64,000 nt of DNA, taken from the NCBI GenBank assembly GCA_964636885.1, contig CAZWVA010000002.1, positions 22,050 to 86,049 on the forward strand, written 5' to 3'. Below the pieces are notes generated by a model, which did not search any database, was not told the origin of the DNA, and saw only the letters and a list, made by a program, of their open reading frames with translations. Numbering within the stretch: the stretch's first letter is position 1; every line of letters starts with the position of its first letter. Source of the stretch: an uncultured Spirochaetia bacterium (GTDB lineage Bacteria > Desulfobacterota_D > UBA1144 > Nemesobacterales > CSP1-2). Both the position numbers and the translations under genes were made by a program. This document shows positions 1 to 64,000 of this stretch, in pieces.

Positions 1-360
1 AAAGAGACTAAGAAACGACTTCGGCCAACGGAGATTTGCCCGGTTTGCAATTCTATTTCTGAAAAAACGGCCGTATGGATTGAGAATCTGCTCACGGATT
101 TAAAAGATGAAGAAATCAAAGGGCTCTACCTTAAGTCCTACGGACTATGTATGAATCACTTTAGCCAAGCCGTTGAATCCGCCTCCCCTGAGGTGGCGGA
201 AATACTGATTCAAAAGCAGGCCGAGGTGCTTAGAAAACTAAACAGCGACTTAGAGGAGTACTCTCGCAAGCTGGATTATCGCTATTCTCATGAACCAAAA
301 GGAGAAGAACAAACCGCCTGGATAAGGGCTATTAGGTTTTTTGCCGGTAAGAAACTATAG
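1..360 (+). CDS. Hypothetical protein, C-terminal part (the gene starts upstream of the window). It contains a CPVC...GLCxxH Cys/His motif and may be a zinc-binding accessory protein of the downstream phosphoesterase and dynamin unit.
   Basis: Frame 1 is open from base 1 through the stop at 358-360 (KETKKRLRPTEICPVCNSISEKTAVWIENLL...YGLCMNHF...). The Met at 151 is internal. A 40-nt gap separates it from the next gene on the same strand. Confidence 0.5.
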   Translation, partial: KETKKRLRPTEICPVCNSISEKTAVWIENLLTDLKDEEIKGLYLKSYGLCMNHFSQAVESASPEVAEILIQKQAEVLRKLNSDLEEYSRKLDYRYSHEPKGEEQTAWIRAIRFFAGKKL

Positions 361-399
361 GAGTTATAGAAATTTGTATTAGCACCAAGGGGTACCTCT

Positions 400-1107
400 A
401 TGAAGATTTTGATTCTTTCGGATATTCACGCAAATATTGAGGCACTGGAGGTTATAAAGGAAGGATATGATCATATTTTCTGTTTAGGGGATTTAGTTGA
501 TTATGGGCCGAATCCAAGAGAGTGCATAGATTTTATAAGGTGCAACGCTTATGCCGTTGTACGCGGAAATCACGATAACGCCGTAGCTTTCAAAGCGGAC
601 TGTAAATGCAGCGAAGCCTACAAACCGATGTCCGTAAAAACAAGAGAGCTTATGTGGAAGATTCTCGGAGAAGGAGAGATTACTTATTTAGGTTCCCTTC
701 CTCTAAATATGGCACTAGAACTCAGTGGAACAAAGTTTTTTCTTACACATGCAACACCAACCGATAACCTGTTTAAGTACCTACCGCCCGATTCACCCGA
801 TTACGTTTGGGAACGCGAGTTAGAAGGAGTGGATGCCGATTTTGTGCTCCTCGGTCATACCCATATCCCCATGATTAAGAGGATAGGGAAGACAACCGTT
901 ATCAATCCCGGTAGCGTCGGACAGTCAAAAGACATTCCGGCAGTGGCGTCTTATGCCGTATGGAATGATGGCGATGTAGAAATAAAGAGAGTCGCATACG
1001 ATATAAATAAGACGATAGAGAAGATCCTTTCAACTAAGCTTGATACTCGTATCAAAAGAGATTTAGTAACCGTTTTAGAATACGGGTATTTGAGAGATCC
1101 TTTATAG
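400..1107 (+). CDS. Metallophosphoesterase (calcineurin-like phosphoesterase, YfcE/MJ0936-type).
   Basis: N-terminal DIHAN motif, GDLVDYGP motif, GNHD motif and a late GHTH motif. Length 235 aa. Confidence 0.8.
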   Translation: MKILILSDIHANIEALEVIKEGYDHIFCLGDLVDYGPNPRECIDFIRCNAYAVVRGNHDNAVAFKADCKCSEAYKPMSVKTRELMWKILGEGEITYLGSLPLNMALELSGTKFFLTHATPTDNLFKYLPPDSPDYVWERELEGVDADFVLLGHTHIPMIKRIGKTTVINPGSVGQSKDIPAVASYAVWNDGDVEIKRVAYDINKTIEKILSTKLDTRIKRDLVTVLEYGYLRDPL

Positions 1108-1119
1108 GAGACGTGTTCC

Positions 1120-2883
1120 ATGTTGGAGTCCTACGTTAAAGCAAGAGACCATCTGTTAGAAAATCTGGATGATCTATATCGCCTGGCCTTTCATAGGAAG
1201 AAAGAAGGTGCTGGAAAAGCCATTCAAGAGCTAAAAGACAAGCTCTTGGAAGGACGTTTTAACCTGGCGGTTCTTGGACAGTTTAAGCGGGGGAAAACCA
1301 CGTTTATTAATGCCCTTCTAGGTAGCCAATTACTACCTACAGCGGTTGTTCCGCTTACCTCTATTATCACATTGATTAAGTATGGAAACAGCCTGCATAT
1401 AGAGGTTTTATTCAAAAACGGGGTTAGAAAAGAAATAACTATCGGGGAACTTCATGACTACGTGACCGAGAGAGGGAATCCAGAAAACCAAAAAGGGGTG
1501 CAGTACGTGGAAGTCCACTATGACTCTCCTTATTTAAGAGACGGGGTTCAGATTATAGACACTCCAGGAATAGGCTCCACTTACCAGCATAACACTGCCG
1601 TCACGTATAGTTATTTATCTAAAGTTGATGCCGCAGTGTTTTTGGTCGGTGTAGACCCGCCTATCAGCCAAGTCGAGTACGATTTCCTGAACGATATAAG
1701 GAAATACGTGGATAAAATCCTTTTCCTGCAGAACAAGATCGACCAGATGGATGAAAAAGATAGAGCTGAGTCACTGGAGTTTACAAAGCGAGTAATCGAA
1801 GAAAGGGTTGGCCTGAAGGACGTAAAAATCTTTCCACTATCGGCTAAGCAGGCTCTAGAAGGGAGATTAAATAACGATCGAGAAAAACTAGAGCGTAGTT
1901 TAATCGTGGATTTTGAAAGGGCTCTAAATGACTTTCTTATTAAGGAGAAAGGTAAAGCTCTCCTTAGTTCTGCGCTAAATAATACTCTTAAAATTCTCTC
2001 TGATGAGGTGATGTCTATAGAGCTTGAGATGAAGGGTATTTCTATGCCTTTAGAAGAGCTTAAAGAGAAGATAGATGAGTTCAATATTCAAAAAGAAAAA
2101 ATCCGTCAAGATAAGGAAGACTTCGACTATCTTCTAAAGGGGGAGAAGGAAAAACTCATCTCAGTCCTAGAGTCCGATTTAAAAGGTTTTGTAGAGGCAA
2201 AAGCTCCAGAGCTTATAAGAAAGATGGAAAAGCACTATAAAAAGCATGTGGATAAAGGTAAAATCGAACTTACAAAAGCAATAGACCAAGCGATGAGGCA
2301 AGAGGTTGAGAGTATTTTTAACGAGTGGCGTACCCTTGAGGAAGATAAATTAAGTCAGGGATTTGAAAATATATCAAGACGTTTTTCCTCTAAAGCCAAC
2401 GAGATAATAACCTATATTAAGAGACTCTCTTCGGATATCTTTGATATCGGAGTAGAAACCTTTAGCGGCGTAGAGACCCTTACCGGAGAGAGTTATTTTC
2501 ATTATAGGATAGAGTCCCTTTTCGACACTAATCTGGCTCTTGAGGTTCTGCCCTTTGCCCTTCCTGGGTTCTTGTTTCGAAGGATGGCCTTTGGCAGGAT
2601 GGTTGGGCAGTGTAGGGAAGAGCTAGACAGGAACGCTGGAAGGATTAGACACGATTTTGTGGAGCGAATAGAAAAAAGCATCGGAAGGTTTCGTGACGAG
2701 CTCTTTTCTAAGATCGATGCGACTCTATCTGGAATCGAATCCGCTCTTGAACGGGCTTTCTTAGAAAGCGAAGCCGGAGAAGAAAGGGTTATCCATGCAA
2801 AGAGAAATTTGGAAGAGCAGATCGGTGTGTTAAAACGAGTCAGAATGAATCTAATTAACATAGAGGAAAAGATTGTAAAGTAG
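1120..2883 (+). CDS. Bacterial dynamin-like GTPase (dynamin-family large GTPase).
   Basis: P-loop GQFKRGKTTFINALLG. DTPG switch motif. NKID G4-like motif (LQNKIDQ). A long alpha-helical, coiled-coil-rich C-terminal half. A 12-nt gap after the phosphoesterase gene. Confidence 0.75.
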   Translation: MLESYVKARDHLLENLDDLYRLAFHRKKEGAGKAIQELKDKLLEGRFNLAVLGQFKRGKTTFINALLGSQLLPTAVVPLTSIITLIKYGNSLHIEVLFKNGVRKEITIGELHDYVTERGNPENQKGVQYVEVHYDSPYLRDGVQIIDTPGIGSTYQHNTAVTYSYLSKVDAAVFLVGVDPPISQVEYDFLNDIRKYVDKILFLQNKIDQMDEKDRAESLEFTKRVIEERVGLKDVKIFPLSAKQALEGRLNNDREKLERSLIVDFERALNDFLIKEKGKALLSSALNNTLKILSDEVMSIELEMKGISMPLEELKEKIDEFNIQKEKIRQDKEDFDYLLKGEKEKLISVLESDLKGFVEAKAPELIRKMEKHYKKHVDKGKIELTKAIDQAMRQEVESIFNEWRTLEEDKLSQGFENISRRFSSKANEIITYIKRLSSDIFDIGVETFSGVETLTGESYFHYRIESLFDTNLALEVLPFALPGFLFRRMAFGRMVGQCREELDRNAGRIRHDFVERIEKSIGRFRDELFSKIDATLSGIESALERAFLESEAGEERVIHAKRNLEEQIGVLKRVRMNLINIEEKIVK

Positions 2884-3019
2884 ATCGATGGATTATGAAC
2901 CGAATCAACGCCAAGATAGAATATTCAATCGACATTTGTTTTCTCTAAATGAGGTGTTTTGGTAAAGAGCACACGGTTTAGCTTCGCTCCCTGTGACCGG
3001 TGATAAAAGGGGAATATCC

Positions 3020-4213
3020 ATGGGATATCGGCTAAAACCTCCGGAACAGAACGGTAGTGTTTTAAAAAGATCCGCTCTTAGATTCGTTATTTTACTGGGT
3101 GTGGTGAGCCTCCTTGCGGATATGACGTATGAAGGAGCCCGCAGTATTACCGGTCCGTTTCTCGCTGTACTCGGAGCGAGCGCGACGGTGGTAGGCATTG
3201 TATCTGGGTTTGGGGAGTTAATCGGTTACGGTCTTCGCCTTGTGTCGGGATACATTAGCGACCGAACCGGGAAATATTGGACTATAACGATCTTAGGGTA
3301 CGTCGTTAATATGCTGGCGGTCCCTCTATTGGCACTGGCGGGACGCTGGGAAGTCGCCGCTTTTCTCATGATTACGGAGCGCCTAGGAAAAGGGATTCGC
3401 ACTCCCGCCCGTGATGCGATGCTTTCACATGCCACTAAGGAGATCGGGCGAGGTTGGGGATTTGGTTTACATGAGGCTCTGGATCAAATAGGCGCGGTTA
3501 TCGGTCCTTTCATCGTTGCCATAGTTCTATACTTTAGGGAAGGCTATAAGATCGGCTTCGGTATTCTGGCTGTACCTGCCCTCTTGGCCTTAAGTGTCCT
3601 TTTGGCGGCACGACTCCTTTATCCGAGTCCTCGCGATCTGGAACCGGTCTCGGTCAAACTGGAAGGGAAAGGGTTTCCACGGGTATTCTGGCTCTATCTG
3701 GTTGCCGTTGCTTTGGTTGCGGCAGGCTATGCCGATTTTCCGCTTATCGCCTATCATTTCAAAAAGGTCTCAATTGCTTCTGATGGGTGGATTCCAATCT
3801 TTTATGCTGTTGCCATGGGAGTCGATGCCCTCTCAGCGCTTCTCTTTGGACGTCTCTTTGATCGAGTAGGTATTTCTATTCTGATCGTTGTCTCTCTTCT
3901 CTCATCGCTTTTTGCCCCTTTTGTATTTTTAGGGGGCTTTGGTTCTGCCCTCTTAGGAATGGCCCTTTGGGGTATAGGAATGGGGGCACAGGAGTCCATT
4001 ATGAGGGCGGCTGTGGCGGGTATGGTTCCTGCAAATAGGCGTGGCGCTGCATATGGGATTTTTAATACGGGCTATGGGGTGTTTTGGTTTCTGGGAAGTG
4101 CATTAATGGGCGTTCTCTATGATAAATCTATTCCCTCCCTAATTGCATTCTCGGTAGTGATGCAACTTGCCTCTGTCCCATTGCTTTTTGTGATCAGGAA
4201 AGGGCTTAAGTGA
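3020..4213 (+). CDS. MFS transporter.
   Basis: Twelve-helix hydrophobic profile with MFS-like loops (GRLxDRxG-like 'SGYISDRTGKY'). An RBS-like 'aaaagggg' lies 7 nt before the ATG at 3020. The ORF track opens at 2993. Confidence 0.75.
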   Translation: MGYRLKPPEQNGSVLKRSALRFVILLGVVSLLADMTYEGARSITGPFLAVLGASATVVGIVSGFGELIGYGLRLVSGYISDRTGKYWTITILGYVVNMLAVPLLALAGRWEVAAFLMITERLGKGIRTPARDAMLSHATKEIGRGWGFGLHEALDQIGAVIGPFIVAIVLYFREGYKIGFGILAVPALLALSVLLAARLLYPSPRDLEPVSVKLEGKGFPRVFWLYLVAVALVAAGYADFPLIAYHFKKVSIASDGWIPIFYAVAMGVDALSALLFGRLFDRVGISILIVVSLLSSLFAPFVFLGGFGSALLGMALWGIGMGAQESIMRAAVAGMVPANRRGAAYGIFNTGYGVFWFLGSALMGVLYDKSIPSLIAFSVVMQLASVPLLFVIRKGLK

Positions 4214-4369
4214 TTTCTTGCGGATGATACATGTACCTGTTTATTCAGCATGATAAACAATCACTAATCAGCTAGAATTGGTATAATATGTTATATGAAA
4301 CTGTACTACAAGTTTTTACTCAATCAACAACTTTTTATGTGTGAATTTGATGCTTTGTTGTGGTGAAAG

Positions 4370-5050
4370 ATGCGTATTTTAATCGTCGAAGATGAGAAGA
4401 AGACCGCCGCTTACCTCAAAAAGGGACTCTCGGAAAACGGCTTTATCGTGGACGTCACTGACCAGGGTGAAGATGGGCTTCGCTGTGCACTCAGGTTTGA
4501 TTATGACCTTATTATCCTCGATGTAATGCTCCCTAAACAGGATGGATGGTCGATTATTACCGAACTACGACGGAATGGCAAGCAAACCCCGGTTCTTTTT
4601 CTGACGGCTCGCGACTCGGTTCAGGATAGAGTCAAAGGATTGGAACTGGGTGCCGACGATTATCTGATGAAACCCTTTGCATTCTCAGAATTACTCGCTC
4701 GAGTGCGTTCCATTCTTCGACGTGGCCCAGCCCGGCAATCCGACATACTCCGCATCGCAGATCTAGAAATTGACTTTCTGCGACATAAGGTGATGCGAGG
4801 CGGAAATCGTATTGACCTGACACCAAAGGAGTTCGCTCTACTGTCCCTCCTAGCTCGACGAAGAGGCGAGATTTTGTCCCGGACTCTGATTGCGGAACAG
4901 GTCTGGGACATAAACTTCGACAGCGATACCAATGTAGTAGATGTAGCTGTTCGCCGACTTCGTAGAAAAGTAGACGATCCTTTCACAAGAAAGCTGATTC
5001 ATACGGTTCATGGGGTAGGGTATGTCCTCGAAGAGCGCGAAGATAGTTAA
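4370..5050 (+). CDS. cusR: Heavy-metal response regulator, OmpR family (CusR/CopR-like).
   Basis: Receiver domain (MRILIVEDE...[10 protein letters not shown]) plus winged-helix DNA-binding domain (GYVLEE...). Close similarity pattern to CusR/CopR. Overlaps the downstream kinase gene by 29 nt. Confidence 0.85.
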
Positions 5051-6491
5051 GAACACAAAAGATGCCGGTCGTGCATTGATCTTTCCTTGGTTCTGGTCAA
5101 TCACGGGAAGGTTAACTCTTTTATACACTTTATCGGCTTTCGGAGTGCTTGTTTTAGCCACTGTATTTTTATACTGGGTGCTTGTAAGCAATTTGGAAAG
5201 AGAAGACAATGAGTTCCTTGCTGACAAGATTCGTATTCTACGTGGTATTTTGCAGAAACACCCCGATAATATAGAAGCCTTAAAGGAGGAGGTAAAATGG
5301 GAAGGAGCCGCTCTCGAGCCTCCCGAATACTATATAAGGATTCTAGATGAAGAGGGGCGTACTTTGATGGAGACGCCTGGCATGAGTAGTATCATTACTG
5401 CTTCGTTGTTTCGGGCTACAATCAGTGCTGCGAAAGTACCAAAGAGAGGGATAAAATGGAAGTCGCATGATGGCAAGTTATATCTCTTGAAGGCAGCATG
5501 GGTAGAGTTTGATTCCTCTAGCAGGGATCGACAACAGCTTCAAGTAGCCCTGGACGTATCCGGCGACGAAGTTTTTATCGCGGACTATCGTCGAAAATTG
5601 TTGTTTGTGCTTATTTTGGGGATTTTATTCTCCACCGGAGCAGGCGTCGTCACCGCCCGTAAAGGGATGCACCCCTTAGAAGAGATAACAGAGGTTGCTC
5701 AACGGATTACGGCAACGAAGCTTCATGAACGAATTAATCCGGCAAAATGGCCAAACGAATTGACTGCACTTGCTACTGCCTTCGATGGGATGCTGAGCCG
5801 TCTTGAAGACTCTTTTACTCAACTGTCCCAATTTTCATCGGACTTGGCCCACGAATTGCGTACACCAATCAATAATCTCATAGGTGAAGCCGAGGTTGCT
5901 CTGTCCAGAGCCAGAACGCCAGAAGAGTACAGACAGGTTCTTGAATCAAGCCTTGAGGAGTATGGAAGATTGTCACGTATGATTGACAATTTGCTTTTTT
6001 TAGCTCGTGCTGAGAATCCAGAAACCGGGATAGAACGATCGCTGTTTGACGCCAGCAAAGAGATTGAAGCAGTTCGGGAATTTTATGATGCTATAGCTGA
6101 GGAGCAAGGAGTCAAGGTCATCTGCCAGGGAAATACGCTATTAAATGCAGACCCGATACTATTTCGGCGAGCGTTAAGCAACCTGCTTTCCAATGCTCTC
6201 CAGTATGCCCCACACGGTGGGAGGATCACCATCTCTGTCAAGCAGTTGGATGATCAATCCGTCGAAGTAAGCGTGAGTGACACTGGCTCTGGTATCGCTC
6301 CAGAAGACCTTCCTAGAGTTTTTAACCGATTCTACAGGGCTGACCGCGCCCGCTCCCAATACCCCCAGGGAACAGGTCTTGGACTTGCCATTGTCAAGTC
6401 CATTATGGACCTCCACGGCGGCACAGTCACGATCCAGAGTGAACTTGCGAAAGGAACTACAGTCATCCTAAGGTTTCCACCGCCAGCCTAA
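5022..6491 (+). CDS. cusS: Heavy-metal sensor histidine kinase (CusS/CopS-like).
   Basis: Two transmembrane segments, a HAMP region, an H-box '[16 protein letters not shown]', and N/G1/G2 boxes (DTGSGI...GLGLAIV). Confidence 0.85.
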
Positions 6492-6631
6492 GCCATAAGC
6501 ATTACAAAATTGTAATCTTTCTGTCATGTTCCTGTAAGCACCAGTTTAGTATAATTGCACTTTTAGATACTTGATAAAAGAGGATCCTACTAGGTTAACA
6601 CGAACGAAATGGATAGATAAGTGAGGGACAA

Positions 6632-7003
6632 ATGGTCAAGAAAAAGATATTAGAGAAAACCATCAAAGAAGCTTTTATTTTAGAGACAGAGAAGATAATA
6701 CACTTGTTAGCTCAAGAAATATCATTTGTTCTCAAATCTCTGAGATACAGGTTTGGGAAAGTGGCCACTCCTGGAATCAGAGAGTTTTCTAAAAAAGATG
6801 TGCTTATGGTTATTCTGGATGAATTGAAAGAAGTTAAGTGGGAACTCGAATCTGTTAAGAAACGTCTAAGAGGAATTGAGAAAACTTTAGAAGAAAGAAA
6901 AATTCAAGTAGCGGATACCGAACTTGGAGTAAAGCTTAAGCAATCTCTTTGGGGAGAAGATGAAGATAATGAAGATGGTCTATTCCTTTTTGGAGAAGGA
7001 TGA
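6632..7003 (+). CDS. Hypothetical small coiled-coil protein.
   Basis: A 123-aa ORF in the gap between cusS and the PAP2 gene. Lysine/glutamate-rich and helical. No recognisable family. Confidence 0.4.
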   Translation: MVKKKILEKTIKEAFILETEKIIHLLAQEISFVLKSLRYRFGKVATPGIREFSKKDVLMVILDELKEVKWELESVKKRLRGIEKTLEERKIQVADTELGVKLKQSLWGEDEDNEDGLFLFGEG

Positions 7004-7078
7004 ACGTCCTGATTAGAACGTAAACACGATGTTTGAGCCCTGAAAGATTAAGAATGGAATTGGATTAGGTATAAAAAC

Positions 7079-7882
7079 GTGGATAGAGCCTTAGAAGTAA
7101 ATAGAAAACCTTGCATAGCCTTTGTAATTATCATTTTTCTATTTTCTACATTACCTGCCCAAGCAGAAAAGGTTGAGACTAAAAAGACCGAAGAGGAAAG
7201 TTTTCCTGGGTACGTTTTTAAAACCCTTCCTAAGAACCTGTTGCTTGGAACTAAGGAAAGCCTCTGGGGATGGAATCTTGCCCTCCTTGGAGTAGGAGCC
7301 GGGACTGCAATAACTCTTTCTCAAACCGATGCCGACGATGATATACAAGACGATGTCAAAGGTTCGATAGGAGATTTTGCAGATATAGGAAACATATCAG
7401 GGAATGGGCTCACTGTAGCTGGAATAGCAATCTCGACGTATATATTAGGGAGAGTAATCAAGGATGAAAAAGTTATTGTAACAGGTAAAGCGCTTATTGA
7501 GGCGGAGATTATCACAGCGGTTATGACAAGCACAATAAAGATTTCTACCGGAAGAGAAAGGCCGGATGGAAGCGGTGACCGCCTTACTTCTTCTTTTCCA
7601 TCCGGGCATGCCTCAGGTACCTTTGCCCTGGCCTCTACTGTTGATGCCATGTATGGTCATAAAATAGGAATCCCACTTTACGCATTTGCTGGGTTTGTAG
7701 CATTCTCACGTCTCTCGGATAACAAGCATTTTTTGTCAGATGTATTAATCGGAGCAGCTATAGGAACAGCAGTTGGAAGAGGAGTGACAAGTATTCATAA
7801 GAAGAAAGACAATTCTAGGCTTTCTATTCTTCCTTATTCGGATGGAAATAGTGCAGGGTTGATGCTTACCCTATCGTGGTAA
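7079..7882 (+). CDS. PAP2-family phosphatase (phosphatidic acid phosphatase type 2), secreted or membrane-anchored.
   Basis: PAP2 motifs KxxxxxxRP ('KISTGRERPDG'), PSGH ('SFPSGHAS') and SRxxxxxHxxxD ('SRLSDNKHFLSDV'). N-terminal signal peptide. GTG start. Confidence 0.8.
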   Translation: MDRALEVNRKPCIAFVIIIFLFSTLPAQAEKVETKKTEEESFPGYVFKTLPKNLLLGTKESLWGWNLALLGVGAGTAITLSQTDADDDIQDDVKGSIGDFADIGNISGNGLTVAGIAISTYILGRVIKDEKVIVTGKALIEAEIITAVMTSTIKISTGRERPDGSGDRLTSSFPSGHASGTFALASTVDAMYGHKIGIPLYAFAGFVAFSRLSDNKHFLSDVLIGAAIGTAVGRGVTSIHKKKDNSRLSILPYSDGNSAGLMLTLSW

Positions 7883-7939
7883 AGAATGTTCAGGCACAGG
7901 ATATTAAAATGCATAATTAGAGGGAGGAAAAAGGCTTGC

Positions 7940-9259
7940 ATGAGGAAAACGCTATTTGCTGCATTCGTCATAGTCATTACAGGAGCTTCAACTGTTTTTT
8001 TTGCTTCTGTCTCAGATGCTGAAGAACCAATTCAAAGTTTAACAATTGATCAGGCAGTGGATATAGCACTTCGGGAGAATCGTGATCTCAGAGCAGCACG
8101 GATGCAGGTAGAAGAAGCCAGGGGGAGGTTGACGCAGGCTGGAATTTTCCCCAATCCATCTCTGGGATCTGACTTTAGCTTCGACTCTATTTTTGCCAAT
8201 GAAGGTGAGCGAAGTTTTTCTGCGGGTATTTCTCAACCGCTTCCTTTAAGCGGTCGAATAGGTGCTCAAAAAAGAGTAGCCCGTGTGGATATTAAAAGAA
8301 CGTTTGCCAACCTTGCTGATATGGAGCGTAGATTAATAAGGGATGTCCATCGTGCTTTTATCGAGCTTCTGGCAATTGATGAACAAATTAAATTGCAAGA
8401 CACTCTGATTAGCCTTAATAGTGAGCTAACTAAAGCAATCGAGGAGGGTATCAAAGAAGGGTTGGCTTCAGAAAAAGACCTTAACGCTGTAGCTATATCC
8501 CTTCAGCAAGCTAGACAGGAAAAAGAGGTTCTTATAGCCCAGAGAAAAAGTAAGATTCTTGAATTAAATAAGCTTTTGGGTAAGCCGCCAACCCTCTCCT
8601 TTTCGCCACAGGGAAAGCTTGAATACGAAGCCGCAAAGGATTTAACCCAGTATAATGTTGAAAAGGCATTTGCACAAAGACCGGATTTAAGGTCTGCGGA
8701 ACTTGATATCGAACTTGCAAAGACGAGCATGGATCTAGCAAAGGCTCAACGCTTTGAGGATATAACAGCAGGGATTTTTTACGAGCGTGATCGTACTATT
8801 CTCGATATCCCTGAAGGTAAAATTCCAGATACAGGTCAGCTTATTGGTTTTAAGCTGACTATTCCCCTGCCTCTCTTTGACCGTAAGCAAGGTCTTATTG
8901 CCGAGGCGCGTGCCCGTGAGAGAAGAGCGGAAGAGAGCGTCCAGGCTTTAAAGTTACAGATCAGTCAGGAGGTAACCGACGCTCTAAACCGGGTAACTAC
9001 ATTTTCGGCTCTCCTAGAAACTTATAGATCAGGAATTTTAAAGACAGCAGAGGACAATGTAAAGTTGGTTGAAAATAGCTTTAAACAAGGGCTTGTTGGT
9101 ATTGTTGATGTCATTCAGTCTCGTCAGCAGTTTACTACTCTGAAATCATCTTATATTAATACAGTTCGTGATTATCAACTTGCACTAAATGACCTTCAAA
9201 TAGCTGTGGGGACTTACCCAAATACGATTACTCTTGATAATGAGGGCGAAAACAAATGA
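7940..9259 (+). CDS. cusC: Outer-membrane efflux protein, TolC family (CusC/CzcC-like).
   Basis: Signal peptide MRKTLFAAFVIVITGAS, then TolC-like coiled-coil repeats. First gene of a C-B-A RND arrangement. The ORF track opens earlier at 7886. Confidence 0.8.
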   Translation: MRKTLFAAFVIVITGASTVFFASVSDAEEPIQSLTIDQAVDIALRENRDLRAARMQVEEARGRLTQAGIFPNPSLGSDFSFDSIFANEGERSFSAGISQPLPLSGRIGAQKRVARVDIKRTFANLADMERRLIRDVHRAFIELLAIDEQIKLQDTLISLNSELTKAIEEGIKEGLASEKDLNAVAISLQQARQEKEVLIAQRKSKILELNKLLGKPPTLSFSPQGKLEYEAAKDLTQYNVEKAFAQRPDLRSAELDIELAKTSMDLAKAQRFEDITAGIFYERDRTILDIPEGKIPDTGQLIGFKLTIPLPLFDRKQGLIAEARARERRAEESVQALKLQISQEVTDALNRVTTFSALLETYRSGILKTAEDNVKLVENSFKQGLVGIVDVIQSRQQFTTLKSSYINTVRDYQLALNDLQIAVGTYPNTITLDNEGENK

Positions 9260-10281
9260 GAACAGAAGAAAAGAAACTTTTTCACCCATTTTTAAGTATT
9301 ATTTTCATGTTTCTTCTCACCATAACGGTTTTACAATTCCTTTACGGCTGTGGTGAAGAACATGCGAATGAAAAAGATGAGGAAGGGAAAGCAACCTCCC
9401 CTCCTTCTATTAGCAATAATGTCGGCGTAGAACTTTCAGAGATTGCTCAAAAAAGCATAGGTCTTAAAGTAGCTGAAGCTGAAATAAGGCAAATCGAAGG
9501 CGTGCTCTTAGTTAACGGCGTGGTAAAGCCCGAACCTAATAGAGTTGCAGAGGTAAGCACAAGAGCTGAGGGTCGCATTCAGGAACTTTATGCGAACCTA
9601 GGGGACCGGGTTAAAAAAGGGCAAAAACTCGCTGCCATGCTACCACGTCAAATCGGCAATCCACCGCCTCTTGTATCAATTACAGCGCCACTCTCAGGAA
9701 TTCTTGTAGAAAGAAATGTCCTACTTGGCAGCACAGTAGTACCTAATACGATTCTTTTTCGGATTGCAGATTTATCGAAGGTAATTGTTGAGGGCGATGT
9801 ATTTGAAAGCGATGTTTCTAAAGTAAGACTGGGTCAGGATGCGCGTATAAGGCTGGATGCCTATCCCGATAGGGTGTTCAACGGCACAGTTAGCTTTGTT
9901 GCCAGTCAGCTTGACCCTCAGAAACGTACGCTACACCTCTGGGTTTCAGTAGATAACAAAGAAGGATTACTGAAGCCTGAGCTTTTTGCCAGGGTTGCTC
10001 TTGTAATTAAGCCCGGCAGGGAGGTTCTAGCTATCCCCTTAGAGGCAATTATTGACGATGGTGCAGAGAAATTCGTATTCGTAAAGAACGGAAACCAATT
10101 CATTCGCCAGGATGTTGCTACTGGGGCAAGTGACGACCGCTATGTTGAAATTACAGATGGTCTTTATCCAGGAGACCAGGTAGTCACGGATGGTAATCGG
10201 GAAATTTACACAAAGTGGTTGCTTGGTGGTGGTAATTTAAGGTTGGAAGAAGAAGGAGAAGAGAAGGAGGAGAAAGATTAA
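9256..10281 (+). CDS. cusB: RND efflux periplasmic adaptor (membrane fusion protein, CusB/CzcB-like).
   Basis: N-terminal transmembrane anchor. Biotinyl/lipoyl-like and beta-barrel MFP signatures (ATGASDDRYVEITDGL). A 4-nt overlap with the TolC gene. Confidence 0.8.
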   Translation: MRTEEKKLFHPFLSIIFMFLLTITVLQFLYGCGEEHANEKDEEGKATSPPSISNNVGVELSEIAQKSIGLKVAEAEIRQIEGVLLVNGVVKPEPNRVAEVSTRAEGRIQELYANLGDRVKKGQKLAAMLPRQIGNPPPLVSITAPLSGILVERNVLLGSTVVPNTILFRIADLSKVIVEGDVFESDVSKVRLGQDARIRLDAYPDRVFNGTVSFVASQLDPQKRTLHLWVSVDNKEGLLKPELFARVALVIKPGREVLAIPLEAIIDDGAEKFVFVKNGNQFIRQDVATGASDDRYVEITDGLYPGDQVVTDGNREIYTKWLLGGGNLRLEEEGEEKEEKD

Positions 10282-10311
10282 GTAATCAGCATTTACGTTA
10301 AAGTTCCTTAG

Positions 10312-13300
10312 GTGATAGGATATCAACCGATGTTTAATACAATAATCAGGTGGTCGCTAAATAACAAACTGTTACTCGTAGTGGCTACTGCTATCTTTCT
10401 TGGCTCTTCTATATATCTTGTCACACAAATGCCTGTGGATGTTTTTCCAGAATTTGCTCCACCTCAGGTTGTAATCCAGACTGAAGCGCCTGGACTCTCG
10501 TCTGAAGATATAGAGGCGCTAATCACCTTTCCAATCGAGAGCGCGGTAAACGGTACACCCGGTGTTGATATAGTTCGTTCATCATCTTCTGTAGGCCTTT
10601 CGACTATAACTGTTGTCTTTAAGTGGGGAACCAATATCTATACTGCTCGTCAGCTTGTAAATGAGCGTATCCAATCGGTGCAAAGACGATTTCCTCTAGG
10701 AACAAAACCTCCTTTAATGCTTCCCGTTACATCCGCTGTAGGCCGGATGATTGAATACAGCCTAACAAGTGATACACTCTCACCGATGGAACTCCGTACA
10801 ATCTCAGACTGGCAAATACGTCCAAGGATACTTGCAATTGGGGGTGTGGCTTCTGTTGTTTCAATGGGAGGTGAAGTCAAGCAGTATCAAGTTCTCATTG
10901 ATCCGCTGAAGTTACGCTCCTACGACGTGACTCTAGCTCAGGTAAAAGAGGCGGTAGAGAAATCAAACGTAAATGTTCCGGGTGGATTTCTATATAGAGG
11001 GGGTGAAGAGTTTGTTGTCACAGGAGTTGGACGAATTACTACTCTCGATGATTTAAAGGAGACTGTAGTGGCTGTTCGTGACGGAATCCCTATTACCTTA
11101 AGCCAGTTGGCTGAAGTTAGGATAGGTCCTGAGATAAAACGTGGAGACGGTGCCTTTATGAATAAACCCGCTGTTATTGGTACGATTTCAAAAGCTTATG
11201 GTGCCGATACGTTGACTACAACATACAAGGTTGAAAAGACCCTTGAAGAGATTAAAGCAAGTCTCCCTAAAGGGGTTGATATGAATTATCATGTCTTCAG
11301 GCAAGCGGATTTCATCGAATCCGCCATCAAAAATTTGAAGAATACCCTCTGGCAGGGTGGAATCATAGTAACGGTGATTCTCTTTTTATTCCTTTATAAT
11401 TTTCGTGCCTCTTTTATAAGCCTGCTTGCTATGCCACTATCGCTTCTTGCAGGGTTAATGGTTTTAAAAGCCTTTGGTATCGGGATTAATGCAATGACGC
11501 TGGGAGGACTTGCCATTGCCATAGGTATTGTGGTTGATGATGCAATCATAGACGTGGAAAACGTCTTTAGAAGACTGCGCCTTAACCGTGCCTTACCCCA
11601 TCCCGAACCTGTGCTTAGCGTCGTCTTTAAAGGTTCAACTGAGATCCGAAACCCTATAGTCTACGCCACATTCATTATCATAATTGCCTTTTTCCCTGTG
11701 TTTTTACTCTCCGGTACTGAAGGAAGAATTCTTACCCCGCTTGGGATCGCATTCATAGCGAGTGTCCTTTGCTCATTGCTTGTAGCTGTAACAACGACAC
11801 CTGTGCTTTGTTATTTACTTCTTACCCGTAAACATGAGAGAGAACATGACAGAGGATTAGCTCAAGCAGGGGTACCATTACTGCGGCCGGAAGCCGCTTT
11901 CAGTAATCCGGGAAACCCCTCGGATACGCCGGGTAGTTCTAGTGGCGAAGGCTCTAGTTACAAGATGGAAAAAGAAGCTACTCTTGTACGCCTTCTTAAG
12001 AAAGTTTACGAACGCATTCTGAACCGCTCGCTAAAGCATTTTTACCTGATAATCGGTATTTCAGTCATTCTGCTCATCGGCGCTCTCGTAATGACTCCCT
12101 TTTTCGGACGCTCATTTCTGCCCGAGTTCCGTGAAGGTAACTTCATCATACGCATAACAATGCTGCCAGGTACCTCACTCGAGGAATCTATGCGACTCGG
12201 TTCATTGATTCAAAAGAATCTAACCGACAAATCAAAATATCCGGAGATTATTTCAGTTGCACAGCGTGCAGGACGTGCAGAACTCGATGAGGATGCGTTG
12301 CCACCTAATATCAGTGAGTTTGATCTCGCAATCAAGTATGGAAAGAGATCAGCCGATGATTTAATTAATGCAATCCGATCTGACCTAAAAGAAATTCCTG
12401 GGGTTGCAGTAGAAGTCAACCAATTTATCTCCGAGCGAATGAATGAAGTGCTTTCAGGTATCCGTGCAGATGTGGCTATTAAGATCTTTGGTCCTGATCT
12501 TATAAAATTAAGAATTATTGGTGAACAGGCAAGAGACATTGTAGAAACTGTAAAAGGGGTTAAGGACTTACAACTAGAACAGCAGATTAATGTTCCTCAG
12601 GTCGTAGTTAAATACGACCGTGAGAAAGCTGCAAGGTACGGACTTAATGTTGGGGATTTAGCAGGGATCACAGAAACCTCCTTAAACGGCACTGCGGTCT
12701 CACAAGTGCTGGAAGATCAGAAGACTTTTGACCTCTTTATTCGGCTTAATGAAGAATCGAGAAGTAACATTGAGGCTACCAAGAACATCCTCATTGATAC
12801 CCTAACAGGGGCAAAGATTCCTCTTCGTGAGGTCGCCGATATACATCTTGAAAATCGCCCATACACGATAAATCGTGAACAGGTTCAACGCCGTATAGTG
12901 GTTCAATTTAACGTTGCCGGTCGTGACCTAAATAGTGTGATTACTGAGGCTAAACAGAAGATTGAATCCCAAGTGAAATTGCCTTCTTCAGACTACTTTA
13001 TTGAATACGGCGGCCAGTTTGAAAGCCAGCAAAGGGCGTCAAAGATTCTTACAATCTTCGGTATTGTGGCAATACTCGGAATTTTTATGATGCTCTTTCA
13101 TGCTTTTGGAAACGCACGCGAATCAATAATGGTAATGGTTAACCTTCCTCTTGCCCTTATTGGTGGTGTATATGCTGTGTTTCTTACGGGAGGCGAACTA
13201 AGTGTGCCTTCACTAATCGGTTTTATAACCCTATTTGGAATTGCTACTAGAAATGGGATTATTCTTATAAGCCATTATAAGCAATTAAGAAAAGATGGAT

Positions 13301-13548
13301 TCTCTATTCGTGATACAGTTGTTCAGGGCTCACTTGACCGGCTAAATCCTATTTTAATAACGGCCTCTGTCGCCGCGCTTGGTCTTATTCCGCTTCTGCT
13401 TGGCGAGCCGACTGGTAAAGAAATTGAGAGACCACTAGCAGTTGTGCTTCTGGGAGGTCTCTTTACCTCAACTTTTTTGAATCTCGTTGTTATTCCAACT
13501 TTATATAACAAGATTGAAGCTTGGCAGGAGAATAAAAAAACAAATTAA
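10312..13548 (+). CDS. cusA: Heavy-metal efflux RND transporter, CusA/CzcA family.
   Basis: 1078 aa. Characteristic CusA N-terminus (IIRWSLNNKLLLV). Twelve transmembrane segments and two large periplasmic loops. A Met-rich stretch (AFMNKP...). The true start may be the internal Met at 10330. Confidence 0.9.
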   Translation: MIGYQPMFNTIIRWSLNNKLLLVVATAIFLGSSIYLVTQMPVDVFPEFAPPQVVIQTEAPGLSSEDIEALITFPIESAVNGTPGVDIVRSSSSVGLSTITVVFKWGTNIYTARQLVNERIQSVQRRFPLGTKPPLMLPVTSAVGRMIEYSLTSDTLSPMELRTISDWQIRPRILAIGGVASVVSMGGEVKQYQVLIDPLKLRSYDVTLAQVKEAVEKSNVNVPGGFLYRGGEEFVVTGVGRITTLDDLKETVVAVRDGIPITLSQLAEVRIGPEIKRGDGAFMNKPAVIGTISKAYGADTLTTTYKVEKTLEEIKASLPKGVDMNYHVFRQADFIESAIKNLKNTLWQGGIIVTVILFLFLYNFRASFISLLAMPLSLLAGLMVLKAFGIGINAMTLGGLAIAIGIVVDDAIIDVENVFRRLRLNRALPHPEPVLSVVFKGSTEIRNPIVYATFIIIIAFFPVFLLSGTEGRILTPLGIAFIASVLCSLLVAVTTTPVLCYLLLTRKHEREHDRGLAQAGVPLLRPEAAFSNPGNPSDTPGSSSGEGSSYKMEKEATLVRLLKKVYERILNRSLKHFYLIIGISVILLIGALVMTPFFGRSFLPEFREGNFIIRITMLPGTSLEESMRLGSLIQKNLTDKSKYPEIISVAQRAGRAELDEDALPPNISEFDLAIKYGKRSADDLINAIRSDLKEIPGVAVEVNQFISERMNEVLSGIRADVAIKIFGPDLIKLRIIGEQARDIVETVKGVKDLQLEQQINVPQVVVKYDREKAARYGLNVGDLAGITETSLNGTAVSQVLEDQKTFDLFIRLNEESRSNIEATKNILIDTLTGAKIPLREVADIHLENRPYTINREQVQRRIVVQFNVAGRDLNSVITEAKQKIESQVKLPSSDYFIEYGGQFESQQRASKILTIFGIVAILGIFMMLFHAFGNARESIMVMVNLPLALIGGVYAVFLTGGELSVPSLIGFITLFGIATRNGIILISHYKQLRKDGFSIRDTVVQGSLDRLNPILITASVAALGLIPLLLGEPTGKEIERPLAVVLLGGLFTSTFLNLVVIPTLYNKIEAWQENKKTN

Positions 13549-13609
13549 AGAAGGTTGAAGGGAAAATAATTAGTTTTAACCCTCCGATCCATATATGTAA
13601 CGCTCTTTC

Positions 13610-14536
13610 TCATCCAACAAAGAAGTTCAGCAACCACCCAGAACCTATAGCAAAGACAAACCAGCTTACTACATAAAGTAGCGTCGCCTTTTTACCAATG
13701 ATTTTCTGAGCCATAATTATGGTCGGTATGCATGTGCCTACTGAACCCAAGAGAAATGTAAAGGCCGGTCCAACACCTAATCCGGCTTTTAGAAGTGCAA
13801 ATGTTATGGGAACCTCTTCTCCTTCACATACATAGATGGGTATTCCTACTATGGCAGCCACTAAATACGCTGCAAATCCTGAGAAGATGATATACTTAGA
13901 GATTGAATCCTCAGGAATAATCGTAGTTAAAACCGATGCAACTAGCATCCCTATCAGGAAGTATTTGGAAAGTCCTCTTATTATTGATACCAAGTTCCAC
14001 CAAAAGCTTTGGTTCTTTTCTATGTAGCAAGAGTTAGACGATATAGGATTTTCTTTAACAGAAAGAATTTGAATAAATTTAGGGTTGGGGTCTGAAATAC
14101 CGAATCCAGAAACTCTAGATTTTTCGAGATAGTTTAAAATCACACCAAGAGCTATAATGCCGATAAATGGAAATACCAATCTTGCCACCGTGATTTTCCA
14201 GCCTAACATTCCATAAGTCATCGCTATCGTGATGGGACTTAGAAGGGGTGACATCATTATGAATGCTGTTACAGTTCCTAAATTAGTTCCTTGCCTTTTA
14301 AGTCCTTCTGCCATAGGCATTGTAGCACAGGCACAACCCGGAAGAACGGCGCCCAGAATACTTGCATTCATTACTGAGAAGTTACCTCGACTAAGATATT
14401 TGGAGATTGAATCGGACTTCAGGTAAGTTTGAAGAGCCGCACCTAAAGCAGCCCCGAGTAGAAAGTATGGAATAACCTCAAGAGTCAAAGAAAAGAATTC
14501 TTTTAAAATTTGAAGAGTGATATCCAAAAATGCCAC
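13610..14536 (-). CDS. DUF318 / ArsP-like permease (putative metalloid or organoarsenical efflux permease).
   Basis: Polytopic membrane protein with a conserved 'LPGCACATMPMAEGL' Cys-x-Cys motif typical of the DUF318/ArsP family. It sits immediately downstream of an ArsR regulator. Confidence 0.65.
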   Translation of the reverse strand: MAFLDITLQILKEFFSLTLEVIPYFLLGAALGAALQTYLKSDSISKYLSRGNFSVMNASILGAVLPGCACATMPMAEGLKRQGTNLGTVTAFIMMSPLLSPITIAMTYGMLGWKITVARLVFPFIGIIALGVILNYLEKSRVSGFGISDPNPKFIQILSVKENPISSNSCYIEKNQSFWWNLVSIIRGLSKYFLIGMLVASVLTTIIPEDSISKYIIFSGFAAYLVAAIVGIPIYVCEGEEVPITFALLKAGLGVGPAFTFLLGSVGTCIPTIIMAQKIIGKKATLLYVVSWFVFAIGSGWLLNFFVG

Positions 14537-14541
14537 AGCAT

Positions 14542-14853
14542 TTAGTACCTGGTACAGCGATATATTCCTTCTCCTACCTCAGCAAGTATTGCTTCAGCTT
14601 CCGCAAGGAGTTTTAACACTTTTTTATTAGCCACTTGGTAATAAACGTATCTTCCTTTTTTCTCCTTTTTTACAAGCCTGCAGTCTTCGAGACAAGCTAG
14701 GTGTGCCGAGACATTGGGTTGAGAAAGATTGGTAAGTTCGACAATTTCAGAAACGCATTTCGATCCATTCCTTAATGCCTCAAGGACTGCTAATCGAGAT
14801 GTATCAGCAAAACCCCGAAATAATTTGGCCTTGAGTATATTATTATCAGGCAT
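14542..14853 (-). CDS. arsR: ArsR/SmtB-family metalloregulatory transcriptional repressor.
   Basis: HTH region 'LAVLEALRNGSKCVSEIVELTNLSQPNVSAHLACLEDCRLV' with Cys residues in metal-sensing positions. Five nt upstream of the permease gene. Confidence 0.85.
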   Translation of the reverse strand: MPDNNILKAKLFRGFADTSRLAVLEALRNGSKCVSEIVELTNLSQPNVSAHLACLEDCRLVKKEKKGRYVYYQVANKKVLKLLAEAEAILAEVGEGIYRCTRY

Positions 14854-15036
14854 GAATAACCTCTTTTATGTGTAGGAGTTATTGTATAAATATATAACTA
14901 TATAATTATATTTTAGGATCTTTTTTATAACTTGTCAAATAACAACAGGCGAAAACCGTCGGCTTACAAAACGGTCCAAAAATTAAAAATTCTTTGGAGA
15001 GTGCATAATGCTATAAGCATTAGCATTTTAGTTTCA

Positions 15037-15486
15037 TCACTTAACCACCATAACCGTACATGGGGCAAGGCGGGTGAGGGTTTGTGAAGTGCTTCCCCAG
15101 ATTCTTCCAAACACCTTCGAATGTCCCATAAAACCTATCACAAGAAGATCAAACTTTCCTTCGTTAACGTAACTGACGATTTTCTCTACCTCGTGTCCTG
15201 CAACGACCTTCGTGTGTAGTGTAACGCCTTCTTTTGAAGCAAACTCTATGGCCTCTTGGTTTACTTTATCAAAGTAAGCGTTTCTTTCATGCTTAGCCTC
15301 AACGACTTCTCCTACCGTGGCCGCATAATGAGGCAGATCCTCTTCTACGGATATTGAATGAATCTCAGCATCAAAGCGTTTGGCAAGTTCAACCGCTACC
15401 CGCAGGGCTTTTTTCGCCCCTTCCGAGCCGTCATTTGCAACAAGGATTTTATTAAATCTAAACATTTTTACCCTCCCCTTGGTCAA
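15037..15486 (-). CDS. Universal stress protein (UspA family).
   Basis: UspA fold signatures (ILVANDGSEGAKKAL...LLVIGFMGHSKVFGRIWGSTSQ). Overlaps the upstream antiporter gene by 29 nt and is likely co-transcribed with it under the fluoride riboswitch. Confidence 0.8.
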   Translation of the reverse strand: MTKGRVKMFRFNKILVANDGSEGAKKALRVAVELAKRFDAEIHSISVEEDLPHYAATVGEVVEAKHERNAYFDKVNQEAIEFASKEGVTLHTKVVAGHEVEKIVSYVNEGKFDLLVIGFMGHSKVFGRIWGSTSQTLTRLAPCTVMVVK

Positions 15487-16648
15487 TCACACTAAGTACT
15501 GGAATTTCTTTGACAGCTTTGCCACTTACCTCGATCTCCTCACTCAAATTCGGCTGGAACCAACGCTGAGCGATAAGTGTAGGCACTATAGCCGTGAGAA
15601 TTACTACAGTAACAAGCACAGAAAACTGGCCGATGTTAATAAACCCCGCTGAGAGTCCGTACATCGAAGATATCGTTCCAAAAGTGAGTCCGGTACTCAT
15701 AAGTAGTGTGGTATAAGTAGCGTTCTTTGGAATGTACTTCTTTGCAAGTGGATATACTCCTATTACCTTTGCTCCTATTTTCACTCCGAATAATACCAGA
15801 AGGAGTCCAAAATTAGCATAGATCTCCTTGAGAGAAACGTTCATGCCGCCTTTTATGAAGAAAAAAGGCGTTATCATGGCAAAGGCGATTATTCTCAACT
15901 TTCTTTGAAGCTCTCTATTCGAGCGGAGCGTATTTGAAAGCACAAGTCCAAGAATAAACACCGGAAGCACAGCATGGCTTGCACCGAGTTTGGCAAGGTA
16001 CATGAACAGAAAAAGAAGAAAGAACAAGAACTTAATCTCAGGCTCAATCACTCTATTCCCATACCTCTTGAGAATCGGAGACATAACCTTTGGGGAGAGG
16101 AAAATTATCACAGCGGAGCCGAAAACAAAAACCAGAGTAAACCAGTTTCCCTCAGCAAAGAGCAGGCTAAGTGCCAATGCAGTGCTAAAGTCCGTAACGA
16201 AACAGGATGCCATGATCGTTTTTCCGATCTTTGTCTCGGTAAGTCCTGTTTCTACTAGGACAGCGTAAACCACAGCTAAAGACGTAGTAGAAAGAGCGGT
16301 TCCCGCGATCTGAGAGGCTTTAAAACCCCATCCTGCTATTCCGTAGCAGTAGGCAAAAGTCAAAAGAAACGGTGCAAGAAATGAAATCCCACCGATGAGA
16401 AGGCTCTCTTTAAACTTCTCTTTCATGAGCTCGGGATCCGTTTCCGCTCCCGCCAGGAATGTAAGCAGAATTCCTCCAAAACCAGCAAGGAAGTCAATCC
16501 AGGGTGTAGAGTGAAGACCGAGAAAGTTTCCACCTATAACACCCATGGCGATTTCAATAATAGATACAGATATTGCGGCTTCGACCGAGATAAGGCTTGC
16601 GAGAAAAATTAGAAGTCCCATGATTAAGGTGACGTATGTGTTATCCAT
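15458..16648 (-). CDS. Cation:proton antiporter (CPA1/CPA2 Na+/H+ exchanger family), fluoride-regulated.
   Basis: A 396-aa polytopic protein with Na+/H+ exchanger family motifs. A strong SD 'GGAGGAG' lies just upstream. A fluoride riboswitch sits in its 5' leader. CPA antiporters are known members of the fluoride regulon. Confidence 0.8.
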   Translation of the reverse strand: MDNTYVTLIMGLLIFLASLISVEAAISVSIIEIAMGVIGGNFLGLHSTPWIDFLAGFGGILLTFLAGAETDPELMKEKFKESLLIGGISFLAPFLLTFAYCYGIAGWGFKASQIAGTALSTTSLAVVYAVLVETGLTETKIGKTIMASCFVTDFSTALALSLLFAEGNWFTLVFVFGSAVIIFLSPKVMSPILKRYGNRVIEPEIKFLFFLLFLFMYLAKLGASHAVLPVFILGLVLSNTLRSNRELQRKLRIIAFAMITPFFFIKGGMNVSLKEIYANFGLLLVLFGVKIGAKVIGVYPLAKKYIPKNATYTTLLMSTGLTFGTISSMYGLSAGFINIGQFSVLVTVVILTAIVPTLIAQRWFQPNLSEEIEVSGKAVKEIPVLSVIDQGEGKNV

Positions 16649-16662
16649 CGATTCTCCTCCGC

Positions 16663-16684
16663 AACCGATATATAAAAAAGCCCC
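16663..16684 (-). terminator. Intrinsic terminator forming the expression platform of the fluoride riboswitch.
   Basis: The minus strand reads GUAGCCCUGAAGGGGCU followed by UUUUUUAU. The stem 5' side (GUAGCCC) could alternatively pair with the aptamer's 3' CCUAC. Confidence 0.6.
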
Positions 16685-16716
16685 TTCAGGGCTACAAACC
16701 CCTTCTTTAAAGGATT

Positions 16717-16773
16717 TGATCTTTAGGTAGGAGTCATCAGCTATCTCGGTCGAGATAGCAGTTAAAGGCAGAA
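16717..16773 (-). ncRNA. Fluoride riboswitch (crcB RNA motif) aptamer in the 5' leader of the antiporter-usp operon.
   Basis: The minus strand reads GGCAAUGGAGUUCUGCC-UUUAA-CUGCUAUCUCGACCGAGAUAGCUG-AUGACUCCUAC. It matches the consensus GGCGAUGGAGUUCGCC...stem-loop...CUAAUGACUCCUAC. P1 is GGCA/UGCC. The pseudoknot is GGAGU/ACUCC. There is a perfect P3 hairpin. Confidence 0.85.
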
Positions 16774-16906
16774 CTCCATTGCCTTTACTAAGAGGGCATT
16801 ACACATAAATATAAAACGAGCCGAAATATTGTCAACCGGTTCCCCTTTTGGAAGCGTCGTGATTGACAATGCTCGATTTCACTATAGAGTTATGTGTGAT
16901 ATTTTT

Positions 16907-17002
16907 GCAATGAAGGTAAATGGTTCTGCCTACATACACTGTTCCAACCGGAACGGTTAACGACTCCTACTTAATACGAAATTTCACGGTAGTGGTGTTT
17001 TT
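16907..17002 (+). ncRNA. Second, divergent fluoride-riboswitch-like element plus terminator in the crcB leader.
   Basis: GCAAUGAAGGUAAAUGGUUCUGCC...CUGUUCCAACCGGAACGG-UUAACGACUCCUAC. The 3' half matches the consensus (P3 hairpin plus UAAYGACUCCUAC). The 5' half is degenerate: GG-UU where the reference has GGAGU. Downstream, GUAGUGGUG-UUUUU can pair with ACUCCUAC as a terminator. Confidence 0.45.
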
Positions 17003-17037
17003 CGATTCCGGAGATGAAATGAAATCGGGGGAAACGA

Positions 17038-17424
17038 ATGATAAAGGTACTCTTGGTTGCGCTCGGCGGAGCTATGGGAGCCCTACTCAGATATGCGATG
17101 TCAGGCTTTACATCCAGGTACCTGGATGGAGTCTTTCCATGCGGGACATTGATGGTGAACCTTGTGGGCTGCTTCGTAATAGGTTTTCTGTGGCAACTAT
17201 TCGAGATGGTAGTTGTTTCACCAAATGTAAGGACTTTTATCCTTATAGGTATTCTAGGTGCCTTTACGACCTTTTCCACTTATGGGCTGGAGAGTTTCAA
17301 CCTTATTCGGGAGGGTGAGTTCGGGTTTGCCGTATTAAACGTTTTAATGAGTAACGTTGTGGGGATAATGCTGGTTTTTTGTGGTTTCGTCGTTTCAAGG
17401 TATTTTATCGGTATTTTCAGATAG
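17038..17424 (+). CDS. crcB: Fluoride ion channel CrcB/Fluc.
   Basis: 128 aa and four transmembrane segments. Conserved motifs GAMGALLRY and GxxxxFTTFSTY (GILGAFTTFSTYGLE). Confidence 0.9.
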   Translation: MIKVLLVALGGAMGALLRYAMSGFTSRYLDGVFPCGTLMVNLVGCFVIGFLWQLFEMVVVSPNVRTFILIGILGAFTTFSTYGLESFNLIREGEFGFAVLNVLMSNVVGIMLVFCGFVVSRYFIGIFR

Positions 17425-17435
17425 GGGTCGATTAG

Positions 17436-17780
17436 ATGACTTTACCCGGAGAAGGACTACTACTTAGGATATTCATAGGGGAAACCGACAGTTATAAAGG
17501 AAAGGCGCTTTATGAACAGATCGTCCTTAAGGCAAGGGAGCTAAACCTCGCCGGGGCGACGGTTATTCGTGGGATAATGGGCTTTGGCGCCGATAGTCGT
17601 ATACATACGGCTAAACTCCTTCGACTCTCTGAGGACTTACCCGTCGTTATAGAGCTGGTGGATACGGAGGAAAACCTGAACAAGATACTTCCCTTTCTAG
17701 ATGAGACGGTAAAAGAGGGACTTGTCACGATGGAAAAGGTGAGAATCATTAAATACGGATACGCCAGTAAAAATAAATAA
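17436..17780 (+). CDS. DUF190-domain protein (commonly co-encoded with crcB).
   Basis: A 114-aa protein with a nitrogen-regulatory-PII-like fold signature (LLRIFIGETD...GATVIRGIMGFG). An 11-nt gap after crcB. Confidence 0.75.
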   Translation: MTLPGEGLLLRIFIGETDSYKGKALYEQIVLKARELNLAGATVIRGIMGFGADSRIHTAKLLRLSEDLPVVIELVDTEENLNKILPFLDETVKEGLVTMEKVRIIKYGYASKNK

Positions 17781-18122
17781 TGCCCTCTGCGTGATTACAT
17801 TTGCAGGCGGTTATGTGGAGAGGCACCCGTGGATTCATCTGTAATAGGGTGTGCAATCTTCTTCATTTTACTTACGTTTTTTGTCATCTTGTCCATTTTT
17901 TTTGCCTGTATGCTTCAAATAATATTCAATTGTTTCAGCTAGTTGTGTCTTAGGACCCTCTGGTATGGATATTGCATGAAGCATCGCGTGGATGATTACT
18001 GGGAAAACGGTGTGTTTGGGATTTAAGGATAAAGGCGAGTCGGTTTGTTTCCATATCATCTTCTCGATGTTTTCCCCGCCTCTGTGTGAATGCCATAGTT
18101 CTTAAACAAAAGGGGAGGAGAG

Positions 18123-18578
18123 ATGGAAACAATTGGAAAGGTACTTAGCTTAATCCTCCTTACGATCTTTGGGGCGGCGGGGGCGGTTATATACTTTACC
18201 GACCCCTATTCCCCCGGATTGGGTATTATCGAGTCTATATCTACCTTCCATAAAAGCGAATCGGACAGCGAGATAGACTATTCGGCCTACAGGGAGCGCT
18301 TGAGGAAAGGCTATGCCGAGACGGAACCGCCTAAGGATGCGGATTCCGAATCCCAAGAGGAGTCCTTATGGACAAATACATACCGTTATCCTCCATCCCC
18401 GGATGCCAGAGCCCTGGCCGAAGAGAACCCTATGACCGAGCTTAGTGAGAAGGCAAACTACTGGAAAAGCCGATACCACATGGCCCTGCGATCTGGAAAG
18501 AGAGAGGAAGCGGATGATGCGTATAAAAGATACAGGGTTTATAAAGAGGCCATTGAGATCAAGGAGGCCTCCGAGTAG
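18123..18578 (+). CDS. Hypothetical membrane-anchored protein.
   Basis: An N-terminal transmembrane helix followed by an acidic, charged soluble domain. No recognisable family. Confidence 0.45.
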   Translation: METIGKVLSLILLTIFGAAGAVIYFTDPYSPGLGIIESISTFHKSESDSEIDYSAYRERLRKGYAETEPPKDADSESQEESLWTNTYRYPPSPDARALAEENPMTELSEKANYWKSRYHMALRSGKREEADDAYKRYRVYKEAIEIKEASE

Positions 18579-18594
18579 CCTCTAAATCCTCCGG

Positions 18595-19371
18595 TTAAAA
18601 CATGAGAAAGAGCTTCGTAAGAAAAAAGTCCCCTATGATTATGAGAACAAGAGACAACACAACGGTAAGGGTCGTTGCCCTTCCCACTCCCTGGGTCCCC
18701 CCCTCTGTGTTCATCCCTATGTAGCATCCAAGAATAGCGACTATCAAGCCGAAAAAGACGGTCTTAAGAACCCCACTCAGAAGGTCTGAGATAAAGACCC
18801 AACCCACCATTCCCGAAATAAATAGCCTTGGCGTTACTCCGAGTTCTATCTCCGCCATGATTATGGCACCTATGATCCCCGAAAGATTGGCGATTAGGGT
18901 GAGAAAGGGAAACGAGATTATGGCCGCGATGAACCTAGGGACGACCAGCTTTTTTATCGGGTCTGCCCCGAGGGTTCTCAGGGCGTCTATCTGCTCCGTC
19001 ACACGCATCGAACCGATTTCCGCCGTTATTCCAGAGCCGACCCTACCTCCAACGAGAAGGGATGTAAGCACGGGGCCGAGCTCTCTTACGATTGCAAGCG
19101 AGACCACAGAGCCTACGAGGCTTTTTGCCCCGAACCTTCCAAATCCGTATGCGAGCTGTACCACCATAACCATCCCGATCGCCATAGCCGAGAGGATCAC
19201 TATAGGTATGGACTTAAACCCTATCTCGTCTATCTGCTCGATTATGAGCCTAAGGTTAAAGGGAGGGGTGAGGCTGGCATAGACGGTTCTATAAAGGAGG
19301 ATGCATAGCTCTCCTATACGCTCTAGTGTAGAGAGAAATAGCCTTCCGATCCGAATAATGAAATCCCTCAT
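18595..19371 (-). CDS. mlaE: MlaE-family ABC transporter permease (lipid asymmetry maintenance).
   Basis: Five to six transmembrane segments. Conserved MlaE/YrbE motifs (EQIDALRTLGADPI..., GTEGVGRATT-like 'GGTQGVGRATT'). Confidence 0.85.
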   Translation of the reverse strand: MRDFIIRIGRLFLSTLERIGELCILLYRTVYASLTPPFNLRLIIEQIDEIGFKSIPIVILSAMAIGMVMVVQLAYGFGRFGAKSLVGSVVSLAIVRELGPVLTSLLVGGRVGSGITAEIGSMRVTEQIDALRTLGADPIKKLVVPRFIAAIISFPFLTLIANLSGIIGAIIMAEIELGVTPRLFISGMVGWVFISDLLSGVLKTVFFGLIVAILGCYIGMNTEGGTQGVGRATTLTVVLSLVLIIIGDFFLTKLFLMF

Positions 19372-19949
19372 TTCCTTTCTATCAGCTTAAACTGAGAGAC
19401 GAAGCCCTTAAAATCGTTTAACCCTCTGTCAAACCCATCTGGCGAGGAGGCGTAGGTAAGGTCGTAGGCACAGTTCCTCCTTTTCATAACAACTGTGATT
19501 AGCTTCACCGGAACGTTATCGAGATTCCCGCTATAGACGCTCTGAAGGGCCTTCTCGCCGCTAACCGTTATCTCCTCCCTCTGTAATAACTCCTTATCTG
19601 TAATCCCTATAACGAGGGATTCGGAAAGCGCCTTTAGGTTATAGCCCATGTTCTTATCGTCCTTATTACAGGTTGAATTCACCGTTATCGTTGCCCCGAC
19701 CTTACCGTTCCAGAAGGCTAGGTCTCCTCCCTTAATACTTATCCTCTTCCAGTCTCCGTCGAGTTCTCCGATTTCGTAGCTCGTGTATGGTGTTTGATAA
19801 ACCCGTCCTCTGAGCTTGCCGGGTGAAGAATCGGCCGAGGCGTAGTAACGGGCAAACTTAACAATCGAACAGGAATTAAAAAAAACGACGCCTATAGACA
19901 GTATGAGAAGGAGTCTTTTCATGATTGGGTAAAGGCTTATTTTAATCAT
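19368..19949 (-). CDS. Hypothetical lipoprotein.
   Basis: Signal peptide with lipobox (LLLILSIGVVFFNSCS). An alternative start at the internal Met gives 19922. A 4-nt overlap with mlaE. Confidence 0.5.
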   Translation of the reverse strand: MIKISLYPIMKRLLLILSIGVVFFNSCSIVKFARYYASADSSPGKLRGRVYQTPYTSYEIGELDGDWKRISIKGGDLAFWNGKVGATITVNSTCNKDDKNMGYNLKALSESLVIGITDKELLQREEITVSGEKALQSVYSGNLDNVPVKLITVVMKRRNCAYDLTYASSPDGFDRGLNDFKGFVSQFKLIERK

Positions 19950-20006
19950 AATCCATTCTAAAAACCAGGGGATTTCGGCCCGGGCTTGGGGATATGCCGT
20001 TTTTCT

Positions 20007-21014
20007 CTAAGGGTTACCCTCTAAAAAGCCGAGTAAATAATAAACGAATCCCGCTATAGAAGCCGCAGCAGGAATCGTGAAGATCCATGCCCAGACGATC
20101 CTTAAGGTTATGCCCCAACGGACTGTTGAGAGCCCTTTGGATGCCCCAACGCCTGAGATCGCTCCTGTAATCACGTGCGTCGTACTTACCGGTATGCCGA
20201 AGTGTGTGGCAAGAAAGAGGCTCACCGCACTAGCGGTTTCTGCACAAAACCCATCAATCGGCCTTAGTTTGGTTATCTTCTGACCCATGGTCTTAACGAT
20301 CCTCCAGCCTCCTATAAGGGTTCCTAGACCTATAAACGCATGGGCGCTAAGCACCACCCAGAGTGGAACCCTGAATTCGTGAATCAGGCCCGCAGAAAAC
20401 AATAAACCCGTAATTATACCCATTGTTTTTTGTGCGTCGTTACCACCGTGACCCAGGCTGTAGAGAGCGGCGGAAATGAACTGGAACCGCCTGGACCACT
20501 TATTCACAAGGGCGGGGGTTTGTTTATAGACGAGCCACGTGGCTATGATTATAAATACCAGTCCCAAGAGTAGGCCTATTGTTGGGGCAAGGAAGATGAA
20601 GACCAATGTCTTATACCAGCCGTGAGGGATGATAACGCCGACACCCGATTTCGCAATGGCCGCTCCGGCATAACCGCCTATCAGCGCGTGTGAGGAGCTT
20701 GTAGGTAATCCTAGATACCATGTGATGAGATTCCAACCAATGGCCCCGATTAATCCGGCAAAGATGACCATCGGGGTCACCGTAGTAATATCAATCAAAC
20801 CGTTTCCGACCGTTTTTGCCACAGAGGTTCCGAAGACGAGAAAGGCGATAAAGTTGAAAAAGGCAGCCCACACAACCGCCTGTTTTGGGGTCAAAACCCG
20901 GGTAGAAACGATCGTGGCAATGGAGTTTGCCGCATCGTGAATGCCGTTTGTAAAATCGAAGAGGAGGGCGATAAAGATAACGAATACGACAAAAACCAAA
21001 CTCAGGTCAAACAT
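20007..21014 (-). CDS. pit: Inorganic phosphate transporter, PiT family.
   Basis: N-terminal PiT signature 'FDFTNGIHDAANSIAT', repeated as 'GHGGNDAQKTMGII' in the second half. Confidence 0.9.
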   Translation of the reverse strand: MFDLSLVFVVFVIFIALLFDFTNGIHDAANSIATIVSTRVLTPKQAVVWAAFFNFIAFLVFGTSVAKTVGNGLIDITTVTPMVIFAGLIGAIGWNLITWYLGLPTSSSHALIGGYAGAAIAKSGVGVIIPHGWYKTLVFIFLAPTIGLLLGLVFIIIATWLVYKQTPALVNKWSRRFQFISAALYSLGHGGNDAQKTMGIITGLLFSAGLIHEFRVPLWVVLSAHAFIGLGTLIGGWRIVKTMGQKITKLRPIDGFCAETASAVSLFLATHFGIPVSTTHVITGAISGVGASKGLSTVRWGITLRIVWAWIFTIPAAASIAGFVYYLLGFLEGNP

Positions 21015-21062
21015 GCTCAGCCGTTTTCCCCTTGGAATTGAAAAAGCACCACCGAATGAGTA

Positions 21063-21686
21063 TCAGGCATTCTCAACGACTATACCTTCTAGGACGTTTG
21101 CCACATCCTCGCAACGGTCGATAGCGTCCTCGAGCGTTTCGTATATGTCTTTCCACTTTATTATATCAACCGGGTCCGAGGGTGAATTAAATAGAACCGA
21201 AAGCGCATTCCTGAAAACCCTGTCCCCTTCGTTTTCTAGCCGATTGATCTCTATACATATGTTCAAAATCGAGCTGGAATTCTTTAGGTTTCTAAGCCCG
21301 CTTATACCCTTTGCCACCTGTTCTATAGACTTCTCTAGTATATCGATTAAGGCTATAGCCTCGGGTGTTGAGGTCTTTATCTTGTAGAGAAGAGTCCTTT
21401 CACAGGCGGAATCTATTAGGTCGAGAATATCGTCCATCCTCGTTATAAGGGCGTATATGGACTCCCGGTCGATCGGCGTGACAAAGGTTTTATGCAAACT
21501 GGATACGGTTTCATGTGTTACATGATCGGCTTCATGTTCGACCTCTTTTATCTGCCTGGCCTTCTCCTCTGCATTTGTCAGGTTCTGCATCATTTCCTTA
21601 AAAAGCCTTACCCCGCGAATCATCTTCTCCGATGCCCGATCGAAGTAGTCGAAAAACCTCTCCTCTTTTGGAAAAATCCTAACCAT
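21063..21686 (-). CDS. DUF47 / PhoU-like protein (TIGR00153-type PiT partner).
   Basis: A 207-aa helical protein with PhoU-like repeats. Located immediately upstream of pit. Confidence 0.8.
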   Translation of the reverse strand: MVRIFPKEERFFDYFDRASEKMIRGVRLFKEMMQNLTNAEEKARQIKEVEHEADHVTHETVSSLHKTFVTPIDRESIYALITRMDDILDLIDSACERTLLYKIKTSTPEAIALIDILEKSIEQVAKGISGLRNLKNSSSILNICIEINRLENEGDRVFRNALSVLFNSPSDPVDIIKWKDIYETLEDAIDRCEDVANVLEGIVVENA

Positions 21687-21871
21687 AGAGCCACCTTAAT
21701 ATTTTGATTTAAAAAAAGATAGATTACTTTAGGTTGAGGTACGTTTCAACTTTACTTGAGCGGGGATTAGTACTAGGGATAAGGAAAAAAGCTCTTTAAT
21801 ATCACTCCAGAATCTAGCTTGAGTCAATAGGTTCAGACGAGCAAACAGTAAGTCGGATAAGAGGCGAGGGC

Positions 21872-21945
21872 TGGCTGGGGCGGGTGGATTCGAACCACCA
21901 TAGCGGGCTCCAAAGGCCCGAGTCCTGCCATTAGACGACGCCCCA
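21872..21945 (-). tRNA. tRNA-Gln (anticodon UUG).
   Basis: Minus strand reads UGGGGCG-UC-GUCUAAUGGCAGGAC-UCGGGC-CUUUGGA-GCCCG-CUAUG-GUGGUUCGAAUCCACC-CGCCCCA-G-CCA. A 7-bp acceptor stem, a T-loop GGUUCGAAUCC, anticodon loop CUUUGGA, and an encoded CCA. Confidence 0.85.
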
Positions 21946-22044
21946 TCGTATCCGAGTGAGTTTAGCCTAATAAACCGCTAAAAGATGAGATTAACGTCTA
22001 GCATATTACCAATCTTTTCCCTTCGAGGCAAACGAAAAAGGGCT

Positions 22045-22911
22045 CTAAACCAGCCTGTGCCATCCGGAGATCCCTTGGACGAAAAATACCTTAAGTGTAT
22101 CGCTGTCCTTCATATAATCATAGATCGTCCTAGCCTTCTTCCAATCTCTGAAAACCCCAAATACCGTAGGGCCGCTTCCCGTCATTGATACCGCTTGGGC
22201 TCCCATAGAGATCAGCCTCTCCTTTAGATCCATTATCTCCGGATAGAGGATCGTGGCCGCCCTTTCCAGATCGTTCCTCAGGGGGAACATTCCCCGCTTA
22301 AAAAGAGAAAGAGTTTCCTCCAAGCCGACGTGTGTTATATCTTCTCTCCCTACTTCATCCCAGAGTTCGTAGACCCTATTCGTTGGCACCTGAAACCCAG
22401 GGTTTATGAGAACGTAATAGAAAAGGGGAAAGTCCCTTATCAGGGTGACCCTTTCTCCTATTCCCTGAACCACCCCGCTTCTACAATGAATAAAAAAGGC
22501 AACATCGGCCCCTATTCTCGGAGAAAGTGTTATAAGCTCATCTTTGCTCAGGCTCCCTGTAAGCCTATTCATGCCCACGAGAACAGCCGAGGCGTTGCCG
22601 CTTCCACCGCCTAGTCCCGCACCCACCGGGATTCTCTTCTTTATGGAGATCCTGACCTTGAGTTTGAGTCCGATCTCATTGATGAAGATATGGGCCGCCT
22701 TCCAGGCGAGGTTACGCTCCCCAAGGGGAACATCAAAGCCCGTGGATTCAACCTCTATCCCCTCGCCCTCTTCGAGCTCTATTGTCATTTCATCAAACAG
22801 GTTTACCGGTTGTATGATTGACCTGATCTCGTGATAGCCATCTGGCCTTTTTCCGAGGATCTCAAGGGTCAGGTTGATTTTTGCCGGAGAGAGAAGGGTT
22901 ATGGATTTCAT
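22045..22911 (-). CDS. ispE: 4-diphosphocytidyl-2-C-methyl-D-erythritol kinase.
   Basis: GHMP kinase motifs (KINLTLEILGKRPDGYHEI; PVGAGLGGGSGNASA). Confidence 0.9.
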   Translation of the reverse strand: MKSITLLSPAKINLTLEILGKRPDGYHEIRSIIQPVNLFDEMTIELEEGEGIEVESTGFDVPLGERNLAWKAAHIFINEIGLKLKVRISIKKRIPVGAGLGGGSGNASAVLVGMNRLTGSLSKDELITLSPRIGADVAFFIHCRSGVVQGIGERVTLIRDFPLFYYVLINPGFQVPTNRVYELWDEVGREDITHVGLEETLSLFKRGMFPLRNDLERAATILYPEIMDLKERLISMGAQAVSMTGSGPTVFGVFRDWKKARTIYDYMKDSDTLKVFFVQGISGWHRLV

Positions 22912-22991
22912 AATAGTATTTATATTACCCGAATTTACAAGAGAAGGGCCTCCATGAAAAGGATAAATACCGATTTAAGCCTTATTATCTT

Positions 22992-23726
22992 TTACGGTTT
23001 TTTTCCTTTATCGTCCAGGGAAAAGTCAAGAGACATCTTAAGCCCCCTTAGGTTCGTCTCTGCACTAAGCAATCTATCATCGTCATTTTGGAATCTGAAT
23101 CCCATCACAAGCTTGAACCCACCGCCATTTGACCCGGATTCTTCTTCCAGGCTGTAGAGATAGGTAAAAACCGCCGTATGTCCCGAATCCTGGATGGAAA
23201 AGGGGGCTCCAAGAACGGATACGACCTGTCCCTTCCTTGGAATCTCAAGTGAATCCTTTGCTTGAAACCTAGAACCCGCTCTCCGGTCCGACCTATCTAT
23301 CTCCGCACTACCCATAGAGGTAAACATCTTGATAAGGAGAGGTTTGGAAACATACCTGAGAAAACGCTCTGGAAACGTTATCTCTACTAGCTTGCCCTCT
23401 TTAAAGAGCATGAGAATAGGGATATCGAATCTGTCGTCCTCGCCCTTCTTTTCGGAGGGATACTCCTTCCTTAAAACGTATTTCCACAACTCCCCCCCGT
23501 CCTCTTTCTTCTTGGAAAGAGGAGCGCTCTCCATAAGCCACAAGATATCGCCCGTTAGGAGAACGGGCCTTAGGAATACCAGGGTGAGGCCGCCATCATC
23601 TTTAATCCGAAAATAGCCGTTGAACGAGGACAGCTGGTTCTTAACCTGTAGGAGCCTAAGATAAACACAACCGGTGGTTGAAATGACTAGGAATAAGAGT
23701 CCTATGTATAGGGATCTTCTTTTCAA
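22992..23726 (-). CDS. Hypothetical lipoprotein located upstream of ispE.
   Basis: Signal peptide and lipobox (LLFLVISTTGC). No recognisable domain. Confidence 0.45.
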   Translation of the reverse strand: MKRRSLYIGLLFLVISTTGCVYLRLLQVKNQLSSFNGYFRIKDDGGLTLVFLRPVLLTGDILWLMESAPLSKKKEDGGELWKYVLRKEYPSEKKGEDDRFDIPILMLFKEGKLVEITFPERFLRYVSKPLLIKMFTSMGSAEIDRSDRRAGSRFQAKDSLEIPRKGQVVSVLGAPFSIQDSGHTAVFTYLYSLEEESGSNGGGFKLVMGFRFQNDDDRLLSAETNLRGLKMSLDFSLDDKGKKP

Positions 23727-23870
23727 CTTTACCTTACCAGCTAAACTCTCTAAAACTTACCAGCATGGGGAGGGTATTTTCAACGGTTATCTAGTGGCCT
23801 GATTAGGGTGTTTGAGCATTCCATCCGGTGGCTGTATATTTATTGGTAACCCGTGGATTAAGGAGGAGAG

Positions 23871-24431
23871 ATGGGTAGAATAGGTTTACTAGGTATCGCG
23901 CCTATAGCGGTTATTTTTTTCCTCATACCGGGGTTAGGTATCACACAGATGACCGAAGGAACGGGGGCTGTCAATCGGGGCTCCGAGACAACCGTTCAGG
24001 GCACTCAAAACCAACCGAATGCTCCCTATATAGACAGTTCTGGCATAGTCTATCCTAGAGAGAACCTCGATCCCTTTGGATTGTCTACGATAGGGGAAAG
24101 TACGGAGTCGGGGCAAAGGGAGGCGGGAAGTACTTTTGGCAGGGAAACGAAGCGTAAGAGTAACCTGGAGGTAAATAAGCCAAGGGGAAAGGAGAAGGGC
24201 GAAGAAACGACGGCGGAAGAGGGTGCTCCTTCTACTGAAAGAGAGGCAGGCTCCGAGCCCGTTGAGGGTGGATATACCACCCCGGGTAAAAGGGGTGTTC
24301 TCTACACTTGGCGTGACGAAAAAGGGGTGGTACATGTAACAAACGACCTGGGCTCCGTTCCTCCAAAGTATCAGGATCAGATGCTAAAGGGGTATGAAGA
24401 AACCGGGGGTAAAGGATCCTCCAAGCCTTAA
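23871..24431 (+). CDS. DUF4124-domain protein.
   Basis: N-terminal transmembrane/signal segment. Low-complexity Gly/Glu/Thr linker. C-terminal 'YTWRDEKGVVHVTNDLGSVPPKY' matching the DUF4124 hallmark (YxWxDxxGxxHxSD). Confidence 0.55.
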   Translation: MGRIGLLGIAPIAVIFFLIPGLGITQMTEGTGAVNRGSETTVQGTQNQPNAPYIDSSGIVYPRENLDPFGLSTIGESTESGQREAGSTFGRETKRKSNLEVNKPRGKEKGEETTAEEGAPSTEREAGSEPVEGGYTTPGKRGVLYTWRDEKGVVHVTNDLGSVPPKYQDQMLKGYEETGGKGSSKP

Positions 24432-24463
24432 AAACCGCATAGGATCCAAGACGCCTCTCGTTT

Positions 24464-24733
24464 TTATTGTTCTTTCTTTCCATTATTGGATCCTTTCATT
24501 CTTTCTTCCAGGTTGTCCAGCCTGCCGGAAAGCCTTTTGAGTTGCCCCTCAATCGTATGAAGAGAGTCGTTTACCGTGTCTATCCTTTTAAGGAGAAGAA
24601 GACCCATTACGATTATAGGGATCAATATGAATATGATATGGAACCAATATCCAGCCCCCTGAGGCCCGGCGGCGCAACCATTAAGGGCCAATCCCGTAAG
24701 GATTATTGGGATTTCGCTTATAAAAGCCTTCAT
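24464..24733 (-). CDS. Hypothetical small membrane protein with a C-terminal coiled coil.
   Basis: One clear transmembrane helix (IIFILIPIIVMGLLLL) plus a heptad-like tail. Weak support. Confidence 0.3.
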   Translation of the reverse strand: MKAFISEIPIILTGLALNGCAAGPQGAGYWFHIIFILIPIIVMGLLLLKRIDTVNDSLHTIEGQLKRLSGRLDNLEERMKGSNNGKKEQ

Positions 24734-24745
24734 CTCTTTACCCTC

Positions 24746-25366
24746 CTATAGGCATTGTTTCTCGATCTTCCTAAACCTGATGTAATAGATTTCTCTTCCC
24801 TCTTCCCTAAATCCCATCTCGTATTTTGTCATGGGTCTATCGGGCAGGCTTTTTAAATAACCGGGCGGTGGAAAATCGCTCTTAAAAATCCCCGTATTCT
24901 CAAGTGCCTGCAGGGTATGAGAGATGTACTCCTTATGATCGCTTGCAATCTCAAGGGCGGCTCCCGGTTTCATTACGTCTGAAAGACTCTTTAAAAAAGC
25001 GTGGTTTATAATCCTGTGCTTCTTGTGTCGATCCTTGGGCCATGGGTCGGGAAAATTTATGTAGACCAGACTGAATGTATCCCTGGGAAAAACCTCTTCT
25101 ACGGCGATCTTCGCATCCATATGAAGGAACCTGACGTTTTTGATGTTTCCCCTCTCCGCCTTTTTTACCGCCTTTTCGAATCTTTTTCTTTTAATCTCGA
25201 TCCCGATGAAATTCCACTCTCTCTCCCTTATTGCCATCTCGATTATAAAACCGCCGTCTCCAAATCCAATCTCGAGTGCCGCTTTCCCCTCATTACCGAA
25301 TACCCTTGATATGTCAATGGGGAGGTGGTATTCCGTGATATCCAGGATAAGAGATGAGGTGCTCAT
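24746..25366 (-). CDS. trmB: tRNA (guanine-N7)-methyltransferase.
   Basis: SAM-binding motif LEIGFGDGGF and the TrmB signature 'VYINFPDPWPKDRHKKHRI'. Confidence 0.9.
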   Translation of the reverse strand: MSTSSLILDITEYHLPIDISRVFGNEGKAALEIGFGDGGFIIEMAIREREWNFIGIEIKRKRFEKAVKKAERGNIKNVRFLHMDAKIAVEEVFPRDTFSLVYINFPDPWPKDRHKKHRIINHAFLKSLSDVMKPGAALEIASDHKEYISHTLQALENTGIFKSDFPPPGYLKSLPDRPMTKYEMGFREEGREIYYIRFRKIEKQCL

Positions 25367-25401
25367 ATCGATTGGATTAAAGGATAGCCATTATATTACG
25401 C

Positions 25402-26502
25402 CTATATGCCGAGAATACTGGATATCAATCCCTCTTCGACCCTTATCCCGTAGCTTCCGTCGATCTCGGCCATATCCCCTAGCCTCTTTGGTAGAACCAT
25501 CTCTATCTTTCCACTCCTTGCCTTTTTATCGAGCTTCATCGTCTCTATAATGCGGTCTACGTTTAATGAGGAGGGAAACTCAGTTGGGAGCCCGGCTTTC
25601 TTAAGAAGGGAGGTCAACCTGTTGAATTCCCCCCTCTTCCATAAACCCATCTCCAAGGCTATTTTCCCTTCCGCCACCATACCTATGGATATCGCCCTTC
25701 CGTGCGATACCCTGTAATCGGATAGGCTCTCAACAGCATGTCCAATCGTGTGACCGAAGTTTAGTATCTTTCTGAGATTGGATTCCTTCTCGTCGAGTTC
25801 CACTATCTTCCCCTTTATCTCGCAACTCCTCTTTATAATATGGGTTAGGACGTCTGTGTCAAAGGAGAATACGAGAGTAACGTTTTCCTCAAGAAACCCA
25901 AACAGCTCCTCGTCCCTTATCACGCCGTATTTTATTACCTCTGCAAGGCCCTCTCTTATCTCACTCTCTGGCAGTGTTCCCAGGGTTCTAACATCTATAT
26001 AAACCCCCTTGGGTTGATGAAAAGCCCCTATCAGGTTCTTTCCATAAGGGGTGTCAACGGCCGTTTTTCCGCCGATCGAACTATCCACGCAGGCTACAAG
26101 CGTAGTTGGAACCTGAACGTATGGAATCCCTCTGTTGTAGGTTGCCGCAACGAACCCGGCGACGTCCCCAACCACTCCACCGCCTAGTGCGATCACAGCA
26201 GAGTCCCTTCCCATCTTGAGTCTTAACATCTCGTCTTCAAGCATGGCCTTGGTTTCCCTGTTCTTGTGCTCTTCTCCGGCAGGAAAGGGGATGAGATGGG
26301 CTTTAAGGTCTTGACGCTTAAATCCCTTAAGAAGTTTCTCCCCGTAAAGGTGGGCAACGGTTGAGTCCGTTATTATCACATACGAGTGGGCCAGCCTCTC
26401 CTTCTTTAGATCGAGGGGAATTCGATTGAGTAGTCCCTCTCCTATCAATATATCGTATGACTCGTCCTCTGTTTTCTTAAGATCGATCTTTACCCTCTCC
26501 AT
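25402..26502 (-). CDS. aroB: 3-dehydroquinate synthase.
   Basis: NAD-binding motif GGGVVGDVAGFVAATYNRGIPYVQVPTTL. Metal-binding His residues (HTIGHAVE). Confidence 0.9.
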   Translation of the reverse strand: MERVKIDLKKTEDESYDILIGEGLLNRIPLDLKKERLAHSYVIITDSTVAHLYGEKLLKGFKRQDLKAHLIPFPAGEEHKNRETKAMLEDEMLRLKMGRDSAVIALGGGVVGDVAGFVAATYNRGIPYVQVPTTLVACVDSSIGGKTAVDTPYGKNLIGAFHQPKGVYIDVRTLGTLPESEIREGLAEVIKYGVIRDEELFGFLEENVTLVFSFDTDVLTHIIKRSCEIKGKIVELDEKESNLRKILNFGHTIGHAVESLSDYRVSHGRAISIGMVAEGKIALEMGLWKRGEFNRLTSLLKKAGLPTEFPSSLNVDRIIETMKLDKKARSGKIEMVLPKRLGDMAEIDGSYGIRVEEGLISSILGI

Positions 26503-26662
26503 TTGCCTGTCCTGTTCTGGTTGCTTAAAATGAGTAGTTTCTAACTCCTTGCCTCTAAATGAGGTATCTCTACCTTTGAACCCGCTTCCAGTTTTATGTC
26601 GTTTGGCTCATCCGAGTCATAGACCCCTCTGTCGATTATGTATCCCCTGTTATCCTCTATCC

Positions 26663-26794
26663 TTAAGTGCCATTGTCGTTTGGGTATCTTTTTAGATCTT
26701 TGATGAGCGTTTTTTCTAAAGCCTTAGTCCGTTCTTGCATTTGCTTCTTGTCTAGATGGGCAAAGGGGTTAAATATGGCGCCGATTAGTTTCAT
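26663..26794 (-). CDS. Small 43-aa ORF (MKLIGAIFNPFAHLDKKQMQERTKALEKTLIKDLKRYPNDNGT) translationally coupled to apt.
   Basis: Its ATG overlaps the apt stop (ATGA). Found by manual translation. Below the ORF-track size cutoff. No family recognised. Confidence 0.25.
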   Translation of the reverse strand: MKLIGAIFNPFAHLDKKQMQERTKALEKTLIKDLKRYPNDNGT

Positions 26795-27312
26795 ACCGGA
26801 AACTCTAGGATAGACCAGACGGGATAGGGCTTTAGCCTCTCTCTGCCCTTAAGCTCTGTGAGTTCAACGAGGAATGAGTACCCGACTATCTCTCCACCCA
26901 GCTTCCTTACGAGATTGCCTACGGCCGCCGCTGTTCCACCCGTTGCGAGAAGGTCGTCCACCAAAACGACCCTGCTCCCACCCGAGATCGCATCTCTATG
27001 GACCTCAAGGACGTCTTTTCCGTATTCAAGATCATAAGAGGCATTTATGGTCTCATAGGGTAGCTTTCCCAGCTTCCTTATAATCACAAGACCCGTTCCC
27101 AGTTTGTACGCAAGGGCCGAGGCGAATATGAATCCCCTTGCCTCCACACCGATCAGGTATTCCACGCCCTTACCGTCTATCGTTTCGGCCATCCTATCTA
27201 TGGCGTTTCTGAATGCCTTTGGGTTTTGGAGAAGGGGGGTAATATCGTGAAATATTATTCCTTCCTTTGGAAAATTCGGTATGTCCCTTATATAGCTTTT
27301 TAGGTCTTCCAT
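26791..27312 (-). CDS. apt: Adenine phosphoribosyltransferase.
   Basis: PRTase motif 'VVLVDDLLATGGTAAAV'. Confidence 0.9.
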   Translation of the reverse strand: MEDLKSYIRDIPNFPKEGIIFHDITPLLQNPKAFRNAIDRMAETIDGKGVEYLIGVEARGFIFASALAYKLGTGLVIIRKLGKLPYETINASYDLEYGKDVLEVHRDAISGGSRVVLVDDLLATGGTAAAVGNLVRKLGGEIVGYSFLVELTELKGRERLKPYPVWSILEFPV

Positions 27313-27322
27313 GTTTTTCTCC

Positions 27323-27982
27323 CTATGGCAGATACTTTATCGGATCTACCGGTTTTCCTCCTTTTCTGATCTCAAAGTGGACGTGTGAACCACTGGCGTT
27401 TCCACTTGATCCAACCTCGGCTATAACCTCCCCTGCTTTTACACACTCACCCGCTTTTACGAGGTTTTTCTCGTTGTGGGCATAAACCGTCCTTATTCCG
27501 TCCCCGTGTTCTATGATTACAATTTTCCCATACCTTGAGTATCCGTCAAGGCTCTTTCCACTTACAACAACAAGACCCCCCGCTACGGCTTTAATTGGGG
27601 TTCCCTTAGGGGCGGGTATATCTATACCCGAGTGAAAATGTCTCCATCCTCTTTTCCCGAATCTCGATGAAACTCCGCCCCTTACCGGCCATATTAGGCT
27701 TGAAACACTACGTCTGGGAATGATTATCTTTTGACCGGTAGAGACCCGTGAGGGGTCGTCGATGCCGTTTACCCTTACGATCTCTTCCAGGCTAACACCG
27801 TAGGTTTTTGATATTCTATATAGGGTCTCTCCCTTCTGGACTACATGGTAGGCCTCTTTCTCGGGGAATGAGTGGTTTTTCCCGATGCACCTCTCCAGAT
27901 CCATCTTAATAATAGGGGTTGGAGGAACCGTGGTGGGACGCTTCGTACAGGCCTCACTAAAGCCGAGGACCAGAGAGAGCAA
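27323..27982 (-). CDS. M23-family metallopeptidase with an N-terminal LysM domain.
   Basis: LysM domain (YHVVQKGETLYRISKTYGVSLEEIVRVNGI). M23 motifs (HSGIDI; HVHFEI). Confidence 0.85.
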   Translation of the reverse strand: MLSLVLGFSEACTKRPTTVPPTPIIKMDLERCIGKNHSFPEKEAYHVVQKGETLYRISKTYGVSLEEIVRVNGIDDPSRVSTGQKIIIPRRSVSSLIWPVRGGVSSRFGKRGWRHFHSGIDIPAPKGTPIKAVAGGLVVVSGKSLDGYSRYGKIVIIEHGDGIRTVYAHNEKNLVKAGECVKAGEVIAEVGSSGNASGSHVHFEIRKGGKPVDPIKYLP

Positions 27983-28418
27983 AAGCCAAGCCCACAGCCT
28001 CTTTGGGAGTTGTGACTCTTCTAATCTCAGGCGACACCTCCCATGTACTTATTCCAATAACCGGAATCTCTAATTTTAAGGCAAAGGCGATTTCTGAAAG
28101 CGTCCCGTAGCCTCCGCCTATCGCAATTATAGCATCGCTTGAGCGAACGACTATTATGTTTCTCGCATGGCTCATTCCAGTAATCACTGGGATGTCGACA
28201 TAGGGATTGGCATCGGATTTACTAAAGCCCGGTATTATTCCTATTGTGAGTCCACCCTCTGATTTTGCTCCCCGGCAGGCGGCCTCCATTACCCCTCCGA
28301 GTCCGCCACAGATAAGAACCCCGCCTCTTTTGGCTATTTCTTTTCCCGTCTCCTCCGCTGTCTTACACTCGTCAACTGAGGCGCGATCTCCGCCTATAAC
28401 GCCTATAATGGTTTTCAT
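27957..28418 (-). CDS. LOG/TIGR00725-family Rossmann-fold nucleotide-binding protein.
   Basis: Motifs 'IGVIGG', 'GGLGGVMEAACRGA' and 'IAIGGGYGTLSEI', typical of the LOG / lysine-decarboxylase-like family. Overlaps the peptidase gene by 26 nt. Confidence 0.7.
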   Translation of the reverse strand: MKTIIGVIGGDRASVDECKTAEETGKEIAKRGGVLICGGLGGVMEAACRGAKSEGGLTIGIIPGFSKSDANPYVDIPVITGMSHARNIIVVRSSDAIIAIGGGYGTLSEIAFALKLEIPVIGISTWEVSPEIRRVTTPKEAVGLAFALSGPRL

Positions 28419-28669
28419 CGATTTTCTCTTTATTGCTCATAGTATAGCAGAATCATGGGTTATTATGTCCTCTAGTTTACATCCGTTTCTTTATTGATGG
28501 TATAGGTGTATATTCCCACGGGGCCTATACTATAGTCTAGGCCGGTTTCGATTTCCATTAAAGCGCTCCTCGACAAATCAAGAACCAAAAGAGCGTAAGG
28601 AAAGTTAATCTCTTACCTGTGCCGTATCTGGTTTTAGCTTGGTGAATGACCCCTTTTTAGGTTGTGTTT

Positions 28670-29413
28670 TCAGTCCAGTTTTAGTTTCTCGAGGAAGTCG
28701 TAGTCCGTGAGGTCGAGTTTTATGGGTGTTACGGATACGTATCCCTGTCTAACGGCGACTATGTCCGAATTCTCGATGTCCAAAGAGCCGAGGTCGTTTC
28801 CACCTATCCAGTAGTATTTCTTTCCTCTTGGGTCGATGTTTTCTACTATTGGCTCTCCATAGACGCGCTTTCCCTGCCTGGTAACCTTAACCCCTTTAAC
28901 CTCTTCCTTGGGAAGGTTTGGTATGTTTACGTTAAGGAGGGTGCCTTCTGGAAGCCCCCTTCTCAGAACGTATTTTGCGATCATAAGGGCATAGTGGGAG
29001 GCCGTATCGAAGTAAAAGTCCTTTTTGGTTGCAAGCGAGACCGCTATCGATGGGACTCCTAGAAGCGTTCCCTCCATGGCCGCACTCACCGTGCCCGAAT
29101 ACGTAATGTCGTCTCCTAGGTTTTCGCCTTTATTTATTCCTGAAACTATGAGATCCGGTTTTCTGTCCTTTAGGAGCCCATTTATCGCCAGGTTTATACA
29201 GTCCGTCGGAGTGCCGTCAACACTGTAGACGTTTTCAGCGATTTCTTCTATACGAAGTGGTCTATAGAGGCTAAGCGAGTGACTCACGGCGCTTTGATCC
29301 CGATCGGGAGCAACTATAAAGATCTCACCGAGCATCCTCAAGACCTCGCTAAGTGCAAAAAGCCCTGCCGAGTTTATTCCATCGTCGTTTGATATGAGGA
29401 TCCTTGCCGACAT
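28670..29413 (-). CDS. surE: 5'/3'-nucleotidase SurE.
   Basis: N-terminus 'ILISNDDGINSAGL', matching the SurE signature. Confidence 0.9.
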   Translation of the reverse strand: MSARILISNDDGINSAGLFALSEVLRMLGEIFIVAPDRDQSAVSHSLSLYRPLRIEEIAENVYSVDGTPTDCINLAINGLLKDRKPDLIVSGINKGENLGDDITYSGTVSAAMEGTLLGVPSIAVSLATKKDFYFDTASHYALMIAKYVLRRGLPEGTLLNVNIPNLPKEEVKGVKVTRQGKRVYGEPIVENIDPRGKKYYWIGGNDLGSLDIENSDIVAVRQGYVSVTPIKLDLTDYDFLEKLKLD

Positions 29414-29593
29414 GTTACTATTTGGTTACAAGAGGATATCGCTTTGCCGGAATAAAACGACCAGTGAATGTGCCTTCAGTATTCAAATCCCTTTACCAGT
29501 CCGATTTCTATAGGATGAATTTTTATTAGAGAATTTTACTTTTGTGTTCTTCTCTGTCAATTCACTGGCCGATCTCTACGTCGACATTAAAAA

Positions 29594-29669
29594 TGGTCGG
29601 GGTGACCGGACTCGAACCGGTGACCCCCGGCCCCCCATGCCGGTGCGCTACCAACTGCGCCACACCCCG
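29594..29669 (-). tRNA. tRNA-Pro (anticodon GGG).
   Basis: Minus strand reads CGGGGUG-UG-GCGCAGUUGGUAGCGC-A-CCGGC-AUGGGGG-GCCGG-GGGUC-ACCGGUUCGAGUCCGGU-CACCCCG-A-CCA. Cloverleaf with anticodon GGG and encoded CCA. Confidence 0.85.
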
Positions 29670-29711
29670 TTTCGTTTGTATGGTTTATGGGGAGAGGTAA
29701 ATGCAAGTCCG

Positions 29712-30068
29712 TTACTTTATACTCGCACTAATAGATTTTAACTCATTTAGGATTTCATGCAACAGCTCGTTTACCTTTGTACTCACGCGTTTCTTGTTCA
29801 TCTCTTCCTTGAGTTTCTTCTTGGCCCCCGCTATTGTGAAGCTCTGTTCGTAAAGCATGTGCTTGATCTTCATGATAGTATGGATCGTTTCCCTGTCGTA
29901 GAGCCTTTGGGATTTCCTCCTTATAGGTGTGATCTCCTGGAATTCACTTTCCCAATACCTTAGCACGTAGGGTTTTACCCCTGTAAATTCACTAACCTCT
30001 CCAATTCTAAAGTATATTTTATCGGGAAGCTTGATCTCTTCTGCTCTTTCGTCGAGCATAGAATACAA
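29712..30068 (-). CDS. MerR-family transcriptional regulator.
   Basis: N-terminal HTH 'YFRIGEVSEFTGVKPYVLRYWESEF' and a C-terminal coiled coil. Divergent from the GNAT cluster. Confidence 0.8.
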   Translation of the reverse strand: MYSMLDERAEEIKLPDKIYFRIGEVSEFTGVKPYVLRYWESEFQEITPIRRKSQRLYDRETIHTIMKIKHMLYEQSFTIAGAKKKLKEEMNKKRVSTKVNELLHEILNELKSISASIK

Positions 30069-30561
30069 GCTAGAATAAATCTAAAAAAAAGTCAAGGCCG
30101 ATTGCGTTCACCGGTTTCGTGTATCAGGGGCTCGTTAACCTGGCGAGTTCAGAGTTTAGTTCCTCCACGCGTTTTTCCAGATCACTATAGGCCTTTCGGA
30201 GTCCTTTCTCGACCTGCCTGAGCTCTTCGACCTGTTTTTTAGTTCCATGTCGTCCGGGATGTCCATTTAGTTGGCTATGTCATTTGGATTTTTTACGGAT
30301 TCTAGCATGATGGATCTCCGTAATTCATTTTTATTATTGAATAATTCGCAAGTTCTATGCCATGGTTTTTATAGGAGGTTATAAATCAGAGGCGCCTTTC
30401 CATTCTCCAAATTTGCCTGTGTGGGATATTATTTCTTAGAAATGACGATTTGGGACGGTCGCCGTCTTTTCTTCCGATCCTTAATGGAGGGAAGAGGAAA
30501 TAACCTCTGGAGTGATCCATAGGACTTGTATCGATTAAAAATCGCATCCAGAAAAAATCTA

Positions 30562-30590
30562 TTGACTTCATTTATTAAAGTTAATAAAAT
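30562..30590 (+). promoter_or_regulatory. Candidate sigma70-type promoter for the GNAT / AIR-synthase-like cluster.
   Basis: TTGACT, a 17-bp spacer, then TAAAAT. About 35 nt upstream of the GNAT start. Confidence 0.5.
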
Positions 30591-30623
30591 GTGAAATATA
30601 GTAGATGAAATCCTCTGCGGGGT

Positions 30624-31079
30624 GTGGGAATGTCGGAGTTTGTCTTTAAGATCGCCGAAACCGAGGAGGAATTAGAAGAGTACTTTCGTCTTCGACATGA
30701 GGTTTTTGTTAGAGAGCAGAGGATATTTCCCGAAACCGATGTGGATGAATACGACAAAGACGCCATACACATAATCGCTATAGAGGGGGCAAGCGGAAAG
30801 GTGGTGGGCGGGGTCAGGTGTTACAGGAAAGATGGGGACACCTGGTTTGGCAGTCGTCTTAGTGCTGATCCCGGTTATCGCAATGGAAGAGTCGGATCGA
30901 ATCTCGTAAGATTCGCTGTAAAAACGGTAAAGTCCAGGGGCTGTAAAACGTTCCTTGCGTATATACAGCCTCAGAACGTAAAGTTCTTCGAGAGGCTGGG
31001 CTGGAAGGCCATAGGGGATCAGGTTATATATCACGGCCTTCCCCATCAGCTTATGGAAGCCGATCTGGAATCGGGCTAA
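30624..31079 (+). CDS. GNAT N-acetyltransferase, MSMEG_0567/Sll0786 'nitrogen-starvation' family-like.
   Basis: GNAT fold. Its position directly upstream of a sll0787-type AIR-synthase-like gene supports the family call. GTG at 30624 or ATG at 30630. Confidence 0.65.
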   Translation: MGMSEFVFKIAETEEELEEYFRLRHEVFVREQRIFPETDVDEYDKDAIHIIAIEGASGKVVGGVRCYRKDGDTWFGSRLSADPGYRNGRVGSNLVRFAVKTVKSRGCKTFLAYIQPQNVKFFERLGWKAIGDQVIYHGLPHQLMEADLESG

Positions 31080-31165
31080 AGCGATGCGCCGAGGTTCCGA
31101 GTCAGGGTTTTGTTTAAGACCCTCTCTTTATGTCTTGACGTCTTAATATCTATCAGGAGAAACAG

Positions 31166-32131
31166 ATGCGAGAGCTGATTTCGGCCTTACGTTCCTCTCC
31201 CCGGTTGAATCAGAAGGGAAGGCTGAAAGAGCTATGGCGCTTACTTCCCCGCGTTTGTAAGGCTGACGGGAGCGACGTGGTTCTTGGCGACGATGCCGCT
31301 GCTATTAAGGACGGGGATGGTTATCTGCTCCTTGCCGCCGAAGGCGTCTATCATCCACTTTTAAAATCGAACCCTTACCTTGCCGGCCGTACCTCGGTTC
31401 TCACAAACGTAAACGATATATACGCTATGGGTGGAAGGCCGATAGCGATTGTGGACGTGCTTTTTGCGTCTGATTCTGAAGAGTCGGGTGAGGTGCTTCG
31501 CGGGATTAGGGATAATTCATCCCGTTACGGGGTCCCGGTGGTCGGTGGGCACTTGACCGAGGAGGCTACCTCCTCTTCCCTTTCCGTCTTCATACTGGGT
31601 AGGGCTAGGAAACTGCTCTCCGGTTTTAATGCCGAGGCGGGGGATGATCTGGTTTTTATCTCCAACCTCAATGGAAGGTTCTATCCGGGGTTTAATTTCT
31701 GGGATTCCTCTAGTGGTCTCAGCGATGGGGATGTCCTAACCCATTTGGAACTCCTTCCCCAAATAGCCGAGGAGGGGCTCGCCGATGCGGCAAGGGACGT
31801 GAGCATGGCGGGACTTATAGGCTCCACATTGATGCTCCTTGAGGGCTCTGGGAAGGGGGCTGAGATCCATATAGACAGGATTCCAGCACCCTTTGAGGTT
31901 CCCCTAAAGGAGTGGCTTCTTACGTTTCCAAGCTTTGGTTTCGTCTTATCCCTAAGACCGCAAAACACCCAAAGGGTTGAGGATAGGTTCAGACGATTGG
32001 GACTTGCATGCGAGAGGATCGGTAAGGTGACCTCTGAGCCCCTCGTGTTGTTCATCAACGATAAGGGTGAAAGGGGCCTCTTTTGGGATCTTAGCTCGGA
32101 GCCTTTAATCGGGCTTGGAGAGGTTAGGTAA
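31166..32131 (+). CDS. AIR-synthase-related (PurM-like) protein, Sll0787 family-like.
   Basis: PurM-like N-domain 'VLGDDAAAIKDGDGYLLLAAEG' and the C-domain. Confidence 0.7.
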   Translation: MRELISALRSSPRLNQKGRLKELWRLLPRVCKADGSDVVLGDDAAAIKDGDGYLLLAAEGVYHPLLKSNPYLAGRTSVLTNVNDIYAMGGRPIAIVDVLFASDSEESGEVLRGIRDNSSRYGVPVVGGHLTEEATSSSLSVFILGRARKLLSGFNAEAGDDLVFISNLNGRFYPGFNFWDSSSGLSDGDVLTHLELLPQIAEEGLADAARDVSMAGLIGSTLMLLEGSGKGAEIHIDRIPAPFEVPLKEWLLTFPSFGFVLSLRPQNTQRVEDRFRRLGLACERIGKVTSEPLVLFINDKGERGLFWDLSSEPLIGLGEVR

Positions 32132-32167
32132 ATGCAATATATATATCTGCTTCGATCGGGTGGTTAA

Positions 32168-32755
32168 ATGGCTGAAGAAAAGAACCAAGTGGATAGGATC
32201 ATCCTAAAACTGGGAGAGAAGATAAAAAGGCTTCGTATAGAAAAGGGCTGGTCCCTTCAGGATCTATCGAAAAAATCGGGTATCTCTGCAGCCGGGATCC
32301 ATAAGATCGAGTCTAACGGGATAATCCCTACCATAACCACCATGATGAAGATCGCCGATGCCTTGGGAAAAAGGGTTAGCTTCTTTATAGAGGAGGAGGG
32401 AGAAGAGGAGGATGCCGTTTTTGTTCCCGCGAAGGAGCGGGAGACGATCTTCACATTCAAGAAGGGGCTTGATCTTCAGGGTATCTCCGCAAAGAAATAC
32501 GGGGATTTCATTATGACGGCGGCTTATTCTATAGTTGATGTGGGGGCATCGAGTGGGAAAAAACCCATGGTGCATCGTGGGGAGGAATTGGTCTACTGTC
32601 TTCAGGGAAAGATGGAGTTCAAGGTGAAGGGCAAAACCTATGTCTTAAACCCTGGCGATAGCCTCCATTTTAGGACACACGTAGAGCATAGCTGGAGGAA
32701 TATAGGCGATATTCAGGCAAAACTGATATGGGTGCTCGCCGTCCCTCCATCATAA
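32168..32755 (+). CDS. XRE-family HTH transcriptional regulator with a C-terminal cupin domain.
   Basis: HTH 'LRIEKGWSLQDLSKKSGISAAGIHKIESN'. C-terminal cupin (HRGEELVYCLQGKMEFKV...HFRTHVEHSW). Confidence 0.8.
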   Translation: MAEEKNQVDRIILKLGEKIKRLRIEKGWSLQDLSKKSGISAAGIHKIESNGIIPTITTMMKIADALGKRVSFFIEEEGEEEDAVFVPAKERETIFTFKKGLDLQGISAKKYGDFIMTAAYSIVDVGASSGKKPMVHRGEELVYCLQGKMEFKVKGKTYVLNPGDSLHFRTHVEHSWRNIGDIQAKLIWVLAVPPS

Positions 32756-32785
32756 GGGATTCGTGAATGTCTACTCGGCAACCGA

Positions 32786-34111
32786 GTGGTTACGGGGTTA
32801 AGTCACATGGTATCTAGAACAAAGGGAAAGGAAGTGGGTGGCTTAGAAAGGTACTTGGGTGAGCGAATCATAAGGGCTAATCGGCTTGCCATAGAAAGGA
32901 TTCTTTCCGTTGAGCCTGTCCTTGTCGATGTGGATACCGCTCTTAACGTCATCCCAGGCATGACCCCAAATACGGTGCTTCACGCAGGCCCCCCAATAGA
33001 GTGGGAGAGGATGTGCGATCCTATGAAAAGGGCCGTTAGGGGGGCTTTGATATTTGAGGGGCTAGCGGCCGACGAAGGGGAGGCTGAAAAACTGCTTCTC
33101 ATGGATAAGGTTAAACTCTCTCCAAACCATCACCATGGTTCCGTAGGCCCAATGACTGGGGTCATTTCCCCTTCTATGCCCGTGGTTGTTACGAGGGACC
33201 CGACATTCGGCAGAACGGCCTACTCCACCTTTAATGAGGGCGGGGGAAAGGTCCTATGGTTTGGAGCCTTCGGAAAAGAAACCCTGGAGCGCCTCAGGTG
33301 GATACGGGATGTGTTTGGTCCCTTAATGAAGAAGGCGATTTCAAGAACCGGGGGGATCCCGATCTGGAATATACTGGCCCAGGGGATTCAGATGGGAGAT
33401 GAGTGTCATAACCGTCATGCGGCTTCTACGAACCTCTTCCTCAAGGGAATGGTAGAGCCCCTTTTTTCTTTGGATTCGTCGAAGGATGCCGTCCTTCAAG
33501 CCTATCGCTTTATAGCCGGAAACAGCCACTTTTTTCTTAACATCACAATGACGGCATGCAAACTCGCAATGGACGCCGCACGCTATATAGAGGACTCTAC
33601 CGTTGTGACTGCCATGTCCCGAAACGGAACAGATTTCGGGATACGTGTTAGCGGTCTTGGGGATAGCTGGTTTATAGCCCCTTCTCCCTATCTCCTTGAT
33701 GCCCTCTATAACCCGGGATACGGTCCCGACGACGGTGCGCCCGATATAGGGGATAGCTCTATTATCGAGACCATGGGGCTCGGCGGGTTTGCCATCGCCT
33801 CTGCCCCTGCCATGGCCTCATTTGCCGGAGGGGGTTTCCAGGAGGCCGTGGGTATCACGAAGCGGATGGAGCTAATAACCATCGCTAAGAATCCTAAGTT
33901 CGGAATTCCCGTTCTGGACTTTGAAGGAACCCCATTGGGGATCGATGTGCGCAGGGTCGTTGAAACGGGGATCCTCCCAAGTATAAACAGCGCTGTGATT
34001 CATAAGAGCTCGGGGGCTGGACAGATTGGAGCCGGGATTGTGAGGGCTCCCTATGAGTGCTTTAAAAAGGCCATCATGGCCTTTGGTAAGAGGTATAAGC
34101 TGGTGGCTTAA
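32786..34111 (+). CDS. DUF1116-domain protein (YlbE/AllG-like, FdrA partner subunit).
   Basis: A 441-aa protein resembling the E. coli YlbE family (conserved NHHHGSVGPMTG region). Immediately upstream of the fdrA-like gene. Confidence 0.6.
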   Translation: MVTGLSHMVSRTKGKEVGGLERYLGERIIRANRLAIERILSVEPVLVDVDTALNVIPGMTPNTVLHAGPPIEWERMCDPMKRAVRGALIFEGLAADEGEAEKLLLMDKVKLSPNHHHGSVGPMTGVISPSMPVVVTRDPTFGRTAYSTFNEGGGKVLWFGAFGKETLERLRWIRDVFGPLMKKAISRTGGIPIWNILAQGIQMGDECHNRHAASTNLFLKGMVEPLFSLDSSKDAVLQAYRFIAGNSHFFLNITMTACKLAMDAARYIEDSTVVTAMSRNGTDFGIRVSGLGDSWFIAPSPYLLDALYNPGYGPDDGAPDIGDSSIIETMGLGGFAIASAPAMASFAGGGFQEAVGITKRMELITIAKNPKFGIPVLDFEGTPLGIDVRRVVETGILPSINSAVIHKSSGAGQIGAGIVRAPYECFKKAIMAFGKRYKLVA

Positions 34112-34142
34112 TGCCACTTCGGACATTAGAAGGGGAAGGGAA

Positions 34143-35732
34143 TTGCCAGTAATAAGCACAGTCAAGAAGAACCACTACCAGGATTCCATGAAGCTCATGC
34201 AGATAAGCCAGAGGCTTAGTGCGCTTCCCGGTATAAGAAAGGCCTCGGCCATCATGGCGACAGAGGCCAATCTAAGGATGCTTAAGGAATCCGGATTAAT
34301 CGGCGAACCCCCGGACTCGGTGAGCGCAAACGATCTCATAGTGGCCATTGAGGCTGAATCCGAGAGCGCCGCAAGGGGGGCGATTGAGAGGCTGGACTCC
34401 CTCCTTACCCCTCCACGGACCGAGGTTATTGGAAAAGCGGAATATAGGAGCCTTGATTCAGCTCATTCGGCTCTTCCTCAGGCAAACCTCTTGGTGGTTT
34501 CCCTTCCCGGTCAGTACGCGAAGATCGAGGTGGCAAAGGCGATTGAGAGAGGACTCCATACGTTTCTCTTCAGCGATAACCTGACTGTGGAGGAGGAGAT
34601 AGAACTAAAGGAAAGGGCAAGGGAAAGAGGGCTTCTCGTCATGGGGCCTGGGTGCGGCACCGCGATAATAAACGGAGTAGGGCTTGGGTTTGCAAACGTT
34701 GTGAGAAGGGGACCGATCGGGGTTATTGCGGCTGCTGGAACCGGGATGCAGGAGGTTACAACCCTAATCCACAATATGGGCTCAGGGATCTCCCATGCGA
34801 TTGGACTCGGTGGGAGAGACCTATCGGAAAGGGTAGGCGGCATTATGGCGATGGAGGCGATAAGGATGCTCGAGAGGGATGAGAGCACCGAGGTTCTCCT
34901 TCTAGTTTCTAAGCCGCCTTCAGAAAGGATAGCGAAGACGGTGATTGACCTCATTCGTGATTATGGAAAACCCGCCGTCATCTGCTTTCTCGGAGAGGGG
35001 ATTCGGAGGAAAGAGGAGGGCTCAAGGATCCGTTTTTCATCCACCCTCGAGGGGGCGGCTCTTGAGGCCTTAAAATTCATAAGGGACTCTATAGGGATTC
35101 CCGATAAAAGGGGTCTTCTGGACTCCCGCTTGAGAAGGAGGGCCGAGGGGTTTATTAAATCCCTGGATCCAAAACAGCGTTACCTTCGTGGGTTGTTCTC
35201 CGGGGGTACCCTCTGCTACGAGGCCCAGCAGGTGCTTACCCCGATCTTGGGAAGGGTTTATTCAAACGCCCCCCTTCATAGAGAAAACAAGCTGGATGAT
35301 TCAAATCGGAGTAAGGGTCATACGTGTATTGACCTTGGTGAGGAAGAATTCACCGTGGGGCGTCCTCATCCTATGATGGATTCCACTCTAAGGAGCGAGA
35401 GACTCCTGAGGGAGGCGTCTTATCCGGGCACGGCCGTAATACTCTTTGACGTGGTTCTCGGATACGTGGCGAGTCCAGACCCAGCCGGTGACCTCCTCCC
35501 TGCGATTAAGGAAGCAAAAAGGATAGCGAGGAGTAAGGGACGTACCCTGGCTTTTGTGGCCCACGTCTGCGGGACGGAAGGGGACCCCCAGGGCTTAAGA
35601 TCGCAAGAAGAGAAACTTAGAAAGGCGGGGGTTTTGGTTTTTCCCACAAACGCCCTAGCCTCTAGGGTCGCAGGTTGGATTACGACAAGGGGTAAAAAGG
35701 GACTGGAGACCTTAAGGCAGGGCATACAATAG
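34143..35732 (+). CDS. fdrA: FdrA-family protein (succinyl-CoA-synthetase-like CoA-binding/ligase fold; AllF-like).
   Basis: N-terminus 'VKKNHYQDSMKLMQISQRLSALPGIRKASAIMATEANLRML' parallels E. coli FdrA. Proposed TTG start at 34143 with RBS 'gaaggggaaggg'. The ORF-track start at 34053 would overlap the upstream gene. Confidence 0.7.
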   Translation: MPVISTVKKNHYQDSMKLMQISQRLSALPGIRKASAIMATEANLRMLKESGLIGEPPDSVSANDLIVAIEAESESAARGAIERLDSLLTPPRTEVIGKAEYRSLDSAHSALPQANLLVVSLPGQYAKIEVAKAIERGLHTFLFSDNLTVEEEIELKERARERGLLVMGPGCGTAIINGVGLGFANVVRRGPIGVIAAAGTGMQEVTTLIHNMGSGISHAIGLGGRDLSERVGGIMAMEAIRMLERDESTEVLLLVSKPPSERIAKTVIDLIRDYGKPAVICFLGEGIRRKEEGSRIRFSSTLEGAALEALKFIRDSIGIPDKRGLLDSRLRRRAEGFIKSLDPKQRYLRGLFSGGTLCYEAQQVLTPILGRVYSNAPLHRENKLDDSNRSKGHTCIDLGEEEFTVGRPHPMMDSTLRSERLLREASYPGTAVILFDVVLGYVASPDPAGDLLPAIKEAKRIARSKGRTLAFVAHVCGTEGDPQGLRSQEEKLRKAGVLVFPTNALASRVAGWITTRGKKGLETLRQGIQ

Positions 35733-35751
35733 GGGTTAATGGAGAAATCGG

Positions 35752-36690
35752 ATGAAGGTGGCCGTGGTAGCGTTTGGTGGAAATGCCCTCATGGATTTTA
35801 GCGGCAAGAGCAGTTACGCCGAACAGGTGATGAAGGCCGAAAAGATGTGTAAAGAGATATTGAGTCTATTTGAACTCGGCTATGCCGTCATAATCACTCA
35901 CGGAAACGGTCCACAGGTCGGCAATCTCCTCATGCAACAGGAGTGTTTAGCTGGTTCCATTCCGCCTATGCCACTCGATGTCTGTGATGCGATGACACAG
36001 GGACAGATGGGTTATATGATAGAGCAGACGCTGAGAAACGCATTTACTAAGAATAGCATGAAGAAACCAGTCGTCTCTATCGTTACACAGGTGGTTGTTT
36101 CTGAGAACGACCCTGCCTTTAGGAATCCCACGAAGTTTATCGGCCCGTTCTTTAGTAAGGAGGAAAGCGAGTCGCTTAGGAGGGAAAGGGGATGGCAGAT
36201 GAAGGAGGATTCTGGAAGGGGTTGGAGGCGCGTTGTGCCGTCCCCAAGGCCGGTTGATATAGTTGAAAGAGACGAGATTGAGGAGATGGTAAAGAGGGAT
36301 TTTGTCGTAATAGCATGCGGGGGCGGAGGGATCCCGGTTCTTCAAGATAAGAAGGGAAGGCTTAAAGGTGTTGCCGCCGTAATCGATAAGGACTTTGCGG
36401 CCGAAAGGCTTGCAAGCCTTATAGGCGCGGAGATGCTCCTCTTAATCACATCTGTAAGTCAGGTATCCATCTTCTACGGGACCCCAAAGCAGAGGAGCAT
36501 AGAGAAGATGACGCTTAAGGAAGCCGAGAGGTATAGGGACGAAGGGCACTTTCCGCCTGGGAGTATGGGGCCCAAGATCGAAGCCGCTATTAAGTTTCTC
36601 CATTCGGGCGGCAAGAGAACGATCATAACCTCCTTAGAAAACATAAAAGCGGCGATAAGGGGGGAGGGTGGGACGGAGATAGTGCCATGA
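35752..36690 (+). CDS. arcC: Carbamate kinase.
   Basis: N-terminus 'KVAVVAFGGNALM...ITHGNGPQVGNLLM', matching the carbamate kinase signature. 312 aa. Confidence 0.85.
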   Translation: MKVAVVAFGGNALMDFSGKSSYAEQVMKAEKMCKEILSLFELGYAVIITHGNGPQVGNLLMQQECLAGSIPPMPLDVCDAMTQGQMGYMIEQTLRNAFTKNSMKKPVVSIVTQVVVSENDPAFRNPTKFIGPFFSKEESESLRRERGWQMKEDSGRGWRRVVPSPRPVDIVERDEIEEMVKRDFVVIACGGGGIPVLQDKKGRLKGVAAVIDKDFAAERLASLIGAEMLLLITSVSQVSIFYGTPKQRSIEKMTLKEAERYRDEGHFPPGSMGPKIEAAIKFLHSGGKRTIITSLENIKAAIRGEGGTEIVP

Positions 36691-36969
36691 TTAAAATGCG
36701 CGTAGAAAAGAGACAGGTGTTTGTTTCCGGTGCTTCGTGCTTAGGTATTAAGCATGAGTCATATGGGATTTCAAAAAAAATCGCTCTTTTTTATGTCTTA
36801 GGAGGGTCTTTGGATTGGTATGTTCTTTGCAAACGGGATATGAGGGAAGCGAAATGAAGGAATCGAAAGGCGGTGATTTAATAGATTGCTCTTTATTTGT
36901 TTTTATATTAAGATGGAGGATGCTAAAGCCCGGATTAAGAAATCCCATATAAAAGGAGGTGAAAGAGAG

Positions 36970-37815
36970 ATGAAGATAAATAGAAAGGTGTTTGATGCCC
37001 ATAGCCATATAGGCGAACTCCCCGCATACAGGTTCTATGACCTCAAGGAACCCGTAAAGCCGACGGTGATTGAGTATCCATCTTCAAAGGAATATCTGAA
37101 GCACATGGATGAATACGGTGTGGACAGGGCGATGGTCATATCCAATTACGGGGTTCCCGATTCGGGACAGCCGTTTACCCTAAACCCACTTGTAATCGAT
37201 AGCGTCCACAAGGCGGACAGACTCGTTGGCGCCATCTGGGTTTCTGGTATGGCAAAGGATAAAGAGCGAACGGAGGAGGCGCTAAGGCACGTAAAGGAAA
37301 AGGGGATAGTGGCATTAAAGGCTACGTGTCTCCTTGGAGGGACCTATAAGCCCAGCGAGTGGGACGAGACGACAAGGGGGATATGGGAGGGCATAGTGAA
37401 GGCGGCTGAGGAGAATAACCTCGTTCTACATATTCACACAAGCCCAGGAGGCGGTTCCGATGTGGGAAACGCATTCGAGTTTGTGAAGGAATATGGAAAA
37501 CGGATTAAGATCCATATAGTTCATATGGGAGGGGGTGTTAGTGGTCATATAAGGCTCGTTCCCAGGTTCATAGAACTCATTCAAGACGGTTATCAGGTCT
37601 ATACGGATACCACATGGGCTATCGGTTTTGGTTCTAGATGGTTGCTCTATGAGATTGAACGTACTGGTATAGGCACGGATAACGTGCTCTTTGCCTCTGA
37701 TACGCCCTGGGGGGATTTTCCGTCTGAGTACTGGAAGGTTGAGGGGGCAAAGATCTCGGAGGAGTTAAAGAACAAGATCTTCTGGGAAAACGCCCAGAGG
37801 CTTTATTCCAGATAG
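36970..37815 (+). CDS. Amidohydrolase-2 family (TIM-barrel metal-dependent hydrolase).
   Basis: N-terminal 'FDAHSHI' metal-binding motif with later His/Asp residues (HIHTSPGG; FASDTPW). RBS 'aaaaggaggtg' before the ATG at 36970. The ORF track opens at 36886. Confidence 0.7.
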   Translation: MKINRKVFDAHSHIGELPAYRFYDLKEPVKPTVIEYPSSKEYLKHMDEYGVDRAMVISNYGVPDSGQPFTLNPLVIDSVHKADRLVGAIWVSGMAKDKERTEEALRHVKEKGIVALKATCLLGGTYKPSEWDETTRGIWEGIVKAAEENNLVLHIHTSPGGGSDVGNAFEFVKEYGKRIKIHIVHMGGGVSGHIRLVPRFIELIQDGYQVYTDTTWAIGFGSRWLLYEIERTGIGTDNVLFASDTPWGDFPSEYWKVEGAKISEELKNKIFWENAQRLYSR

Positions 37816-37842
37816 AAATCCAAAGAAAGGAGGTAATAAAAG

Positions 37843-38334
37843 ATGGCGGTAGATAGGGTAAAAGGAGAGAGACCACAGAAGGGAAAGGCGATTGTCAATT
37901 ATGAGGAGAAGTTATTTCCCGATTATAAAGCGAATCCGGGAGAAAAGGCTCTATTCCTCGTCCACACGGTCCCGTATGAGGGCTCTGTGGCAGGTATAAA
38001 TATGCTTACGGCTATAAGGTGTAAGAGGAAGGGCTATGATACGAGCGTTCTTTTCTACGGCCCAGCCTCGGCCATACCTGTATACAGGGGCTGGCCCAAT
38101 ATAGGAGACGACGCATATGGCGCCGGGATACAGCTCTACCCCAATCTCGTTGAGAGGATGCTAAAGGAGGGAATAAAGGTCTATGCATGTCGCTTTTCAG
38201 CTGCCTGCCTTATAGGTGTGAGGGAAGAAGACATGCTGGAGGGTGTGACACCAATACATCCTACTGATATTCTAGATATAGTGATCGAACACCATAGGGC
38301 CGGTGCAATGATATTTAGTACGTGGACTGTGTAG
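37843..38334 (+). CDS. DsrE/DsrF-like protein, or MSMEG_0572/Sll0783 nitrogen-starvation family-like protein.
   Basis: 163 aa. Rossmann-like fold 'KALFLVHTVPYEGSVAGINMLTAIRCKRKGYDTSVLFYGPAS'. The family call rests on size and context and is tentative. Confidence 0.4.
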   Translation: MAVDRVKGERPQKGKAIVNYEEKLFPDYKANPGEKALFLVHTVPYEGSVAGINMLTAIRCKRKGYDTSVLFYGPASAIPVYRGWPNIGDDAYGAGIQLYPNLVERMLKEGIKVYACRFSAACLIGVREEDMLEGVTPIHPTDILDIVIEHHRAGAMIFSTWTV

Positions 38335-38440
38335 TACTTAAGGATTAGTTTAGATTAACTCCCTGTGGTCTAAAGAAACGGACCGCTTGGTTTAGAGCTG
38401 TCACTGGGATTTCGGATGTACCGATTGCGGTCTTGCGATT

Positions 38441-39619
38441 GTGGGTTTTGACCGGATCTTGGGGATCCGAGATCAGAAGGAGGGGATTATGGATTCAAGG
38501 ACCCTAAAAGTAGAGTTACAGAGTTATGGGCTTAGGATTCCCGATACGAGGGGCATAAGGAGGGGTGGAGCAGGACCTACGGGTGGGATCCATATCAAGA
38601 TCCTTCCCGACAGTGAGGGGAACGTGCCTGTTGTAGGCGATTTCGTTGATTCCTCTCCGTATTATCTGGACCGGATAAACGGTGAATACTGGGTTTTTAA
38701 AAACGACGTTGCCGTAGCTCAGGTAGAGCTCATGGGGGTGGCGAGGTTCTACGACTATAAGACCTCATCCGGGATACCGATGCAAAGGGTCGGACTCCTC
38801 CACTGCCCGACTACATTTGCCACAACGCTCCTTCAAACCTGCGATTTCTGGGAGGACGAGAGGCGTTGCAAGTTTTGCGGGATCGAACTCACGCTTAAGG
38901 ATAGGAGTACAGTAGGATTTAAGAACGCAAAGAGCCTGGTTGAGACCATACTCTGTGCAAAGGAACTAGATGGGATTACGAATATAGTTTTTACCTCCGG
39001 GGTTGCCAAGGACGAGGAAAAGGCACTCTCAAAATACGCCGAGATATGTTCGGAGGTGAAGAGATCGACCGATCTACCGATACAGCTTCAGATAATTCCA
39101 CCCGGGGACCTATCATGGCTTAAGAGGCTGAGGGATGCCGGTGTAGATGCCCTCGGTGTTCACATCGAAACCTTCGATCCAGACGTGTTTGAAAAGATAA
39201 CCCCTGGAAAGGCGAGGATCGGGTTTAATAGGTACGTTGAGACGTGGAAGGAGGCCGTGAACGTCTTTGGGAGGTGGCAGGTTAGTACATACGTGCTTGT
39301 TGGACTCGGGGAGAGACTAGAGACGATAATAGAGGGAACGGCCCTCTGCGCCGACATAGGGGTTTATCCGTTCATCGTTCCGTTTCGACCGATTGCGGGA
39401 ACGCCTATGGAGAATGTAAGGCCACCCGATCCCAAGGTGATGGAGTATGTCTATACAGAGGCCGCAAAGGTGCTTTCAAGGTATGATGGGGGCTCAAAGA
39501 GCAGTAAGGCGGGGTGTGTAAGCTGTGGTGAGTGCTCTGCGCTCCCCGATTTTGAAAGGGCTTTAAATCCCGGTGGGGTGGGATTTAAAAGGTTTGTAAA
39601 ACCGACTAACGTGATCTGA
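38441..39619 (+). CDS. Radical SAM protein with a non-canonical Cys motif (MSMEG_0568 family-like).
   Basis: Cys cluster 'HCPTTFATTLLQTCDFWEDERRCKFCG' (C-x8-C-x2-C rather than CxxxCxxC). TIM-barrel-like rSAM core (GITNIVFTSG; VLVGLGE). C-terminal CxxC. Confidence 0.65.
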   Translation: MGFDRILGIRDQKEGIMDSRTLKVELQSYGLRIPDTRGIRRGGAGPTGGIHIKILPDSEGNVPVVGDFVDSSPYYLDRINGEYWVFKNDVAVAQVELMGVARFYDYKTSSGIPMQRVGLLHCPTTFATTLLQTCDFWEDERRCKFCGIELTLKDRSTVGFKNAKSLVETILCAKELDGITNIVFTSGVAKDEEKALSKYAEICSEVKRSTDLPIQLQIIPPGDLSWLKRLRDAGVDALGVHIETFDPDVFEKITPGKARIGFNRYVETWKEAVNVFGRWQVSTYVLVGLGERLETIIEGTALCADIGVYPFIVPFRPIAGTPMENVRPPDPKVMEYVYTEAAKVLSRYDGGSKSSKAGCVSCGECSALPDFERALNPGGVGFKRFVKPTNVI

Positions 39620-39658
39620 TCTTTTTGGATTTGTATAAATGACTCCCTTCTTCCTCTC

Positions 39659-41071
39659 GTGGAAGTCGGAGGAGGTCTAAGAGGTGATGGTAAGATGACT
39701 CAAAACGATCTACGTATCATCGTGGTAGGAGGGGGTGCTGCTGGGATCTCAGCAGCATCCACGGCAAGGTCCGTAGCCCCTCAGGCCTCGGTTATCCTTT
39801 TTACCGAGTTTGAAGATGTGGCATATAGCCCCTGTGGTATTCCATTCGTTCATGGAAGGGAGATCCCTGATTTTAAGAGCCTTTTTCTTCAAACCCCTGA
39901 GCACTATGCCGAGATCGGAATAGACCTCAGGCTCCAAACAACCGTTACCGGGATAGATCTCGAAAAGCGTACTGTAAGTGTTGGCTCCCAGGTATTTCCC
40001 TGGGACCGTCTTGTTATCGCTACCGGATTCGAGTATGAAAAGCCTGCCATTCCGGGTGTAGACCTAGAGGGGCTTTACTATGTAAAAAACATCCGCCGCG
40101 CAATGGAGTTTGACAAGATACTCGATCAGGTAAAGAGGGTCGTCGTTGTATCGGCAACGCCACTGGGGATCGAGATGACTGGAAACCTCGCCCAGAGGGG
40201 GCTTGAGACGCACCTTGTGGATGAAGGCCCTTGGCTTATGTCAGAGGTTGCCGACCCGGACATAATGCAACCCGTGCAGAAGTCTCTCGAGGAACTTGGG
40301 GCAAGGATCTATCTGGGGACAAAGGTGCTTGAGTTTAAGGGGGAAAACGGAAGGGTAAGATCCATCAGCACCACGGCTGGGGACATAGAATGCGATGTGG
40401 TTGTTATCGCTACTCATAAGAAGCCGAATAACCGTCTTTCCCGCGAGGCGGGGCTAAAGATAGGGGCAACGGGTGGGATAATAGTGGACGACCATATGAG
40501 AACCTCTATGAAGGATGTTTATGCGGCCGGTGACTGCATAGAGGTCATTCACGGTGTGACCGATCTTCCCATTCAGGGGCTTTCCGGGAGTCACGCCTAC
40601 TCTCAGGGAAGGGTGGCGGGGGCCAACGCCGCGGGCGATGACCGGGCCTATGACCCGGTATATGTCCCTTGGGGAATGGTAGGGGGAAGGGTCCAGATCG
40701 GTGGGGTTTCTCTTGGAGAAACCCTGCATAAGGCCCTGGGGATACCACATATAGTAGCCGCCGCGCAGGGGATTTCGAGGGCGAGGTACTATCCTGGGGT
40801 AAGCAGGATCCTAGTAAAACTCATCGCCGACCCGAAAACGCTTCGCGTGATGGGTGCTCAAATGGCGGGTGGCGAGGGGATTAAAGAGAGGGCCGATTTT
40901 CTCGCATTTGCCATAAAGCGCGGGGCTACTCTCGAAGACTTTGCCTGGATGGAAAACGTCTATTCTCCTCCGATCGGGGCATTGATGGAGCCGATTGCCC
41001 TTGCGGCACAGGCTGGATTGGCTGAATTGAAGAAGCGAGGAGCCGAACCCCCCAAATTCGCTGGTGCATGA
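39659..41071 (+). CDS. FAD-dependent pyridine nucleotide-disulfide oxidoreductase (MSMEG_0569 family-like).
   Basis: Dinucleotide-binding motif 'IVVGGGAAGISAAS', a second Rossmann motif (VVVVSATPLGIEM), and 'AAGDCIEV'. Confidence 0.75.
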   Translation: MEVGGGLRGDGKMTQNDLRIIVVGGGAAGISAASTARSVAPQASVILFTEFEDVAYSPCGIPFVHGREIPDFKSLFLQTPEHYAEIGIDLRLQTTVTGIDLEKRTVSVGSQVFPWDRLVIATGFEYEKPAIPGVDLEGLYYVKNIRRAMEFDKILDQVKRVVVVSATPLGIEMTGNLAQRGLETHLVDEGPWLMSEVADPDIMQPVQKSLEELGARIYLGTKVLEFKGENGRVRSISTTAGDIECDVVVIATHKKPNNRLSREAGLKIGATGGIIVDDHMRTSMKDVYAAGDCIEVIHGVTDLPIQGLSGSHAYSQGRVAGANAAGDDRAYDPVYVPWGMVGGRVQIGGVSLGETLHKALGIPHIVAAAQGISRARYYPGVSRILVKLIADPKTLRVMGAQMAGGEGIKERADFLAFAIKRGATLEDFAWMENVYSPPIGALMEPIALAAQAGLAELKKRGAEPPKFAGA

Positions 41072-41085
41072 AAAGGGAAGGCTAA

Positions 41086-41349
41086 ATGTCAGAGAAAAGA
41101 TCATTCGGTGAGTGGTTGAGAAAAAACGCCGAAAAATACCTGCTCGAAGCCGCCGCAGATGAGATGGCAGTCCGTTACCCTGGTCTCTGTGTGAAACCCT
41201 ACAGAGAAAGGGGAATCGTCCCCTTCTTCTGGAGGAGCGTCTTTGTCCCCATTTATTCAAGGATCCCCTGGAGCATCCGCAAGAAGGTGATCCTTTTTAG
41301 CTCCTATCCCACTGGGGAACGCCCCCAGTGGAAGAGGCGGAGTTACTAA
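41086..41349 (+). CDS. Small 87-aa protein, MSMEG_0570 family-like.
   Basis: Size and position (after the flavin oxidoreductase and before the glycosyltransferase) match the small conserved member of the nitrogen-starvation cluster. Confidence 0.45.
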   Translation: MSEKRSFGEWLRKNAEKYLLEAAADEMAVRYPGLCVKPYRERGIVPFFWRSVFVPIYSRIPWSIRKKVILFSSYPTGERPQWKRRSY

Positions 41350-41394
41350 GACACGGGCCTGATTCTGGGATCTAGGGTATCTCCCCTGCCCTCT

Positions 41395-42417
41395 TTGGTT
41401 GTTGGATTTCTTGATATGCTAGTTGTCGCTGAGGCCATAGGTTACAAGGCACTAAAGGCGCTAAGAGGTTCCGGAGGAACGGCCAGGGTGTATAGCGCTT
41501 TTGATCACGCCCTTTATATAAGACCCCGCAGGGGTTCCCTTATAAGTGTGATTAGAGACAGGGACTACATAGGCCCAGCCTCAATATTGCTCAGGGAATC
41601 CAGTTATATGGATTTTAAGTCAATGGGTATTAATGAGGGGACGAGAATAGAGGTTAGAAATGATAGACTGGTCTTTCAGGGTAGTGTACTCACGATTGAG
41701 ATGGGTAGCCCCTCTATCTGGTTCCCTCCTCCCATTCCTCGGCGAAGCGAACTCGTGGGATTGGGGAGCATGAGCCTAAACCTCAGGGTCCTTAGGGATA
41801 TGATATACACCGCCCCGAGCCGGGAAGGGCTGGTTCCGCTCTTAGAGAACGTTGAGCTATACGGGCCCCTTCAGATCTTTCTTAAACCGCAAAAGCCCAC
41901 GCTTTCTGAGAGGACAAGACCCTATATAGAAACGCTCATGTGGGGGCTTTTTTGGGGCGATATCGATGCGATTATAAGTAACGCCCTACAGATACTCGGA
42001 CTCGGCCCTGGGCTTACCCCCTCATGCGATGATTTTCTAACGGGTTTAATCCTCGGTTTAGTCATAGGCGGGAAGGTGCTTCTAAGGGAGAGAAGGAAGG
42101 AGCTTGTTTTTTACAGAAGGGTTTCTTCCGAGATATGCCGGGCGGCGAAGGGTAAAACGACCATATACAGTGAGATCCTTCTAAACCAAGCCCGCCGTGG
42201 CGAAGGGCCTCATGCCCTAATCGGACTCATCCACGCCCTTCTCACAGGGGGACCGGATAGGGTTGCGAGCTTATCAAAGACCGTAATAGCCATGGGAGAG
42301 ACCTCTGGGGCGGATATTTCAATCGGGGTCTACTATGGAATCCGGTTTTTGGTTTCTAGACTAGAAAGGATGGAGGATCTACTCAGTTTAATGGATAGTC
42401 CAGATGGAATCGCTTAA
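41395..42417 (+). CDS. Hypothetical 340-aa protein. It may be a DUF2877 (YlbF/AllH-like) third subunit for FdrA/DUF1116, but this is speculative.
   Basis: TTG start. Soluble protein. The N-terminal region 'SAFDHALYIRPRRGSLISVIRDRDYIGPASILL' is reminiscent of YlbF-family proteins. Overlaps the glycosyltransferase gene by 14 nt. Confidence 0.35.
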   Translation: MVVGFLDMLVVAEAIGYKALKALRGSGGTARVYSAFDHALYIRPRRGSLISVIRDRDYIGPASILLRESSYMDFKSMGINEGTRIEVRNDRLVFQGSVLTIEMGSPSIWFPPPIPRRSELVGLGSMSLNLRVLRDMIYTAPSREGLVPLLENVELYGPLQIFLKPQKPTLSERTRPYIETLMWGLFWGDIDAIISNALQILGLGPGLTPSCDDFLTGLILGLVIGGKVLLRERRKELVFYRRVSSEICRAAKGKTTIYSEILLNQARRGEGPHALIGLIHALLTGGPDRVASLSKTVIAMGETSGADISIGVYYGIRFLVSRLERMEDLLSLMDSPDGIA

Positions 42418-43591
42418 AATCGCACTCCTTACCTATTCGACGAAGCCGAGAGGAGGCGTGGTCCATACCCTAAACCTGGCCGAGAGGTTGGTTCTTCTCA
42501 ATCACAGGGTTCATATATACGCCCTTAGTGGAGGGGAGGGCTTTTTTAGGCCAGTGGGCGTTCCGCATACTCTCATTCCTTGCCCGGTGGTAGCCGGTGA
42601 GGACATCGACGATAAGGTGAGAAGATATATCCGTATCTACTCCGAGTACATGGCTTCTATAAGGGAGGACTACGATATTTACCACGCACAGGACTGTATA
42701 TCCGCAAACGCCCTATTCGAGATCAGGAGTCGCGGTTTAATCAGGTTCTTTGTAAGAACCGTTCATCATATAGACGATTTCACATCTGAGTCCCTTATTG
42801 ACTGTCAGTTAAGAAGCATCGTAGAGCCCGATTACCTGATTGTTGTCAGTAGGTTTTGGGAGAGAGAACTCCGCTCCCGTTATTCCCTGAACTCCACCCT
42901 CATATATAACGGGGTGGATCTAGAGAGGTTTAGGGCAAACGAGAAGGCCTCAAAAGAAGAGGCAAAGGGGGATTTCTCTCTTAAAGGGTACAATGTGATG
43001 CTTAGTATAGGGGGGATCGAGCCTCGGAAAAACGCTCTTACCGCGCTCAGGGCGTTTGGTATCGCAAGCCGGTATTTTAAGGCAAGGGGTAAGCGCCTTG
43101 TGTGGTTGATAGGAGGAGGGGAGACGCTCTTTGATTACAGGGCCTATAGGGAAGGGTTCTTTTCCGAGATAAAAGAGCTCGGACTAAGAGTCGGTGAGGA
43201 TATAATCGTACTTGGAGCCGTTCCTGAGGACTCAATGGTTAAGCTCTACAGGGCAGCGGACGTCTTTGTCTTCCCCTCTATTAAAGAGGGATGGGGACTC
43301 GTCGTGCTTGAGGCCATGGCATCTGGGCTTCCCGTAATCGCCTCTGGTATAGAGCCTATGACGGATTACCTGATGGACGGGGAGAACGCCCTTTTGGTTT
43401 CCCCTATGGACCATGAGGGCTTGGCCGAAAGGATTATAGGTATCTTAGAGGAAGCCGGGCTTCGTGATAAACTGATTAGAAACGGAATGAAGACGGTCGA
43501 ATCCTATAGCTGGCAAAAGACCGCTTTAAAGCACTCGGAGTTTTATAGGGGAATTCTGGAGGGTATCGGACGGATTAAAGAGCGAACTTGA
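42404..43591 (+). CDS. Glycosyltransferase family 4/GT1 (MSMEG_0565 family-like).
   Basis: GT-B fold. C-terminal 'FVFPSIKEGWGLVVLEAMASGLPVIAS' EX7E motif. Confidence 0.8.
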   Translation: MESLKIALLTYSTKPRGGVVHTLNLAERLVLLNHRVHIYALSGGEGFFRPVGVPHTLIPCPVVAGEDIDDKVRRYIRIYSEYMASIREDYDIYHAQDCISANALFEIRSRGLIRFFVRTVHHIDDFTSESLIDCQLRSIVEPDYLIVVSRFWERELRSRYSLNSTLIYNGVDLERFRANEKASKEEAKGDFSLKGYNVMLSIGGIEPRKNALTALRAFGIASRYFKARGKRLVWLIGGGETLFDYRAYREGFFSEIKELGLRVGEDIIVLGAVPEDSMVKLYRAADVFVFPSIKEGWGLVVLEAMASGLPVIASGIEPMTDYLMDGENALLVSPMDHEGLAERIIGILEEAGLRDKLIRNGMKTVESYSWQKTALKHSEFYRGILEGIGRIKERT

Positions 43592-44066
43592 GATCTAACG
43601 CAAGTGGGATCCTCTGATACCTGGTTTGCCCAAAACAAGACCCGTATTCCGATTGAGTGACATAAGGGTTGCCTGACCACGCCTTGCATACCGCTTCGTC
43701 AGTATGTGATGACCTTACATACCGAAGAATGACGAGCTTTGATGTGGAGTGAGTTTTCTTATGGACGAGATTGTTGAACGACAAAAGGACGTTGAGACTA
43801 GTCAATGAAATATCTTGTGAAAGGTTAGACAGCAGCAGGTGATGGGATTGTTGTAGTCGCCAAAAAAGCCCTAGCGAAACCGGTTTCATCACCGTATGCC
43901 GTTTATAGCAAAGATCGGTTTCAGAAAAAGGAGGTCTTAAAAGTCTTGGCTACTGTTGCTTATTCCTGCCTTTAATCCGTATCGATACAAAAAGACGCTC
44001 GGTTTAAAGTCCGGGCCAGGGGTTAAAGGTGAGTTCTTTTGGTGAGATGGTATAATCAAGATACAG

Positions 44067-45842
44067 ATGAAAAAGAGGAATTTCTCAGATCTTCAGGATT
44101 TCATCGGGTATCTTGAGGCGATAGGGGATCTAAAGAGGATAAAGGCAGAGGTCGACCCCATACTCGAAATCACTGAGATCTCATCAAGGGTGATTAAGGA
44201 AAAGGGTCCGGCACTCCTATTTGAGAACGTAAGGGGCTCCTCATATCCCCTTGCGATTAACCTCTTTGGAACCGAGGAGCGGATGGAGCTTGCCCTTGGT
44301 AGGAAACCGAAAGAGGTGGGAGAAGAGTTGGTTTTCCTATTTGAAAAACTGAATCCCCCTTCTCTGATGTCCTTCTTTTCTATACTCCCCAGGGTATTTG
44401 GGTTCCTCTCCATGAGGACTAAGGATGTGAGAAGCGGGGTGGTTCAAGAGGTAGAGGAGGAGCCAGACCTGGACAGGCTACCCATAATAAAATGCTGGCC
44501 TAAGGATGGCGGCAGGTTCATAACGCTTGGTCTCGTTCTAACCCAGGACCCGGTTACGAGGAGAAGAAACCTTGGGCTCTACAGGATGCAGGTATATGAC
44601 AAGAGGACGACGGGTATGCACTGGCATCCACATAAGGGTGGTGCGGCTCATTACCACGAGGCAGCGAAGCTCGGGATCGACCTTGAGGCCGCAGTCGTTC
44701 TCGGAGGAGACCCAAAGATGATCTTCACAGCCGTTGCCCCGCTTCCCGAAGGCATGGACGAGATCGCCTTCGCGAGCTACCTCCGCGGGAGCCCTATCCC
44801 GATGGTTCGGGGAAAGAGCGTATCCCTTAGTGTCCCTGCAAACGCAGAGTTTGTGATAGAAGGCGTCGTTCCCCAGGGTGAGATAAGGCGTGAGGGTCCA
44901 TTTGGAGACCACTTTGGGCACTACTCGATGGAGGCCGATTTTCCGGTCTTTAGGGTGAGTGAGATAACACACAGGAATAACCCAATTTATCCGGCAACGG
45001 TGGTGGGGAAGCCCCCAAAGGAGGATTTATTCCTTGGGATCGCGGCGGCCGAGATGTTCTCCCCGCTTATAAGGATCATACAACCGGAGGTAAAGGGGAT
45101 GTGGGCATATCCGGAGGCCGGGTTCCACAACCTCCTTGTCGTCTCTGTTGACGAGAGGTATCCAAAGAACGGGATAAAGGCCATGCTCGCCCTCTGGGGT
45201 ACTGGACAGCTTCTCCTTACAAAGTGCATGATAACGGTCTCAAGCGATGTGAACCCGAGGGATTTTAGCGCCGTTCTTAGGGAGATAGGGGAGAACTTTG
45301 ATCCCAGGGAGGACTTTCTCCTCATTCCCTGGGCCCCATTAGATACGCTGGACTTTACGAGCGGGAAGCTGAACGTGGGAAGCAAGATGGGGATTAACGC
45401 CGTAAGGCGCCTAAACGGTTCGGGCAGAAAGCGGGAGGTTCCAAAGAGCGTTCCAGACCCGAGGGAGAAGATAGGAGAGGTTCTAGACCACAGGCTTCTT
45501 CCAGGGGGTTTCCTTGTCTTAAAGGTTAGGAAGAATCCTAAGGACACGATCCGTAGGGTTTTCGATTTGCCGGGATATGGAGACATAAGGATCGTTGCCG
45601 TCGTAAGCCCGGATATTGACATACACGATGACACGGAGCTAATATGGGGTATATTTACGAGGTTTGATCCATATCTCGACGTCGTATTCGAGGAGACGGA
45701 ACTCCGCGGCTCTGCTGTCGTTTACGGTGGGAGGATGGGGATAGATGCCTCTTTTAAGGAGTGGTATCCTGAGGTAATCGAGATGTCGGAAGACGTAAAA
45801 GGGAAGGTGAGAGAGAGATGGAAGGAGTACTGGAGAGAATAG
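44067..45842 (+). CDS. UbiD-family decarboxylase (prenylated-FMN dependent), likely menaquinone/futalosine-pathway associated.
   Basis: 591 aa with the UbiD N-terminus (DLQDFIGYLEAIGDLKRIKAEVDP...LLFENVRGS) and the conserved decarboxylase core. Confidence 0.8.
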   Translation: MKKRNFSDLQDFIGYLEAIGDLKRIKAEVDPILEITEISSRVIKEKGPALLFENVRGSSYPLAINLFGTEERMELALGRKPKEVGEELVFLFEKLNPPSLMSFFSILPRVFGFLSMRTKDVRSGVVQEVEEEPDLDRLPIIKCWPKDGGRFITLGLVLTQDPVTRRRNLGLYRMQVYDKRTTGMHWHPHKGGAAHYHEAAKLGIDLEAAVVLGGDPKMIFTAVAPLPEGMDEIAFASYLRGSPIPMVRGKSVSLSVPANAEFVIEGVVPQGEIRREGPFGDHFGHYSMEADFPVFRVSEITHRNNPIYPATVVGKPPKEDLFLGIAAAEMFSPLIRIIQPEVKGMWAYPEAGFHNLLVVSVDERYPKNGIKAMLALWGTGQLLLTKCMITVSSDVNPRDFSAVLREIGENFDPREDFLLIPWAPLDTLDFTSGKLNVGSKMGINAVRRLNGSGRKREVPKSVPDPREKIGEVLDHRLLPGGFLVLKVRKNPKDTIRRVFDLPGYGDIRIVAVVSPDIDIHDDTELIWGIFTRFDPYLDVVFEETELRGSAVVYGGRMGIDASFKEWYPEVIEMSEDVKGKVRERWKEYWRE

Positions 45843-46927
45843 AGACCCTTTGCAGGGACAGATCCCTTTTAGGGATACTCAAGAAGGTCGAAAGGGGCGA
45901 GAGGATAACCTTTGAAGACGGGCTAAGGATCCTTGAGACCCATGACCTAAACACGGTTGGTATGATGGCCGATTACGTGAAGAGGAAGAGGGAAGGGGAT
46001 AGGGTCTACTTTGTCGTAAATCGCCATGTGAATCCGACAAATATATGCGCTATATCGTGCAAATTCTGTGCCTTCGGGGTGACAAAGAGGTCTCCCGATG
46101 CCTATGAATTAACCCATGAGCAGATACTCTCCATGCTAAGCGAAGAGATAAGGGAGGTTCACATAGTGGGTGGGCTTCATCCAAACTGGGGATTTGATCA
46201 TTATCTGGGCATCGTGAGGCTTATTAAAGAAGCCTACCCAAAGACACACGTAAAGGCGTTTACCGCTGTTGAAGTGGACTGGTTTACGGAGATAAGCGGA
46301 AAGAGCGTAGAAGAGGTACTTCTAGACCTAAAGGAAGCCGGGGTGGATGCACTTACGGGAGGTGGTGCGGAGATCCTTCATCCGGACGTAAGGAAAAAGA
46401 TATGCGCTCCTAAAACGGTTGCAACGAGATGGGAGGAGATACACAAGCTCGCTCACAGGCTAGGCATACCGACAAACGCCACCATTCTCTACGGACACAT
46501 AGAGGAGCCATTTCATGTGGTTGACCATCTTGAAAGGCTAAGAAGGATAGAGGACGAATCGCCGGGGTTCTTTGCGTTCATTCCGGTACTCTTTCAGCCT
46601 GAAAATACAGGGCTCAAGAAACAGGTAAAGTTCGTTCCGGCCTCTTATGATCTAAAGGTGCACGCCCTTGCACGTCTCTATCTCGATAACTTCCCCCACA
46701 TAAAGGCCTACTGGATAACACTCGGCGAAAAACTAGCACAGGTCGCCCTCCACTACGGGGCAAGCGATGCAGATGGAACGATAATGAGGGAAAAAATAAT
46801 CCACGATGCCGGGGCACCGTCCGAGGTCGGCCATAGCAGGGATTTTATGGTCAATATGATAAAGAACGCCGGATACACCCCCGTTGAAAGGGACGCCCTT
46901 TACAATGTGGTCAGGGTTTATTCGTAG
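45818..46927 (+). CDS. Radical SAM enzyme of the MqnC/MqnE family (futalosine pathway).
   Basis: Motif 'CAISCKFCAFG' (CxxxCxxC, MqnC/MqnE-type). 369 aa. A 25-nt overlap with the UbiD gene. Confidence 0.75.
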   Translation: MEGVLERIETLCRDRSLLGILKKVERGERITFEDGLRILETHDLNTVGMMADYVKRKREGDRVYFVVNRHVNPTNICAISCKFCAFGVTKRSPDAYELTHEQILSMLSEEIREVHIVGGLHPNWGFDHYLGIVRLIKEAYPKTHVKAFTAVEVDWFTEISGKSVEEVLLDLKEAGVDALTGGGAEILHPDVRKKICAPKTVATRWEEIHKLAHRLGIPTNATILYGHIEEPFHVVDHLERLRRIEDESPGFFAFIPVLFQPENTGLKKQVKFVPASYDLKVHALARLYLDNFPHIKAYWITLGEKLAQVALHYGASDADGTIMREKIIHDAGAPSEVGHSRDFMVNMIKNAGYTPVERDALYNVVRVYS

Positions 46928-47052
46928 GGAGTGCATATACGCATACAAAGGAGTCATTCTTTCGACCTTGAGGTCGTAGGGTATGACGAATCTTCAGGCA
47001 CGTACTTACCTCCTCATTCTAAATGTGGAGGGTGATCTCCCTGATCTATCTC

Positions 47053-47442
47053 TTATATCGAAACCGCTATTTTACCCTCCTCAAAAAGGGGCCTTTGGAT
47101 TCCCCAACTCCAGACCCTCTGAGGCGTAATCTCGATGTAAAGACCCCTGCCGAATCTACCATCTCGCTCCACGATCTCAGCGGTGCCATGCACCTTTATT
47201 CCTCTTGGCCTCCAGGGATTTACGGATTCGAGATCGTCAATCACAAGGGCTACCTTCTTGTTTCCGCTCTTTATGTTCTTGTATTTAAGCGTTTTTTCCA
47301 TATTGAGGCTTGGGATTATGAATCTCTCCCCCTCGAATTCGTAACTTACGACGGCAACATCCGGCTGAAGGCCCTTTGAAACGGTTGCCACTCTTGCCAG
47401 TTTCTGTGATCTTAAGAAATCCACCTCTTTCTCAGAAAACAT
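47053..47442 (-). CDS. Pyridoxamine 5'-phosphate oxidase-like FMN-binding protein (PPOX class).
   Basis: Split-barrel signature 'LARVATVSKGLQPDVAVVSYEFEG...RPRGIKVHGTAEIV'. Confidence 0.7.
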   Translation of the reverse strand: MFSEKEVDFLRSQKLARVATVSKGLQPDVAVVSYEFEGERFIIPSLNMEKTLKYKNIKSGNKKVALVIDDLESVNPWRPRGIKVHGTAEIVERDGRFGRGLYIEITPQRVWSWGIQRPLFEEGKIAVSI

Positions 47443-47751
47443 GGATGTTTCCTCCCCTTAACAGTAGAGTTTAAGTCTATTTTAAATCGTTGTGTGTTGT
47501 AACTACATTTTTAGTTGTAGAATTTTGGGTGAATAGATTCAGAGAGCAACCCGCCGCTTGGCTGTATGCGGTATTTTCTGGTCTTCCGATTTGCCGGGCA
47601 TTTCGGAACATGGTAAAGTCAATTTCTAAGGGATTTCTAAATCCTATAAACGCCACGGTAAAGGCATGGCTCAAAGATCAACTGACTTAGGTTTTATTCC
47701 GATGGGATACCATGCCATACGTACTAAGTAAGGTGGACTGACTCTAGGAAT

Positions 47752-48408
47752 ATGCGGATCTTAAAACACCTATTGGATAACAACAGGGCGTGGGCTCAAA
47801 AGATGAAGGCCCAGAGGCCTGATTTCTTTGAGAGGCTTTCAAAACAGCAGGCACCCGAATACATGTGGATCGGCTGTTCGGATAGTCGCCTTCCTCCCAA
47901 CGATATTACGGGGCTTCTTCCAGGTGAGCTTTTCGTGCATCGCAACGTGGGAAACGTGGTCGTACATACGGATTTCAATTGCCTATCCGTGATGGAATAC
48001 GCCGTAGCGGAGTTAAGGGTAAAGCATATCATAGTGTGTGGACACTACGGGTGTGGTGGAGTGAATGCCGCTCTTAAAAACCTTGAACTGGGGTTGATTG
48101 ACAACTGGTTGCGTCACATCCGGGATGTCTATTTTAAACACGAGGCTCGTTTAACAATGATGGAAGATGAGTCAAAGAGATGGGATAAGCTATGTGAACT
48201 CAACGTGGTCGAGCAGGTATATAACGTGTGTAATACGACCATAGTGCAGAGCGCATGGAAGAGGGGACAGGAACTTGCCGTGCACGGCTGGATATACAGG
48301 CTTATAGACGGACTTTTGCATGACCTGGGTATCTGCATCATAAAACCGGAAGAGGTTCTGCCCATGTATGACGAGGCGATAGAGGGTCTTTTCATTTTGA
48401 AAGAATGA
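47752..48408 (+). CDS. Beta-class carbonic anhydrase.
   Basis: 'CSDSRLPP' and 'HYGCGGV' zinc-ligand motifs. Confidence 0.9.
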   Translation: MRILKHLLDNNRAWAQKMKAQRPDFFERLSKQQAPEYMWIGCSDSRLPPNDITGLLPGELFVHRNVGNVVVHTDFNCLSVMEYAVAELRVKHIIVCGHYGCGGVNAALKNLELGLIDNWLRHIRDVYFKHEARLTMMEDESKRWDKLCELNVVEQVYNVCNTTIVQSAWKRGQELAVHGWIYRLIDGLLHDLGICIIKPEEVLPMYDEAIEGLFILKE

Positions 48409-49078
48409 TTTCCGCGCTCTTTTTACCGCAATTAAGCAACATATCCAGTGTGGATAGATTGTATATAAAATCCCCCCAGAGCTGAGGATACACGGGAGGA
48501 TGGAAACTGGAAAACTCGATTCGGATTCCCGATTGGCTGAGTAGTGGGAGGTCTAGGTGTTTCTCCACTATCGGAAAGGTCATATAGGTATCGGCCTTCA
48601 GGTGCTTACATGTATTGATGATCAATTCCGTACCCTTTCCCGTGACCCCGAGTTCAGACTGTAGGTAGAGTTTGGTTTTAATAGCAAGGGCATCCCAGAA
48701 GAACCTTATTATACCCATATTGAGTTCGATAAGAAGGCGGTTCCCCTCCCCGTAGATGGATTCCAGGATTGGGAAGTATTCCCTAAGATAAGGGGCGTTG
48801 GCATAGCTTTGACGGATGGTTTGGAGATGCTTTTTTCGCCAGTCCCTTTCATCGCATATCTCGACATTACGGATTATCTGAAGCCCTCGCCTTTTTTTCC
48901 AGACGGGTACTGTGAGCCACAACTCCCCTCTTTCGTTTTTGATGCGGTTTCTATTAACCCAGCCACGGCCCTGAGGGAACTGCACGTCATCGAGTAGAAC
49001 CATGCAGTCGGCCTTCATGGCCTTAAAGAAGAACCCCGGCCAGGGTAGGAAGATGGGCTGGTGTGTGGTGACTATCAT
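48392..49078 (-). CDS. WbqC-like family protein.
   Basis: N-terminus 'TTHQPIFLPWPGFFFKAMKADCMVLLDDVQF', typical of PF08889 WbqC-like proteins. Confidence 0.7.
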   Translation of the reverse strand: MIVTTHQPIFLPWPGFFFKAMKADCMVLLDDVQFPQGRGWVNRNRIKNERGELWLTVPVWKKRRGLQIIRNVEICDERDWRKKHLQTIRQSYANAPYLREYFPILESIYGEGNRLLIELNMGIIRFFWDALAIKTKLYLQSELGVTGKGTELIINTCKHLKADTYMTFPIVEKHLDLPLLSQSGIRIEFSSFHPPVYPQLWGDFIYNLSTLDMLLNCGKKSAEIILSK

Positions 49079-49269
49079 GGTCTACTCTATCGAAGTAGCC
49101 ATTCCTACCTATATTCTATTACAGGAAGTGAATGTATTAAAATGGTGTCTGTAATTCACCCGGCTATTGAATTGGGGATAGGGCTTAAGTATACTGCTTC
49201 ACATTCCGTGAACCATAAAGCGGGTATCCATCCTCCGACGATTAGCGATCATAGAGGACTAGGCATACT

Positions 49270-50034
49270 ATGATAAGCGGATTTGAATTCGCCCTTGTCG
49301 GATTGTCTTCCGTAGCGGCGGGTATCGTGAATGCGCTTGCTGGTGGTGGTACGCTAATCACGTTTCCTACACTTATAGCCGTGGGGGTTCCTGCTGTCGC
49401 CGCAAACATCACAAATACGGTTGCCCTTTGCCCAGGTTACCTGGGGGCTACACTCGCCCAGTCAAACGACCTAAGGGGGCAGAGGGGGCGTCTTTTTCTA
49501 TCCCTTCCGGTCGCCATAATCGGTGGGGTCATAGGGGGTATCCTGCTCCTCAAAACAGGTGAGCGGATTTTTCGCACCCTTGTGCCCTTTCTCATTCTGC
49601 TTGCCTCGGCTCTCATCGCGGTTCAGGACCCACTGCGAGTATGGGTCATTCGCCGCTCCGGACAAATGGGGTCAACGACCGCATCCGAAAGATGGGCGGT
49701 ACTCCCACTCGGTATAGCGGCGATCTATGGGGGCTACTTCGGCGCCGGCCTCAGCGTGATCATGCTCGCTCTGCTTGGACTGATGCTCGAAGACTCCATA
49801 ACCCGGCTCAATGCCCTGAAGCAGACCGTATCGCTCAGCGTTAATGTCGCCGCTGCTGTCTTCTTCGTATTTTCGGGGCAGGTCGTGTGGCTGGCGGCTA
49901 TTGTGATGGCTGTGGGAGCGCTTATAGGAGGGGCACTGGGCGGTCGCCTTGCGGGTCGCATCAAACCGGGTATATTGCGCTGGATCGTGGTGACGATAGG
50001 GGTTGTGGTAGCCCTAATCTACATGGTGCGTTAG
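49270..50034 (+). CDS. TauE/SafE-family (sulfite exporter-like) membrane protein.
   Basis: Seven to eight transmembrane segments with duplicated 'GGGTLITFP' / '[12 protein letters not shown]' motifs. Confidence 0.8.
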
Positions 50035-50226
50035 AGGTGTCGTTATCTCTTTTTGAGACGTATTACGTTTAAATGGGGTTCACTATGAAGGAGGGTTCGC
50101 CCCAGAAATGTAAATAATTGACAAATTTTGTAATGATCGAAATACCTTAAGATAATATAACATATAATAAACACTAAATAAAATAGTTAAAATTTTTGGC
50201 ATGGGGTTTGCCTATCATGGGCACAT

Positions 50227-52059
50227 TTGATAAAAGAAACCCATTGCGCAGCCATGTCTAATGCCGAGGTAGTTGTCCTTGAAAATGAGATCGTTGAAGA
50301 CGGTTTTTATGATCCACTAACCGGATTCCCTAAAAGATCTATATTTTCTGAACACTTAGGGTGTAGTATCGAAAGGAGGAAACAGCACGACGATTATTCG
50401 TTTGCGGTGCTTTATCTCGATCTCGATCAGTTTAAATCCATAAACGATAAGCTTGGGGATAGGGTAAGCGATCTAATTCTAGTCGAGGTTGCCCGTAAGA
50501 TTAAGCGGTGCCTTCGTTCCGAGGACAAGGTTGCACGGGTTGGTCAAGATGAGTTTACGGTTCTACTTGACGACATTAAGGATTTTAGTGATGCGGCGCG
50601 TATAGCCGAGCGGATCCAAAAGTCACTCGAGAATCCCTTTAAGGTGGGTGGTCGTGAGTATCTTATAAGTGTGAGTATAGGCATTGCGATTAGTGAGAAG
50701 GGTCAAGACGATCCTACGGATTTAATACAGAAGGCCGAGATAGCGAAGAACCGCGCTAAATCTCGTGGTAAGGCACGACACGAGATGTTTAATTCCAATA
50801 CTCAAGCGGCTTCTAATGGGCTTATAAGATTGGAGAGTGCGCTCTGGCAGGCGTTGGAGCGTCAGGATTTTAGGGTTTATTATCAGCCTATCGTATCTCT
50901 TGAAACCGGAAGGATTATCGGAGCCGAAGCTCTAGTGCGCTGGCAACATCCGGACCGTGGCCTCCTTCCGCCTTCGGATTTCATCTCACTGGCAGAGGAG
51001 ACCGGATTGATAGTACCCATAAATGAATGGGTATTACGGACTGCCTGTATTCAGAGTAAGGAATGGCAAATCCCCGGTCATCCGCAACTCCATGTTGCGG
51101 TTAATTTTACGGCACGCCAGTTTCAACAGCCCGATCTGACGGGATTAATCAGGAAGGTGCTAAGGGAGACCGATACTCCTCCCCAAGCCCTTGAATTGGA
51201 AATAACCGAGAGTACGGCTATAAAAAACATCAATAACAGCGTTAGATTGCTTAAAGAATTAAGATCTATGGGATTGCAGATCTCCATAGATGATTTTGGT
51301 ACTGGCTACTCTTCGATGAGCTACCTGAAAGACTTTCCGGTTAACACGTTAAAGATCGACCGGTCTTTTGTCAGAGACATAGGGTGCAATGATAACGACC
51401 TAACCCTTATAAAAACGATCATATCTATGGCACACACGCTAAAGTTGAATGTTATAGCGGAGGGTGTAGAAACGGAAGATCAAATCGCCTTCCTGCTCTC
51501 GCATCATTGCGACCGGATCCAGGGGTTTCTGTTCAGCAGGCCTGTCCCCGCTGAGGAGTTTACAAAACTGATTAAGAGGGAGTATAAGCTCTCCTCCGAG
51601 ACACTAAAGAGGGCAAAAGCAGGCTGGAGGAAGAGGTTTTTAGGAGAGTTACTTCTAGAGTCGGGCTTCATAGATTCGGAAAAACTCGGCCGCGCTTTGA
51701 GGGAAAAAAATACCAGCAACGAAAAATTGGGTCAGATCCTCATGAGGTTCGGGTATATAAACGAGGATATCCTTGTAAAGTTTCTGGCAAAACAGCGCGG
51801 TTTTGAAGGTGTTAACCTATTCAAGATAGAAATAGACAAGAGTGTGGTTAATCTGATTCCCAGGGACGTCGCCGAAAAATACAAGGTTCTGCCGATTTGT
51901 TTTAAAATGGAAGGAGGAATGAAAAAGCTAGTTGTGGCTATGGCCAATCCCTCAGACTTGGGAGCGATCGACACTCTGGGATTCATAACCGGTCATGTTA
52001 TAGAACCCGTTTTTGCTAGAGAAGAGCAATTTACATGGATTATAAGGTACTTCTATTAG
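50227..52059 (+). CDS. Tri-domain c-di-GMP protein: GGDEF-like (degenerate GQDEF), EAL, and a C-terminal MshEN (T2SS-E N-terminal-like) c-di-GMP-binding domain.
   Basis: GGDEF region has 'RVGQDEF' in place of RxGGDEF. EAL domain has 'EALVRW', 'DDFGTGYSS' and other catalytic residues. The C-terminal about 130 aa, 'LGELLLESGFIDSEKLGRALREK...LGQILMRFGYINEDILVKFLAKQ', match the MshEN/T2SSE_N fold. Confidence 0.7.
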   Translation: MIKETHCAAMSNAEVVVLENEIVEDGFYDPLTGFPKRSIFSEHLGCSIERRKQHDDYSFAVLYLDLDQFKSINDKLGDRVSDLILVEVARKIKRCLRSEDKVARVGQDEFTVLLDDIKDFSDAARIAERIQKSLENPFKVGGREYLISVSIGIAISEKGQDDPTDLIQKAEIAKNRAKSRGKARHEMFNSNTQAASNGLIRLESALWQALERQDFRVYYQPIVSLETGRIIGAEALVRWQHPDRGLLPPSDFISLAEETGLIVPINEWVLRTACIQSKEWQIPGHPQLHVAVNFTARQFQQPDLTGLIRKVLRETDTPPQALELEITESTAIKNINNSVRLLKELRSMGLQISIDDFGTGYSSMSYLKDFPVNTLKIDRSFVRDIGCNDNDLTLIKTIISMAHTLKLNVIAEGVETEDQIAFLLSHHCDRIQGFLFSRPVPAEEFTKLIKREYKLSSETLKRAKAGWRKRFLGELLLESGFIDSEKLGRALREKNTSNEKLGQILMRFGYINEDILVKFLAKQRGFEGVNLFKIEIDKSVVNLIPRDVAEKYKVLPICFKMEGGMKKLVVAMANPSDLGAIDTLGFITGHVIEPVFAREEQFTWIIRYFY

Positions 52060-52174
52060 GTGTTTTAAGGTTTTAATAAAGCCATCTGATGAAAAACCAA
52101 TAAACTAGGGAAAAGGCAAGCAACAGGGTCGTGCCTCGAATGCATTGATTTTAAGACGAAATGATTGACCCATA

Positions 52175-53686
52175 TCACGCTTCCTTCGAGTAGTATCTGT
52201 ACCAGTCACTCTGGAACCGCCCTTCCGGGTCGTATTTCTCTTTCAACATGAGAAATTCTGCAAACCGCGGATAACAGGATTTGAGTTGCTCTGGGGTTGC
52301 GAACCTGTGGTTCGTGAGGTAATAACTCCCTCCACGTCGAATAGTCATGTCTATGAGTCGACGGAAGGTCTGACGTGAGTGCTCTATCCCTTGGGGGCTG
52401 TGTACGGTGTGTATGTGAAAGCTCACCCGTGCCCAAGGCCGTCTTGCATAGGTCAAGAAACCCTCATCGTCCTGCTCAATTACCCCTATGTCTCCAAAGA
52501 TCAAGTCCACGTTATTTTTAAGGAAATCCTTTCGTACCTCGTCCAAGAAATCCACGAGCGACTCCCGTGGAACGTATACCTCGGTTGGGATATCGGATGC
52601 CTGAGGGCCTCCGAGCATTCGATCGAGTTGGTGGTGGTAACCCTTGAGATAAACGCCCATCTGATGCGTGTCGGACCAATAGAGTCTGCCTGATGTAGAG
52701 AGGTAGTGGTCTCTTATTCTCTGGAAGTAAAGTTCCTTGTCCGCATGGGCCAGGTATCTGAGTTTTATCCACTCCTCATTAGAGGGCTGGTTTGGATAGT
52801 CGGGCACCGATCTTGCCGTATCCACGGGGCGGTGGCAGACGAGGATCCCCTTTCGGAGAAAATCCTCCGATCGGGTGTTGGCGGAGTAGAGAAATGTACC
52901 GTACAAAGAACCATCCGAGACGCGCTTATCAAAGGCCTCTATCAGATCCTCCACGCCTATAACCTCGACGATTCTCTCCACCTTTTGCCGTGGCACCAGG
53001 CGAAGCGTGACGGAGTAGATGACCCCAAACAAACCGTATCCCCCTATGGCGAGCCGAAAGAGTTCGGCGTTTTCCTTTCGACTGCACCTGTGCTCCTTCC
53101 CATCCGCATCAATGATAACAAAGGATTCGATATCCCGGATGATGGGCTTCATCTTTAGTCCCTGGCCGTGTATGTTGGAGGCGAGGCTTCCTCCGATAGA
53201 CAGCCAATCGGCTGACTGTTTTTGGGCGATTCCCCACCTTTTCGCCTCGCCTTCCTGAGCCCCAATTAGATAGCCGATAAGGAGCGGCCACTGGATTCCG
53301 GCTTCGACTTCGATGGTGCCCTCTTTGGGATCGAAACCGATCACACGGCTAAGGGCGGTCATATCGATCAGTACCCCGCCTGTTGCAAACTGCTGTGCCC
53401 CCATGGCATGCCTGGCGCCCGCGATGGAGATCACCTTCCCCTCTCGACCCGCGCTTCTAATGACCTCTCGGATTGCATCTATGGAATCCGGGTAAACGAT
53501 CCGGTCTACGAGGGTTGGGTTGAGTTCCGTATGGACATCGTTTACCAATAGGCCTTTGGTTTCTGTAGTCGTCGCCCTGGGTTTTTCGGTTTGACGTGCA
53601 AAACCGATAGTCCATACCGTAAGCCCGGAGGCTCCCCAAATAGCCCTCAAGAAGTCCCTTCGGTTCAATTCAGCCCTCCGCTTCAT
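52175..53686 (-). CDS. FAD-linked oxidase (PCMH-type FAD-binding, vanillyl-alcohol/gulonolactone oxidase superfamily) with a twin-arginine signal.
   Basis: N-terminus 'NRRDFLRAIWGASGL' (TAT motif). FAD-binding domain (ISIAGARHAMGAQQF). A C-terminal oxidase domain. Confidence 0.7.
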   Translation of the reverse strand: MKRRAELNRRDFLRAIWGASGLTVWTIGFARQTEKPRATTTETKGLLVNDVHTELNPTLVDRIVYPDSIDAIREVIRSAGREGKVISIAGARHAMGAQQFATGGVLIDMTALSRVIGFDPKEGTIEVEAGIQWPLLIGYLIGAQEGEAKRWGIAQKQSADWLSIGGSLASNIHGQGLKMKPIIRDIESFVIIDADGKEHRCSRKENAELFRLAIGGYGLFGVIYSVTLRLVPRQKVERIVEVIGVEDLIEAFDKRVSDGSLYGTFLYSANTRSEDFLRKGILVCHRPVDTARSVPDYPNQPSNEEWIKLRYLAHADKELYFQRIRDHYLSTSGRLYWSDTHQMGVYLKGYHHQLDRMLGGPQASDIPTEVYVPRESLVDFLDEVRKDFLKNNVDLIFGDIGVIEQDDEGFLTYARRPWARVSFHIHTVHSPQGIEHSRQTFRRLIDMTIRRGGSYYLTNHRFATPEQLKSCYPRFAEFLMLKEKYDPEGRFQSDWYRYYSKEA

Positions 53687-53730
53687 TCCCGGTATTGAAC
53701 TCGTAATGAAAAACGGTTTATTGTGCCCGT

Positions 53731-54144
53731 TTATCTACCGTGTTCTTCATACGGAATGTCTTTGAGTTCGATTATATAACCGTGTATCTCGTTGCTCCCT
53801 ATGTTCTCTACCGTGTGCTTTACCGGTCCTACCCAGATCGCTTCCCCCTGTTTTCCCTCCACCTCCACGGCCTTACCGTCTGGATTTGTGATCTTGACCT
53901 TGGTTGGGGTAAGCTCTATGTGTACGGTGGCCGGATGCGTGTGCATCGCCTGTTTATCTCCCGGTTTCATCCTGAACTCTAGAACACGCACGTGCTCGTT
54001 TTCAAGAAGCACCTTAAACTGCTCCGGCGCCACCTGCACTACATCCTGGGCCAATGCCGATTTGGTGATAAAGAGAAGTATAAGCGTGGCTAAAACGCGT
54101 ATGGTAAGATAGGTTGGGTTTCTCATAACTAGTGTCCTCCCCAC
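53731..54144 (-). CDS. Secreted cupin-domain protein.
   Basis: Signal peptide (LATLILLFITKSALA). Cupin motif 'PGDKQAMHTHPATVHI'. Confidence 0.65.
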   Translation of the reverse strand: MGRTLVMRNPTYLTIRVLATLILLFITKSALAQDVVQVAPEQFKVLLENEHVRVLEFRMKPGDKQAMHTHPATVHIELTPTKVKITNPDGKAVEVEGKQGEAIWVGPVKHTVENIGSNEIHGYIIELKDIPYEEHGR

Positions 54145-54493
54145 TTTGTTTGGTTCGAGTGTATGTCACATTTCGGCTATAATCGTTATATCATAAAGCC
54201 TATTCCTCCGCAATTTATGGGGCATCGATAAAGGCTAAACGTGGGTAGTTGTGTTTCTGATGATATCTTTTTATTGATTCAACTGTTAATAAGAACCGGA
54301 TAAGGGGAGCGGCTTAATTTGAATTATTTCTGAGCTTTGGTTTAAGGGTGGAGACCAGGTATGCAGGCGATTGTTCTAAGGAGGTCGGGTGTTTCCCTTT
54401 GATGGAGTCCCCGAAGTGCATAGGTTTATAGAATCTCGGAAAAGTACTGGTAAGGTTTTATTGAGACTATATGGTTAACTACGGGAGGTAAAG

Positions 54494-54985
54494 ATGAGCG
54501 AATCTCATAAGTCACAGTATTTGCTCCGGGCTGAGGATATAGAGGAAAAGAAGGTAAGCTTTTCTCATCCCTGGAACCCAAAATCGCATATAGTAGGGGT
54601 TCGACTCGGTCCTGAGGTGGGACTTAAGCGGATAGGGGTGAATGTGGCTACGATACCACCAGGAAAGGAATCATTCGTCTATCACTTCCATTATCGAGAT
54701 GAGGAGTGGATATACATTCTATCCGGTAAGGGTATAGCCGAGATAGACGGGAGGGAATATGAGGTTAAAGCCGGTGATTTTATGGGATTTTCTACCCCAC
54801 AGGTTGCACATCACCTGAGAAATGAAGGCGAAGAAGACTTGGTTTATCTGATGGGCGGAGAGAATAATGAGGTTGAAATTGTCGACTTCCCAAAACTCGG
54901 AAAGAGGATGTTTCGATTGGGGGACAAGGTAGAGGTTTACGAAATCTCCGATGCAAAGGGATTCGGGCCAATGGGAAAGAAATGA
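54494..54985 (+). CDS. Cupin-domain protein.
   Basis: Cupin motifs 'PPGKESFVYHFHYRDEEWIYILSGKG' and 'GDFMGF'. Confidence 0.65.
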   Translation: MSESHKSQYLLRAEDIEEKKVSFSHPWNPKSHIVGVRLGPEVGLKRIGVNVATIPPGKESFVYHFHYRDEEWIYILSGKGIAEIDGREYEVKAGDFMGFSTPQVAHHLRNEGEEDLVYLMGGENNEVEIVDFPKLGKRMFRLGDKVEVYEISDAKGFGPMGKK

Positions 54986-55005
54986 AATGAATACCTGAAG
55001 TTACA

Positions 55006-55377
55006 ATGGACAGGGAGAGATTCGAAGGGATAGTAGAAAGAGCCTATTATAGGATCCCCGAGGGATTCAAGGAGAAGATGGAAAACGTCGTCATAACGAT
55101 TGAGGATTTCCCCACTCAAGAGGACTTGGAACGGCTTAGGATCGGGGATAAAAGATCCCTCCTCGGATTCTACAGTGGTATTCCACTTCCAAAGAGGAGC
55201 GTTTGGCATGTCGTACGGTTCCCGGACAGAATCGTTCTCTTTCAGAAGAACATAGAGAGGGTATGCGGAAGCGAAAAGGAGGTTGAAGAGAGGGTCTACG
55301 AGATCCTATTACACGAGATAGGGCACTATTTTGGGCTTTCTGATAGGGAGATATACGGGCTTATGGGTGAGGATTAA
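55006..55377 (+). CDS. Metallopeptidase-family protein (minimal zincin, HExxH).
   Basis: C-terminal 'LLHEIGHYFGLSDREI' zinc-binding motif. Confidence 0.65.
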   Translation: MDRERFEGIVERAYYRIPEGFKEKMENVVITIEDFPTQEDLERLRIGDKRSLLGFYSGIPLPKRSVWHVVRFPDRIVLFQKNIERVCGSEKEVEERVYEILLHEIGHYFGLSDREIYGLMGED

Positions 55378-55386
55378 AGCCGGCTT

Positions 55387-55830
55387 CTATTTTCTTTTCT
55401 TTATAAGACCCTCTATCGTAGAGACTGCCTTCTTTAGTTGATCCATCCATTTTTCCTGAATCCTCCGAGAATTCTGTATGTACTCTGTAACCTTATCGGG
55501 TAAGCTGATGTCGGAGAGCATCTTGTTGGCTTCTTCCGCCAGTTTCTTTTGCTCTTCTATCATCTCACGCATCAGGCTCTCTATCGTTTCAACGATGTTT
55601 TGCACCCACGCTTCCTGAAATCTTTTAAATTCGCCTGTGAGTTTTTGCTGGTATTCCAGAATGGGCTTTGTCATCTTCTCCGTTCTTTGCTGATAATCGA
55701 GAAGGGGCCTTACCATCTTTTCCATTCGCTTAGGATAATCAAGTAGCGGTTTGGCGAGCCTCTCCAACTCCCTCCTCTGCCTTTCTAGGATCCTCATGAA
55801 CTCGCTAGACGGTTCCTTCTTTTTTGCCAT
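55387..55830 (-). CDS. Hypothetical helical protein with three tandem 14-aa repeats (phasin-like?).
   Basis: Repeats AKPLLDYPKRMEKM / VRPLLDYQQRTEKM / TKPILEYQQKLTGE. Highly charged. Start assumed at the Met of MAKKKEPS. The ORF track extends to 55890. Confidence 0.5.
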   Translation of the reverse strand: MAKKKEPSSEFMRILERQRRELERLAKPLLDYPKRMEKMVRPLLDYQQRTEKMTKPILEYQQKLTGEFKRFQEAWVQNIVETIESLMREMIEEQKKLAEEANKMLSDISLPDKVTEYIQNSRRIQEKWMDQLKKAVSTIEGLIKKRK

Positions 55831-56102
55831 GTCACTCACCCCCTTTTGTATTTTATACCTAAGAACAGAAACCCAAACTCCATCCCTCATTATTATCGCA
55901 CGATCGGTTCTGTTAAATCAAGTAGAGACGGGTAGACTCTCTGAAAACCAGACCGCTCGAATTCTCAACGGAAAGGAGTGGGGAGACCAAATTATTAACC
56001 TATAGACCGATTGCCTAACCGTTTAGGATAGTGGTAGTAAGGGCTGTGAGGGAAAGGAGGGAAAAGAAGACACCTTCTTTTCCCTCCTTATCGTTTACTT
56101 AT

Positions 56103-56831
56103 TTATAGAGTAGGTTTGCTTTCTTCATTAAACTTGAAGAAGATCCTTGCTCCTGGCATGGCTCCCGGTTTTACCGGAATAAACTGGGCCCTTCTATTCA
56201 GCTGATAGGCATCCTCCGTGGTCCCAGCGGCAAACTTCGATGTTTCACCTATCCCCTTGGCCTCTATCCTGCTGGGGTCGATTCCAAGCTTGACCAGGTA
56301 CGCCTTTGCCGCATCGGCTCTTCTCTGCGCGAGCCTTAGGTTATACTGTGGAGTACCCCTTAGGTCTGCATACCCTTCTATTACAACCTTAACGTCAGGG
56401 TTGTTCTTTAGAACCTCGGCGTTCTGCTGAAGAACTGGTTCTGCATCCGGTCTTATATTGTATTTATCAAAATCAAAGAATATATCGTTTAGAGCTACTC
56501 CCTCCATGGTTGGTCCCGGTGGAGGTGGAACCTCTGCCTTCTGGCACTTCGCCTTGGCTTCGTCGGCCTTTGCCTTTGCATCTATAAGAAGCCTGCGGGC
56601 CTCTAATTCACTGCAAAACTCACCGGCAAGGGCCTTTCCCCTATTCAGTGCGCTTTCTGCAGCCGCACATTCCTCAGGTGCACAAGACGGGCATCCCGCT
56701 TCCTTAGCCGCCGCAACCGCTGCCTCAGCATCAGCGAGCTCCTGTGTTGGAGGGGGAGTTGCACAACCTACGAGATAAAGCAACGCTAAAAACATAACGG
56801 GAAAAACCAGTAGAAGTTTATCCCTTTTCAT
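56103..56831 (-). CDS. pal: Peptidoglycan-associated lipoprotein (OmpA-family, Pal-like).
   Basis: Lipobox 'LLYLVGC'. C-terminal OmpA domain (NLRLAQRRADAAKAYL). Internal Cys-rich and Ala-rich helical segment. Confidence 0.8.
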   Translation of the reverse strand: MKRDKLLLVFPVMFLALLYLVGCATPPPTQELADAEAAVAAAKEAGCPSCAPEECAAAESALNRGKALAGEFCSELEARRLLIDAKAKADEAKAKCQKAEVPPPPGPTMEGVALNDIFFDFDKYNIRPDAEPVLQQNAEVLKNNPDVKVVIEGYADLRGTPQYNLRLAQRRADAAKAYLVKLGIDPSRIEAKGIGETSKFAAGTTEDAYQLNRRAQFIPVKPGAMPGARIFFKFNEESKPTL

Positions 56832-56877
56832 TTTACTGTACCTCCTTTAAGATTATTTACTCTCTATAATAATATTT

Positions 56878-57603
56878 TTAACGCCTTACTGCAAGCTCCC
56901 TTAGTTTTTCCCTTGCTATCCTGGCCTCATCGGATTTTGGGTATTTATCGATCAATGTCTGGAGAAAGAGCTTTGCTTCTTCGTTCCTCCCTATGTTTAT
57001 AAGAGAAAGACCCTGTTTCAGGTATGATAGTGGCACCCTCTCATCCCTTGGATATGTATCGATAAACCTCTGAAATTCCAGGATAGCCTCCTCGAACTTC
57101 CCTTCCCTATAATAAGACTCTGCTATCCAGTATTGAGCATCGTCTGCCTGTGCCGAATTCGGGTAACTGCTGAGAAACAACTTAAATCGATCCCTTGCTC
57201 CCTTGTAATCCCCTTCGGTGAGCTTCTGATAGCCATCGTTAAACATACGGGGTTCCGGTTGAGGAGAACCCTGCTCACCCCCTGTAACGCCTCCCGGTTG
57301 AGGGGCGGGAGGAACGGAGGAAACCGTCCTTCTTTCTAGATTATCCACCCTCGTACTCAATTCCGAATAGGACTGTTGCAGGTTTGCTAGGTTCTCTTGG
57401 ATCTGTGCTATCTGTTGCTCATTGCTTCCCATTTCCTTTGACTGTTTCTTGAGCGATTCAACGTCTTGATATATGCGCTCTACCCTTGCCTCAAGCCGGG
57501 TTTGTCTCGCATATATCCCTCTTACGTCATCCGTTGTGGCAACACATCCATAAAACATCAGATTAAAGACACACAAAGCAAGGATAACCGATTTAAATCT
57601 CAT
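56878..57603 (-). CDS. ybgF: Tol-Pal system protein YbgF/CpoB-like (coiled coil plus TPR).
   Basis: Signal peptide. N-terminal coiled coil (QQIAQIQENLANLQQSYSELSTRVDNLE). C-terminal TPR repeats (AQYWIAESYYREGKFEEAI...). Adjacent to pal. Confidence 0.7.
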   Translation of the reverse strand: MRFKSVILALCVFNLMFYGCVATTDDVRGIYARQTRLEARVERIYQDVESLKKQSKEMGSNEQQIAQIQENLANLQQSYSELSTRVDNLERRTVSSVPPAPQPGGVTGGEQGSPQPEPRMFNDGYQKLTEGDYKGARDRFKLFLSSYPNSAQADDAQYWIAESYYREGKFEEAILEFQRFIDTYPRDERVPLSYLKQGLSLINIGRNEEAKLFLQTLIDKYPKSDEARIAREKLRELAVRR

Positions 57604-57966
57604 TTGTTCTACCTAGAAACTCTAGAAGACAAGGGTAAGCGATAGTCAGAATTACCGCCCCAAAGGCCTCTTCGCTTTTCATAAGATGTGACCTTTCCTC
57701 CTGTCGCTCCTTCTCAGTGCTATCCGTTTGTGACTTGAGATTCCTTGAACCCTCACTCCATCAGATTCTTACCTCATTTTGCCCTTCAAGTCAAGAGATC
57801 TCTTGCCGATTTTTGTAAAAATCAACGTGGAGTTAATTGGGTTTTGGTTACACGACTTCTATATTAAGCTATAGACAGTCTTACAATTAACTGGTAGTCT
57901 TTTATTCCACTTTTGTTATATGGTCTACTATTCCCCAAGATCTCCTCAAGGTACCTTGGTCTAAAT

Positions 57967-57995
57967 TTGACATCCGCCCGATTCCCAGTTAATTT
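57967..57995 (+). promoter_or_regulatory. Candidate sigma70 promoter of the rrf2-suf operon.
   Basis: TTGACA, a 17-bp spacer, then TAATTT. About 50 nt upstream of the rrf2 start. Confidence 0.45.
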
Positions 57996-58046
57996 AAACA
58001 TTGTGGATGCAAAAAGTCCATAATATAGAGACGGGAATAAAGGGGC

Positions 58047-58460
58047 ATGCAGGTAAGCAAAACTCTGGATTACGCGGTGAGGTCCCTAACCTATATGGGC
58101 AGGTATCCCGTAAAAAGGTTCAGCATGAAAGAGATTTCGGAGAATCAGCATATCCCCTTGAACTACCTGGCCAAGATCATGCGAAGGCTCGTGAATAGGG
58201 GTCTTGTAAGATCAACGGTTGGACCGGACGGTGGTTATGCACTTAGGAAGCCTCCAAGGGAGATAAACCTAAGAGAGGTATACGAGGCCATCGAGGGTGA
58301 ATTCAGAATGATCGAGTGTATGGACAAGGATACGATCTGCGCTCTATACGAGGCTTGTCCTCAGCTTCCCGTCTGGGATAAGATCCAGGTATCTATGATC
58401 AAGATACTTGAAAGCACTACTTTAGAGGATATGTTAAACCGGAATAGGAATGTGACTTAA
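58047..58460 (+). CDS. Rrf2-family transcriptional regulator (IscR/SufR-like, 3-Cys).
   Basis: N-terminal HTH 'LDYAVRSLTYMGRY'. Cys residues at ...ECMDKDTICALYEACP... positioned for an Fe-S cluster. Confidence 0.8.
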   Translation: MQVSKTLDYAVRSLTYMGRYPVKRFSMKEISENQHIPLNYLAKIMRRLVNRGLVRSTVGPDGGYALRKPPREINLREVYEAIEGEFRMIECMDKDTICALYEACPQLPVWDKIQVSMIKILESTTLEDMLNRNRNVT

Positions 58461-58509
58461 GTACATTTAAAGACGGATAACTTAGGAAAGACACTAGAGT
58501 AGGGAGGCC

Positions 58510-59952
58510 GTGAATATGAGCGTTAATTATGATGAGTTGACGAATCGAGAGTACAAATACGGTTTTGTTACGCCGATCGAAGAGGAGATCGCACCTCGCG
58601 GACTGAATGAGGACATCATCCGTTTGATCTCGGCAAAGAAGAACGAGCCGGAGTGGTTGCTAGAATGGCGACTAAGGGCTTACCGGCATTGGATCACCAT
58701 GGAAGAGCCTAAGTGGCAGAACGTACACTATCCGCCCATAGACTATCAGGGCATCAGCTACTATGCGGCGCCAAAGCAGAAGAGTAAACCAAAGAGCATT
58801 GAAGAGATAGACCCAGAAATCCGGGCGACCTATGAAAAACTCGGAATACCTCTGGAAGAGCAGAAGTTGCTTGCAGGGGTTGCCGTGGATGCGGTCTTTG
58901 ATAGCGTCTCTTTGATCACGACATTTAAAGAGAAGCTCGCCGAATTGGGCATCATCTTCTGTTCCATCTCCGAGGCGGTGGCCGAGTATCCTGATCTGGT
59001 TAGAAAGTACCTCGGTTTTGTTGTACCATATAACGACAACTTCTTTGCGGCACTTAACTCTGCGGTATTTACTGATGGGTCTTTCGTGTACGTCCCGAAG
59101 GGGGTTCGCTGTCCCATGGAGTTATCCACATACTTCCGTATCAACGCTGAGAACACGGGGCAGTTTGAACGTACCCTTATAATCGCCGATGAAAGTAGCT
59201 ACGTGAGTTACCTAGAAGGATGCACCGCACCGAAGCGCGACGAGAACCAACTCCACGCTGCTGTAGTAGAGCTTATCGCTCACGACAATGCCACAATCAA
59301 GTACTCCACGATTCAGAACTGGTATCCTGGGGATAAGGACGGTAAGGGTGGTATATACAATTTCGTCACAAAGCGCGGCAGATGCCTGGGTAAGAACTCC
59401 CGCATCTCCTGGACTCAGGTTGAGACCGGTTCGGCTATAACCTGGAAATACCCAAGCTGTATACTGGAGGGTGATAATTCCGTTGGGGAATTCTATTCGG
59501 TGGCACTAACCAATAACCTTCAGCAGGCGGACACTGGTACAAAGATGATACATATAGGCAAGAATACCAGAAGCACAATCGTTTCCAAGGGTATTTCTGC
59601 TGGCTACGGCCAGAATACCTACCGCGGATTGGTCAAGATCGCCAAGAGCGCAAGAGGGGCACGTAACTACACCCAGTGTGATTCCCTTCTTATCGGCGAC
59701 AAGTGTGGTGCTCATACCTTTCCTTACATAGAGGTGAATAACTCAACCGCCCGAATGGAACATGAGGCTACCACATCGAAGATAGGTGAGGATCAGATAT
59801 TCTACTGTCAGCAACGCGGTCTTTCAGCCGAAAACGCGGTCTCTCTAATCGTCAATGGCTTCTGTAAGGAAGTGTTCCGGGAACTACCCTTTGAATTCGC
59901 CGTCGAGGCGGAGAGGCTTCTAAGTATTAGCCTTGAGGGAAGCGTCGGCTGA
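58510..59952 (+). CDS. sufB: Fe-S cluster assembly protein SufB.
   Basis: 480 aa with strong SufB-family similarity throughout (e.g. '[21 protein letters not shown]'). Confidence 0.9.
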
Positions 59953-59984
59953 GGTGTCCAGAAGATCTATCAAGATTAACTCAA

Positions 59985-60782
59985 ATGACCAACTTAGTGG
60001 GAGGAGCTATGCTCGAGATTAAAAACCTACATGTAAGGGTGGACAATCAGGAGATTCTTAAAGGCGTTAACCTGAGGATAGGCGCCGGTGAGGTTCATTC
60101 CATAATGGGCCCAAACGGCTCTGGAAAGAGCACCCTGGCGCAGGTCCTGGCTGGCCGAGAGACATATGAGGTTACGGATGGTGAGGTAATATATCAGGGG
60201 AAAAACCTGCTTGAGATGTCTCCGGAAGAGCGTGCCTGCGAAGGGGTTTTCATGGCCTTTCAGTACCCGGTTGAGATTCCCGGGGTTGCAAATACGTACT
60301 TTCTTAGAGAGGCCCTAAACGCCATCCGAAGGTACCGTGGCCTTGAACCCCTAAAGCACATAGAATTCGTCAAGATGGTAAAGGAAAAGATGAAGCTTCT
60401 GGATATAGACGAAGCCCTACTTCAGCGCTCCGTTAACGAAGGCTTCTCAGGTGGGGAGAAGAAGCGTAACGAGATCTTCCAGATGGTAGTGCTTGAGCCC
60501 AGGCTTTGTATCTTGGATGAGACCGATTCCGGCCTCGACATCGATGCCCTGAGAATCGTCGCCAAGGGCGTTAACTCGATGCGGAGTAAAGAGCGTGGGT
60601 TTCTCGTCATTACCCATTATCAGCGTCTTCTTAACTACATAGTCCCCGATTATGTTCACGTGCTTATCGATGGAAGGATCGTTAGGTCAGGCGGTAAGGA
60701 GTTGGCACTTGAGCTTGAAGAGAAAGGCTATACACGTTGGGTTCAAAGCGAAGCGGAGAGCACCCAAGCAACAAACGCTTAA
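59985..60782 (+). CDS. sufC: Fe-S cluster assembly ATPase SufC.
   Basis: Walker A 'GPNGSGKST', ABC signature 'FSGGEKKR', Walker B 'LCILDETDSGLD'. The start is possibly at MLEIKNL (60009). Confidence 0.9.
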   Translation: MTNLVGGAMLEIKNLHVRVDNQEILKGVNLRIGAGEVHSIMGPNGSGKSTLAQVLAGRETYEVTDGEVIYQGKNLLEMSPEERACEGVFMAFQYPVEIPGVANTYFLREALNAIRRYRGLEPLKHIEFVKMVKEKMKLLDIDEALLQRSVNEGFSGGEKKRNEIFQMVVLEPRLCILDETDSGLDIDALRIVAKGVNSMRSKERGFLVITHYQRLLNYIVPDYVHVLIDGRIVRSGGKELALELEEKGYTRWVQSEAESTQATNA

Positions 60783-60797
60783 CGAGGGGAGAGGGCT

Positions 60798-62141
60798 ATG
60801 GAAACCATTAGCATGAGAGAAAAACAGGGTTACTTGGAGGGCTTTTCACTCTTCGAGAAAGACGCCCCGGGAAACGACCTAGCGTGGCTGCGGGAGGTTC
60901 GACAGGAGGCGATCTCCTGCTTCTCTGAGATCGGATTTCCAACCCCTAGGGACGAGGATTGGCGTTTTACCAACCTGGCTCCGATTACCCGAACCCCCTT
61001 CCAGATAGCGAGAAACAACGGGGGAGGGTTATCGTTCAAAGAGATTGAGCCGTTTATGATTCCGGGACCTACCTCTGACCTGCTTGTGTTTGTAAACGGT
61101 CGGTATCTAACGGGGGTTTCTTCATCGGGATCGCTTCCTGGTGGCATAAAGGTCATTAACCTTACCCAGGCCCTTAAGGAAGAGAGGGAGATACTAGAGC
61201 TGCACCTCTCACGGTACTCGGATTATAGGAAGGACCCTTTTTCGGCCCTTAATACCGCCTTCATGGAAGACGGCTCCCTTGTCTATATCCCAAGTGGTAC
61301 GGTTCTCGAAGAACCGATTCACCTTCTCTACATATCGGTCACGACCGATGGTCCTATAGTAGTCCATCCCCGTAACTTGATTGTAATGGGGGATAACAGC
61401 CAGGCGACCATCGTAGAGCAATACGCCTCGATTAGTGAGAACGTCTATTTCTCCAATGTGGTTACAGAGGCCGTGGTTGGAAAAAACAGCGTTCTTAATC
61501 ACTTCATGATCGAGCGTGAGAGCAAGAGGGCTTTTAACATCTCAACCCTTCGGGTCCAGCAGGACCGAAGCAGTAGCGTCACCTCCAATTCCATATTACT
61601 AGGAGGCGCCTTGGTACGGAATAACGTTCACCCGGTTCTGGCCGGTGAGGGCTCCGAATGCTATATAAACGGCCTTTTCATGTCAACCGGAAGACAACAT
61701 ATGGATAACTACATGAAGGTTGAGCACGCAAGCCCACACTGCGATAGCCGCCAGCTATATAAGGGTGTTCTCGACGGCAGGTCACACGGGGTTTTCCACG
61801 GTCGAATCATCGTGCATAAAGGCGCTCAAAAGACAGACGCCAAGCAGACCAATAGGAACCTTCTGCTTTCGGACGAAGCCCAGATTGATACAAAGCCCCA
61901 GCTTGAGATCTATGCTGATGATGTAAAGTGCACACACGGGGCTACCATAGGCCAGCTCGACGAAAACGCCATCTTCTACCTGCGTTCACGAGGGATCCCC
62001 CTCGATTCGGCGCGCTCTCTTCTCCTTTTTGCCTTTACGAGCGAGATAATAGAGCGCATTAAGGAAGAACCGATACGTAGGTATCTAGAGACCCTGGTTA
62101 CGGACTGGTTTATTCAGGGAAAACTCATTGAGAGGGCGTAG
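60798..62141 (+). CDS. sufD: Fe-S cluster assembly protein SufD.
   Basis: SufBD-family C-terminal beta-helix. Lies between sufC and sufU. Confidence 0.85.
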   Translation: METISMREKQGYLEGFSLFEKDAPGNDLAWLREVRQEAISCFSEIGFPTPRDEDWRFTNLAPITRTPFQIARNNGGGLSFKEIEPFMIPGPTSDLLVFVNGRYLTGVSSSGSLPGGIKVINLTQALKEEREILELHLSRYSDYRKDPFSALNTAFMEDGSLVYIPSGTVLEEPIHLLYISVTTDGPIVVHPRNLIVMGDNSQATIVEQYASISENVYFSNVVTEAVVGKNSVLNHFMIERESKRAFNISTLRVQQDRSSSVTSNSILLGGALVRNNVHPVLAGEGSECYINGLFMSTGRQHMDNYMKVEHASPHCDSRQLYKGVLDGRSHGVFHGRIIVHKGAQKTDAKQTNRNLLLSDEAQIDTKPQLEIYADDVKCTHGATIGQLDENAIFYLRSRGIPLDSARSLLLFAFTSEIIERIKEEPIRRYLETLVTDWFIQGKLIERA

Positions 62142-62208
62142 TGATGGAAGGGAGGATCGACATAATGGTCCGTGGGCTGACACATAGAACCGACTTAGAG
62201 GGGCTTAG

Positions 62209-62598
62209 ATGAGTTTAGACCAAATGGAGTACATCCTCGACCATTATAAGAACCCGAGGAACTATGGGACGCTTCCGGAACCGGATATATCACATGAGGA
62301 GGGAAACCCCTCCTGTGGAGATGTTATAAGGATCGACCTAAGAGTTAGGGATAACAGGGTGGTTGAGGCGAGGTTCTCCGGAAAGGGGTGCGCAATAAGT
62401 CAGGCCGCGGCTTCTATTCTGACCGAGATGATAGTCGATAAGAGCCTAGACGAGATAAAGGCCATAACCAAGGATGATATGCTGAGCGCTTTGGGAATAA
62501 CGATAAGTCCAATAAGGTTTAAGTGCGCCACTTTGGCCCTAAAGGTTTTAAAATCCGGTCTCTATGGGATAAAAATATGGCCTGGGGAGGAGAAGTGA
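62209..62598 (+). CDS. sufU: SufU/IscU-like Fe-S scaffold (NifU N-terminal domain type).
   Basis: Three conserved Cys residues (NPSCGD; GKGCAIS; RFKCATLA). Confidence 0.8.
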   Translation: MSLDQMEYILDHYKNPRNYGTLPEPDISHEEGNPSCGDVIRIDLRVRDNRVVEARFSGKGCAISQAAASILTEMIVDKSLDEIKAITKDDMLSALGITISPIRFKCATLALKVLKSGLYGIKIWPGEEK

Positions 62599-62673
62599 TT
62601 ATAAATGTGTTGGAAATGTCCGGCCGCTAACAAACCTTCGTGTTTTGGTGGATAAATCTTAAGGGTTATTAGA

Positions 62674-62988
62674 ATGGCTGAGTTTGTGAAGGTAGCAAAG
62701 ACATCCGACATACCTCCTGGAGAGGTGAGATCGTTTGTGGTTGATGGTGAGGTTATTGCGATTTGTCACGTGGATGGAAGGTTTTACGCTATTAAAGACG
62801 AGTGCACGCATATGGAGTATCCGCTTTCAGACGGAGTATTGGAGGGAGAGGTTATAACCTGTGCCTATCACGGAGCGGAATTTAACGTGAGAACAGGAGA
62901 GGCCCTCTCTTTACCGGCCATTGAACCGGTTGAGACCTTTAAATTGAAGTTAGAAGGCGACGATATATACGTTTTGTTGGAGTATTGA
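62674..62988 (+). CDS. Rieske [2Fe-2S] ferredoxin.
   Basis: 'CTHMEYPL' ... 'CAYHGAEF' CxH...CxxH motif. Confidence 0.85.
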   Translation: MAEFVKVAKTSDIPPGEVRSFVVDGEVIAICHVDGRFYAIKDECTHMEYPLSDGVLEGEVITCAYHGAEFNVRTGEALSLPAIEPVETFKLKLEGDDIYVLLEY

Positions 62989-63019
62989 TCTGATTTAGAT
63001 CCAATAACTGGTGAGACCT

Positions 63020-64000
63020 ATGGGAAAGACCTATCCGGGTTTAGCGAATCTTGACCCTTACGAAATCAGGGAGGATTTCCCCATATTCAAGCGTAAGATC
63101 AGGGGAAAGCCGCTCATATACCTCGATAACGCCGCAACCACACAAAAGCCAATGGCCGTGATTGAGGCCGAAAAGAGGTTCTATGAAGAAACGAACGCTA
63201 ATATACACAGGGCGGTTCATACCCTGAGCTATGAATCCACGGTTTTATATGAAGAGGCGCATAAAAAGGCCGCCGAGTTTATAGGTGCCAAAAGCTGGCG
63301 AGAAGTCATCTTCACAAGAAACGCCACGGAATCGATAAACCTCGTCGCATACGGATGGGGGCTCCATAACCTCAAGGAGGGAGACGAGGTTCTTATCACG
63401 ATTATGGAACACCATTCCGATATAGTTCCCTGGCAGATGCTAAGGGATCTAAAGGGGATAAGACTCAGATTCTTGGACGTAGACGACGAGGGCAAACTGA
63501 AGCTGGAAGAACTCCCCAGGCTTCTTACTGAGAGGACAAAGCTCGTCGCTATCATCCACGCATCGAACGTTCTGGGGGTGTTGAATCCTATAAAACACGT
63601 TATCGAGGAGGCAAAAAGGGTTGGGGCATTGACCCTACTGGATGCCGCACAGTCCGTTCCGCATGTTCCCATAAACGTTACCGAGATTGGTTGTGACTTC
63701 CTTGTAGCCTCAGGTCACAAGATGCTTGCCCCTACGGGAATCGGGTTCCTCTATAGCCGCCGTGAACTCCTTGAGAGTATGGAGCCTTTTCTCTATGGAG
63801 GGGACATGATAGAAACCGTAACCGTGGAGAAGGCCACTTGGAACGAGTTGCCGTGGAAATACGAGGCGGGAACGCCCAATATCGCCGGTGGGATTGGGCT
63901 GGGTGCCGCTATTGACTATCTGAGTGGACTCGGAATGGAGAGGATCGTAAATCACGAAAGAGAACTCCTTAACCATGCACTTAGGAGCCTATCGGATTTC
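63020..64000 (+). CDS. sufS: Cysteine desulfurase SufS (class II aminotransferase V), 3' end truncated by the window edge.
   Basis: Manual translation from the ATG at 63020 gives MGKTYPGLANLDPYEIREDFPIFK...YLDNAATTQKP...ASGHKMLAPTGIGFLY. The frame is open to the end of the window. Confidence 0.85.
   Translation, partial: MGKTYPGLANLDPYEIREDFPIFKRKIRGKPLIYLDNAATTQKPMAVIEAEKRFYEETNANIHRAVHTLSYESTVLYEEAHKKAAEFIGAKSWREVIFTRNATESINLVAYGWGLHNLKEGDEVLITIMEHHSDIVPWQMLRDLKGIRLRFLDVDDEGKLKLEELPRLLTERTKLVAIIHASNVLGVLNPIKHVIEEAKRVGALTLLDAAQSVPHVPINVTEIGCDFLVASGHKMLAPTGIGFLYSRRELLESMEPFLYGGDMIETVTVEKATWNELPWKYEAGTPNIAGGIGLGAAIDYLSGLGMERIVNHERELLNHALRSLSDF

Follow-up and report, generated by a model that had tools for sequence, protein, structure and literature searches.

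The closest described relatives of the protein analysed here are the MSMEG_0568/NitD/Sll0785 proteins of the Nit1C/gpr gene clusters. Nitrogen starvation strongly induces operons of this family, which are also required for growth on cyanide or nitriles as well as for peroxide resistance. The family is large: a collection limited to one genome for each species yields no fewer than 583 loci, and 3858 proteins in the database match at E ≤ 1e-5, archaeal members included. Despite this size it has been little studied: no biochemical work on MSMEG_0568, TIGR04043 or sll0785 was found in the literature, and a PDB sequence search returned no family member (the top match being ThiH, at 25 bits). Two other groups of enzymes offer points of comparison. 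In the radical SAM enzymes QueE (CX14CX2C) and HmdB (CX5CX2C) the spacing between the first two cluster cysteines departs from CxxxCxxC, and the crystal structure of QueE has a canonical cluster site with a single extended loop (PMC4389238). In the anaerobic allantoin pathway of E. coli, AllFGH (oxamic transcarbamylase) and carbamate kinase act on oxalurate, which gives oxamate and carbamoyl phosphate, the latter yielding ATP, NH3 and CO2 (PMC11326118, PMC9843812).

Against this background, the gene at 38489..39619 of the window (i.e. the whole stretch of 64,000 nucleotides that was analysed) is very probably best explained, taken as a whole, as encoding a NitD-family radical SAM enzyme with a stretched-loop cluster site and a C-terminal auxiliary site, in a genomic context of the Nit1C/gpr type.

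The gene, its family and its cysteines

38489..39619, + strand: radical SAM gene of the MSMEG_0568/NitD family (376 aa), ATG to TGA stop
38477..38483, + strand: Shine-Dalgarno sequence AAGGAGG, 5 nt upstream of ATG 38489 (read from the sequence)
38489..38803, + strand: family-specific N-terminal β-rich domain, residues 1-105, with a near-invariant R24-x-GGAGP30
38804..38806, + strand: C106 (C122 from GTG), the 'HC' Cys of the peptide quoted in the original prediction, lineage-specific
38813..38884, + strand: strand β1 and cluster loop, TFATTLLQT-C118-DFWEDERR-C127-KF-C130-GI, proposed [4Fe-4S] site
38840, 38867 and 38876, + strand: Cys codons of the cluster loop (C118, C127, C130)
38987..39001, + strand: end of β2, VFTSG171, counterpart of the 'GGE' SAM-amino-binding motif
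39296..39313, + strand: β5 motif LVGLGE275, counterpart of the GxIxGxxE SAM-binding motif
39509..39538, + strand: AG-C343-VS-C346-GE-C349-S triad (C343-C349 at nt 39515-39535), proposed auxiliary Fe-S site

The ORF 38441..39619 (+) is present, and its translation contains HCPTTFATTLLQTCDFWEDERRCKFCG exactly. Numbered from the GTG, its cysteines lie at 122, 134, 143, 146, 172, 203, 303, 359, 362 and 365, and because eight residues (DFWEDERR) separate C134 from C143, the spacing is C-x8-C-x2-C. The original prediction of this spacing, and of the absence of a canonical CxxxCxxC, was confirmed by re-translation of the ORF: the gene's frame contains no CxxxCxxC, and the only one in the six frames of 38301-39700 belongs to another frame of the + strand. 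GTG 38441 is a mechanical ORF start only; the true start is probably ATG 38489, which follows the Shine-Dalgarno sequence, and nearly all relatives begin with MDS..., as does an identical database protein of 376 aa (P0001). In the ATG numbering used from here on, the triad C134/C143/C146 becomes C118/C127/C130.

The assignment to the MSMEG_0568 family made at the outset was upheld by TIGR04043, for which the protein scores 337.3 bits versus a curated cut-off of 303.7, over residues 25-372 (GTG numbering) and positions 2-354 of the 354-position profile. This pass is marginal, a canonical Rhizobium member scoring 612 bits, and an enzyme scoring just above the cut-off may differ from canonical NitD in its substrate. 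The radical SAM superfamily model PF04055 matches at 45.0 bits (gathering threshold 29.5; residues 141-296 from GTG), and NF045502, named 'variant_rSAM' in NCBIfam, at 187 bits. Membership in the LipA, BioB, HmdB, PylB and ThiH families was rejected, as the scores are far under the cut-offs. With 59.9 versus 270 bits for LipS2, 19.6 versus 310 for LipA and 21.4 versus 225 for BioB, the protein falls under the cut-off of every such model and therefore lies outside the LipA, LipS2 and BioB families. The window gene is a real and conserved feature, a member of an already catalogued family, and from its sequence its product is predicted to be a true radical SAM enzyme belonging to the MSMEG_0568/NitD family.

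Conservation was assessed in 112 representatives, clustered at 50% identity and extending down to ~27% identity to the query. In this alignment of MSMEG_0568-family members the triad is kept family-wide, in line with the earlier claim that its cysteines are conserved in homologues: C118, C127 and C130 are retained in 109, 109 and 108 of the 112 respectively, and F129 in 91%. The lengthened spacing stands in the sequence context TT[VL]xQxC...CxFC typical of the family, the motif QxC-x8/9-CxΦC recurs in 80/80 genome loci, and C-x8-C-x2-C is, judged by the aligned sequences, far beyond chance. The distance between Cys2 and Cys3 is almost always xx, while that between Cys1 and Cys2 ranges from 5 to 12 (x8 in 84 representatives, x9 in 11 and others, between x5 and x12, in 13), a variability that would be expected of an insertion in a surface loop. 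Nitrilase-linked canonical members have x9 (22/22) and the window branch x8, i.e. the two loop subtypes track operon type. On this alignment the spacing is a conserved family trait, not a peculiarity of the window gene. The prediction had called atypical spacing a reported property of the family; the only trace of such a report is the NCBI model name 'variant_rSAM' (NF045502), and a literature search for CX8CX2C-type motifs brought up nothing but unrelated papers on plant DUF26 and NUBP1.

To speak of an unusual 4Fe-4S site, as was also done, is an overstatement: the spacing is indeed lengthened, but Cys1 is canonical and the difference comes down to a loop insertion. In an hhalign comparison with MqnE, the window's own canonical radical SAM protein (95% probability), C118 falls on Cys1 of MqnE and a 5-residue gap opens before Cys2; in a HMMER alignment, RCkFCG pairs with the final two cysteines of ThiH and BioB. 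The loop is thus longer and the site otherwise ordinary, since this 5-residue insertion between Cys1 and Cys2 is the sole departure from CxxxCxxC. QueE and HmdB vary in the same way, with Cys2-x2-Cys3 kept and the insert placed between Cys1 and Cys2. The stretched loop is already known from these enzymes and is a hallmark of a curated family; the motif itself is no discovery.

The AF2 model (pLDDT 94.2, pTM 0.91) shows a regular (βα)6 pattern, in which β1 (residues 109-113) is followed by the Cys-bearing coil (114-133, pLDDT 91-97), and in which β2 and β5 comprise residues 165-169 and 265-271. HMMER aligns the TTG and GLGE motifs with the SAM motifs of ThiH and BioB. G171 is conserved in 99% of the 112 representatives and aligns with ThiH 'ILTGES', G272 in 98% (aligning with BioB 'IIGMGET') and E227 in 92%. 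A partial or full (βα) TIM-barrel core with GGE-like and GxIxGxxE motifs, one mark of the superfamily, is present in the protein. The N-terminal domain and the C-terminal tail have no match in Pfam or NCBIfam scans. Position 106 is Cys in 4 and Gly in 79 of the 112 representatives, with a Cys three residues downstream in 51/112; the 'HC' cysteine (C122 from GTG) was ruled out as a cluster ligand, being Cys in only 4/112.

A C-terminal C343-x2-C346-x2-C349 cluster, which the original prediction did not mention, is also present. These cysteines are conserved in 102, 102 and 91 of the 112 representatives respectively, GCxxCxxC is found in 79/80 genome loci (AGCVSCGECS in the window), and the triad is modelled with a pLDDT of 94-95. 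From its sequence, the triad probably binds an auxiliary Fe-S cluster. Such a site is not universal in the family, because the third Cys is replaced by Asn in some members (6 representatives) and the triad is absent in ~10% of the 112.

The operon and its neighbours in other genomes

30624..31079, + strand: MSMEG_0567/Sll0786-family GNAT N-acetyltransferase, the operon's first gene (TIGR04045, 157 bits, cut-off 68)
31166..32131, + strand: sll0787-family AIR-synthase-like (PurM superfamily) protein (TIGR04049, 353 bits, cut-off 321)
32168..32755, + strand: HTH_3 + cupin transcriptional regulator (Pfam HTH_3, Cupin_2)
32786-34111, + strand: AllG-like gene, relative of an oxamic transcarbamylase subunit (PF06545 AllG, 278 bits)
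34053-35732, + strand: FdrA/AllF-like gene, relative of an oxamic transcarbamylase subunit (NF004760 FdrA, 474 bits)
35752..36690, + strand: carbamate kinase (TIGR00746, 408 bits, cut-off 358)
36886..37815, + strand: Amidohydro_2-family metal-dependent hydrolase (PF04909, 61 bits)
37843..38334, + strand: MSMEG_0572/Sll0783 (NitB) DsrE-like protein (TIGR04044, 183 bits, cut-off 110)
39659..41071, + strand: pyridine-nucleotide-disulfide oxidoreductase, CoA-disulfide-reductase-like (PF07992, 171 bits; redox Cys in YSPCGIP)
41086..41349, + strand: conserved 87-aa ORF, in 17/80 loci, mostly (not always) alongside the flavoprotein
41395..42417, + strand: AllH-like protein (PF11392, 72 bits)
42404..43591, + strand: MSMEG_0565-family GT4 glycosyltransferase, the operon's last gene (TIGR04047, 397 bits, cut-off 260)

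All four neighbours typical of the family (the MSMEG_0567-type GNAT, the sll0787-type protein, MSMEG_0572 and MSMEG_0565) are in the operon, each above its curated cut-off. The NitB, NitD, NitE and NitF core is likewise present, with TIGR04044, TIGR04043, TIGR04045 and TIGR04049 all above their cut-offs. In the 80 genome loci compared, the radical SAM gene has a GNAT neighbour in 66 and an AIRS neighbour in 58; fusions of the radical SAM and GNAT proteins exist, and the gene order is kept in an 84%-identical relative. The Amidohydro_2 gene occurs together with AllG, FdrA and carbamate kinase in 28/80 loci. C116 is the one invariant Cys of the MSMEG_0572 protein (45/45 loci), and Cys59 of the CoADR-like flavoprotein is conserved in 15/15; the latter protein scores 277 bits for TIGR03385, under the cut-off of 579. 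The AllH match is weak at 72 bits, identity being 43-61% even between close relatives. No family match was found for the 87-aa ORF in Pfam and NCBIfam scans, and an Rfam scan of the operon gave no riboswitch or other RNA element.

The Nit6803-family nitrilase (NitC, TIGR04048) has no match among the twelve operon ORFs, and tblastn with a verified Rhizobium NitC found nothing in 28001-46000 of the window. Verified probes for NitG (MSMEG_0570, TIGR04042) and NitH (the MSMEG_0569 flavoprotein, TIGR04046) were also without a match in the window, the operon having the CoADR-like flavoprotein and a different small ORF instead. A sigma-54-dependent regulator such as NitA was not seen among the scanned ORFs from 24 to 52 kb, the operon's only regulator being the HTH_3 + cupin protein. 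None of the 80 loci has both a Nit6803-type nitrilase and AllG/FdrA/carbamate kinase. Operons of the window type were found in Dadabacteria/Thermodesulfobacteriota-type MAGs, in many Actinomycetota and in some Bacillota and Neomarinimicrobiota. The window operon belongs to a conserved variant form of the Nit1C/gpr cluster, one without a nitrilase.

Proposed mechanism and competing readings

In the proposed mechanism, C118, C127 and C130 would bind a [4Fe-4S] cluster on the loop after β1 of a partial (βα)6 TIM barrel, with Cys1 at the end of β1, its canonical place, and with Cys2-x-Phe-Cys3 as the canonical CxΦC. SAM would then sit on the unique iron, held by TSG171 (GGE-like), E227 and GLGE275 (GxIxGxxE), and its reductive cleavage would generate a 5'-deoxyadenosyl radical that abstracts hydrogen from the substrate. 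C343-x2-C346-x2-C349, on a well-ordered C-terminal tail, would carry an auxiliary Fe-S cluster, as in LipA, BioB and HydG. The presumed partners of the enzyme are the GNAT acyltransferase and the PurM-like ATP-dependent enzyme (given the fusion in some genomes), in an operon of the nitrogen-starvation Nit1C/gpr type. The replacement of the nitrilase by AllF/G/H-like proteins, carbamate kinase and an amidohydrolase suggests that ammonia may be released from a carbamoyl or ureido intermediate, and not from a nitrile.

By fold, the protein best matches lipoyl synthases and biotin synthases, and LipA, BioB and HydG are its closest structural relatives. The resemblance to LipA and BioB is at the fold level only (13-17% identity): these enzymes have CxxxCxxC, which the window protein lacks, as well as no counterpart to its N-terminal domain, and the auxiliary cysteines are N-terminal in LipA (CX4CX5C) and scattered in BioB, versus the C-terminal CxxCxxC of the window protein. 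An enzyme that inserts or mobilises sulfur like LipA or BioB, with the auxiliary cluster as sulfur source or acceptor and a persulfide/thiol relay of the DsrE-like and CoADR-like proteins feeding or repairing it, is nevertheless conceivable, if unlikely. These fold matches speak for it, as do LipS2 as the best non-family NCBIfam match, the single invariant Cys of the DsrE-like protein and the CoADR/Npx redox Cys kept by the flavoprotein. Moreover, an HcyBio-type sulfur-incorporation gene adjoins the radical SAM gene in six archaeal loci, with MoaE downstream in one locus. All of this is circumstantial, however: the archaeal synteny stems from one closely related lineage, the DsrE Pfam match is weak (E 7.6e-4, below cut-off), and the same branch of the fold holds PylB, ThiH and HydE, which have no sulfur chemistry. 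The published phenotypes, too, concern nitrogen starvation, NADPH balance and nitrile/cyanide use, and not sulfur (PMC6039565, PMC3901256, PMC7815647).

An enzyme with a single cluster, in which the C-terminal triad holds a structural metal (e.g. Zn), forms disulfides or gives the radical SAM cluster a fourth ligand or electron-transfer contact, is unlikely. In its favour, only three conserved cysteines were found at the C-terminus, without a fourth ligand, the third is Asn in 6 representatives and ~10% lack the triad, and two close structural neighbours, PylB and ThiH, are without an auxiliary cluster. It is rather improbable that the enzyme is an amino-acid lyase like HydG, ThiH or NosL, cleaving an amino acid or amine radical to a small C-N fragment (an imine, nitrile or cyanide, for instance) that is handled at the C-terminal cluster; this would account for the nitrilase in canonical clusters as well as for the carbamoyl-handling enzymes of the window operon. 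Least credible, and very improbable, is that the longer loop alters the chemistry itself, whether by non-canonical use of SAM (e.g. 3-amino-3-carboxypropyl transfer, as in Dph2 and ArsL) or by abolishing SAM cleavage. The NCBI label 'variant_rSAM' on the matching model and the weak Pfam matches of the partner GNAT to FeeM and Acetyltransf_5 point that way, and there are known cases of non-canonical radical SAM enzymes whose chemistry is unusual (PMC4389238; bioRxiv 10.1101/2024.02.01.577332). Yet the canonical SAM-binding motifs and the aromatic residue of CxΦC are all conserved, Cys1 is in its canonical position, and QueE, whose x14 loop is longer still, has a canonical site at which it carries out ordinary 5'-dA radical chemistry (PMC4389238).

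The preferred reading is that of a two-cluster NitD-family enzyme, for which several handles for characterisation are available: the six conserved cysteines in two triads, the GGAGP N-terminal domain, and the x8/x9 loop subtypes by operon type. In addition, the mutual exclusion of the nitrilase and the carbamoyl-phosphate back-end limits the identity of the pathway intermediate.

Comparison with the Nit1C/gpr and AllFGH systems

With the MSMEG_0568/NitD/Sll0785 proteins, the window protein shares the RxGGAGP N-terminal domain, the QxC...CxFC loop and the C-terminal GCxxCxxC, and with their loci it shares the GNAT, AIRS-like, MSMEG_0572/Sll0783 and MSMEG_0565 glycosyltransferase partners. In comparison to canonical NitD it forms a divergent branch (~40% identity, 337 versus 612 bits for Rhizobium), with a loop of x8 instead of x9 and an additional Cys at position 106. 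Its operon differs from canonical Nit1C in the absence of the nitrilase, MSMEG_0570 and the MSMEG_0569 flavoprotein, in place of which it has AllF/G/H-like genes, carbamate kinase, Amidohydro_2 and the CoADR-like flavoprotein. Like the E. coli AllFGH system with AllK/YbcF, it encodes FdrA/AllF-, AllG- and AllH-family proteins together with a carbamate kinase; unlike in E. coli, these genes lie within an operon of the Nit1C type, and no allantoin-pathway genes occur among the scanned window ORFs.

It is possible, although this is put forward tentatively, that the operon represents a second, so far undescribed form of the Nit1C/gpr nitrogen-starvation pathway, in which the core is kept and an AllFGH-like carbamoyltransferase, carbamate kinase and amidohydrolase take the place of the nitrilase back-end. 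The core so retained may comprise the two-cluster, stretched-loop radical SAM enzyme, the GNAT, the PurM-like enzyme, the DsrE-like single-Cys protein and the glycosyltransferase. If this were true, a radical SAM enzyme combining a LipA/BioB-like barrel, a C-terminal auxiliary cluster and the N-terminal domain would perform new, possibly sulfur-dependent chemistry on a nitrogen-rich metabolite, and the product of the core would bear a carbamoyl or ureido group here, compared to a nitrile in the canonical form.

Family assignment and the cysteine motif

The radical SAM protein was originally predicted to belong to the MSMEG_0568 family, and this assignment holds: in an NCBIfam scan it scores above the curated cut-off for TIGR04043 (MSMEG_0568 family radical SAM protein; 337.3 versus 303.7 bits) and that for NF045502 (NCBI name 'variant_rSAM'; 187 versus 125 bits), and Pfam Radical_SAM gives 45 bits. 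For LipS2, HmdB, PylB, BioB, LipA and ThiH it falls far under each NCBIfam cut-off, and these identities were rejected. A protein database search returned 3858 homologues (E ≤ 1e-5), the nearest of which (75-91% identity; Dadabacteria and Thermodesulfobacteriota MAGs) already carry the TIGR04043 annotation, and a second tier at ~44% identity contains radical SAM-GNAT fusions; searched exhaustively, the representatives of clusters at 50% identity gave 1789 proteins (E ≤ 1e-3).

Re-translation shows that ORF 38441..39619 (+) is real and encodes the originally quoted peptide HCPTTFATTLLQTCDFWEDERRCKFCG, with Cys (counted from GTG) at 122, 134, 143, 146, 172, 203, 303, 359, 362 and 365. As predicted, no CxxxCxxC occurs in this reading frame (the sole one across six frames of 38301-39700 lies in another + strand frame), and the first Cys sits 8 residues ahead of the CxxC, DFWEDERR spanning C134 to C143-K-F-C146. 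GTG 38441 is a mechanical ORF start only; since AAGGAGG (38477-38483) lies 5 nt 5' of ATG 38489, and the identical 376-aa database protein and nearly all relatives begin with MDS, residues are numbered from that Met.

38840-38878, + strand: C118/C127/C130, the proposed cluster triad
39515-39535 (within 39509-39538), + strand: AG-C343-VS-C346-GE-C349, a second triad, unmentioned in the original prediction
45818-46927, + strand: MqnE (TIGR03700), the window's own canonical (CxxxCxxC) radical SAM enzyme, used as internal control

Among 112 roughly full-length representatives, down to ~27% identity, the three Cys are kept in 109, 109 and 108, respectively, F129 (the aromatic of CxΦC) is 91% conserved, and a conserved TT[VL]xQxC strand always leads into the first Cys. 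The Cys2-Cys3 gap is almost always xx, and the Cys1-Cys2 gap varies (x8 n=84, x9 n=11, x7 n=6, x5 n=3, x6 n=1, x12 n=1); in two representatives an additional Cys makes CxxxCxxC, with QxC still kept. The 'HC' Cys of the quoted peptide (C106) is not conserved, being Cys in 4/112 and Gly in 79/112, and a Cys three residues downstream of its position is found in 51/112.

A CxΦC that stays fixed behind a loop of varying length is the mark of extra loop residues in a site that is canonical in other respects. In an hhalign comparison of the family profile with MqnE (95% probability), C118 pairs with the first Cys of N-I-C-AIS-C-KF-C, a 5-residue gap being opened in MqnE between Cys1 and Cys2. With HMMER, the family's RCkFCG falls on the last two Cys of the ThiH and BioB structures, and its 'lTTG' and 'vGlGE' on their SAM-binding motifs. 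The stretched loop is the same kind of variation as described for HmdB (CX5CX2C) and QueE (CX14CX2C), the site of the latter being canonical but for one extended loop (PMC4389238). The original observation is confirmed and its interpretation supported, except that the predicted 4Fe-4S site is not unusual: in mechanism it would be a canonical cluster site whose loop is lengthened. The motif is conserved, as the hallmark of a family that has already been curated.

Predicted fold and second cysteine triad

The AlphaFold2 model (88-sequence alignment; mean pLDDT 94.2, pTM 0.91) has a β-rich N-terminal domain (residues 1-105), a regular (βα)6 pattern and a well-ordered C-terminal tail. The three Cys lie on coil 114-133 (block pLDDT 91-97) after β1 (109-113), with G171 just past the end of β2 (165-169), E227 shortly beyond β4 (221-223) and G272/E275 just past β5 (265-271). 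Support for the predicted cluster site is positional and evolutionary, as opposed to geometric.

In the second triad, C343 and C346 are each kept in 102/112 representatives and C349 in 91/112, and the triad is present in 79 of the best 80 of at least 583 genome loci. Its most likely role would be to bind an auxiliary Fe-S cluster, because LipA, BioB and HydG, the nearest structural relatives, carry such clusters.

Operon context and loop length

The gene lies in a + strand operon of about 12 genes (30624-43591), whose order is shared by a relative at 84% identity:

+ strand, first part: GNAT (TIGR04045), AIRS-like (TIGR04049), HTH/cupin regulator, AllG-like, FdrA/AllF-like
+ strand, second part: carbamate kinase, Amidohydro_2, MSMEG_0572/Sll0783 (TIGR04044), radical SAM
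+ strand, third part: CoADR-like flavoprotein, 87-aa ORF, AllH-like, MSMEG_0565 glycosyltransferase (TIGR04047)
41086-41349, + strand: the 87-aa ORF, between flavoprotein and AllH

Directly 3' follow futalosine-pathway menaquinone genes (44067-46927, +), a UbiD-family decarboxylase (TIGR03701) and MqnE. Elsewhere in the window are a fluoride riboswitch at 16721-16792 (-) (Rfam RF01734, 57 bits; gathering score 34) and, apparently unrelated to the radical SAM finding, two tRNA genes (21875-21945 and 29597-29669, both -), a β-class carbonic anhydrase (47752-48408, +) and a GGDEF-EAL protein (50227-52059, +).

Relatives occur in at least 583 reference-genome loci, including archaeal MAGs, and context was surveyed by tblastn on the best 80. 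GNAT neighbours the radical SAM gene in 66/80 and AIRS in 58/80. A Nit6803-type nitrilase with MSMEG_0569 and MSMEG_0570 is found in 22-23 loci (cyanobacteria, proteobacteria, Bacteroidota, Verrucomicrobiota), and AllG/FdrA/carbamate kinase, usually also with Amidohydro_2, in ~26 (the window's clade, many Actinomycetota, some Bacillota and Neomarinimicrobiota); the nitrilase and the latter set co-occur in 0/80. Of the others, some (Desulfobacterota) have GNAT and AIRS alone, and for some, mostly archaeal, no partner was detected. Loop length tracks operon context: x9 in 22/22 nitrilase-type loci (none with an extra Cys upstream), x8 in 26/27 AllFG/carbamate kinase-type loci and in 26/26 of the remaining types. 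The 87-aa ORF, for which a family match was sought and none found, is present in 17/80, mostly but not always with the flavoprotein; at its position, loci L001-L003 have a second amino-acid-kinase gene that the window lacks.

Candidate chemistry and comparison with the Nit1C/gpr cluster

A sulfur-dependent reaction is a live rival, on circumstantial hints joined to the LipA/BioB-like fold. The MSMEG_0572 protein (37843-38334, +) is DsrE-like by a weak Pfam match and has exactly one invariant Cys (C116; 45/45 loci), and the flavoprotein (39659-41071, +) retains the CoADR/Npx-type redox Cys, YSPCGIP (15/15 loci); the two together may act as a thiol/persulfide relay. Six archaeal MAG loci that are closely related (L026, L035, L050, L053, L057, L067), without detectable GNAT/AIRS partners, have a gene of HcyBio type (homocysteine biosynthesis, sulfur incorporation) with CBS directly 5' of the radical SAM gene, abutting or overlapping it; in one locus MoaE follows. 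Nit1C genes have been described as absent from Archaea (PMC7815647), whereas the radical SAM family itself occurs there.

Literature searches found no biochemical work on any MSMEG_0568-family radical SAM enzyme. Of interest here are a large, never characterised family and the dichotomy of operon types, rather than the Cys spacing. The canonical Nit1C/gpr cluster, known from genetic work (order verified at a Rhizobium locus: 0572, nitrilase, radical SAM, GNAT, AIRS, glycosyltransferase, 0570, 0569), is induced >500-fold under nitrogen starvation in M. smegmatis and gives peroxide resistance (PMC6039565), in Synechocystis influences redox balance and the accumulation of PHB (PMC3901256), and provides the nitrilase required by Pseudomonas for growth on cyanide (PMC7815647). 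The window's operon is a nitrilase-less variant, in which nitrilase, MSMEG_0570 and MSMEG_0569 are swapped for AllG-, FdrA/AllF- and AllH-like genes, carbamate kinase and an Amidohydro_2 hydrolase, and its radical SAM protein is a divergent x8-type family member. Because AllFGH is the oxamic transcarbamylase of E. coli, and its carbamate kinase partner converts carbamoyl phosphate to ATP, NH3 and CO2 (PMC11326118, PMC9843812), this operon type may draw its ammonia from a carbamoyl/ureido intermediate, at the point where a nitrile is hydrolysed in the canonical type.

Follow-up and report, generated by a model that had tools for sequence, protein, structure and literature searches.

Gene and domain organization

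The window (the whole 64-kb stretch of DNA analysed here) contains on its forward strand an open reading frame for a protein of 610 amino acids, when counted from a TTG codon (Table 1). In identical public contigs gene callers choose an ATG at 50254, which yields a product of 601 aa and is probably the true start. A Pfam scan of this frame recovered all three domains proposed in the initial annotation of the locus, arranged in the predicted protein in the order GGDEF, EAL and a complete two-subdomain MshEN (residues 471–610). The protein had also been described as lacking an N-terminal sensor; such a domain is indeed absent, because just ~26 residues precede the GGDEF domain. At the opposite end the polypeptide stops at MshEN: no T2SSE ATPase domain was matched after it in the Pfam scan, and the protein, being devoid of the T2SSE domain and Walker A motif that follow MshEN in the PilB/MshE/GspE secretion ATPases, does not belong to that class. 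No Rfam elements, riboswitches included, were found within positions 49000–53000, and the matches to promoters and terminators around the gene were at chance level.

Table 1. Features of the GGDEF-EAL-MshEN gene. Positions are those of the window; residues are counted from the TTG codon.
Feature	Residues	Positions	Strand	Remarks
Whole coding sequence	610 aa	50227..52059	+	Counted from TTG; stop codon within range
GGDEF domain	27-183	50305..50775	+	Pfam PF00990, E 1e-41; cyclase site degenerate
RxxD inhibitory-site motif (R97-S-E-D100)	97-100	50515..50526	+	5 residues upstream of GQDEF
Degenerate signature GQDEF (G106-F110)	106-110	50542..50556	+	Preceded by R104-V
EAL phosphodiesterase domain	205-439	50839..51543	+	Pfam PF00563, E 3e-76; all catalytic motifs
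EAL motif		50926-50934	+	
EITE motif		51199-51210	+	
DDFGTGYSS motif		51289-51315	+	
KID motif		51352-51360	+	
EGVE motif		51460-51471	+	
QG motif		51520-51525	+	
Helical basic linker (...KRAKAGWRKR)	440-470	51544..51636	+	EAL to MshEN
MshEN motif I, FLGELLLESGFIDSEKLGRALREK	471-494	51637..51708	+	Consensus from PMC5013675, PMC11731258
Spacer NTSNE		51709..51723	+	5 residues, between motifs
MshEN motif II, KLGQILMRFGYINEDILVKFLAKQ	500-523	51724..51795	+	KLG...[KR]Q invariant in family
MshEN C-subdomain	524-610	51796..52056	+	ND1-like alpha/beta fold

A degenerate GGDEF domain and an intact EAL domain

The GGDEF signature had been read as RVGQDEF and regarded as likely cyclase-inactive. Re-reading of the sequence confirmed that its second glycine is replaced, which is the position altered in the GEDEF of CC3396/PdeA from Caulobacter crescentus; the GG(D/E)EF motif of active diguanylate cyclases is not present. 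The signature is altered in six of the seven family members (GQDEF, GQDQF, GGDQF, EGDEF and SGFEF), being intact only in the L004 paralogue, and this divergence across relatives points to relaxed constraint on the GGDEF active site. The dN of the domain is ~2 times that of the EAL domain, yet it is under purifying selection. The RSED motif is followed by KVARV and then by GQDEF, so that the RxxD spacing of 5 residues is satisfied, and RSxD is invariant in all seven members. By visual comparison with the consensus, the window protein appears to retain the GTP-contacting residues (DLDQFKSIND...D and RAKSRGK), while one of the relatives, P0148, is without the Asp of the Mg site and the Asn that contacts guanine. 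We suggest that the GGDEF domain no longer synthesises c-di-GMP and has been retained as a regulatory module, a role in which the conserved RxxD c-di-GMP site may take part, as may the GTP-contacting residues of the window protein.

The metal-binding and catalytic set of EAL phosphodiesterases comprises the E of the EAL motif, N, ExxE, DD, K, the E of EGVE and Q, with loop 6 reading DFG(T/A)GYSS. The EAL domain of the window protein is full-length (256.5 bits, E 2.7e-76, model positions 3–236 of 236) and contains the complete set, including N293 as the catalytic Asn and E325 and E328 as the ExxE pair, all invariant in the seven members. The initial statement that the EAL domain keeps its catalytic motifs thus holds for every one of them. 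The dN/dS values of the domain are 0.05 and 0.12, and cleavage of c-di-GMP can be assigned to it as the predicted catalyst. A degenerate-EAL receptor of the FimX/LapD type is contradicted by the intact motifs; the scores of the window protein against the NCBIfam LapD and CsrD models were far under the cut-offs.

The C-terminal MshEN domain

The C-terminal ~130 aa had been likened to MshEN, and on this point the HMM, the PDB sequence matches and the predicted fold all agree. The Pfam MshEN model (PF05157) matched residues 527–610 with 57.2 bits (E 1.7e-15), against a gathering score of 23.1, and searches of the PDB with the C-terminal 139 aa returned the N-domains of PilF, PilB and MshE with E values from 1.6e-31 to 1.4e-11 (5HTL, MshE). 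In the AF2 model of residues 461–610 (pLDDT 91.9) a four-helix bundle is joined to an alpha/beta subdomain, the pLDDT of the C-subdomain being above 90. The best Foldseek matches to this model were c-di-GMP-bound MshE (5HTL) and PilF GSPII-B (8PDK), with TM scores of 0.6–0.68; 9GL5 and 7LKM (X. citri PilB N-domain in complex with PilZ) were among the other top matches. A full-length AF2 model, built from a 5-sequence alignment, was discarded because it is too poor (pLDDT 62.6, pTM 0.39) for contacts between MshEN and EAL. In the linker that joins these two domains L455 and S456 do not vary among the members, and six of the seven retain W467.

The published description of MshEN demands a spacer of 5 residues between its motifs (PMC5013675). 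Two 24-residue motifs in tandem, separated by such a spacer, were found in the window protein, and the other family members are arranged alike. Comparison with the strict consensus, which for both motifs is RLGxx(L/V/I)(L/V/I)xxG(L/V/I)(L/V/I)xxxxLxxxLxxQ, had a mixed outcome: the tandem motifs, the spacer and the Gly/Leu core are kept, but the strict pattern is not matched. Motif I departs from it at F471 (position 1) and K494 (position 24), and motif II at K500 (position 1), M506 (position 7) and Y510 (position 11). Under the published relaxed pattern motif II passes and motif I fails at position 1 alone, a position at which motif I fits none of the published patterns. All members share G473, G480, G502, G509, L472, L487, L491, L501, L516, L520 and Q523; the glycine of motif position 3 and the leucines of positions 2, 17 and 21 are invariant in seven out of seven. 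In MshE, the Gly and the Leu clusters at these positions are the residues whose mutation cuts binding most.

As to the first position, replacement of the Arg by Lys or a hydrophobic residue is compatible with a Kd of 2–6 nM in PilF GSPII-B, and in PilF such residues raise the affinity (PMC11731258). The last residue of motif I is Lys in place of the Gln that bonds phosphate and ribose; in PilF, the Q190E substitution makes the affinity for c-di-GMP fall to ~500 nM. In the C-subdomain, the guanine-contacting Asp (D108 of MshE) appears to be replaced by an Asn (N574, in ANPS), matched by position only. The binding site of PilF GSPII-A is blocked by an extended, capped helix alpha1; in the window protein the helical linker runs on into helix alpha1 of MshEN. 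Judging from the sequence, we regard binding of c-di-GMP by the window MshEN as probable rather than certain, since its motifs miss the strict published consensus.

Distribution of the architecture

An exhaustive HMMER search retrieved at least seven distinct GGDEF-EAL-MshEN sequences, falling into 2 clusters at 50% identity. Their samples of origin (JGI, ENA, Logan and NCBI) are independent, and the closest named relative, P0005, is a Thermodesulfobacteriota MAG (61% identity). The occurrence of at least seven distinct sequences in independent samples, with dN/dS well below 1 in all parts (<0.3 for each domain, as under purifying selection), argues that the fusion is genuine; an assembly or frameshift artefact is ruled out by the recurrence of this fusion, conserved linker included, in these samples. 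L130, considered as a possible GGDEF-MshEN fusion, was rejected, since a stop codon splits its REC-GGDEF gene from an MshEN gene in the same frame. Among the matches listed from GTDB and metagenomes, which did not include the contig of the window itself, the nearest relatives of the MshEN domain were stand-alone MshEN proteins and the N-domains of PilB-type ATPases (36–48% identity for the latter), and most of the related MshEN loci carried a Walker A motif. The MshEN catalogue of 2016 does not list the architecture, and no account of it was found in the searchable literature. The GGDEF-EAL-MshEN combination is a rare one, assembled from well-known parts.

Possible roles of the MshEN domain

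We lean towards the explanation that the product of the gene is a soluble c-di-GMP phosphodiesterase without a sensor domain, whose EAL domain is regulated or positioned by c-di-GMP via the protein's own MshEN domain. Since there is no other input domain, c-di-GMP itself is the most likely input. The MshEN domain would derive, by recruitment, from among the stand-alone MshEN proteins and the N-domains of PilB pilus ATPases, and its four-helix bundle has most likely remained a tight binder of monomeric c-di-GMP. Sensed through MshEN, and perhaps through the RxxD site as well, c-di-GMP would set the activity or the location of the very enzyme that degrades it, resulting in a substrate-sensing set-point or feed-forward device that acts in cis in an NfrB-like manner. 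MshEN binds c-di-GMP, which is the substrate of the EAL domain, whereas no binding of the product, pGpG, is known; feedback by the substrate is for this reason the sensible form of the product-or-substrate feedback suggested initially. That MshEN is coupled to EAL activity in particular is a more tentative proposition, which may well not hold.

The strongest constraint in the protein falls on the C-subdomain of MshEN, which has the lowest dN/dS values (0.04 and 0.08) although in MshE it is dispensable for ligand binding; this suggests an additional or alternative role in the docking of a partner. MshEN, and chiefly its ND1-like C-subdomain, could be a protein-protein interaction module that tethers the enzyme to the platform of a type IV pilus or of type II secretion through a PilM/GspL-like or PilZ-like partner, or that competes with PilB for this partner, so as to create a local c-di-GMP sink at the machine; binding of c-di-GMP, if any, would gate docking instead of catalysis. 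Besides the selective constraint, such a role is favoured by the relatedness of the domain to PilB-type N-domains, by the presence of the PilB-PilZ complex 7LKM among the structural matches and by the fact that ND1 is the surface which binds PilZ and, by homology, PilM/GspL/EpsL. However, no pilus or secretion genes were found in the 64-kb window or in 5 related loci, and the conserved core of the c-di-GMP motifs would be superfluous for docking alone. We consider this reading rather unlikely; it is compatible with regulation by c-di-GMP, and the two could coexist.

In three of the five independent contexts (L003, L004 and L087), which straddle the deepest split in the family, a gene for a GGDEF-HD-GYP protein is located on the same strand 87–138 bp downstream. 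The R[LI]GGDEF signature and RxxD motif of this neighbour are intact, and its HD dyad reads YD, SD and YD. The two proteins might represent an ancestral pairing, as a make-and-break module or a trigger enzyme, in which the partner, whose HD-GYP domain is non-canonical, is probably a cyclase and MshEN either reports the c-di-GMP made by the partner or touches the partner itself. The window copy, with neither the GGDEF-HD-GYP gene nor other c-di-GMP genes found within the 64 kb, would then be an orphan that has lost the linkage. Yet the neighbour was not found at L088 either, adjacency does not equal interaction and there is no specific tie between MshEN and the partner, so that this pairing seems improbable.

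It seems equally improbable that MshEN is degenerate and, like XpsE, PilF GSPII-A and the Xanthomonas and Pseudomonas PilB proteins, has lost nucleotide binding to become a structural or oligomerisation appendage of a constitutive or GTP-regulated phosphodiesterase: the five departures from the strict consensus, the Asn at the probable Asp108 equivalent and the numerous non-binding MshEN domains in the literature would fit, but the Gly/Leu core, the 5-residue spacer and Q523 are conserved over relatives that are 44–85% identical, the N-subdomain is under purifying selection, Lys or hydrophobic residues at position 1 favour binding in PilF, and none of the substitutions of the non-binder XpsE (G11V, I19R, L29R, R38G, G40L, L54H, L58C, Q61V) was found in the window protein.

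Comparison with known systems and implications

Regulation or positioning of the EAL phosphodiesterase by its own MshEN domain, the reading that we prefer, has several partial parallels. A phosphodiesterase domain and MshEN likewise share one polypeptide in the MXAN_2809-type MshEN-HD-GYP-REC-DUF4388 proteins of Myxococcales (Wang et al. 2016, Suppl. Table 4), which differ in possessing HD-GYP instead of EAL, an N-terminal MshEN and the extra REC and DUF4388 domains. Fusions of PilZ to GGDEF, EAL or HD-GYP have been catalogued (Amikam and Galperin 2006, as far as summarised in 10.1101/814665); the common principle is a c-di-GMP turnover enzyme bearing a dedicated receptor domain, although the PilZ beta-barrel differs from the MshEN helical bundle in binding mode and stoichiometry. 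The MshEN-HD-GYP and PilZ-EAL proteins show that c-di-GMP enzymes recurrently bear c-di-GMP receptor domains. In the GT2 glycosyltransferase NfrB of E. coli, MshEN is also located C-terminally of the catalytic domain and, upon binding of c-di-GMP, allosterically activates the glycosyltransferase in cis; its motif, however, is fully canonical, the output is a membrane glycosyltransferase and the ligand is not consumed.

The N-domains of V. cholerae MshE (5HTL) and T. thermophilus PilF GSPII-B (8PDK) share with the window MshEN the two-subdomain fold, the tandem 24-residue motifs and the 5-residue spacer, and the motifs of GSPII-B also begin with residues other than Arg (K/L, compared with F/K in the window protein). 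These domains precede a T2SSE ATPase, whereas the window MshEN is without an ATPase and C-terminal to GGDEF-EAL; the latter further differs by Phe at position 1 and Lys at position 24 in motif I and by an Asn that probably replaces Asp108. CC3396/PdeA likewise carries a GGDEF domain degenerate at the second Gly beside an EAL domain that is active in PdeA, and its GEDEF domain, though cyclase-inactive, is an allosteric GTP sensor that activates the phosphodiesterase. PdeA differs from the window protein in its N-terminal PAS domain and in the absence of MshEN; in the P0148 subfamily, GTP-site residues have been lost.

A GGDEF-EAL protein is also physically tied to the MshEN-like ND0/ND1 of PilB in the FimX-PilZ-PilB system of Xanthomonas citri. 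There the link is non-covalent, via the PilZ adaptor, the EAL domain of FimX is a degenerate receptor and ND0 of PilB does not bind c-di-GMP, whereas the window protein has an EAL domain that seems catalytic and owes its link to a gene fusion. It is very unlikely that the window protein is a self-contained set-point device in which c-di-GMP has three sites (the active site of EAL, RxxD and a nanomolar MshEN) and the PilB-derived MshEN/ND1 module, when loaded with the ligand, docks on the pilus platform instead of PilB. If true, one ligand would stop pilus assembly and trigger its own local destruction, in a covalent counterpart of the FimX-PilZ-PilB circuit.

The advance is incremental, since the parts are known, the architecture is confined to a small clade of uncultured bacteria and similar fusions (MshEN-HD-GYP and PilZ-EAL) have been catalogued. 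The list of MshEN architectures now reaches the EAL/GGDEF enzymes themselves, and the natural Phe at position 1 of the motif bears on the recently proposed rule according to which a hydrophobic residue there predicts very tight binding. Two open questions of c-di-GMP research are what controls the individual enzymes and how their signalling is kept local; a phosphodiesterase with a high-affinity receptor domain for its own substrate as the sole apparent input would, if our reading is true, represent a compact natural case of substrate-sensing feedback or receptor-guided localisation.

Domain architecture and catalytic motifs

The gene for the GGDEF–EAL–MshEN protein lies exactly where the initial annotation had placed it, and all three Pfam domains of its product exceed the curated thresholds (see table). 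On identical contigs, public annotations begin the gene at an alternative ATG (50254; 601 aa). No obvious Shine-Dalgarno sequence precedes the TTG or the ATG candidate, and promoter-like matches in the ~190 bp intergenic region upstream of the gene, which is very AT-rich, were not above chance. The GGDEF domain is preceded by ~26 residues; a sensor domain is therefore absent at the N-terminus, as had been noted. In the NCBIfam scan, phosphodiesterase equivalogs such as DibA matched only below threshold, so that the protein falls outside every named orthologue group.

Coordinates of features (window positions, residues counted from the TTG start, or locus:positions)
Feature	Location	Strand	Details
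GGDEF–EAL–MshEN ORF	50227..52059	+	610 aa from TTG
Upstream intergenic region	50035-50226
GGDEF	residues 27-183		Pfam, E 1e-41
EAL	residues 205-439		Pfam, E 3e-76
MshEN (PF05157)	residues 527-610		Pfam, 57.2 bits vs cut-off 23.1
MshEN motif I	residues 471-494		FLGELLLESGFIDSEKLGRALREK
MshEN motif II	residues 500-523		KLGQILMRFGYINEDILVKFLAKQ
MshEN C-subdomain	residues 524-610		ND1-like
Tandem paralogue	L004:10396-12261		adjoins P0005
P0004	L088:83-1993
GGDEF–HD-GYP neighbour genes	L003:9900-11555, L004:12400-14052, L087:2322-3467
Stand-alone MshEN ('Bacterium HR37')	L007:6001-6441
Signalling locus with separate MshEN gene	L130:22-3275
Metallophosphoesterase, dynamin-like GTPase	400-2883
AllG–AllH cluster	32786-42417
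UbiD, radical SAM	44067-46927
Rrf2–Suf genes	58047-62598

Seven distinct family members were compared: the window protein, the homologues P0002 (85% identity), P0003 (81%), P0004 (60%) and P0005 (61%; Thermodesulfobacteriota MAG), the tandem paralogue adjoining P0005 (55%, same three-domain architecture) and P0148 (43–44%, from a cluster of 22 sequences). The catalytic and metal-binding motifs of the EAL domain (EAL, N, ExxE, DDFGTGYSS, KxD, EGVE and QG), reported as kept in the window protein, are invariant in all seven. The GGDEF signature of the window protein reads GQDEF and is indeed degenerate. The seven signatures (GQDEF, GQDEF, GQDQF, GGDQF, EGDEF, GGDEF in the paralogue, and SGFEF) differ among members, so that decay of the cyclase active site has taken several forms; in P0148 the Asp of the Mg site and the Asn that contacts guanine have been lost as well. 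An RSxD motif 5' of the signature is invariant throughout. In the paralogue, where the signature is intact, a 9-residue internal duplication (DTVARLGKD/DTVARLGGD) shifts the RSTD motif off the usual five-residue I-site spacing. A tandem duplication of ~20 residues (…LEEELQDSGLEDVIALEEELQDSGL…) is present in the acidic N-terminal segment ahead of the GGDEF domain of P0004.

The 'GQDEF' motif had no match in the searchable literature. In Caulobacter CC3396 (GEDEF) the same signature position, the second Gly (Gln in the window protein), is altered; CC3396 is cyclase-inactive, and its GGDEF domain is a GTP sensor activating its EAL domain.

The MshEN domain

The C-terminal MshEN domain recognized initially was recovered both by Pfam and by a PDB sequence search, in which the last 139 residues matched the N-domains of PilF, PilB and MshE (E 1.6e-31 down to 1.4e-11, the latter for 5HTL). 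In an AF2 model of residues 461–610, built on an 18-sequence alignment (pLDDT 91.9), an alpha/beta subdomain comes after a bundle of four helices. Structurally, the model is closest to Vibrio cholerae MshE with bound c-di-GMP (5HTL) and Thermus thermophilus PilF GSPII-B (8PDK and mutants); the Xanthomonas citri PilB N-domain bound to PilZ ranks next.

The arrangement of the two motifs and their spacer (NTSNE) match the published description exactly, and all Gly/Leu core positions, like the Gln that closes motif II, are kept without variation across the family. The strict pattern, however, is not matched: motif I of the window protein deviates at F471 and K494, motif II at K500, M506 and Y510; in a formal test motif II passed only the relaxed published pattern, and motif I failed every pattern, solely through Phe at position 1 (motif I of the paralogue is canonical, RLG...Q). 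We do not take this failure as degeneracy, for three reasons. First, Gly and Leu matter most for binding: a single Leu change lowers affinity >10-fold and Gly-to-bulky variants bind poorly or not at all, whereas Arg9 and Gln32 changes shift affinity <5-fold (Wang et al.). Second, PilF GSPII-B, with Lys/Leu as first residues, binds at 6 nM, and its K167L variant at 2 nM; in the same study position 1 was widened to (R/K/L), and a hydrophobic first residue proposed to predict very high affinity (Neissner et al., PMC11731258). Third, the domain has none of the changes catalogued for XpsE, which does not bind. The predicted c-di-GMP binding is nevertheless qualified by three features: the Phe at position 1, the Lys replacing the phosphate-/ribose-bonding Gln in motif I, and, judged from position, an apparent Asn where the C-subdomains of MshE (D108) and PilF (D266) have an Asp in contact with guanine. 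This contact is dispensable in MshE but contributes ~9-fold in PilF.

Selection on the individual domains

Nei–Gojobori dN/dS values were calculated by domain for the two closest pairs with available DNA sequence, window protein/P0002 (dS ~1–1.6, near saturation) and P0005/P0004 (dS ~0.33). They were, respectively, 0.052 and 0.117 for EAL, 0.063 and 0.266 for the MshEN N-subdomain, and 0.040 and 0.083 for the MshEN C-subdomain. For GGDEF, dN/dS was 0.205 in the second pair; in the first, where dS is saturated, dN was 0.100, ~2x that of EAL. No part of the protein, GGDEF included, is in decay, and the MshEN C-subdomain is its most constrained part.

Rarity and origin

An exhaustive HMMER search of 1.84 billion representatives (50% identity clusters), with residues 441–610 as the query, yielded 15,373 relatives; among the best 150, GGDEF and EAL accompanied the domain only in P0002 and P0148. 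None of the 160 related loci listed from GTDB genomes and metagenomes, the P0148 contig excepted, carries a fused GGDEF or EAL. Since these loci are a limited listing and some known members escaped the word-indexed searches, seven sequences in two 50% clusters is a minimum estimate of family size. One candidate GGDEF–MshEN fusion, on L130, was ruled out by a stop codon between the two genes; the order there is hybrid histidine kinase/REC, REC–GGDEF cyclase and a separate MshEN-containing gene.

Among the matches listed, the next-closest relatives are stand-alone MshEN proteins of ~150 aa (44–60% identity; P0121–P0123 and proteins at loci L007, L089, L091 and L092). These have the same idiosyncratic C-subdomain features as the fused domain, a likeness that suggests a history of gene fusion or fission. 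P0121 is a genuine solitary gene adjoining a divergently transcribed Ser/Thr kinase gene. Further out among these matches are PilB-type ATPases with N-terminal MshEN and Walker A (36–48% identity), from deltaproteobacterial-type lineages.

Genomic context

The gene stands alone in the window, flanked upstream by UbiD, radical SAM, carbonic anhydrase, WbqC and TauE genes on mixed strands and downstream by a convergent FAD-binding oxidase gene. The sequence around it gave no Rfam match, and the 64-kb window contains no further GGDEF, EAL, HD-GYP or MshEN gene, nor any pilus or secretion gene.

At 44067-46927, a UbiD-family decarboxylase gene overlaps a CofH/MqnC-like radical SAM gene; the two may act together in making a quinone or cofactor. 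A cluster elsewhere in the window (AllG, FdrA-like CoA-ligase-domain protein, carbamate/amino-acid kinase, amidohydrolase, radical SAM protein, pyridine-nucleotide disulfide oxidoreductase and AllH-domain protein) is similar to a pathway of the oxamate carbamoyltransferase type (allantoin/oxalurate) but contains additional genes. Two further groups are a calcineurin-like metallophosphoesterase gene with a bacterial dynamin-like GTPase gene (587 aa) after it, and an Rrf2-family regulator gene ahead of SufB, SufC, SufD and NifU-like scaffold genes, the latter group being an ordinary Fe-S cluster assembly operon.

Functional implications

All four descriptive statements of the initial annotation hold, and its interpretation is borne out as far as domains and motif states go. 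Apart from the GGDEF and MshEN domains, the protein has no further input domain. As for mechanism, the C-terminal MshEN would control the catalytic domain of the same chain; the best-characterised precedent is NfrB, in which c-di-GMP bound by a C-terminal MshEN activates an N-terminal glycosyltransferase. Alternatively, or in addition, the ND1-like subdomain might serve for docking on a putative partner protein. The constraint on the C-subdomain and the PilB ancestry of the domain both favour docking, and ND1 of PilB/GspE, its equivalent, is the surface binding PilZ and PilM/GspL. Another possibility is a functional pair with a GGDEF–HD-GYP protein, whose gene follows on the same strand, 87–138 bp 3', in three of five independent contexts, an adjacency spanning the deepest family split. 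These neighbours retain an intact cyclase signature (R[LI]GGDEF with RxxD) and HHE..GYP, with His of the HD dyad replaced (YD, SD, YD), and the two genes may form a conserved cyclase/phosphodiesterase pair. Neither the window nor L088 has this neighbour, which in the window organism may have been lost or moved to another part of the genome.

The 2016 MshEN architecture catalogue lists fusions to T2SSE, REC, GAF, HD-GYP, CheA, CheX, adenylate cyclase, protein kinase, glycosyltransferase and others, and none to GGDEF or EAL. No description of MshEN fused to EAL or GGDEF–EAL was found in the full-text literature searched. The design principle is not new: known proteins combine MshEN with HD-GYP, or PilZ with GGDEF, EAL or HD-GYP, and GGDEF I-sites are a routine source of feedback. 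The degenerate GGDEF–EAL–MshEN fusion is real, rare and testable, if of little surprise to the specialist, and we infer that its functional logic is substrate-sensing feedback, localisation, or both.
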